In this document: positions 1 to 11,489 of the stretch, piece after piece | How the letters are laid out: each line of letters begins with the position of its first letter | Position numbering within the stretch: the first letter of the stretch is position 1 | NCBI GenBank assembly: GCA_964388035.1 | Contig: CAYLZE010000139.1 | Location: forward strand, 1-11,489 | Source: an uncultured archaeon | Lineage (GTDB): Archaea; Asgardarchaeota; Lokiarchaeia; Sigyniarchaeales; SOKP01 | Length of the DNA stretch: 11,489 bases | Direction: 5' to 3' | Notes under the pieces: model-generated | What the model was told of the DNA's origin: nothing | What the model saw: the letters and a program-made list of their open reading frames with translations, nothing else | Databases searched by the model: none | Made by a program: the position numbers and the translations under genes

Positions 1-179
1 AAATTCATCGATAAATAACGGTTTGATAAATTATAAGAAATTTCTTATTTGATTAAATCATTAAATCTCATGATTCTTGGAGAGTCATTTCTTTTTAAAA
101 ATTGGACTCCTAATTCTTTTTACTTTAAGAAAGAAATAATTACAATATTGGAGCACGTGATACGCTCTAATCATCGTAA

Positions 180-1199
180 TTGAAACAAATCTTAAAAAAT
201 GAGAGTGACTTTTTGTATATCATGGAGAGCAAAGAAAAACTGCCATCAATGAAATTTTCGGGAGCTTCAATGCTTGGGAATATTAGTACAAAGCGAGATA
301 TTATAATCTCTGGCGGCTGTAAAGTCGATGGTGATATTGAATGCAATTCCTTTAAATGCTCTGGTTCCGTTGTTGGAGCCGGAAATATAACCGCTCATGG
401 TAATTTTAAAACTTCCGGGAGAATGAAGTTAGAAGGTAACGTTAGAAGTGAAGAAACTTTTCATTCCTCGGGGTCAGTTACCATCAACGGGTCAGTATAT
501 TGCGGGAAGATTTTTGATGCTTCGAGCTCCGTAAATATTAGTGGCTCTGTTCAATGTGGTGATAAATTTCTCTCGTCAGGTTCCGTAAAAATAGGGGATT
601 TTGTGGAGTGTGGAGGAGATTTTAAGAATTCAGGAGGAGCTAAAATTCAAGGTAAGCTTTTCGTACATGGCTCTCTACATTCTTCAGGTCGAATGAAGGT
701 ATTTAGCTTTATTAAATGCGAAAAAGATGCAAAATTTAGTGGAAGTACAAAAGTTCAAGAAGATATCACGGTAAATGGTGTCTTAAATGCATCGGGTCGT
801 ATAGAAGGTGAATTTGTCAAAGCCAAAAAAGGAATACAATTATCTGGAAAAACGGAAATTTTCAATGATTTAGAATCTGAAGAGTATATCAATGTCATGG
901 GGGGATTAAGAATTGAAGGAGATCTCATTGCGAAACGAGTCTTTTTTAAAGATAATAAGTTTTGGATTATTAATATTAATCCGGATAAATATTATCGTGA
1001 GATAAAAGGCAACATTGAAGCAAAAGAGAGTGTTGATATTAATCGTGCATTTGTAGAAGGAAATATAAAAGGGAGAAGCGTAAGTATAGGAAGGTACTGT
1101 AAAATTATAGGGAAGATCTTCTATGCTGATAAGATAATTGTAAACAAATCTGCCGAATTAGCAAATGATCCTATTAAAATTGATGCTAATCAGCTCTAA
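180..1199 (+). CDS. Polymer-forming cytoskeletal (bactofilin-like, YhbE/YhbF-type) right-handed beta-helix protein
   Basis: 339-aa ORF from TTG 180; in-frame ATG at 222 is an alternative start. It has about 11 tandem 17-18-aa repeats of the form (F/L)xxSGxxx(I/V)xGx(V/I)xxxxx, e.g. FKCSGSVVGAGNITAHGN, FKTSGRMKLEGNVRSEET, FHSSGSVTINGSVYCGKI, FLSSGSVKIGDFVECGGD. The C-terminal 'VEGNIKGRSVSIGRYCKIIGKIFY' segment is typical of extended bactofilins. Confidence 0.8.
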   Translation: MKQILKNESDFLYIMESKEKLPSMKFSGASMLGNISTKRDIIISGGCKVDGDIECNSFKCSGSVVGAGNITAHGNFKTSGRMKLEGNVRSEETFHSSGSVTINGSVYCGKIFDASSSVNISGSVQCGDKFLSSGSVKIGDFVECGGDFKNSGGAKIQGKLFVHGSLHSSGRMKVFSFIKCEKDAKFSGSTKVQEDITVNGVLNASGRIEGEFVKAKKGIQLSGKTEIFNDLESEEYINVMGGLRIEGDLIAKRVFFKDNKFWIININPDKYYREIKGNIEAKESVDINRAFVEGNIKGRSVSIGRYCKIIGKIFYADKIIVNKSAELANDPIKIDANQL

Positions 1200-1215
1200 A
1201 TTATAAATTATTTAG

Positions 1216-1311
1216 TTTTTAAGATATTATATTAATTTTTTATACTTGAAATTGTTGACTCCTGGTTTTAAGGTCCCTGTCAAATAAAAAAAAAAATAGA
1301 AATAAAAGAAA
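1216..1311. terminator. Probable bidirectional oligo-T terminator region between convergent genes
   Basis: 121-bp gap between stops at 1199 (+) and 1321 (-). T-runs on + at 1216-1220 and 1236-1241. An A11 run at 1286-1296 inside an A-rich tract reads as T11 on the - strand about 25 nt after the operon's last stop. No GC-rich hairpin, consistent with archaeal-type termination. Confidence 0.45.
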
Positions 1312-1320
1312 GTTAATCGC

Positions 1321-3363
1321 TTAACTATTTAGAGCTTTTTCATGAGCTTTTGCATTTAATGGCAATAAGGGAGCACAAGCCATTAGCTTGGTCACATCCC
1401 CCTCAATAACATAGGTTCCTGCCATAGTAGCTTCAATAGGATTAGATTCTCCAGAATTCACTTTCTTAATGGTCTCAAAATTAGTTTTATGTAAGATTTT
1501 CGGGACTTCAGGTCCAGAATACTCTCCCATCCCCCATTTCATTGAATCTTTTTCGATTTTTTGCCAATAATCCATCTCTGGTCTATCGCTAATCTTGTAT
1601 TGAAATACCAGAGGAGCAACTGGTTCTAACATCGACTTCAAATCTGGCAGCTCATTATAAGCTTTCATGAAGCGTGTAAGATACGCTTCCCATTCTTCTT
1701 TAGTGTTCATTTTAGACATCACATCTTCTTGTTTTTTATTATTTTCTTTTATTTTTATAGGTTCAAGTTTCAAACCTTGGTTTTCAGCCTTTTTATTAAT
1801 TAAATTAGTTCCATATGGTAATGATTTTATAGATTTAATTTCCGCCTCGCTTATATAGAGCGAGGGATCAATACCTTTTTCAATGCAAAAATCAAGGAAA
1901 TCATGCTTAAAAGGCTGAGGAACTAATTGAAACGTTATTGAGATAATCAAATCCTTAGTAACGACTCTCATGTTATTTTTCTCTGCTGTTCTTTCAGCAG
2001 TAAATCCAATTCCTTTTTTTGCAGCGAGGTGCATGCTTTCGGGGACAATTATCATGGTTTCTTCAAGGAATTTTTCTGCATCAGAATCCCATTGAATTCC
2101 AAAATAGGAATCGCTTTCTGCTTTCTTAATGGGAGGTTCTAATTGTCTTTTTTCTTTGGGAAGATACATTTCTCCCCTATTTAAATAATCGTAGAGAAAA
2201 GCCATGTAATTTCGATAGGACTGATTACTTGCTCCCGAAGGAACGAAATACGCTTTATCAGCGAATTGATCGCAATAGTGACATGTTATCCCGCAGATTT
2301 CTGCACATTTCTGTCCTTTATAGGGAAGATTTTCGATAAAATCTTCTAGCTCCCCACTCTTGAGCTGGGCATTAAAATCAGGGACGCTTAACAAGATGCT
2401 TTGATTATCTGCATCCACACCCATTTTTTTCTCTCTAATAGAAAATTCCGAGAATTGATTTCCCGCCAGTTCCAAGGGATCTGAAACAAAAGAATACCCA
2501 TTAAAAATTTCACCTATATTACCCTCGTGAAATTTTCTACTATAGGCGGTTAATGCTCGATACAACCAATCAGTACCATATCGTCGTCCTGAGATTTTAA
2601 AATAATCAATCCCAATATCGATGTATTTATCTATATCTGAAGGTTGAATCCATTTGCACATGATTATTTGGGAGGGATCGAGTGCTTTTTGATTTTGACA
2701 AGCAATGGTTGCCCAATCATTGTAATATCCTTCTAATTTATCATGGGTTTGACTTGCATGCGAGCATTCCGTATAATGAAAGAATCGAAATGGACATTCA
2801 TTTAAGCAACAATCATTCGTTAATAATTCTATATCACATTTTATTTTCTCTCTAATCTCCTTGAGTAGGGGAAAATTTCGATTTAACATTATAGATAAAG
2901 TAATAACTCCCTCCCGTCCCACTATTTCCTCCCATTCTAAAGCTCTTGAGAGGGAATTCACTTCAGATATGACCGAAACTTTCAATTTTAATTTTGGATG
3001 GTAAATTTTTGCAAAGTTCGCTAAATATGGATCCGTTACTGTTAAATATTCAACATTTAAATCTTCTAACCAATCTAATTCTTTGAGTGCTAAAGCTTGT
3101 TGCTCTTGATTAAACATGTAAAAACCTAAACACATGCCATTCCATAACCACGTAAATTTTAACCCCATTTCATGGACTTTATTAATAAAATCTTCAATTT
3201 CGGATTTTTGCCTTTTTGCCATTAAGAAAAATGGTCTGCCTGACCCTGTAAAACTTAGATCAGAGGTTCCATACAAATCATGAACTTTTTCAATTAAACC
3301 TGGTTCTTCTCCGATTTTATTTAATAAATCCATTTTCCAGTTACATGCTAGCGATATTCTCAT
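1321..3363 (-). CDS. U32-family Fe-S protein (putative O2-independent hydroxylase) fused to a PCP_red/DUF2621-like module and a C-terminal SCP2 lipid-binding domain
   Basis: 680 aa. Residues 1 to ~400 carry U32 signatures: LWNGMCLG, VTDPYL, KVSVISEVNS, LNRNFPLL, NDCCLNECPF-x3-H-x4-SH, WIQPSDIDKY, GIDYFKISGR, and a C-terminal CAEICGITCHYC Cys cluster. Residues 423-503 are the shared module (IQWDSDAEKFLEE...VP...AERTAE...VPQPF...GID). Residues ~549-680 are SCP2-like (SGESNPIEATMAGTYVIEGDVTKLM). The start overlaps the upstream stop (ATGA). Confidence 0.85.
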   Translation of the reverse strand: MRISLACNWKMDLLNKIGEEPGLIEKVHDLYGTSDLSFTGSGRPFFLMAKRQKSEIEDFINKVHEMGLKFTWLWNGMCLGFYMFNQEQQALALKELDWLEDLNVEYLTVTDPYLANFAKIYHPKLKLKVSVISEVNSLSRALEWEEIVGREGVITLSIMLNRNFPLLKEIREKIKCDIELLTNDCCLNECPFRFFHYTECSHASQTHDKLEGYYNDWATIACQNQKALDPSQIIMCKWIQPSDIDKYIDIGIDYFKISGRRYGTDWLYRALTAYSRKFHEGNIGEIFNGYSFVSDPLELAGNQFSEFSIREKKMGVDADNQSILLSVPDFNAQLKSGELEDFIENLPYKGQKCAEICGITCHYCDQFADKAYFVPSGASNQSYRNYMAFLYDYLNRGEMYLPKEKRQLEPPIKKAESDSYFGIQWDSDAEKFLEETMIIVPESMHLAAKKGIGFTAERTAEKNNMRVVTKDLIISITFQLVPQPFKHDFLDFCIEKGIDPSLYISEAEIKSIKSLPYGTNLINKKAENQGLKLEPIKIKENNKKQEDVMSKMNTKEEWEAYLTRFMKAYNELPDLKSMLEPVAPLVFQYKISDRPEMDYWQKIEKDSMKWGMGEYSGPEVPKILHKTNFETIKKVNSGESNPIEATMAGTYVIEGDVTKLMACAPLLPLNAKAHEKALNS
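1855..2097 (-). repeat. Shared ~80-aa module, copy 1 (internal, between U32 and SCP2)
   Basis: IQWDSDAEKFLEETMIIVPESMHLAAKKGIGFTAERTAEKNNMRVVTKDLIISITFQLVPQPFKHDFLDFCIEKGIDPSLY; W3, P19, A34, P60, F63, G75, D77, Y81 in register with the other copies. Confidence 0.8.
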
Positions 3364-4517
3364 TTTTCCTTTTTTCCTACTCCTTTTTGAATTTCGCCTA
3401 TTTTTTTATTTATCAAAGTAAGCATTCTTTCTTTTTGATTTGGATCCTTAACTATTATCTTTTTATTGAAATCACTACAGTATTGACTTATTTGCTCCTC
3501 GAAGGGAAAAGGAGCATTATATGGAAAATCATGACAGAAATCTTTAACATTTAAAGAATTGAACTCGTAAATTGACGCATTCATCGTATTTGGATCCCAA
3601 TAATCTCCGTAAGGAGTAGGAATCCGAATATAATCGAATAAATTGAGATCTGTGGATTTCTCCATGTAAGATTTCAAGATATTCATGATTTTCGAAACTG
3701 ATAATTGATATGTGGAGAAAAAGAAATAATTAAAGCCTAGATTTTCATATTCAATAATATTCCAAGGAGAAACCCAACCACCTTTTAAAAAGCTAACAGG
3801 TTTCTCAATTCGCTGCTTCCAACAATTTAATAGGGAATAATCATAACCATCTTGAACATCTGATACATTCATTTGATCCCAAAAGATAGGTGAATTAATT
3901 GTTCTATGACTTTGTAAATTATGATGTTGATACCAATAGATACACCCCCAATTACACCCAATATTTAAGGGGATTATAAAATCCAACGATTTTCCGTTGT
4001 TTGACTGAGCTTTCATCTTCATGAAATTTTTGAGAGAGTTAAAAGATCTAATAATATCGGGGTGGAGAATAATAGAATGTGCACCAATGTTTGAAAAAAT
4101 TCTTGCTCGATTCATTGATGTAATATATTGGGAATATGATACGTAGATCTTCGCTCCTTGATACTGTTCCTTAAAAAACCCAACATTATTGGGAGATGAT
4201 AGTAAAATTTCGGAATATCCTATTGTTTTTAATGATTGTAAGAGTTGCATTGTAGCTTTATTATGTTCCGAATGAGCTTCAAGATTACCTTGGCAAGTAG
4301 AGTCCAAACCGGCTATAGGTATAATGCCCATTTCCTGAATAACTTTTGTATATTCTTCAAATTCTGAAAAAGAGTACTGCTTAAAAGGCAGGAAAATCGA
4401 ACTATTTCCAATCGGGGTATTAGGGACGTGAACTACCACGTGACTAACTGGTATCTTCTTTTCTTGAATTTTATAGATTAAATCTTTATTATAATTTCCT
4501 TCGAGTACAAATTTCAT
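3360..4517 (-). CDS. Divergent U32-family protein (probable partner subunit of the adjacent U32 enzyme)
   Basis: I place the start at ATG 4517 (MKFVLEG, 385 aa), with GAGGA at 4531-4535, rather than 4622, which would overlap the upstream gene. It is colinear with the 680-aa U32: LDSTCQGN, IILHPDIIRSF, NIGCNWGCIYWYQHHNLQSH (same N-x-x-C-x3-C-x5-H-x4-SH), LLNCW, WVSPWNIIEY. It lacks the KISGR motif and most of the C-terminal Cys cluster. Confidence 0.75.
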   Translation of the reverse strand: MKFVLEGNYNKDLIYKIQEKKIPVSHVVVHVPNTPIGNSSIFLPFKQYSFSEFEEYTKVIQEMGIIPIAGLDSTCQGNLEAHSEHNKATMQLLQSLKTIGYSEILLSSPNNVGFFKEQYQGAKIYVSYSQYITSMNRARIFSNIGAHSIILHPDIIRSFNSLKNFMKMKAQSNNGKSLDFIIPLNIGCNWGCIYWYQHHNLQSHRTINSPIFWDQMNVSDVQDGYDYSLLNCWKQRIEKPVSFLKGGWVSPWNIIEYENLGFNYFFFSTYQLSVSKIMNILKSYMEKSTDLNLFDYIRIPTPYGDYWDPNTMNASIYEFNSLNVKDFCHDFPYNAPFPFEEQISQYCSDFNKKIIVKDPNQKERMLTLINKKIGEIQKGVGKKEK

Positions 4518-4560
4518 ACTTATACTAAAATCCTCATTTTTAATTAAAAATAAAAAAAAA

Positions 4561-5733
4561 TTATTTATAGGAGTTAATTCCCGCTTGAGCCCCCATGAGA
4601 AGGAAATCCACCATTGTTCCATTGTAATCGTTCTCTATCTTATAGTAGATTCCTTTAGGAGCAAAGGTAACTCCATATATGAACTTATGAATTTCACTTT
4701 GAAAGGGGGAGGTATCCACGAATTTTTTAATAAGCGGATGAAGTTCTGTAGGCACCTCATCAGCATTTTGACATGTTATGCCAAAACAAATCCTTTCAAC
4801 CTTATTTGAATCCCAACTAAAGGTATAATTTAGATGAGCAGCTTGAGCACATTTTTCCATGATTTCATCAGAAAGTAAGGTAAATCCTAAATCACTAACT
4901 AATCCTTTACAAGCATCTAATGTGTTGTTTTCCGGATTGCTGAGCATGAAATAGATATTAGTGGTTTTATTGGAAAAATCGAATGCAAAAAGACTAAAAA
5001 TATCTAATCCATGTTTTTTAAAATAATTACTATAATTTTGAACACTTTTAGGATAATATTTCATCGAAAATATCGGATCGATGGTTCCTGGTACCACAAA
5101 AGGCCATATTTTGGATAACCCTATTCGAGTATCTAAATCAATTCCGTATCCCATGATTTGAAATGTATTTATCGCTTCTTTTATCGCATCATGAATTATA
5201 TGACCGTCATTTTGAATAAGCCCTTTCTCAATCGCTGTAGTATATGCATCAGGATCATGCATTTGCATTAATTCTACATATCGTATCGAAACATCTCTTT
5301 TTTCCACTGGTTTAGTAGTAGTACGGATAGATATGGAAGAACCCGTGAAAAATTGTTTATAGGCTTCCAAAACTTGCCATATTGCCTCTTTATCGTTGCT
5401 AACACCAACCATACTGCATATTTGTATGGTATCCTCCACCATTCGTTCGAGATTATTATTGCATTTGAAATCTCCCTTTACTTTTGCTAAATATCTATTA
5501 TAATCTACTCCTAGATCCTTTAAATCTTGAATCATAGTAGGCTGAAAAGCGGGGGGAGTAACTTCAAATAATGCTGCTACTAAATCCACTTCTGAAACTT
5601 CCGTTCCTTTCCTCTCCGCGCATTTCTTCTCTGCACCACCAGCCAATGCTGGTCTTATGATCGGTCGAACAGTTTCTGGTATTCTATTGACCGCTTTTTC
5701 ATAAAGATTTCTAACATCTTCATTCCATTTCAT
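4561..5733 (-). CDS. Soluble aromatic prenyltransferase, ABBA/PT-barrel family (NphB/CloQ/PTase_Orf2-like), with an N-terminal PCP_red/DUF2621-like module
   Basis: 390 aa. Residues ~92-390 match the NphB-type motif order recalled from memory: GIDLD..GLSKIWPF (cf. AIDGE..GFKKTYAFF), FKKHGLD (FARYGLD), DFSNKTTNIYF (DYKKRQVNLYF), LVSDLG (LVRELG), TFSWDSNKVERICFG (TLNWETGKIDRLCFA), IYGVTFAPKGIYYKIENDY (VYGLTLSPKEEYYKLGAYY). Residues 1-81 are the shared module. Confidence 0.88.
   Translation of the reverse strand: MKWNEDVRNLYEKAVNRIPETVRPIIRPALAGGAEKKCAERKGTEVSEVDLVAALFEVTPPAFQPTMIQDLKDLGVDYNRYLAKVKGDFKCNNNLERMVEDTIQICSMVGVSNDKEAIWQVLEAYKQFFTGSSISIRTTTKPVEKRDVSIRYVELMQMHDPDAYTTAIEKGLIQNDGHIIHDAIKEAINTFQIMGYGIDLDTRIGLSKIWPFVVPGTIDPIFSMKYYPKSVQNYSNYFKKHGLDIFSLFAFDFSNKTTNIYFMLSNPENNTLDACKGLVSDLGFTLLSDEIMEKCAQAAHLNYTFSWDSNKVERICFGITCQNADEVPTELHPLIKKFVDTSPFQSEIHKFIYGVTFAPKGIYYKIENDYNGTMVDFLLMGAQAGINSYK
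5491..5733 (-). repeat. Shared ~80-aa module, copy 2 (N-terminal on the prenyltransferase)
   Basis: MKWNEDVRNLYEKAVNRIPETVRPIIRPALAGGAEKKCAERKGTEVSEVDLVAALFEVTPPAFQPTMIQDLKDLGVDYNRY. Confidence 0.9.
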
Positions 5734-5800
5734 TTTTTAAACCTATTTAAATCCTATTACTTTTTGGTTATTTTATTCAATTTTTATGTATATTCTCATT

Positions 5801-7216
5801 TTATGTCTGATATTTTGCAAATTGAATATTACTCAATTCCGCAAAACCATCGGGATTGTTTATCCCTAATCCAGGTGCCATCCACCGGGTATTAATGGAA
5901 CAATATTCTCTAATTACCTTAAAAAGTTCAGGTTCTTTGATATTTGGGGATATATAGAATTTTGGTCTTAGTAGATTTTGGTTTTCTTGTATTATGCCCT
6001 CTTGTTCTGCTAATAACTGAAGTTGGGTGTGAGGATAAATTCGTAAGCCAATAAAAAGCAGTACATCCCCATCACCTTGCCATGCTCTTGCTTTATAACT
6101 CTCGATAGTTTGTAATGAATCGAGAGAAGTGCGGACAGTCTCTAAGGTTTCTTGCGGTCCACCCACTATCATGTGAATTAATTGTTCTATCTCGAGCTCA
6201 AAGCATTTCTCAGACGTAAGGATTGCATCTTCGCTTAATCGATCTTTTTGCATGTATTGAAGCATTTCATTTGACAATGATTCCATTCCCGTTGCCAAGT
6301 GTATTGCCCCACTTTGTTTCATTAACGGCATTATATCAAGAAAATTTTTATCCGGAACATAATTTGCTCCCCAATTTAAATCAAGATCTTTCTTTACTAT
6401 TTCTTGACATAAACTTTTAATATATTCACGATTTAAATTAAAGACACTATCAACAAAAAAAACATTTTTTATTCCATAATTATTTATCAATGAATCTATT
6501 TCTTCTACAACTTTTTTCTGAGATCTATATCTTACATTTGAGCCCTCGATATATCTGTAACTGCAATAAATGCAGTGTTTAGGACACCCTCGTTTTGTTT
6601 GGATATTGCCCCAAACTTCCCCATTTTTATCTAAAGGGTTAATCAAATATGCTTTATTATCAATTAGTTCTCGAGCGGGGTTTGGTAAATCATCCAAGTT
6701 ATTCACTCGCCAAGGAGGCTTCTCATGATAATTTCCCTTGGAATCTAAATAACAAATTCCCTTTTCTAATTTTCGAATATCTTCGCCATTTTCTATTTTT
6801 TTTAAGATTTCAGCAAACACATATTCCCCATCGCCGATAACACCGTAATTATGATTAAGATCTTTTAAAATTTCTTCGGAAAAAATTGAAAATCCCGCTC
6901 CTCCGAGAATAATGGGAATTTCTGGCTCAGCAATTTCCTTAATGTACTGAATTACATTTCGAGCTGGTAAATAAAAAAATAAATTTCCAGGATATGTTGT
7001 TGAATCTATATTACGTAAGGTAATTCCAATGACATGTGGGCTAAAATTTTCAATAGCTCTTGAAATATCATTTCTCGAATCATTACTATTTGTTAAATCC
7101 AGTATTTTAACTTGATGACCTTGACTAAGTAAATAAGAGGCAATATATGCTTCTCCTAATGGGGGTGCCATGACATGAATTAACTCTCTACTCACTGAAA
7201 TCATTAATGCTCGCAT
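5801..7216 (-). CDS. Cobalamin-binding radical SAM protein (class B; probable C-methyltransferase)
   Basis: Likely start is ATG 7216 (MRALMIS, 471 aa) with GAGGA 7 nt upstream. N-terminal B12-binding Rossmann motifs: PPLGEAYIASYL, GITLRNIDS, IILGGAGFS, GDGE. Radical SAM core: QTKRGCPKHCIYC (CxxxCxxC), FVDSVFN, GMES, GGPQET, GLRIYPHT, PKFYISP. Confidence 0.9.
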   Translation of the reverse strand: MRALMISVSRELIHVMAPPLGEAYIASYLLSQGHQVKILDLTNSNDSRNDISRAIENFSPHVIGITLRNIDSTTYPGNLFFYLPARNVIQYIKEIAEPEIPIILGGAGFSIFSEEILKDLNHNYGVIGDGEYVFAEILKKIENGEDIRKLEKGICYLDSKGNYHEKPPWRVNNLDDLPNPARELIDNKAYLINPLDKNGEVWGNIQTKRGCPKHCIYCSYRYIEGSNVRYRSQKKVVEEIDSLINNYGIKNVFFVDSVFNLNREYIKSLCQEIVKKDLDLNWGANYVPDKNFLDIMPLMKQSGAIHLATGMESLSNEMLQYMQKDRLSEDAILTSEKCFELEIEQLIHMIVGGPQETLETVRTSLDSLQTIESYKARAWQGDGDVLLFIGLRIYPHTQLQLLAEQEGIIQENQNLLRPKFYISPNIKEPELFKVIREYCSINTRWMAPGLGINNPDGFAELSNIQFAKYQT

Positions 7217-7258
7217 GTTCAAATCCTCGCTATATTTGTAATTTTATTTCAATTTTAA

Positions 7259-8668
7259 CTATTTTTTTTCATTTTCAACAATTTCAATTTTTTTATCTTC
7301 CAATGAATCTTCCATTGGATCATGATCATTTTCATGCCAGCAATAGGGGAACGAAGCGAAAAAGTCTCCCGTTTCACATTCCGTATGAACCCTACAACCT
7401 CCATGACAATATTTTAGATGGTGGCAGGATGCACATTTACCCGTTCTTTTTCCATCTCTGATATCTTTAAAAATTTGAGAATTTAATATATCTTGAAAAT
7501 CGTCCACTAACGCATTGCCTAGAGTCAGTTTTGTAGGATATCCGCAAGGATAAATTGTTCCATCAACACCTATCCCCATCATCGTTCTACAAGCCAAGCA
7601 TCCAACACCCCATTCAATTGCGGTTAATTCTTTATCATCTTTTGGCATTTCCATAAAAGGGGTCATTTCATAAATTTCATATGCAGGAAGAGTTCCTGCT
7701 TCTCCATTTCTAATGGTCTCTATTGCGTGTTTATATTTGAATTTATAGAGTTTTTTATATTCTTCTTGACTAAGCCCAATTTCATTCCAATAGGTAGCTG
7801 CGCGGTTTTGCTTCACAACCGCTCTAAAGTAGGGTTGAGCGCCCCATTCTTCCGATAATGTTTTTAACTCTTCCAATTCATTGATGTTTTGTTTCATAAC
7901 GGTAATTGAACTACACACGAATAGCCCATACTTTAAACAATTTTCTATAGCTCGCTTTGCGTATGTTAATGAATCGGAAAAACCTCGTATCTTATCATTT
8001 TTTTTGGGATCTGCACTATCAAAACTGATAAACACGTGACTCATGTTATACTCCTTGCACATCTTTGCGAACTTATCATCAAATTTAGTACCATTCGTAA
8101 TTATGGCATGGTAATATCCCTTTTCACTGCAAAATTTCATAATATCTCCTATATCTTCTCTTAACGTTGGTTCTCCCCCAAACCAGATAAAGCATGCATG
8201 ACGTCCTTGTTCTCTCAAGCCAGATTCGACATTTTCAATAATTTGACACCATTTTTGGGATGATAATTCTGGTCTTGGTATCATGTCATCAGCAGCACAA
8301 TGCAAACAATTCATGTTACACCGATCGGTTATATACATTGCAAAGTGTATGTTTCCGGGATGAAAAGCTTCTTCTAAGGTGTCCCAAGAACATTCGATTC
8401 GATCTCTAAGCTCTTTTAATTCCATGTATCTTGTCACGTCTATTCCTAGGGAAGTTAAATCATTGACCATCATCGCTTTAAACGCTTCCGGAATAATATC
8501 GAAAATTCCCGTGATCAAATCCCCGTCTTCTATGTACGATCCGTTTCGATTAAGACATCTCTTTTTTGCTGCTTCTACTATTTGGGGTTGTACTGCAGGA
8601 CGAAAACCATCAGGAATTTGGTTTACGATCCTTTCAAATAATTCTTTTGTATCTTTATTCCATTCCAT
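7259..8668 (-). CDS. Radical SAM/SPASM-domain protein (paralog 2) with an N-terminal PCP_red/DUF2621-like module
   Basis: 469 aa. CNMNCLHC (CxxxCxxC), GGEPTLR, TNG, ISFDS. SPASM Cys array GCLACR...IYPC...LGN...KCASC..LKYCHGGCR...PYCW. Residues 1-81 are the shared module. Confidence 0.9.
   Translation of the reverse strand: MEWNKDTKELFERIVNQIPDGFRPAVQPQIVEAAKKRCLNRNGSYIEDGDLITGIFDIIPEAFKAMMVNDLTSLGIDVTRYMELKELRDRIECSWDTLEEAFHPGNIHFAMYITDRCNMNCLHCAADDMIPRPELSSQKWCQIIENVESGLREQGRHACFIWFGGEPTLREDIGDIMKFCSEKGYYHAIITNGTKFDDKFAKMCKEYNMSHVFISFDSADPKKNDKIRGFSDSLTYAKRAIENCLKYGLFVCSSITVMKQNINELEELKTLSEEWGAQPYFRAVVKQNRAATYWNEIGLSQEEYKKLYKFKYKHAIETIRNGEAGTLPAYEIYEMTPFMEMPKDDKELTAIEWGVGCLACRTMMGIGVDGTIYPCGYPTKLTLGNALVDDFQDILNSQIFKDIRDGKRTGKCASCHHLKYCHGGCRVHTECETGDFFASFPYCWHENDHDPMEDSLEDKKIEIVENEKK
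8426..8668 (-). repeat. Shared ~80-aa module, copy 3 (N-terminal on radical SAM paralog 2)
   Basis: MEWNKDTKELFERIVNQIPDGFRPAVQPQIVEAAKKRCLNRNGSYIEDGDLITGIFDIIPEAFKAMMVNDLTSLGIDVTRY. Confidence 0.9.
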
Positions 8669-8681
8669 ATTTTTTCACTCA

Positions 8682-10046
8682 TTAGCAGTTTTCATGAGAA
8701 TGATCATCTTCATGCCAACAAAAGGGAAACGGCGCCAGAAAATCACCCGTTTGATTTTCCGCATGGACTCTGCACCCACCACCGCACATTTCTAAATGAT
8801 GGCATGTTGAACATTTTCCTTTTATTTTTCGATCTCGTATCGCTTTAAACATTTCCGATTCCATGATTTCATCAAAATCTTGCTTAAGCACGTTCCCTAA
8901 GGTTAGGACCGAGGGATAATCACAAGGGAAAAAATCTCCATTTATATCTATACCAGAGACAGATCGACATGCTTGGCATCCGACCCCCCATTCTAAAGCA
9001 GTTCGTTCTTCATCATTAAGTGGGCATTCCATGAACGGAACCATGTCATAAGTGTAGAATTTATTGAGAGATGAAGCCTCCCCTTTTCTAATTGCTTCTA
9101 CCACATTTTTATATTTAAATTCATAAAATGTCTTGTATTCCTCGTGATTAAGTCCTATTTCCTCCCAATTTTTTTCTGCATTTCTTTGCTTAATAACTGC
9201 TCTGAAATATGGTATTACACCCATTGATTCCAATTCATTTTTAATAATTTCTAATTCATCAAAGTTCTCTTGTTCAACCGTTGCTGTACATATGACAAAA
9301 TGCCCATACTTTAGGGCATAATTAATTGCTTGTTCAGCTTTTTCTTTGGCATGGGGTACACCCCTAATTTTTGCAGCTCTTTCTGGAATCGTACTATCGT
9401 AACTGATGAATACATGGCTCATTTTAACCTCAGCACATAGCTTTGCAAGTTCTTCATCAAAAAGCATGCCGTTTGTAGAAATTGCTTGATAATATCCTTT
9501 TTCGCCACAATATTTTATTAAATCTTTTAAGTCCTTGCGTAGGGTGGGCTCTCCACCAAACCAGATATAACACCCGCGTCTCCCGCGCTTTCTTAGCGTT
9601 CCTTCCACATTTTCAATAATTTGAGTCCACTGTTTAGTAGTTAATTCTGGGCGTTTTTCCATTACTTCTGCGGCACAATGAAGACATTTTTGATTACATC
9701 TATCAGTTAGATACATGGTAAAATGATATACTCCTGGTAAAAATGCTCCACCTATTTCATCCCATGTTCGAGCATAATCCTTTCTAATATTGGATAATTG
9801 AATATACCTATCAGTATCAATGTCTAATTTTTTGAGATCCGCTACTACTGTTGGTTGAAATGCTTCTGGTGTTATTTCAAAAAGAGCAGAGAGGATATCA
9901 TCCTTTTCTATAAAACCGGAGTTCCTGAGTCGTGCGGTTTTTTCAGCCGCTTCTCGTAACATGGGTTTTACCGCAGAACGAAAAGCCTCAGGAACTTGAT
10001 CTGTTATTTTTACATATAGATCTTCCATATCTTTTGGCCAATCCAT
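8682..10046 (-). CDS. Radical SAM/SPASM-domain protein (paralog 1) with an N-terminal PCP_red/DUF2621-like module
   Basis: 454 aa. CNQKCLHC, GGEPTLR, STNG, ISYDS. SPASM array GCQACR...FFPC...LGN...KCSTC..LEMCGGGCR...PFCW. Residues 1-81 are the shared module. AGGTGA RBS lies 6 nt upstream of the ATG. Confidence 0.9.
   Translation of the reverse strand: MDWPKDMEDLYVKITDQVPEAFRSAVKPMLREAAEKTARLRNSGFIEKDDILSALFEITPEAFQPTVVADLKKLDIDTDRYIQLSNIRKDYARTWDEIGGAFLPGVYHFTMYLTDRCNQKCLHCAAEVMEKRPELTTKQWTQIIENVEGTLRKRGRRGCYIWFGGEPTLRKDLKDLIKYCGEKGYYQAISTNGMLFDEELAKLCAEVKMSHVFISYDSTIPERAAKIRGVPHAKEKAEQAINYALKYGHFVICTATVEQENFDELEIIKNELESMGVIPYFRAVIKQRNAEKNWEEIGLNHEEYKTFYEFKYKNVVEAIRKGEASSLNKFYTYDMVPFMECPLNDEERTALEWGVGCQACRSVSGIDINGDFFPCDYPSVLTLGNVLKQDFDEIMESEMFKAIRDRKIKGKCSTCHHLEMCGGGCRVHAENQTGDFLAPFPFCWHEDDHSHENC
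9804..10046 (-). repeat. Shared ~80-aa module, copy 4 (N-terminal on radical SAM paralog 1)
   Basis: MDWPKDMEDLYVKITDQVPEAFRSAVKPMLREAAEKTARLRNSGFIEKDDILSALFEITPEAFQPTVVADLKKLDIDTDRY. Confidence 0.9.
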
Positions 10047-10052
10047 ACTTAT

Positions 10053-10058
10053 TCACCT
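10053..10058 (-). promoter_or_regulatory. Shine-Dalgarno-like motif AGGTGA for the 454-aa radical SAM gene
   Basis: The - strand reads ...aaagaAGGTGAataagtATG. GGTGA-type cores are common in archaea. Confidence 0.6.
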
Positions 10059-10102
10059 TCTTTTTAATTTATTTTTCTTTTTGGTTTTCATTTAGTAATT
10101 TT

Positions 10103-10945
10103 TTAATTTTTAACATGGATAAAAAATGGTAAAAATAGTTTATCAGAACAAAAAGTCATTTCATTCCTTTTTTCAGAACAAGTCTTAATAGAGTGAATAT
10201 GGTTATTGGTTATTTTGTAATAAAAGAAGAAGAAAATGCGAGTATTTCCCAAAAATTTAAAAATAGAATGTTTATGAGAAAAAGTATAATAATTACGGGA
10301 TTTTTTAGATGAATCCTTAGAAGTTTTAATGGTTTTAACCCCATAAAAATCCCCATTCCTTTTAAATCTAATAGGAAATTTAGAAATTTCTTCTAGATAT
10401 TGAATTCGAAGTATATCTCGTTCTTTGAAGTAATTTAAGGGTTGAGAAAAATACAAGCCATTCGGACCAATATATTTTAATTCATTCATTGACTCTTGCT
10501 CGAAATTTGACAAATCTAGATCAAAAAGCTCCGGATGATAACCTAAATCGCAATACATTTCGAATTCTCTATAGGATAGGATATATATTTTTACATATTG
10601 GTAAACCAAGGATTCAGCGTGTAATATAATGTCTACAATAATGGTGATATCAATTAAATGCCCAACCGTGAAATTCATAATTTGAAATTCCTTCGGTAAG
10701 AAAAATAGGATATTGATGGTGGGAAGAGATGGAAAGAAAATTGAACTTCCGGAAGATATATAAGCATTGAATGACGATGAAAGAATGGATAAATCTCTCA
10801 GAAACATGTAGAAAAAGACAGCTGGCAGACAAGAAAAAATGAAAATTAGGATGAGAATTATTCTGATTCTATTTGAATTCTTATATCTATTCATCGTTCT
10901 TAAGTATTGTGGTAAATTTATGTCTATACTTTTAAGATTATTCAT
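10103..10945 (-). CDS. Hypothetical membrane-anchored protein
   Basis: 280-aa ORF whose ATG overlaps the upstream stop (ATGAATAA) and which ends 56 bp before the next gene. It has a hydrophobic segment at about residues 28-49 (IRIILILIFIFSCLPAVFFYMF) and a weaker one at about residues 95-115. No family recognised; the C-terminal third looks compositionally odd. Confidence 0.55.
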   Translation of the reverse strand: MNNLKSIDINLPQYLRTMNRYKNSNRIRIILILIFIFSCLPAVFFYMFLRDLSILSSSFNAYISSGSSIFFPSLPTINILFFLPKEFQIMNFTVGHLIDITIIVDIILHAESLVYQYVKIYILSYREFEMYCDLGYHPELFDLDLSNFEQESMNELKYIGPNGLYFSQPLNYFKERDILRIQYLEEISKFPIRFKRNGDFYGVKTIKTSKDSSKKSRNYYTFSHKHSIFKFLGNTRIFFFFYYKITNNHIHSIKTCSEKRNEMTFCSDKLFLPFFIHVKN

Positions 10946-11489
10946 TTAAGAGTCCATATTCTTTAAGGCTTTGTTTCATATCTGCTTGAAAAGGTCCCGG
11001 CGTTCCTTCCAAAAAAGCCATCCTCATATCTTCATTATTTACCTCTTGTCCCCCTCTCTTTTTTGCCTTTTCTTCAGCGAGAGATGAGATTGCCATTCTT
11101 GCCATTGATTGAAATTGGGAAGGCGTTAACTTAATTAATTCATCAAAAATTTTTACCGTTTCTGGATTCCAAGCAAATTTCAGGTTTTTTTGGTCATCTT
11201 GATCTCCAGAATTAATACCGAATTCACGACTAGTAATGATATTTTGAAGATAATTCTGAAGAGATTCTACGTATGCTTTTGATTTTTCCTCATCTACGAC
11301 AACAGCTTTCTTTGCCCATTCTTTGCAATAATTACATTCACCGCACATGGCTATACAATTTTGTTTCTTGAAAAATTCTATAAACCCATCTAATTTAGTA
11401 TTATCAATATACATCTTTGAAACCATCTCTTTCCCAATCGTTGTTCTCAAGTTGAGATTAGGATCTTTCTCTTGAAGTCCCCCAAAAGA
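10938..11489 (-). CDS. 3' part of a U32-family Fe-S protein with a C-terminal PCP_red/DUF2621-like module (truncated by the window edge)
   Basis: The frame stays open from the annotated TTG 11450 to the edge (SFGGLQEKDPNLN..., no stop). YIDNTKLDGFIEFF..CIAMCGECNYC aligns with LKSGELEDFIENL..CAEICGITCHYC at the end of the U32 domain of the 680-aa protein. It is followed by the shared module (FAWNPET...TPSQF...AEEKA...TPGPF...G). Confidence 0.75.
   Translation of the reverse strand, partial: SFGGLQEKDPNLNLRTTIGKEMVSKMYIDNTKLDGFIEFFKKQNCIAMCGECNYCKEWAKKAVVVDEEKSKAYVESLQNYLQNIITSREFGINSGDQDDQKNLKFAWNPETVKIFDELIKLTPSQFQSMARMAISSLAEEKAKKRGGQEVNNEDMRMAFLEGTPGPFQADMKQSLKEYGLLNE
10941..11177 (-). repeat. 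Shared ~80-aa module, copy 5 (C-terminal on the partial U32 protein)
   Basis: FAWNPETVKIFDELIKLTPSQFQSMARMAISSLAEEKAKKRGGQEVNNEDMRMAFLEGTPGPFQADMKQSLKEYGLLNE. Confidence 0.85.

Follow-up and report, generated by a model that had tools for sequence, protein, structure and literature searches.

A small helical module shared by enzymes of a lipid-type operon in Asgard archaea: a tentative assembly or hand-off adaptor

Introduction

RiPP recognition elements (RREs) are small non-catalytic domains found either alone or attached to unrelated enzymes of a given pathway, and they sit at the N-terminus of SPASM proteins. The docking domains of modular synthases and the dockerin-cohesin system are likewise small tethered domains, which serve solely to bring catalytic units together. 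The PCP_red domain is carried by both BchB (as in the Pfam family name) and BchZ, two proteins that we take to act at consecutive steps of bacteriochlorophyll synthesis. In ubiquinone synthesis, the Ubi enzymes go together with the SCP2 proteins UbiJ and UbiT; a multiprotein complex is organised by UbiJ, and several enzymes are proposed to draw on intermediates held by SCP2; in Zymomonas, ubiT and ubiU are fused and ubiV lies downstream (PMC6747719). Here, we describe an Asgard operon in which one small module is fused to most enzymes of an apparently lipidic pathway.

Results

The window, 11,489 nucleotides long, is an entire contig and has all its genes on the minus strand. The gene at 1321-3363 encodes a U32-module-SCP2 protein of 680 aa (Peptidase_U32 E 4e-9, SCP2 E 0.009) with orthologues in 11 annotated clusters. 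Its SCP2 lipid-carrier domain (residues 552-679, 1327-1710) was recognised by a weak Pfam match and by alignment to relatives, sharing 77% identity with the 128-aa SCP2 that G024 has as a free-standing protein; a 48-residue low-complexity linker separates it from the module, which is itself preceded by a shorter charged stretch. The gene at 3360-4622, which always adjoins the U32-module-SCP2 gene, encodes a divergent U32-like paralogue that lacks the module and has no Pfam match, and was identified by BLAST to U32 proteins (20-27% identity). Its true start is probably Met-36, near 4517, as judged from its orthologues (381-403 aa), which align from residue 36. A module and a PTase_Orf2 aromatic prenyltransferase (PF11468 E 8e-50) make up the 390-aa product of 4561-5733. 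The next gene (5801-7222) encodes a B12-binding radical SAM enzyme (Pfam) without module, whose top NCBIfam model is TIGR04072 (lipid-biosynthesis B12/radical SAM; 287.6 bits, under the cut-off of 360); a relative, P0112, bears a C-terminal module. Pfam assigns two module-bearing radical SAM/SPASM enzymes to 7259-8668 (469 aa) and 8682-10046 (454 aa), and for both the nearest NCBIfam models are of the AhbD/NirJ type, at scores far under the cut-offs. The gene at 10103-10945 is conserved in the clusters (24 homologues) and its product has no match in Pfam or NCBIfam; conservation is limited to the N-terminal ~125 residues, which are hydrophobic (stretches near residues 24-52 and 89-115), while the tail is variable. 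The remaining gene (10938-11489) is the 3' part of a U32 gene with a C-terminal module, truncated where the contig stops; its orthologues are complete in L034, L035 and L043, and complete orthologues have 450-472 aa and carry the module at the extreme C-terminal end.

A first-pass annotation of this DNA had proposed that an ABBA prenyltransferase, two SPASM radical SAM enzymes, a U32-SCP2 fusion and a partial U32 share a module in five gap-free copies with a set of invariant residues, and both the hosts and the copies are confirmed. The Pfam matches agree with the host assignments and, on the minus strand, five copies of an 81-residue module, on five enzymes from three unrelated families, align over 81 columns. 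W3, P19, A34, P60 and F63 are invariant in all five, G75 is present in four of the five, and D77 and Y81 in the four full-length copies. Pairwise identity between copies is 17-44%, and profiles built from four copies recover the fifth at E 3e-25 to 4e-8 (per nominal 20,000 proteins), so the likeness is not due to chance. The internal copy of the U32-module-SCP2 protein (1855-2097, residues 423-503; leave-one-out E 4.4e-8, DUF2621 E 0.0018, PCP_red E 0.1) represents the most divergent class, with R41 replaced by Q and D50 by L. The others are found at the N-termini of the prenyltransferase (5491-5733; leave-one-out E 3e-25, DUF2621 E 3.5e-4), of SPASM enzyme 1 (8426-8668; alignment and DUF2621 match, 27.5 bits for the protein sequence and 31.2 in six-frame search, cut-off 27.7) and of SPASM enzyme 2 (9804-10046; leave-one-out E 1.8e-24, DUF2621 E 0.0012), and at the C-terminus of the truncated U32 (10941-11177, 79 residues to the stop codon; leave-one-out E 3.4e-11, DUF2621 E 0.0039). 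In the 5.5-Mb genome beyond the window, a profile search returned one marginal extra match, at the C-terminus of a sulfatase (E 0.003). The positions conserved family-wide are W3, P19, P60, F63, small helix-packing alanines, and R41 and D50, which flank the strand loop. These residues look structural, so a conserved ligand site is not apparent, and conservation of this kind suits a protein-protein contact more than cofactor binding.

The module is predicted to be an independently folding, non-catalytic four-helix bundle with a helix-strand-helix core: modelled alone with AlphaFold2, the copy of SPASM enzyme 1 gives four helices at pLDDT 92.6 and pTM 0.80. In the model of the full-length prenyltransferase (mean pLDDT 90.8, pTM 0.80), a linker at residues 81-90 has a pLDDT of 58, which agrees, on pLDDT and pTM only, with a tethered module. 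Among 238 matches in 1.8 billion representative proteins, free-standing relatives of 80-100 aa are common, and tandem forms exist as well. That the module is independent of position was correctly anticipated: the prenyltransferase and the SPASM enzymes carry it at the N-terminus, U32 proteins carry it at the C-terminus or internally, it is C-terminal even on the prenyltransferase in one lineage (L045/P0008), and in a 762-aa fusion it lies between prenyltransferase and radical SAM enzyme.

The module belongs to the PCP_red/DUF2621 superfamily, in line with the two resemblances initially noted. Its first half (positions 1-49) is homologous to a genuine PCP_red domain (PF08369) that this genome encodes (hhalign 92%, E 6.5e-7), and PCP_red NMR structures match its modelled fold (2L09, Z 6.0; 2KRU, Z 5.4). 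Like the module, PCP_red is an appendage on Fe-S enzymes, as the C-terminal domain of BchB/ChlB and BchZ; however, the copies miss the cut-off of the family HMM (best 13.1 vs 32.5 bits) and possess two additional C-terminal helices (about 48-81). The whole-module match to DUF2621 (PF11084) is weak: all five copies match profile positions of about 52-138 (best E 6.6e-7), mostly under the Pfam cut-off, and the gathering score is attained by a single copy, in six-frame search only. Profile positions up to about 50, presumably a membrane segment in Bacillus proteins, have no counterpart in the module. The DUF2621 annotation is borne by the free-standing bacterial relatives of 80-100 aa, whereas here the domain is fused to enzymes. 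The literature search returned no paper on DUF2621 and none relevant on PCP_red; neither a function for PCP_red nor an interaction of the domain was found in the papers searched. The best structural matches are AAA+ lid (C-terminal helical) domains and the helix-strand-helix motif of the histone fold. The BchI lid (1G8P) scores Z 8.0 with an rmsd of 2.9 A for 71 residues, the lids of MCM, ORC, Rpt and FtsH score Z 6-7.5, Foldseek retrieves RuvBL lids and H2B at E above 0.07, and at the sequence level a histone and a Lon lid are weakly echoed at E about 0.09. This is a resemblance of fold only, with scores in the chance range for small helical bundles, and no P-loop ATPase domain precedes the module.

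Module copies number 4-10 per genome, all clustered, in 13 of 41 relatives and in 48 of 400 genomes of the phylum. The same genes are present in all 25 annotated Asgard clusters, and SCP2 in each cluster that is not cut by a contig end. Natural fusions (SCP2-module-prenyltransferase, radical SAM-SCP2, U32-module-SCP2 and prenyltransferase-module-radical SAM) join the components and thus suggest selection for physical proximity in the pathway. Searching for multi-copy, multi-family fusion within single operons, as had been advised, shows that the pattern holds across the 25 Asgard clusters and appears again in two further clusters derived from metagenomes. The 14-kb, 48%-GC L068 locus contains five copies, on a SPASM enzyme, a prenyltransferase-SPASM protein and three U32 proteins. 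The other is a type II aromatic-polyketide cluster (17 kb) in which adjacent HemN-type radical SAM and U32 genes each carry the module; its Lachnospiraceae label is that of a member of the cluster of its U32 protein. Neither locus shows SCP2, which consequently cannot be the universal partner. In addition, the bacterial U32-module genes L069 and L070 have no second module-bearing gene in the 3.8-10 kb of flanking DNA on each side, which means that the domain has to be of use to a lone enzyme as well.

Discussion

The first-pass annotation had proposed a candidate docking tag and had named recognition of a common carrier or scaffold by the module as one of several options; the copies do not behave as a uniform tag. 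In the module tree each enzyme class forms its own old and well-supported clade, and no conserved surface patch is evident across the copy classes. Separate clades at 17-44% identity are unlike what a single common receptor would be expected to impose. Because each class has its own clade and the residues conserved family-wide look structural, the module is not a uniform tag read by one receptor.

As our best reading, we tentatively propose that the module is an assembly or hand-off adaptor. Domain shuffling has placed it on most enzymes of one oxygen-independent pathway, comprising the aromatic prenyltransferase, U32-type (UbiU/UbiV-like) proteins, radical SAM enzymes and the SCP2 lipid carrier. 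The tethered module would act as a protein-protein adaptor holding these soluble enzymes with each other and/or with an SCP2-bound hydrophobic intermediate, and the enzymes, kept close, could hand the greasy intermediate from active site to active site. Each enzyme's copy would have its own co-evolved surface, so that the module would not be one universal tag. A small non-catalytic domain thus probably helps to keep an oxygen-independent lipid pathway together.

The same class-specific clades, long diverged and with class-specific conserved positions, are also what co-evolution of each copy with its host would produce, and an unlikely but serious alternative is that the module acts in cis. It would pack on, or transiently cap, the catalytic domain to which it is fused, or the one in a partner subunit of a homo-oligomer, and would gate or shield a hydrophobic aromatic substrate instead of linking different enzymes. 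The lone U32-module genes of bacteria suit such a role, as do fusion partners whose substrates are mostly flat and hydrophobic or aromatic (BchB/BchZ, HpaB-like, VOC, FMN reductase, prenyltransferase, U32). The substrate cavity of DPOR is covered by a helix from the C-terminus of BchB, which acts in trans (PMC4071322, PMC12022308); this helix may, however, lie outside PCP_red proper. Against a cis role, a single fold would have to serve as a cap for three unrelated kinds of active site, whether attached at the N- or the C-terminus, free-standing modules are common, long low-complexity linkers are present in the U32-SCP2 and NuoE-type fusions, and AlphaFold2 gives no confident placement of the module on the prenyltransferase barrel (linker pLDDT 58, pTM 0.80). 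It is less probable still that the module docks an electron-transfer partner (ferredoxin, flavodoxin or reductase) common to the cluster's Fe-S enzymes. Since the prenyltransferase does not require electrons, assembly or carrier recognition had been favoured, and this is a fair argument, which extends to the class I methyltransferase and VOC hosts found elsewhere. Yet the hosts are mostly Fe-S or flavin enzymes (radical SAM, U32, BchB/BchZ), relatives of the module occur in two copies on NuoE-type 2Fe-2S proteins whose neighbouring genes are NuoF-like, ferredoxin and GltD-like, relatives are also joined to FMN reductases and to a PNPOx-like flavoprotein, and in the Lachnospiraceae-labelled cluster an FMN reductase gene immediately follows the U32-module gene; these cases speak for a redox role. 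The 25 Asgard clusters, for their part, contain no module-bearing or conserved redox-carrier gene, and the genome has no further clear module copies.

The module could, in principle, be a passenger without specific partner, a stable helical bundle that aids the folding or solubility of oxygen-sensitive enzymes, since every residue conserved family-wide looks structural and no partner was found. We consider this improbable: each class is kept on the same enzyme over many genera and distant lineages, the fusions repeatedly involve enzymes of the same pathway rather than random ones, and free-standing and tandem forms exist. Even less credence can be given to a RiPP-type pathway in which the module binds the leader of a ribosomal peptide or protein substrate modified by all the enzymes. 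Its distribution, as separate or attached domains among unrelated enzymes within an operon and N-terminal on SPASM proteins, is that of RiPP recognition elements, and the product of 10103-10945 combines a conserved N-terminal part with a hypervariable tail. Nevertheless, no conserved small ORF was found in or beside the 25 clusters, the conserved part of that product is hydrophobic and membrane-like, the predicted all-helical module differs from the winged-helix/beta-sheet RRE fold, and SCP2, the lipid genes nearby (LuxE, CDP-alcohol phosphatidyltransferase, glycosyltransferase) and a prenyltransferase of the small-molecule PTase_Orf2 type all indicate a lipidic small molecule.

An assembly or hand-off adaptor would share the distribution logic of the PqqD-like RREs while departing from them in its predicted all-helical fold, in that a search of the 25 clusters and their flanks yielded no precursor peptide, and in an apparently lipidic pathway. 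With synthase docking domains and dockerins, which use defined complementary pairs or a dedicated scaffold, the likeness is limited to that of a small domain predicted to be tethered. As regards the UbiT/UbiU/UbiV system, PMC6747719 names no DUF2621/PCP_red module on these proteins, the operon prenyltransferase is a soluble ABBA-type enzyme where that of Ubi is UbiA-type, and the operon product need not be a quinone. The two systems nonetheless have in common a U32 pair, an SCP2 carrier and oxygen-independent chemistry on a prenylated aromatic, and the ubiT-ubiU fusion of Zymomonas with its downstream ubiV is paralleled by the genes at 1321-3363 and 3360-4622.

Results

The window spans a whole contig (11.5 kb) in a genome of 5.5 Mb, and all genes of the cluster lie on its minus strand. 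Five module copies (1855-2097, 5491-5733, 8426-8668, 9804-10046 and 10941-11177), read from that strand, align over 81 columns with zero internal gaps at an inter-copy identity of 17-44%, and any four copies, made into a profile, recover the one left out, with E between 4e-8 and 3e-25 (nominal 20,000 proteins). W3, P19, A34, P60 and F63 are invariant in all five, G75 is present in four, and D77 and Y81 occur in all four copies that extend to those positions. Pfam identifies the hosts as a PTase_Orf2 aromatic prenyltransferase (4561-5733), two radical SAM/SPASM enzymes (SPASM-1, 7259-8668, and SPASM-2, 8682-10046), a U32 protein ending in an SCP2 domain (1321-3363) and a second U32 protein, truncated where the contig stops (10938-11489). 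The gap-free copies, the conserved residues and the host enzymes proposed in the first-pass annotation were thus all confirmed. Convergent to the cluster, the window also encodes a 339-aa bactofilin-repeat protein (180-1199, plus strand; PF04519, E 1.4e-16). A module profile search of the remaining genome detected no further clear copy, only a marginal match (E 0.003) to the last ~65 residues of a sulfatase (G000:C111:13786-13977, locus L006), where W, P, D, P and F are all kept at their places; this may be a sixth, very divergent copy.

Relationship to DUF2621 and PCP_red

DUF2621 (PF11084) is the best-scoring family for all five copies, with protein-level scores of 27.5, 21.0, 19.2, 18.7 and 17.6 bits against a gathering cut-off of 27.7; the copy at 8426-8668, which scored 27.5 bits as a protein, reached 31.2 bits, above the cut-off, in a six-frame genome search. 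The matches cover about positions 52-138 of the 139-position profile and leave its N-terminal third uncovered. For PCP_red (PF08369), HMM scores of the copies all fell below the cut-off of 32.5 bits, the best being a single copy at 13.1 bits (E 0.1), and in the genome search the window scored 12.7 bits versus 54.7 bits for a true member elsewhere in the genome. Nevertheless, hhalign matched a 127-sequence module profile to that genomic PCP_red domain with a probability of 92% (E 6.5e-7) over module positions 1-49, and the module model resembles the PCP_red NMR structures at Z 6.0 (2L09) and Z 5.4 (2KRU). The hhalign match and the weak DUF2621 matches, mostly below cut-off, bear out the two resemblances named in the first-pass annotation, of the first half to PCP_red and of the whole module to DUF2621. 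By profile comparison, the first half is the PCP_red core (helix-helix-strand), and two additional helices after it make the whole DUF2621-like. Both Pfam labels are also found on ESM Atlas clusters.

The genuine PCP_red domain (G000:C1:33253-33381) lies near the C-terminus of its host (locus L071, ORF 457-1920), a non-enzyme type of host that appears to be a tandem universal-stress protein (judged from sequence, not Pfam-scanned) and whose gene adjoins an ABC-transporter-ATPase-like gene. We found no paper on DUF2621, and PCP_red or PF08369 was named only in unrelated surveys, with no paper discussing it as a domain. In DPOR, BchB helix 398-420 touches the substrate in trans, and the PCP_red domain itself is not described (PMC4071322, PMC12022308).

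Fold and conserved residues

With the 127-sequence alignment, AlphaFold2 confidently predicts a bundle of four helices plus one two-residue strand pairing (pLDDT 92.6, pTM 0.80). The closest solved fold is the AAA+ lid of BchI (1G8P, Z 8.0), and the MCM, ORC, Rpt and FtsH lids score Z 6-7.5, values that are common for helical bundles. No Foldseek hit in the PDB reached E 0.001, the RuvBL lids and histone H2B that it listed being non-significant. A sequence search of the PDB gave nothing significant, the top entries being a Lon lid and a histone (both E about 0.09) and 2KRU (E 0.46). Because the Z values lie within the chance range for small helical bundles, the AAA+-lid likeness only describes the fold. 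Known AAA+ lids follow a P-loop AAA+ alpha/beta domain, whereas the window hosts are without any AAA-type domain according to Pfam and carry the module N-terminally in three cases.

Across the 127 family members, only W3, P19 and P60 are near-invariant; the other recurrent positions are small helix-packing alanines, F63 and L71, together with R41 and D50, which flank the strand loop. The residues that recur family-wide look structural, and a shared cysteine or other ligand-like motif is absent from the 127 members. In a full-length model of the module-prenyltransferase (mean pLDDT 90.8, pTM 0.80), residues 81-90 drop to pLDDT 58, consistent with a short, flexible tether to a domain for which the predictor found no placement on the barrel. 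The U32-SCP2 protein likewise has a 48-residue low-complexity linker between module and SCP2.

Distribution, fusion partners and history of the copies

The module family is rare: a profile search of 1.84 billion representative proteins gave 238 hits at E 0.001 or better. Many of these are free-standing proteins of 80-100 aa. The bacterial free-standing modules P0052, P0064 and P0034 lie on contigs of only 0.6-3 kb whose genomic context is uninformative. TPR-repeat proteins among the hits, with four to seven weak stretches each, mostly failed the re-search with the module profile and were rejected as helical-repeat noise. The fusion partners are prenyltransferases, on which the module is N-terminal except in one C-terminal case, U32 proteins, and radical SAM enzymes of the SPASM and B12 types; there are also a LuxC-module-SPASM protein, NuoE-type 2Fe-2S proteins with two modules joined by a low-complexity linker, and one HpaB-like, one class I methyltransferase and one PNPOx-like fusion. 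The ESM Atlas adds VOC/glyoxalase, FMN reductase and BchZ partners and a U32 cluster of 321 mostly bacterial members; its clusters of the window's own proteins are mostly labelled Promethearchaeota. In a phylum sample, 48 of 400 genomes, nearly all from the window's own family or class, contain the module, the highest count being 10 in one genome; the listed copies are clustered. At a bacterial locus (L065:8001-8927, plus strand), the linker between the two tandem modules of the NuoE-type proteins is Ala/Pro/Lys-rich and the genes adjoin NuoF-like, ferredoxin and GltD-like genes, apparently encoding a soluble electron-transfer complex.

Fusion of several copies to several enzyme families at a single locus occurs in 25 Asgard clusters (the window counted in) and at two outside loci. 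The first, a metagenomic contig of 48% GC (L068), carries five copies, on a SPASM enzyme, on three U32 proteins and within a 762-aa prenyltransferase-module-SPASM fusion (3121-5409, plus strand) that is followed by the three U32-module genes; such a fusion implies a common substrate for the aromatic prenyltransferase and its radical SAM partner. The second, a metagenome scaffold (L063, 1-17449), holds a type II polyketide cluster in which a HemN-type radical SAM enzyme and the neighbouring U32 protein each end in a module, followed by an FMN reductase gene; the protein cluster of this U32 includes a Lachnospiraceae-labelled member. This large anaerobic aromatic-polyketide cluster encodes a KS-alpha/KS-beta pair with an ACP and a cyclase, five radical SAM enzymes (three HemN-type, two B12), SAM synthetase and methyltransferases, besides the FMN reductase and U32. 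From these two loci, the tagging of several unrelated enzymes in one anaerobic aromatic pathway recurs. SCP2 was not seen at either of them. Some further bacterial U32-module genes have no module-bearing partner within the 3.8-10 kb examined on either side.

A maximum-likelihood tree separates the modules by host class into well-supported clades. Those of the prenyltransferase, SPASM-1 and SPASM-2 cluster with one another, and the U32 modules fall with bacterial U32 and free-standing forms. The host-class clades indicate that the fusions are old and that each copy diverged with its host, and on this tree the copies are not an interchangeable tag. A 75-aa free-standing module in a relative's genome (G024) was considered as a separate cluster component and rejected, since it is nested inside the SPASM-1 clade and is more likely a duplication remnant.

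The conserved Asgard cluster

The 25 clusters have in common a small membrane-like gene, module-SPASM 2, module-SPASM 1, the module-prenyltransferase and a U32 gene with a C-terminal module; a B12 radical SAM enzyme is usually present. SCP2 occurs in every annotated cluster not cut by a contig end, either as a free 130-aa protein or as the tail of U32-module-SCP2. Ahead of the latter gene there is, in every case, a very divergent U32 paralogue that lacks a module; the pair occurs in 11 clusters. In the window this paralogue is a 420-aa ORF (3360-4622, minus strand) without Pfam hit and with 20-27% BLAST identity to U32 hits. Its orthologues align from residue 36, so its start is probably Met-36, near 4517, in which case the 62-base overlap with the prenyltransferase gene would vanish. 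The small membrane-like gene found in all 25 clusters (10103-10945, minus strand, in the window) belongs to no known family. Conservation of its product is limited to the first ~125 residues, which include two hydrophobic stretches and the motif G-H-L-I-D-I; the other 100-150 are hypervariable and of low complexity. It is possibly a small membrane anchor of the pathway.

Other natural fusions include SCP2-module-prenyltransferase, SPASM-SCP2 and a prenyltransferase that carries the module at its C-terminus. Genes often found beside the cluster encode a LuxE-like acyl-protein synthetase, a glycosyltransferase of family 2, a CDP-alcohol phosphatidyltransferase and another B12 radical SAM enzyme; the first three recur, together with zinc-ribbon membrane proteins, in the flanks of L034, L043, L051 and other related clusters, which suggests that the product is incorporated into a polar lipid. 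For the B12 enzyme of the window, the nearest NCBIfam model, below its cut-off, is 'lipid biosynthesis'. We found no paper on this cluster or on an aromatic prenyltransferase in Asgard archaea.

Discussion

We propose that the module would act as a protein-protein adaptor holding the pathway enzymes and an SCP2-held intermediate together, a reading to which we give slightly less than even credence. It is favoured by the evidence for tethering (the low-confidence segment in the prenyltransferase and the low-complexity linkers), by the existence of free-standing and tandem modules, by the free position of the module on its hosts, by the absence of a conserved ligand site and by the recurrence of enzyme-enzyme and enzyme-SCP2 fusions. 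Complex prediction of the module with the SCP2 domain (ipSAE 0.00 in two runs, no controls) speaks neither for nor against binding. The class-specific divergence of the modules and the lone bacterial U32-module genes would rather fit the main rival, a cis-acting cap or stabiliser of each host enzyme; in view of the tethers and free-standing forms that favour an adaptor, we consider such a cap rather unlikely.

Fusion to NuoE-type and FMN-reductase proteins could point to a docking site for a shared redox partner, but this would leave the prenyltransferase unexplained and seems quite improbable. Least credible, to the point of being very improbable, is a peptide reader of the RiPP recognition element (RRE) type, as the intergenic space of the 25 clusters holds no conserved ORF of 18-100 aa, only low-complexity AT-rich ORF groupings, and the folds differ: PqqD-like RREs are winged helices whose three-stranded sheet pairs with the leader peptide, whereas the module has four helices and a two-residue beta bridge.

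An adaptor would be the non-peptide counterpart of the RRE, a portable marker of enzymes working together. It is tempting, if somewhat doubtful, to extend this to the PCP_red/DUF2621 domain as a general and hitherto unnoticed assembly module of anaerobic biosynthesis. The domain would then tag enzymes that pass a hydrophobic aromatic or tetrapyrrole-like intermediate from one to the next, namely BchB and BchZ of bacteriochlorophyll synthesis, U32 and HemN-type enzymes of clostridial polyketide clusters, and the five enzymes here. In Asgard archaea it would organise a soluble metabolon with an SCP2 carrier at its centre, for an undescribed prenylated aromatic lipid or quinone made independently of oxygen. 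Knowing what the module does would give an annotation to a Pfam family of unknown function and account for the unexplained tail of BchB and BchZ, and the module could mark anaerobic aromatic pathways in genome mining.

From the genes present, the inferred product is a prenylated aromatic lipid formed without oxygen, which may be quinone-like. The operon is conserved and would form an undescribed oxygen-independent Asgard route in which a soluble aromatic prenyltransferase accompanies a UbiTUV-like trio; it bears on the redox-lipid repertoire of the archaeal relatives of eukaryotes. In UbiT/UbiU/UbiV-type hydroxylase systems, four conserved cysteines bind a 4Fe-4S cluster in each U32 subunit and a prenylated aromatic is hydroxylated. 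In gene arrangement, the two adjacent U32 paralogues of the window (1321-3363 and 3360-4622), together with SCP2, match UbiU, UbiV and UbiT. UbiT, UbiU and UbiV have been defined as such a trio and a ubiT-ubiU fusion is known (PMC6747719), which parallels the U32-module-SCP2 fusion of the window.

What the first reader, a model, noticed from the sequence alone, without database searches (positions are those of the whole stretch)
1321..11489. Candidate undescribed anaerobic pathway for a prenylated aromatic (quinone-like carrier or meroterpenoid)
Seen: eight co-oriented genes with overlapping stop/start codons (3360-3363, 10938-10945) or gaps of 13-67 bp encode 3 U32 proteins, 1 SCP2 domain, 1 ABBA aromatic prenyltransferase, 1 B12 radical SAM and 2 SPASM radical SAM enzymes. 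Established: U32 proteins UbiU/UbiV with the SCP2 protein UbiT perform O2-independent hydroxylation of prenylated aromatic intermediates in ubiquinone synthesis; ABBA enzymes prenylate naphthalenes, phenazines and 4-hydroxyphenylpyruvate; class B radical SAM enzymes are mostly C-methylases. Inference: the operon provides prenylation, anaerobic hydroxylation, methylation, further radical tailoring (e.g. decarboxylation or cross-linking) and lipid chaperoning. That parallels ubiquinone logic with different parts: a soluble ABBA enzyme instead of UbiA and radical instead of SN2 methylation. I know no described pathway with this combination. The product cannot be determined from sequence.
Basis: partly seen in the sequence, partly recalled or inferred. 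Interest (0 to 1): 0.88.

Follow-up and report, generated by a model that had tools for sequence, protein, structure and literature searches.

The report
Asgard oxygen-free prenyl-aromatic tailoring operon
This Asgard (Lokiarchaeia-type) archaeon carries a real, conserved and so far undescribed operon that most likely attaches an isoprenoid chain to an aromatic ring and then hydroxylates, methylates and trims the greasy product without oxygen; the product itself is unknown.

Summary
Window 1321-11489 is one minus-strand operon that ends at an oligo-T run. It encodes three divergent U32 proteins (one fused to SCP2), an ABBA prenyltransferase, a B12 radical SAM enzyme, two SPASM radical SAM enzymes and a conserved small membrane protein.

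- **Extent:** the operon runs past the window. Contig C138 overlaps the window end by exactly 55 nt, completes the third U32 and adds a second B12 radical SAM gene.
- **Conservation:** the genes keep the same order in 18 fetched loci. Among 46 species-level loci, a SPASM enzyme lies within 8 kb of the prenyltransferase in 33, SCP2 in 33 and a U32 in 32.
- **Distribution:** patchy, 20 of 68 sampled genomes of the window's own family. Reduced forms occur in Thermoplasmata and anaerobic bacteria.
- **Informative bacterial variants:** a Pseudobacteroides cluster adds DAHP synthase, a UbiE-like methyltransferase, HemN-like radical SAMs and four U32s. A Thermoanaerobaculia locus has two P450s where the U32s would be.
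- **U32 placement:** the cluster U32s form their own clade, apart from UbiU, UbiV, RlhA and TrhP. They keep four invariant cysteines.
- **Host:** no MenA, MqnA/D or ALAD was found.

The best reading is a small-molecule prenyl-aromatic tailoring pathway, but no chemistry is shown. I found no publication describing it. This scan has already met the same cluster on other Asgard genomes.

The parts
10938..11489 (-). C-terminal 183 codons of the third U32-type protein (464 aa when joined to contig C138). It carries a 4-Cys motif (C-x3-C-x2-C-x2-C) and a C-terminal DUF2621-like module (10941-11180).
   Evidence: 57-67% identical to the C-termini of 449-472-aa U32-plus-module proteins in other loci. 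Exact 55-nt overlap with the end of C138. The N-terminal part on C138 hits PF01136 at E 2.8e-13. The joined protein aligns gap-free to a homologue.
10103..10945 (-). Conserved membrane protein of unknown family (280 aa). The N-terminal ~120 aa are hydrophobic, look like about three membrane helices and are conserved. The tail is AT-rich and variable. The last 18 codons (10103-10159) correspond to a small ORF that is separate in many related loci.
   Evidence: No Pfam or NCBIfam hit. Homologues of 215-264 aa hold the same position in 14-16 loci. The membrane helices are read from the sequence, not predicted by a tool. Small ORF.
8682..10046 (-). Radical SAM/SPASM enzyme A (454 aa) with an N-terminal module (9795-10046). 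It has a CX3CX2C motif and a full SPASM CX2CX5CX3C motif.
   Evidence: PF04055 E 3.7e-20 and PF13186 E 8.8e-10. Best NCBIfam matches are AhbD, AhbC and NirJ at 115-129 bits, all far below their cut-offs. Orthologues are 73-88% identical in the fetched loci.
7259..8668 (-). Radical SAM/SPASM enzyme B (469 aa), a paralogue of A (53% identical), with an N-terminal module (8417-8668).
   Evidence: PF04055 E 3.9e-25, PF13186 E 5.2e-10, DUF2621 27.5 bits. AhbD 138 bits against a cut-off of 500. Synteny.
5801..7222 (-). Class B (cobalamin-binding) radical SAM enzyme (473 aa), a presumed C-methyltransferase. It has no module.
   Evidence: PF02310 E 6e-15 and PF04055 E 2e-18. Closest families are TIGR04072 (lipid biosynthesis B12/rSAM, 288 bits against cut-off 360) and BzaD (199 bits against 450). 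An orthologue at 45% identity or more is present in 21 of 46 loci.
4561..5733 (-). ABBA (PT-barrel) aromatic prenyltransferase (390 aa). N-terminal module at 5482-5733, barrel at about 4561-5460.
   Evidence: PF11468 E 8e-50 over profile positions 2-283 of 287. Closest solved relatives are FamD1 (5YNT), AmbP3 and AmbP1 (E about 1e-45), then EpzP-type 4EE6, NphB and CloQ. No (N/D)DxxD motif in the sequence. 135 homologues, nearly all from Asgard MAGs.
3360..4517 (-). Divergent U32-like protein, subfamily B (385 aa from the ATG at 4517). It keeps the four invariant Cys and two His but lacks the second 4-Cys site and the module. Its stop overlaps the next gene's start (ATGA).
   Evidence: Pfam U32 only E 0.1, but E 1.5e-25 to a cluster U32 of L003. 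Cys and His columns are conserved across all three subfamilies. It forms a clade with the other cluster U32s.
1321..3363 (-). Three-domain protein (680 aa): U32-type (beta-alpha)8 barrel with Fe-S Cys motifs (about 2194-3363), DUF2621-like module (1849-2103) and SCP2 lipid-binding domain (1324-1722).
   Evidence: PF01136 E 4e-9. AlphaFold2 model pLDDT 76. Foldseek top hit is the U32 protein Mk0906 (5D88, E 4.6e-6) and the SCP2 part best matches UbiJ-SCP2 (6H6P, E 2e-4). SCP2 is matched by 23 of 23 homologous domains. 62 homologues in Asgard MAGs.
1286..1296 (-). Run of 11 T on the coding strand, about 25 nt after the last stop codon. Likely an archaeal oligo-T terminator that ends the operon.
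   Evidence: Read directly from the sequence. That oligo-T tracts act as archaeal termination signals is established knowledge and was not tested here.

Best explanation
The operon is an accessory, oxygen-independent biosynthetic pathway for a prenylated aromatic small molecule, that is, a lipid-like meroterpenoid or quinol-type compound. No catalytic step below is shown by experiment.

Proposed steps:
1. The soluble ABBA prenyltransferase puts an isoprenoid chain on an aromatic acceptor derived from the shikimate or aromatic amino-acid pool. The family assignment is shown. The acceptor is inferred.
2. The SCP2 domain holds the hydrophobic intermediate, as UbiT and UbiJ do for ubiquinone intermediates. 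The fold is shown. The role is inferred.
3. The two AhbC/AhbD/NirJ-like SPASM radical SAM enzymes are the genes most tightly linked to the prenyltransferase in every lineage. They carry out radical side-chain chemistry on the prenylated product, for example oxidative decarboxylation or trimming or C-C closure. This would be an anoxic counterpart of CloQ followed by CloR. This step is speculative.
4. The three Fe-S U32 proteins hydroxylate the ring without O2, probably with prephenate as the oxygen donor. The translationally coupled 385-aa and 680-aa proteins probably act as a pair like UbiU-UbiV. Inferred by family analogy.
5. The B12 radical SAM enzymes C-methylate unactivated carbons. Inferred.

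The shared 84-aa helical module on five of the enzymes most likely docks them to a common partner or to each other around the SCP2-bound substrate. Inferred; not demonstrated.
For: Architecture and conservation:
- Operon layout with overlapping or closely spaced genes and a terminal T-run.
- The same gene set and order in 18 loci. Among 46 species-level loci, SPASM lies within 8 kb in 33, SCP2 in 33 and U32 in 32.
- PTase next to a module-bearing SPASM enzyme is the pairing that recurs across Asgard, Thermoplasmata and several of the bacterial loci: Clostridia, Aminicenantes, Thermoanaerobaculia and Polyangiaceae.

Family assignments:
- A bona fide ABBA prenyltransferase whose solved relatives all prenylate aromatic small molecules.
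- U32 fold and SCP2 fold confirmed. The best SCP2 structural match is UbiJ.
- Four Cys are invariant in all three U32 subfamilies, resembling the UbiV-type CXn...CX3C arrangement (PMC6747719).
- The cluster U32s are separate from the host's three canonical RlhA-like U32s.

Comparative variants:
- The Pseudobacteroides cluster adds DAHP synthase, NUDIX, a UbiE/COQ5-like methyltransferase, two HemN-like radical SAMs, an adenylation-carrier didomain and four U32-module genes.
- The Thermoanaerobaculia locus has two P450 genes directly after PTase-SPASM and no U32. This fits O2-dependent hydroxylases replacing O2-independent ones.

Host and module:
- The host has chorismate synthase, so aromatic precursors and prephenate are available. 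Prephenate is the oxygen donor of UbiU/V (PMC10990095).
- The module occurs almost only fused to these enzyme families or to SCP2.
Against: - No activity, acceptor or product is known.
- The Asgard operon itself contains no gene for making an aromatic acceptor or a prenyl diphosphate.
- The cluster U32s are a remote clade. Pairwise E-values to UbiU and UbiV are 0.006 or worse, and the canonical CX6CX15CX3/4C motif is absent. Hydroxylase chemistry is therefore extrapolated.
- Most characterised SPASM enzymes act on peptides, and some ABBA-fold enzymes prenylate peptides.
- All NCBIfam matches for the radical SAM enzymes fall well below their equivalog cut-offs.
- Neighbours in 4-5 Asgard loci (CDP-alcohol phosphatidyltransferase, GT2, sulfotransferase, LuxE) could instead point to a membrane-lipid product.
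- The informative bacterial variants are distant (35-45% identity) and may make a different compound.
Confidence: 0.55

Rival explanations
1. The cluster tailors an isoprenoid membrane lipid or polyprenyl carrier, not an aromatic compound. The PT-barrel enzyme would transfer a prenyl group to a non-aromatic acceptor. The radical SAM, B12 and U32 enzymes would then methylate, cross-link or oxygenate alkyl chains held by SCP2.
For: - Several SCP2 domains per locus, some fused to radical SAM/SPASM enzymes.
- The B12 radical SAM is closest to the 'lipid biosynthesis' family TIGR04072, with hopanoid methylases also listed.
- CDP-alcohol phosphatidyltransferase, GT2, sulfotransferase and LuxE genes flank the cluster in 4-5 loci.
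- A conserved membrane protein is the first gene of the core.
- A separate module, SCP2 and B12 radical SAM cluster occurs next to aldehyde oxidoreductases in another genome.
Against: - All solved relatives of the prenyltransferase use aromatic acceptors.
- All characterised U32 enzymes hydroxylate sp2 ring carbons (established knowledge; PMC6747719, PMC10990095).
- DAHP synthase and a UbiE-like methyltransferase in the bacterial variant point to an aromatic scaffold.
- The flanking lipid genes are present in only a minority of loci.
Confidence: 0.17
2. It is a RiPP or protein-modifying system. A short peptide, or the tail of the membrane protein, would be cross-linked by the SPASM enzymes, prenylated by the ABBA enzyme, and methylated and hydroxylated. 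The shared module would act as a new kind of leader-recognition domain.
For: - Paired SPASM radical SAM enzymes are typical peptide maturases, and many RiPP maturase families score against them.
- One small domain fused to several unrelated tailoring enzymes mirrors how RiPP recognition elements are distributed.
- A short ORF with a GGAGG-type ribosome-binding site and an ATG lies 91-115 nt upstream of SPASM A in 9 of 17 loci (10 with the one at -70). It either overlaps the membrane protein's stop (ATGA) or is fused in frame, as in the window.
Against: - The short ORFs are 14-40 aa (one of 9 aa was seen by eye), are not conserved in sequence and look like translated AT-rich DNA.
- The window copy has only a weak ribosome-binding site.
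- No PqqD-like recognition element, leader peptidase or dedicated exporter is conserved.
- SCP2 and U32 have no known role in RiPP pathways.
- The module is all-helical and does not resemble the RRE fold.
- DAHP synthase, P450s and the methyltransferase in the bacterial variants fit small-molecule chemistry.
Confidence: 0.12
3. It is a catabolic or salvage pathway that anaerobically transforms an environmental aromatic or isoprenoid compound, rather than a biosynthetic one.
For: - The distribution is patchy and accessory, and restricted to anaerobic sediment lineages.
- Radical SAM and U32 chemistry suits O2-free activation of inert substrates.
- Module-, SCP2- and B12-radical-SAM-containing clusters elsewhere sit beside aldehyde oxidoreductases, an amidohydrolase and cyclases.
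Against: - ABBA prenyltransferases are biosynthetic and consume prenyl diphosphates.
- No transporter, CoA-ligase or beta-oxidation genes are conserved in the core.
- A dedicated DAHP synthase in the bacterial variant indicates precursor supply.
Confidence: 0.05

Closest known systems
UbiT/UbiU/UbiV, the O2-independent ubiquinone hydroxylation system of Proteobacteria (PMC6747719; PMC10990095)
   Same: U32-family Fe-S proteins occur together with an SCP2 lipid-binding protein, encoded side by side in an anaerobe. Two of the U32 genes are translationally coupled, as expected for a heterodimer. The first Cys ligand lies far upstream of a CX3C pair, as in UbiV. The substrate is expected to be a prenylated aromatic.
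   Different: The cluster U32s form a separate remote clade with the motif C-x107-C-x3-C-x31-C plus two invariant His. Two of the three carry an extra 4-Cys site. SCP2 is fused to a U32. There is no UbiA, UbiD/X, UbiE or UbiG context in the Asgard operon. Prenylation is by a soluble ABBA enzyme. The host is an archaeon in which no Men or Mqn pathway was found.
CloQ/NovQ plus CloR (aminocoumarin ring A) and NphB/Fur7-type meroterpenoid clusters of actinomycetes
   Same: A soluble PT-barrel prenyltransferase sits at the core of a tailoring cluster. In the CloQ/CloR case, prenylation of an aryl-pyruvate is followed by oxidative decarboxylations of the side chain.
   Different: Those pathways use O2-dependent oxygenases, and CloQ is only a distant relative (E 1e-9). 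Here the partner enzymes are radical SAM/SPASM, B12 radical SAM and U32 proteins, all O2-independent. The analogy with CloR is my inference and is untested.
FamD1/FamD2 and AmbP1/AmbP3 (cyanobacterial hapalindole and ambiguine prenyltransferases)
   Same: These are the closest solved sequence relatives of the barrel (E about 1e-45, ~280 aligned residues, conserved GL(S/V)KIW, TN(I/L)YF, ER(I/M)CF and Y(Y/I)KI(E/D) motifs).
   Different: About 30% identity only. The cyanobacterial enzymes lack the N-terminal module, act on indole isonitriles and sit in aerobic clusters with unrelated partners.
AhbC/AhbD/NirJ (radical SAM/SPASM enzymes of alternative haem and haem d1 synthesis)
   Same: These are the best-scoring curated families for both SPASM enzymes. 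They are SPASM enzymes that act on small molecules by radical removal or decarboxylation of acetate and propionate side chains.
   Different: Scores are 115-138 bits against cut-offs of 500-650, so these are not orthologues. The host lacks a detectable ALAD gene, so a tetrapyrrole substrate is unlikely. The extra N-terminal module is absent from Ahb and Nir enzymes.
Pfam DUF2621 (PF11084) and PCP_red (PF08369) small helical domains
   Same: The shared module matches DUF2621 positions ~55-139 (up to 31.8 bits against a cut-off of 27.7). Stand-alone relatives also touch PCP_red. The model weakly resembles the PCP_red structures 2KRU and 2L09 (Z 5.5-6.3).
   Different: Neither family has a known function. 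Here the domain is fused to U32, SPASM, ABBA, SCP2 and LuxC-rSAM enzymes. The best fold matches are AAA+ lid domains (Z 8.3), which is within the noise range for small helical bundles.

Membership tests
Peptidase U32 superfamily (PF01136) | U32-type (beta-alpha)8 barrel detectable by profile and by fold | tested here: met
   PF01136 E 4e-9 for the 680-aa protein and E 2.8e-13 for the third U32's N-terminal part. Foldseek top hit is the U32 protein Mk0906 (5D88), E 4.6e-6, 215 columns. The 385-aa protein is linked only through the other cluster U32s (E 1.5e-25).
Peptidase U32 superfamily (PF01136) | Canonical four-Cys [4Fe-4S] motif CX6CX15CX3/4C (PMC6747719) | tested here: not met
   The cluster proteins instead have an invariant C78...C186-x3-C190...C222 (680-aa numbering) plus H196 and H202 in all 31 sequences of the three subfamilies. 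This resembles the UbiV exception, where the first Cys lies far upstream. Cluster binding itself was not tested.
UbiU / UbiV orthology (O2-independent ubiquinone hydroxylases) | Groups with UbiU or UbiV in a tree or by best hits | tested here: not met
   Pairwise E-values to UbiU are 0.006 or worse and to UbiV 1.5 or worse. The best characterised hit is TrhP, at E 3e-9 to 5e-8 for the third type only. In the quick ML tree all cluster U32s lie on one side of a branch with SH-aLRT 100, away from UbiU, UbiV, RlhA, TrhP and the host's three canonical U32s. Long branches make deeper placement unsafe.
UbiU / UbiV orthology (O2-independent ubiquinone hydroxylases) | Prephenate-dependent hydroxylation of a prenylated aromatic ring | not testable with these tools
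   Only context is available: SCP2 fusion, an adjacent prenyltransferase and chorismate synthase in the host.
ABBA (PT-barrel) aromatic prenyltransferases, PF11468 | Full-length PT-barrel match, no (N/D)DxxD motif, conserved diphosphate-binding Lys/Arg/Tyr/Asn positions | tested here: met
   PF11468 E 8e-50 over positions 2-283 of 287. No DDxxD or NDxxD in the sequence. The K, N/Y, R and Y/K motifs align with FamD1 and are invariant in 17 homologues (K208, N259, Y261, R314, K365, Y370).
ABBA (PT-barrel) aromatic prenyltransferases, PF11468 | Aromatic acceptor substrate | not testable with these tools
   Inferred only from the substrates of the solved relatives.
Radical SAM / SPASM subfamily | CX3CX2C radical SAM motif plus a C-terminal SPASM CX2CX5CX3C motif | tested here: met
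   PF04055 and PF13186 are above their cut-offs in both proteins. Both motifs are read directly from the translations.
AhbC / AhbD / NirJ equivalogs | Score above the curated NCBIfam equivalog cut-off | tested here: not met
   115-138 bits against cut-offs of 500-650. No ALAD gene was found in the 96.7%-complete genome.
Class B (cobalamin-dependent) radical SAM enzymes | N-terminal B12-binding domain plus a radical SAM core | tested here: met
   PF02310 E 6e-15 and PF04055 E 2e-18. Not an equivalog of any named family: TIGR04072 288 bits against cut-off 360, BzaD 199 bits against 450.
SCP2 sterol/lipid carrier domain (PF02036) | Profile match and SCP2 fold | tested here: met
   The window copy scores 20.9 bits, just under the 21.3 cut-off, but 23 of 23 homologous domains match (best E 2e-7). 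The model matches UbiJ-SCP2 6H6P (E 2e-4, TM 0.66) and AF1534 SCP2. hhalign against E. coli UbiT was not significant.
RiPP biosynthetic gene cluster | Conserved precursor peptide gene next to the maturases | tested here: inconclusive
   A short ORF behind a GGAGG-type site is present 91-115 nt upstream of SPASM A in 9 of 17 loci (10 with one at -70), but its sequence is not conserved.
RiPP biosynthetic gene cluster | PqqD-like recognition element, leader peptidase or dedicated exporter | tested here: not met
   None was detected in the window proteins or among the families conserved across 18 loci.

The most novel reading that the evidence does not exclude
The operon makes a previously unknown membrane redox lipid, an archaeal, anaerobically built quinol or quinone analogue. 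This would happen in Lokiarchaeia that lack detectable Men, Mqn and Ubi pathways. The product would be assembled on a soluble SCP2-centred metabolon whose enzymes are held together by a new dedicated docking domain, using a new clade of prephenate-dependent U32 hydroxylases.
Probability: 0.15. Interest if true: 0.9.

Novelty: new variant of a known kind. Interest (0 to 1): 0.72.

Why it matters
- **Asgard physiology:** Asgard archaea are the closest known prokaryotic relatives of eukaryotes, and their membrane and redox chemistry is almost unexplored. A conserved operon that builds a prenylated, oxygenated aromatic lipid without O2 would add a new metabolite class to them.
- **U32 enzymology:** it would extend prephenate-type U32 hydroxylation beyond ubiquinone and RNA. 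It would also give enzymologists a new U32 clade with its own Fe-S motif.
- **Prenyltransferases and radical SAM enzymes:** it would show an ABBA prenyltransferase working in archaea and in strict anaerobes. It would also give SPASM enzymes that probably act on small molecules.
- **Pathway organisation:** the shared 84-aa module offers a testable model for how soluble enzymes are organised around a lipid carrier.
- **Testability:** the P450-for-U32 swap in an aerobic-capable lineage and the richer Pseudobacteroides cluster provide tractable bacterial systems for finding the product.

Tried and rejected
- **Complex prediction.** The SCP2 domain (A3) was tried with the shared module (A2). The tool gave no verdict, with a score of 0.00 and controls not run. 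This says nothing either way.
- **Fold of the module.** Foldseek gave only weak histone and RuvBL-lid matches (E 0.04 or worse). VIA-align gave AAA+ lid domains at Z up to 8.3 and PCP_red structures at Z 5.5-6.3. All of these lie in the range the tool calls common for small helical bundles. No functional assignment follows.
- **Module profile against PDB sequences.** Nothing better than E 0.24.
- **Tetrapyrrole substrate.** AhbD/NirJ/BchE-like enzymes plus a PCP_red-like module suggested this idea. It is set aside because no ALAD gene was found in the 96.7%-complete genome and all Ahb and Nir matches are far below their cut-offs.
- **SCP2 profile against E. coli UbiT by hhalign.** Not significant.
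- **Robust placement of the cluster U32s relative to UbiU, UbiV, RlhA and TrhP.** Only a quick tree finished in time. It separates the cluster clade cleanly, but long branches forbid finer statements.
- **Long multi-repeat hits of the module profile (P0207, P0214, P0301, P0306).** These turned out to be TPR or low-complexity false positives.
- **Literature searches.** Searches on Asgard or Lokiarchaeota with aromatic or ABBA prenyltransferase, U32, SCP2, SPASM and quinone found no description of this cluster.
- **ORF 10103-10945 as a spurious AT-rich frame.** Considered and rejected because the N-terminal domain is conserved in 14-16 loci.

Full report
**What is in the window**

The window is a whole 11,489-bp contig (C139) of a 5.47-Mb, 96.7%-complete MAG. 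Apart from a plus-strand bactofilin-like gene (180-1199), everything from 1321 to the right end is one minus-strand gene array.

Gaps between the genes are 56, 13, 36, 67 and 43 nt, with two overlaps (ATGA at 3360-3363 and 8 nt at 10938-10945). A run of 11 T follows about 25 nt after the last stop codon.

Read 5' to 3', the array encodes:
- the C-terminal part of a U32-type protein;
- a 280-aa membrane protein;
- two paralogous radical SAM/SPASM enzymes;
- a B12-binding radical SAM enzyme;
- an ABBA (PTase_Orf2) prenyltransferase;
- a divergent U32-like protein;
- a 680-aa U32-module-SCP2 fusion.

1. The divergent U32-like gene most likely starts at 4517 (385 aa), because all homologues align from residue 36 and are 381-389 aa long.
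2. The right-most ORF is cut by the contig end. Contig C138 ends with the first 299 codons of the same gene (PF01136, E 2.8e-13) and overlaps the reverse complement of the window end by exactly 55 nt. Upstream on C138 lies a second B12 radical SAM gene. Further upstream, beyond a divergently oriented peroxiredoxin (AhpC/TSA) gene, lies an MtbC-like corrinoid protein gene. The joined 464-aa protein aligns end to end without gaps, at 74% identity, to a homologue.
3. The 280-aa ORF sits in 28%-GC DNA and looked doubtful. It is nevertheless a conserved membrane protein: its N-terminal ~120 residues recur at the same position in 14-16 loci, while its tail is variable.
4. Five of the proteins share an ~84-aa DUF2621-like helical module. 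These are both SPASM enzymes, the prenyltransferase, the 680-aa protein and the third U32. In this genome the module occurs only here, apart from one weak hit.

**Whose genome, and is the cluster conserved**

Prenyltransferase homologues at 50-77% identity come almost only from Asgard MAGs, which submitters labelled Loki/Promethearchaeota, Thor, Odin, Hod or Hermod.

In a GTDB-based sample of 301 genomes of the phylum, the gene was found in 20 of 68 genomes of the window's own family, in one genome of another family, and in none of the others searched. Some genomes hold two or three copies. The cluster is thus accessory and patchy.

Eighteen fetched loci show the same core order: membrane protein, SPASM A, SPASM B, B12 radical SAM, prenyltransferase. 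The core is followed by one of two arrangements:
- the 385-aa U32-like protein, the 680-aa fusion and the third U32; or
- a stand-alone 130-aa SCP2 plus a ~470-aa U32-module protein.

A scan of one genome per prokaryotic species returned 46 loci. Within 8 kb of the prenyltransferase:

| Feature | Loci (of 46) |
|---|---|
| SPASM enzyme | 33 |
| SCP2 | 33 |
| U32-type gene | 32 |
| Shared module | 39 |

Most of the exceptions are short contigs or distant bacterial prenyltransferases.

**Variants outside Asgard**

- *Thermoplasmata chromosome.* It has SPASM, a prenyltransferase with the module at its C-terminus, an rSAM-SPASM-SCP2 fusion and a module-SPASM enzyme, but no U32.
- *Anaerobic bacteria.* Adjacent PTase and module-SPASM pairs occur in Clostridia, Aminicenantes, Thermoanaerobaculia and Polyangiaceae MAGs. 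This pair is the part of the system that recurs across lineages.
- *Pseudobacteroides sp.* The co-oriented array reads: adenylation-carrier didomain, HEAT-like and beta-propeller proteins, a class I methyltransferase that also matches UbiE/COQ5, two HemN-like radical SAMs, four U32-module genes (with a HEAT-repeat gene among them), a B12 radical SAM, SPASM, prenyltransferase, two SPASM, NUDIX, DAHP synthase and a further radical SAM. A dedicated DAHP synthase points to a shikimate-derived scaffold, to prephenate supply, or to both. Hydroxylases plus O- and C-methyltransferases plus a prenyltransferase is the logic of quinone or meroterpenoid assembly.
- *Thermoanaerobaculia.* The PTase-SPASM pair is followed by two cytochrome P450 genes, and no U32 was found in the 10-kb locus. 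This is what one expects if O2-dependent hydroxylases replace O2-independent ones.

These bacterial loci are distant (35-45% identity), so they are supportive rather than decisive.

**The individual enzymes**

*Prenyltransferase.* It is a full-length PT barrel (PF11468, E 8e-50) without a (N/D)DxxD motif. Its closest solved relatives are the cyanobacterial indole-type enzymes FamD1, AmbP3 and AmbP1 (E about 1e-45), followed by a phenazine-type enzyme, NphB and CloQ. The diphosphate-binding motif residues are invariant in 17 homologues.

*U32 proteins.* The AlphaFold2 model of the 680-aa protein (pLDDT 76) shows an eight-stranded beta-alpha barrel. Its best PDB match is the U32 protein Mk0906. 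The C-terminal domain best matches UbiJ-SCP2.

By sequence, the three U32 types are remote from all characterised members. The best hit is TrhP, at E 3e-9 to 5e-8 for the third type only. In a quick tree they and their bacterial counterparts form one clade. That clade is separated by a branch with full support from UbiU, UbiV, RlhA, TrhP and the host's own three canonical RlhA-like U32s. They are therefore neither the known RNA hydroxylases nor UbiU/V orthologues.

All 31 sequences of the three subfamilies keep C78, C186-x3-C190 and C222, plus H196 and H202 (680-aa numbering). The 680-aa and third types add a second C-x3-C-x2/3-C-x2-C site. Placing the first Cys far upstream of a CX3C pair recalls UbiV's CXnCX12CX3C motif rather than the common CX6CX15CX3/4C (PMC6747719).

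*SPASM and B12 enzymes.* Both SPASM enzymes have complete radical SAM and SPASM cysteine motifs. They score best, but far below cut-off, against AhbD, AhbC and NirJ. The B12 radical SAM is nearest to TIGR04072 ('lipid biosynthesis') and to BzaD, an aromatic C-methylase of benzimidazole synthesis, again below cut-off.

*SCP2.* Identity is secure at the family level: 23 of 23 homologous domains match.

**The shared module**

A model from 63 sequences is confident (pLDDT 91): four helices with two one-residue bridges. Structural matches stay within the range expected for small helical bundles. They include AAA+ lid domains at Z 8.3, histone-like folds, and the PCP_red structures 2KRU and 2L09 at Z 5.5-6.3.

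Against 1.84 billion representative proteins, the profile finds only 298 proteins. These are stand-alone 80-100-aa forms and fusions to U32, SPASM, PT-barrel, SCP2 and LuxC-rSAM-SPASM proteins. The module is thus a specific mark of this kind of pathway. A docking role, to SCP2, to the membrane protein or to other modules, is my inference.

**Host context**

| Gene or family | Result in this genome |
|---|---|
| MqnA/D | not found |
| MenA | not found |
| ALAD | not found |
| UbiD-family | 1 gene |
| UbiA-family | 3 genes |
| Chorismate synthase | present |

The UbiA-family genes are expected for archaeal lipid synthesis. So no known quinone pathway is present to which the operon could be an accessory. 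De novo tetrapyrrole synthesis is not evident, which argues against a tetrapyrrole substrate and implies corrinoid salvage. Aromatic precursors and prephenate, the oxygen donor of UbiU/V (PMC10990095), are available.

**Interpretation**

The best-supported reading (confidence about 0.55) is an accessory, O2-independent pathway to a prenylated aromatic small molecule.

- Shown: the family and fold assignments, the operon structure and the co-conservation.
- Inferred: prenylation of an aromatic acceptor, SCP2 chaperoning, U32 hydroxylation, B12-dependent C-methylation and module-mediated assembly.
- Speculative: that the two AhbC/D-like SPASM enzymes trim or decarboxylate the side chain of the prenylated intermediate, as an anoxic counterpart of CloQ followed by CloR.

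The rivals are tailoring of a non-aromatic isoprenoid lipid (0.17), a RiPP or protein-modification system (0.12) and a catabolic pathway (0.05).

The lipid reading draws on flanking CDP-alcohol phosphatidyltransferase, GT2, sulfotransferase and LuxE genes in 4-5 loci.

The RiPP reading draws on a short ORF behind a GGAGG-type site 91-115 nt upstream of SPASM A in 9 of 17 loci (10 with one at -70). That ORF is either coupled to the membrane protein's stop or fused in frame, as in the window at 10103-10159. Its sequence is not conserved.

**Novelty**

I found no paper describing the cluster. This scan has already met the same cluster on several other Asgard genomes and reached similar readings. 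I treat those notes as leads only.

The contribution of this window is:
- the contig join;
- the invariant Cys/His signature common to all three U32 subfamilies;
- the phyletic numbers;
- the bacterial variants with DAHP synthase, methyltransferases and P450s.

I class it as a new variant of a known kind: UbiUVT-like, oxygen-free tailoring of a prenylated aromatic, built from different parts, in archaea.

Noticed in passing
window 10103-10159 (-); L003, L005, L006, L008, L010, L016-L019 upstream of SPASM A: A GGAGG-type ribosome-binding site followed by ATG or TTG starts a short ORF (14-40 aa) 91-115 nt upstream of SPASM A in 9 of 17 loci, 10 with one at -70. It overlaps the membrane protein's stop (ATGA/TAATG) or is fused in frame to it. 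The peptides are K/I/N/F-rich, several have a Cys near the N-terminus, and they are not conserved in sequence.
   Followed up: partly
window 11435-11489 and L020 (G000:C138) 11471-11525: Contigs C138 and C139 share an exact 55-nt end overlap, typical of a k=55 assembly-graph break, so the operon is split by the assembly. C138 adds the N-terminus of the third U32 and, directly upstream, a Ta0216-type B12 radical SAM gene (TIGR04190, 244 bits). Further upstream lie a divergently oriented peroxiredoxin gene and an MtbC-like corrinoid protein gene.
   Followed up: yes
window 180-1199 (+): A 339-aa bactofilin-domain protein (PF04519, E 1.4e-16) with long runs of SG-containing repeats. It is convergent with the operon and probably unrelated to it.
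   Followed up: no
L070 (uncultured Thermoanaerobaculia) 783-6530: PTase, then a module-SPASM enzyme, then two cytochrome P450 genes, with no U32 found in the locus. This is a possible aerobic version of the pathway and an easier route to the product.
   Followed up: partly
L063 and L076 (Pseudobacteroides sp., G301:C57): A ~25-kb co-oriented cluster with four U32-module genes, three SPASM enzymes, PTase, a B12 radical SAM, two HemN-like radical SAMs, a UbiE-like methyltransferase, an A-T didomain, NUDIX, DAHP synthase and, at the contig edge, a 2-hydroxyacyl-CoA dehydratase subunit.
   Followed up: partly
L028 (ENA contig_48439) 7420-12850: In a bacterial contig, LuxE and LuxC are followed by a 949-aa LuxC-module-rSAM-SPASM fusion. 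This links the module-bearing SPASM enzymes to carboxylate activation and reduction. LuxE genes also flank the Asgard cluster in four loci.
   Followed up: no
L029 (GCA_040752695.1) 3774-23315: A different cluster combines four B12 radical SAM genes, a stand-alone DUF2621 protein, a 1104-aa multi-SCP2/module protein, two aldehyde:ferredoxin oxidoreductases, cupin, amidohydrolase, cyclase and a polyketide-cyclase-like protein. The module plus SCP2 plus radical SAM theme is therefore wider than the prenyltransferase cluster.
   Followed up: no
L015 = L060 (G297:C17, DATKTP010000017.1): the genome search listed this 2.9-kb contig's genome as 'same class' as the window's archaeon, yet its public title is 'Candidatus Deferrimicrobium sp.', a bacterium. 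This suggests a mis-binned contig or inconsistent taxonomy.
   Followed up: no
G000 whole genome: No ALAD (tetrapyrrole synthesis) gene was found, although the genome encodes at least two B12-dependent radical SAM enzymes and a corrinoid protein next to this operon. The organism probably depends on scavenged corrinoids.
   Followed up: partly
G000:C111:13789-13977 (+): A weak match of the module profile (E 6.8e-4) lies inside a 599-aa ORF elsewhere in the genome. It was not examined.
   Followed up: no

Follow-up and report, generated by a model that had tools for sequence, protein, structure and literature searches.

An ABBA-type aromatic prenyltransferase with an N-terminal adaptor, predicted in a conserved radical SAM operon of a salt-marsh Lokiarchaeia genome

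To our knowledge, all soluble ABBA prenyltransferases characterised so far belong to the secondary metabolism of actinomycetes, cyanobacteria or fungi. NphB (Orf2), EpzP/PpzP, CloQ/NovQ and Fnq26 are secondary-metabolism enzymes of aerobic actinomycetes, and we know of none reported with an adaptor domain or an SCP2 fusion. The committed prenylation in all quinone pathways known to us is performed by membrane UbiA enzymes. Among peptide pathways, the RiPP recognition element (RRE), a PqqD-like winged helix, is a small domain that unrelated tailoring enzymes of one gene cluster can have in common. In Proteobacteria, according to bioRxiv 10.1101/587956, the U32 proteins UbiU and UbiV together with the SCP2 protein UbiT carry out the O2-independent hydroxylation of ubiquinone. 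The locus described here shares features with each of these systems. Its product P0001 has its closest solved relatives in the cyanobacterial hapalindole/ambiguine enzymes AmbP3/FamD1 and AmbP1 (PDB 5y4g/5y7c, 5ynt, 5yk9; about 31% identity, TM 0.89-0.92), although it differs from them in carrying an N-terminal adaptor, and in lying among radical SAM, U32 and SCP2 genes rather than in an isonitrile/indole pathway.

The window (the whole stretch of 11,489 nucleotides that was analysed) belongs to a salt-marsh Promethearchaeota (Lokiarchaeia-type) MAG of 5.47 Mb and 96.7% completeness. The expectation of an anaerobic, low-GC archaeal host agrees with its 33.4% GC and with the contig's taxonomy, as the nearest homologues of P0001, and their loci, are those of Promethearchaeota/Lokiarchaeia (Asgard) MAGs. 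The codon usage of P0001, which had been likened to that of its neighbours, proved to match the entire genome, as did its GC and GC3. Runs containing the window were salt-marsh and marsh DNA runs only, with no RNA run among them. All features recognised in the window lie on the reverse strand:

1321..3363, reverse strand: three-domain protein (U32, adaptor, SCP2-like), last gene of the operon (Pfam, adaptor profile)
3360..4622, reverse strand: U32-like paralogue without adaptor, downstream of P0001 (tblastn to the neighbouring U32 domain, orthologues)
4561..5733, reverse strand: P0001, adaptor plus ABBA (PTase_Orf2) aromatic prenyltransferase, 390 aa (complete ORF, ATG start)
4564..5457, reverse strand: PT-barrel catalytic domain of P0001, aa 93-390 (DSSP of the AF2 model, Foldseek, residue mapping)
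5479..5733, reverse strand: N-terminal helical adaptor ("dock") of P0001, aa 1-85, DUF2621-like (Pfam PF11084, profile, AF2)
5801..7222, reverse strand: B12-binding radical SAM enzyme, upstream of P0001 (Pfam B12-binding and Radical_SAM)
7259..8668, reverse strand: adaptor-SPASM radical SAM enzyme A (Pfam Radical_SAM, SPASM, DUF2621)
8682..10046, reverse strand: adaptor-SPASM radical SAM enzyme B (SPASM_B), the most constant partner of the prenyltransferase (Pfam)
10103..10945, reverse strand: small membrane protein "orf280", conserved N-terminal part and variable tail (homologues, alignment)
10938..11489, reverse strand: 3' part of a divergent U32 protein with a Cys-rich segment and a C-terminal adaptor (adaptor profile at 10941-11177)

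That P0001 belongs to the ABBA (NphB/CloQ-type) family, as the first-pass annotation had proposed, was borne out by both the profile and the fold searches. Pfam PTase_Orf2 (PF11468) matches residues 94-378 with an E-value of 8e-50 and 170 bits against a cut-off of 22, covering profile positions 2-283 of 287, i.e. a full-length match that, as a sequence comparison, far exceeds chance. The AF2 model (pLDDT 94.1, pTM 0.90) contains a PT-barrel of ten antiparallel strands in five alpha-beta-beta-alpha repeats, alternating with helices according to DSSP. All of its best Foldseek matches are ABBA prenyltransferases, headed by AmbP3 (5y7c; E 4e-29, TM 0.92) and followed by FamD1, AmbP1, EpzP (TM 0.85), NphB (0.82) and CloQ (0.78-0.81). 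In phmmer searches of the PDB the actinobacterial enzymes were likewise more distant (EpzP 3e-31, NphB 4e-23, CloQ 1e-9) than AmbP3/FamD1 (about 5e-45) and AmbP1 (4e-42). P0001 nevertheless has in common with NphB, EpzP/PpzP, CloQ/NovQ and Fnq26 the Pfam family, the fold, a soluble nature and the lack of the (N/D)DxxD motif of membrane/trans-prenyltransferases, which is absent from its sequence. As no 19-residue hydrophobic stretch was found in it (maximum Kyte-Doolittle 1.07), P0001 is, judged from its sequence, a soluble protein.

The diphosphate-binding residues were mapped through a HMMER alignment of P0001 with AmbP1 and the AmbP1 ligands listed in PMC6632223 (R46, K117, N168, Y170, R223, Y227, Y276 and K278). 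Within that list, the residues previously picked out from motifs as likely diphosphate ligands do correspond to AmbP1 ligands: K208 in GLSKIW to K117, N259 and Y261 in TNIYF to N168 and Y170, R314 in ERICF to R223, and Y363 and K365 in YYKIE to Y276 and K278. Together with R137, which aligns with R46, seven of the eight are present, and W210 aligns with the aromatic residue W119. The only one lost is Y227, the "cation shield" tyrosine of the AmbP enzymes (Y225 in AmbP3), whose place is taken by G318. Across 107 Asgard homologues R137, K208, N259, Y261, R314 and K365 are invariant, position 363 is Y or F, and G318 is invariant as well; degenerate catalytic residues were seen in sister clades. 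We also asked whether P0001 has an NphB-type Mg2+ ligand or a basic replacement of it as in CloQ. In the HMMER sequence alignment D147, invariant in the Asgard clade, lies one column off NphB Asp62, and the AmbP1 Mg-2 ligand E209 aligns with H300. By HMM, predicted fold and ligand residues, P0001 is confirmed as an intact ABBA/PTase_Orf2-type prenyltransferase.

The gene had previously been placed at 4561-5460, which covers the barrel (about aa 92-390) while omitting the 85-aa N-terminal domain at 5479-5733. A profile built on this adaptor picks out five copies and no more in the whole 5.47-Mb genome; all five lie on this contig, each on an enzyme of the P0001 operon. Pfam PF11084 matches the isolated P0001 adaptor with an E-value of 1e-5, below its cut-off, and 12 of 15 aligned adaptor copies match it. 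The AF2 model of the adaptor alone (pLDDT 89) consists of four helices. Foldseek returned nothing for it at E 0.001 or better, and the profile gave only non-significant histone-fold matches in the PDB. The best VIA-align scores, i.e. the BchI AAA+ lid (Z 8.8), MCM, dynein and Rpt lids (Z 7-8) and 2l09 (Z 6.2), are all within what the tool gives as noise for helical domains. Among its Atlas neighbours (score 0.82, a lead only) is a cluster with both DUF2621 and PCP_red, and one adaptor copy matches PCP_red weakly (E 0.12). With scores that are non-significant or at noise level, we claim no PCP_red, AAA-lid or histone-fold homology for the adaptor; a literature search found no paper that mentions DUF2621. 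The adaptor is N-terminal in P0001 and C-terminal in Thermoplasmata-type proteins. As its copies cluster by type of host enzyme, the fusions are old. In certain bacterial cassettes it is found on the SPASM enzyme only, a pattern as compatible with substrate recognition as with docking. Since the fold searches gave no significant match, any role for it is a conjecture.

The meaning of P0001 lies in its operon with radical SAM, U32 and SCP2 genes, a point that, like the extra domain, the first-pass annotation had missed. The protein encoded at 1321..3363 matches Peptidase_U32 partially (aa 95-180; 36.5 bits, cut-off 22.4), its adaptor match lies at 1846-2097, and its SCP2 segment scores 16.8 bits, below the cut-off of 21.3. 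The neighbouring ORF at 3360..4622 has no Pfam match of its own, and its true start is probably Met36 at 4517, as orthologue alignments begin at residue 35-36. The third U32 protein, 468 aa in its full-length orthologues from other loci, is cut by the window, and its 5' part is probably at the end of contig C138, where a B12 radical SAM gene is followed by a 3'-open U32 N-terminus. None of the three U32-like ORFs had an NCBIfam match, UbiU/UbiV-type models included, at E 0.01 or better, and we regard the profile-based U32 and SCP2 assignments in the window as weak. The B12 radical SAM enzyme at 5801..7222, whose orthologue adjoins the ABBA gene in most Asgard loci, fits best to TIGR04072 "lipid biosynthesis B12/rSAM" (288 bits, below the cut-off of 360). 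SPASM enzyme A is kept beside ABBA also in Thermoplasmata and Aminicenantes and has generic NCBIfam scores at the AhbD/NirJ/MftC level, all below cut-offs. Orthologues of SPASM_B (61-69% identity) adjoin ABBA in Thermoplasmata, an uncultured archaeon, an uncultured bacterium and Aminicenantes; its PDB matches are only generic (PqqE, SuiB-type, GDGT-MAS, anSME). No Pfam or NCBIfam model matched orf280, whose homologues occupy the identical operon position in other loci. We recognised no genes for a chorismate-, polyketide- or tryptophan-derived aromatic ring in the operon or its flanks, and no O-methyltransferase or UbiD/UbiX domain among the operon's Pfam and NCBIfam matches. Nor were ring-forming or decarboxylase genes seen in the regions flanking the loci of bacteria and Omnitrophota.

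The same gene order was found in ten or more Asgard loci, and the operon is kept in seven genera. The ABBA gene invariably occurs as part of a cassette that also encodes two radical SAM enzymes of the SPASM type, others of the B12 type, divergent U32 proteins and an SCP2-like domain. Distribution of the cassette is patchy: in one Asgard family 17 of the 61 genomes have it, none of the 160 genomes of other Asgard families does, and it is absent from the one same-genus genome searched. The genes are inherited together: of the 19 genomes having either gene, 15 have both ABBA and the SPASM_B orthologue. The other four are genomes of 61-93% completeness, and the two matches to ABBA alone are on short contigs. 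The ABBA-SPASM pairing crosses domains, from Asgard archaea and Thermoplasmata to Aminicenantes and an uncultured bacterium, and related cassettes occur in Thermoplasmata and several anaerobic bacterial phyla, so that we see here a clear case of a multi-gene module common to archaea and bacteria. Natural fusions link the prenyltransferase to SCP2: three proteins of 536 aa (P0057, P0059 and P0084) have the order SCP2-adaptor-ABBA, and P0125 is an SCP2-ABBA fusion. The SCP2 segments of these fusions score 17-20 bits, and the homologous segment of a Thermoplasmata rSAM/SPASM-SCP2 fusion reaches 23.2 bits, above the cut-off. Free SCP2 genes lie directly 3' of ABBA in several loci.

On balance, we consider it probable that P0001 is the active, soluble prenylation step of an adaptor-linked, O2-independent cassette for a hydrophobic prenylated aromatic compound. 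In this scheme the barrel would bind an isoprenyl diphosphate through R137, K208, N259, Y261, R314, Y363 and K365, ionise it, and alkylate an electron-rich acceptor in the barrel lumen under W210. The acceptor is most likely aromatic, and the prenyl donor may be of medium or long chain; donors should be available, because the genome has two polyprenyl synthases. The cassette of nine to ten genes (two SPASM and two B12 radical SAM enzymes, three divergent U32 proteins, an SCP2-like lipid-binding domain and the small membrane protein) would build and tailor the compound, the SCP2-like domain would receive or hold the product or a lipid substrate, and the 85-aa adaptor, common to five of the operon's enzymes, might bring them to a common partner or intermediate. 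Taken together, this is an undescribed operon that, to judge from its genes, probably makes a greasy prenylated aromatic. Against the scheme count the weak U32 and SCP2 assignments and the lack of any recognised ring-forming gene in the operon or its flanks. A bolder version, which we put forward as possible though doubtful, is that in Lokiarchaeia and scattered strict anaerobes the adaptor holds together a soluble metabolon working on an SCP2-bound intermediate, leading to a new O2-independent prenylated, hydroxylated and methylated aromatic lipid. If so, this lipid could be redox-active or membrane-protective and new to archaeal lipidomes, and an ABBA barrel would do the committed prenylation done elsewhere by membrane UbiA enzymes.

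The finding matters because the archaeal lineage closest to eukaryotes has here an intact ABBA enzyme as a fixed member of a conserved and strictly anaerobic operon of radical enzymes, and because the enzyme is also found fused to a lipid-carrier domain. Once identified, the product would give Asgard biology a so far unknown lipid or cofactor that may be relevant for the physiology of membranes and redox reactions. With it would come to light a way of making prenylated aromatics without O2 and a new protein-docking or substrate-recognition domain, and biocatalysis could gain anaerobe-derived prenyltransferases of an oxygen-tolerant fold.

Of the other explanations, the one that survives best, unlikely as we find it, is that the operon is an O2-independent route to a quinone-like membrane electron carrier, an archaeal analogue of UbiT/UbiU/UbiV in which ABBA would take the place of UbiA, the ring would be hydroxylated by the U32 proteins and its C-methylation would fall to the B12 radical SAM enzymes. 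On one hand, a prenyltransferase, three U32-family proteins and an SCP2-like domain meet in a single operon, SCP2-ABBA fusions occur, and the proteobacterial system likewise acts on a greasy aromatic without O2. On the other hand, the prenyltransferase is a soluble barrel and not a membrane UbiA enzyme, SPASM and B12 radical SAM enzymes are additional, the U32 proteins are very divergent and match no NCBIfam model, and the cassette is patchy. Moreover, quinone-reactive respiratory subunits were not found in the hosts. NrfD, Cytochrome_B, Nitrate_red_gam (NarI/HdrE-type) and NADHdh (NuoH) had no match in this 96.7%-complete genome, and NrfD and NuoH were absent from all 17 ABBA-positive genomes of the family that were sampled, while controls did pick up the quinone-reactive families searched for. 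With neither NrfD nor NuoH in cassette-positive genomes, and no match to cytochrome b or NarI here, a classical respiratory quinone is an unlikely product, as far as gene content can tell. A 2026 survey of quinones mentions neither U32, SCP2 and ABBA proteins nor Asgard archaea.

Maturation of a RiPP, with the adaptor as leader recognition, the SPASM and B12 radical SAM enzymes as maturases and ABBA prenylating Tyr, Trp or another side chain, seems very unlikely to us. In its favour, radical SAM enzymes of both these kinds are typical of RiPP maturation, several RiPP models are among the weak NCBIfam matches, one recognition domain common to unrelated tailoring enzymes is the RiPP pattern, and the ABBA-SPASM pair of one bacterial locus has an ABC/ECF transporter, a trypsin-like peptidase and two small ORFs without annotation on its flanks. 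Against this, the adaptor is all-helical and DUF2621-like, unlike an RRE, and the intergenic gaps of 13-67 nt in the operon hold no precursor-sized ORF (a precursor might be encoded elsewhere). The sole small conserved ORF encodes the membrane protein at 10103..10945, and ABBA, U32 and rSAM enzymes all occur as fusions with SCP2-like lipid-binding domains. The barrel, too, is nearest to small-molecule enzymes (TM 0.92), the cyanobactin peptide prenyltransferases PagF and KgpF reaching only 0.42 and 0.44.

Even less probable is the tailoring of a tetrapyrrole or another planar cofactor, where the adaptor would be a PCP_red-like substrate lid (of the C-terminal type of the protochlorophyllide reductase BchB), the SPASM enzymes would act as AhbD/NirJ and ABBA would add a prenyl tail. 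Both SPASM enzymes do have AhbD, NirJ and AhbC as their best NCBIfam matches, and the Atlas cluster, the single PCP_red match, the BchI lid and 2l09 (Nostoc asr4154, which we take to belong to PCP_red) point the same way, but each of these scores either misses its curated cut-off or falls within the noise expected for helical domains. In addition, the adaptor profile finds no BchB/ChlB chain in the PDB, the operon has no tetrapyrrole biosynthesis gene, and tetrapyrrole prenylation, as far as we know, uses UbiA-family enzymes. As for a recent bacterial secondary-metabolite transfer with no integrated archaeal role, or an inactive remnant, the patchy distribution, the related cassettes in diverse anaerobic bacteria and the degenerate sister clades would suit it, but it is made most improbable by the fit of P0001 to its genome in GC, GC3 and codon usage, by catalytic residues invariant in 107 Asgard homologues of 50-77% identity and a fixed length of about 390 aa, and by the operon's retention in seven genera.

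The first-pass annotation had left two origins side by side, an ameliorated horizontal acquisition and a deep branch. In our tree, built from unnamed representatives and one NphB/EpzP-like anchor (P0219), the Asgard proteins form a well-supported clade (98) that takes in uncultured relatives, of which two or more come from Deltaproteobacteria MAGs, and the anchor falls into a separate, actinobacterial NphB/EpzP clade (support 99). The backbone shows no resolution under a mixture model. The separate clade and the mobile, patchy cassette sharpen the question of origin, and either of the two may be right. Several sequences were considered as AmbP-clade anchors and set aside: P0159, P0164 and P0166 are no nearer AmbP than P0001 is, and for P0197 the PDB gave no relative at 1e-30. 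The family had also been suspected of being unrecognised in archaea. This holds for the literature, where our search found no paper joining Asgard archaea or Lokiarchaeota to aromatic/ABBA prenyltransferases, U32 proteins or quinone biosynthesis, but not for the databases, as NCBI automatic annotation already labels Asgard homologues of P0001 "aromatic prenyltransferase".

The gene under study is a genuine ABBA prenyltransferase gene of an Asgard archaeon. The window is one entire contig, C139, of the 5.47-Mb host genome G000 (211 contigs, 96.7% complete), and a block of co-directional minus-strand genes occupies its positions 1321-11489. The prenyltransferase ORF and other features in or beside this block are:

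180-1199, plus strand, bactofilin-domain protein of 339 aa containing numerous GS-rich repeats, encoded opposite to the operon and adjoining its 3' end
3360-4622, minus strand, longest ORF of a U32-like paralogue, with a 62-nt overlap with the ABBA gene
4561-5733, minus strand, ABBA prenyltransferase ORF of 390 aa, sixth gene of the block
10103-10945, minus strand, small membrane protein whose N-terminus bears the conserved motif FLRD...SGSSIF.PFLP...GHLIDI and whose basic tail varies

The real start of the U32-like paralogue is probably Met36 at 4517, because homologues align only from residue 35-36. Pfam PTase_Orf2 covers residues 94-378 of the ABBA protein with nearly its full profile (E 8e-50), and a phmmer search of the PDB ranked ABBA prenyltransferases only: AmbP3/FamD1 (about 5e-45), AmbP1 (4e-42), EpzP (3e-31), NphB (4e-23) and CloQ (1e-9). 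The AlphaFold2 model, built from an input alignment of 33 homologues (pLDDT 94.1, pTM 0.90), has five helices in an N-terminal domain (aa 1-86), after which helices alternate with ten strands. Foldseek placed its barrel onto AmbP3 with a TM score of 0.92 and an rmsd of 2.2 Å, and ranked FamD1, AmbP1, EpzP, NphB and CloQ next, DMATS and cyanobactin enzymes lying far below. Neither an (N/D)DxxD motif nor a hydrophobic segment was found anywhere in the protein sequence. The first-pass annotation's call of an ABBA prenyltransferase is therefore borne out; its interval, 4561-5460, lies inside the gene but leaves out the first 91 residues.

The diphosphate ligands of AmbP1 are R46, K117, N168, Y170, R223, Y227, Y276 and K278, and its W119 is conserved (PMC6632223). 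In a HMMER alignment these ligands correspond to R137, K208, N259, Y261, R314, G318, Y363 and K365 of our protein, and W119 to W210; the motif residues that had been named as diphosphate-binding were thus correctly picked. The full diphosphate-binding set, together with the conserved aromatic W210, indicates the usual ABBA chemistry, in which the prenyl diphosphate would be ionised within the barrel and then attacked by an electron-rich acceptor. Catalytic residues are invariant across 107 Asgard homologues, and the enzyme is probably catalytically active. The sole ligand position changed is that of Tyr227: AmbP1 and AmbP3 have there a tyrosine "cation shield", whereas the Asgard enzyme has Gly318. 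Small residues (S135, G195 and G197) also occupy sites whose AmbP3 counterparts contact the acceptor, and these substitutions together suggest a roomier pocket.

We treated the N-terminal domain as a putative adaptor. Residues 1-85 resemble Pfam DUF2621 below threshold, and 12 of 15 aligned adaptor copies match that family. A profile search of the genome found exactly five copies, all within the operon: on the ABBA protein, on both SPASM radical SAM enzymes (SPASM_A and SPASM_B), within the U32-SCP2 protein and as the C-terminal part of the other U32 protein. Among 150 family representatives, 20 carry the adaptor, usually N-terminally, and C-terminally in Thermoplasmata-type proteins. A tree of 43 copies has them clustered by host enzyme (support 99 for both ABBA and SPASM_B), which implies that the fusions are old and have not been homogenised within genomes. 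No significant relative emerged from either sequence-profile or fold searches; the nearest Atlas clusters, at lead-level scores only, are stand-alone DUF2621/PCP_red proteins of 78-89 aa from anaerobic bacteria.

In the FastTree phylogeny every prenyltransferase with an adaptor falls in a single clade of 36 members (support 89). The tree's backbone collapses in an LG+C20 mixture-model analysis, but three results hold: the two Asgard types and an eight-member N-adaptor clade, which holds two proteins from Deltaproteobacteria MAGs, form an 18-member group (support 98), C-adaptor archaeal proteins group with adaptor-less anaerobic bacterial ones (support 90), and P0219, chosen as the NphB/EpzP-like anchor (214 bits to EpzP, 194 to NphB), falls in a separate clade (support 99). 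These separate supported clades argue that the Asgard enzymes are a distinct, adaptor-fused ABBA subfamily, not nested among actinobacterial enzymes. This separation sharpens the earlier alternative between an ameliorated horizontal acquisition and an unrecognised deep branch. The K208, N259, R314 and K365 positions vary in the N-adaptor sister clade and in one further adaptor clade (P0121, P0127, P0133, P0161, P0171, P0175 and P0183; also P0143, P0153, P0178 and P0194), at least two members of these clades being from Deltaproteobacteria MAGs; these proteins may have lost activity as pseudo-enzymes or work by altered chemistry, though misalignment could also explain the variation. Two distant family representatives from other clades have the barrel fused to other domains, a polyprenyl synthase in P0254 (627 aa) and an FAD_binding_4 oxidase domain in P0152 (611 aa).

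The nearest proteins show 50-77% identity, almost all have a length of exactly 388-390 aa, and they are encoded in Promethearchaeota/Lokiarchaeia MAGs; submitters labelled some of these Thor-, Odin-, Hod- or Hermodarchaeota. Promethearchaeota is a phylum within the kingdom Promethearchaeati in the database lineage, the latter being the formal name understood to cover Asgard archaea. The window's DNA is present in salt-marsh metagenome runs. The gene's GC (0.352 vs 0.334 for the genome), GC3 (23rd percentile) and codon usage (distance at the 41st percentile) are typical of the genome as a whole; the AT-rich codon usage had previously been likened to that of the neighbours. PTase_Orf2 occurs once in G000 and, in a phylum-wide sample of 200 genomes, in 11 of 40 from the window's own GTDB family vs none of 160 from 26 other families. 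Denser sampling of that family found it in 17 of 61 genomes and 7 of 13 genera; the single further genome from the window's genus was without it. The PTase_Orf2-like family as a whole amounts to only 211 clusters at E 1e-3 or better among 1.84 billion representative proteins.

Comparison of the window's proteins with ten Asgard loci by tblastn revealed a recurrent order: membrane ORF, SPASM_B, SPASM_A, B12 radical SAM, ABBA, U32-like, U32-adaptor-SCP2 (or free SCP2) and U32-adaptor. The small membrane protein family, which is without a database family, always heads the SPASM genes. A second, paralogous Asgard cluster type is without the B12 enzyme, and its ABBA protein is about 52% identical; in a related genome, its SPASM_A-type gene (G186:C102:11992-13341, minus strand) has one in-frame TAA, which may be a sequencing error or mark a pseudogene. 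Another contig of G000, C138, ends (L075) with:

8867-11524, second B12 radical SAM gene and the 5' part of a U32 gene, open at its 3' end

The window's 5'-open U32 ORF (10938-11489) is most likely the continuation of this U32 part; with the two contigs joined, the operon would run beyond the window and comprise nine or ten genes. A SPASM_B orthologue accompanies ABBA in 15 genomes; discordance, seen four times, is confined to incomplete genomes (61-93%), and both ABBA-only matches lie on short contigs. Outside Asgard archaea the pairing recurs on a Thermoplasmata chromosome and in an uncultured archaeon, an uncultured bacterium and an Aminicenantes MAG, with SPASM_B orthologues 61-69% identical and prenyltransferases only 37-44%. 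A Clostridia MAG has only SPASM gene fragments ahead of ABBA, and a Deferrimicrobium MAG a U32 gene. Conserved order, co-occurrence and cross-domain pairing together point to an inherited unit, a cassette, which is patchily common to strict anaerobes of both domains.

The strongest new functional link is fusion to SCP2. Metagenome homologues P0057, P0059 and P0084 (536 aa) are SCP2-adaptor-ABBA fusions, representing 90%-identity clusters of 19, 4 and 48 members, so this architecture is common; P0125 (454 aa) is an SCP2-ABBA fusion without the adaptor. Several loci have a free SCP2 gene after ABBA, and in Thermoplasmata SCP2 is fused to a SPASM enzyme. As Rosetta-stone evidence, such natural fusions indicate that the prenyltransferase and the lipid-binding domain work together, and an SCP2-type lipid pocket suggests that a hydrophobic prenylated intermediate, probably medium- or long-chain, would be passed between soluble enzymes. 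O2-independent hydroxylation may be the role of the operon's U32 proteins, by analogy with UbiU/UbiV, and methylation may be that of the B12 radical SAM enzymes. The product is unlikely to be a classical respiratory quinone, since no NrfD, cytochrome b, NarI/HdrE-type or NuoH subunits were found in the 96.7%-complete genome, and in the 61-genome sample NrfD or NuoH occurs only in cassette-negative genomes. RiPP maturation is disfavoured by the SCP2 fusions and by the absence of a precursor-sized ORF from the operon. Tailoring of a tetrapyrrole has sub-threshold similarities as its sole support. We regard the cassette as an undescribed, oxygen-independent one.

The Thermoplasmata cassette (CP070629, L051 4987-10160) has SPASM_B without adaptor, ABBA with a C-terminal adaptor, SPASM_A with adaptor and a radical SAM/SPASM-SCP2 fusion. 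Farther upstream on C138 (L075) lie genes for a peroxiredoxin, a corrinoid protein, a GH94-like protein, DhaK/DhaL and a URO-D-family protein. Genes flanking the cluster in two Asgard genomes are located as follows:

L019, 1061-4440 and 16920-19668, cluster-flanking genes
L020, 2721-4160 and 15566-19998, cluster-flanking genes

Near the cluster, both genomes have a sulfotransferase, a LuxE-like acyl-protein synthetase and an extra B12 radical SAM gene; family-2 glycosyltransferases and zinc-ribbon proteins are found near it in L019 only.
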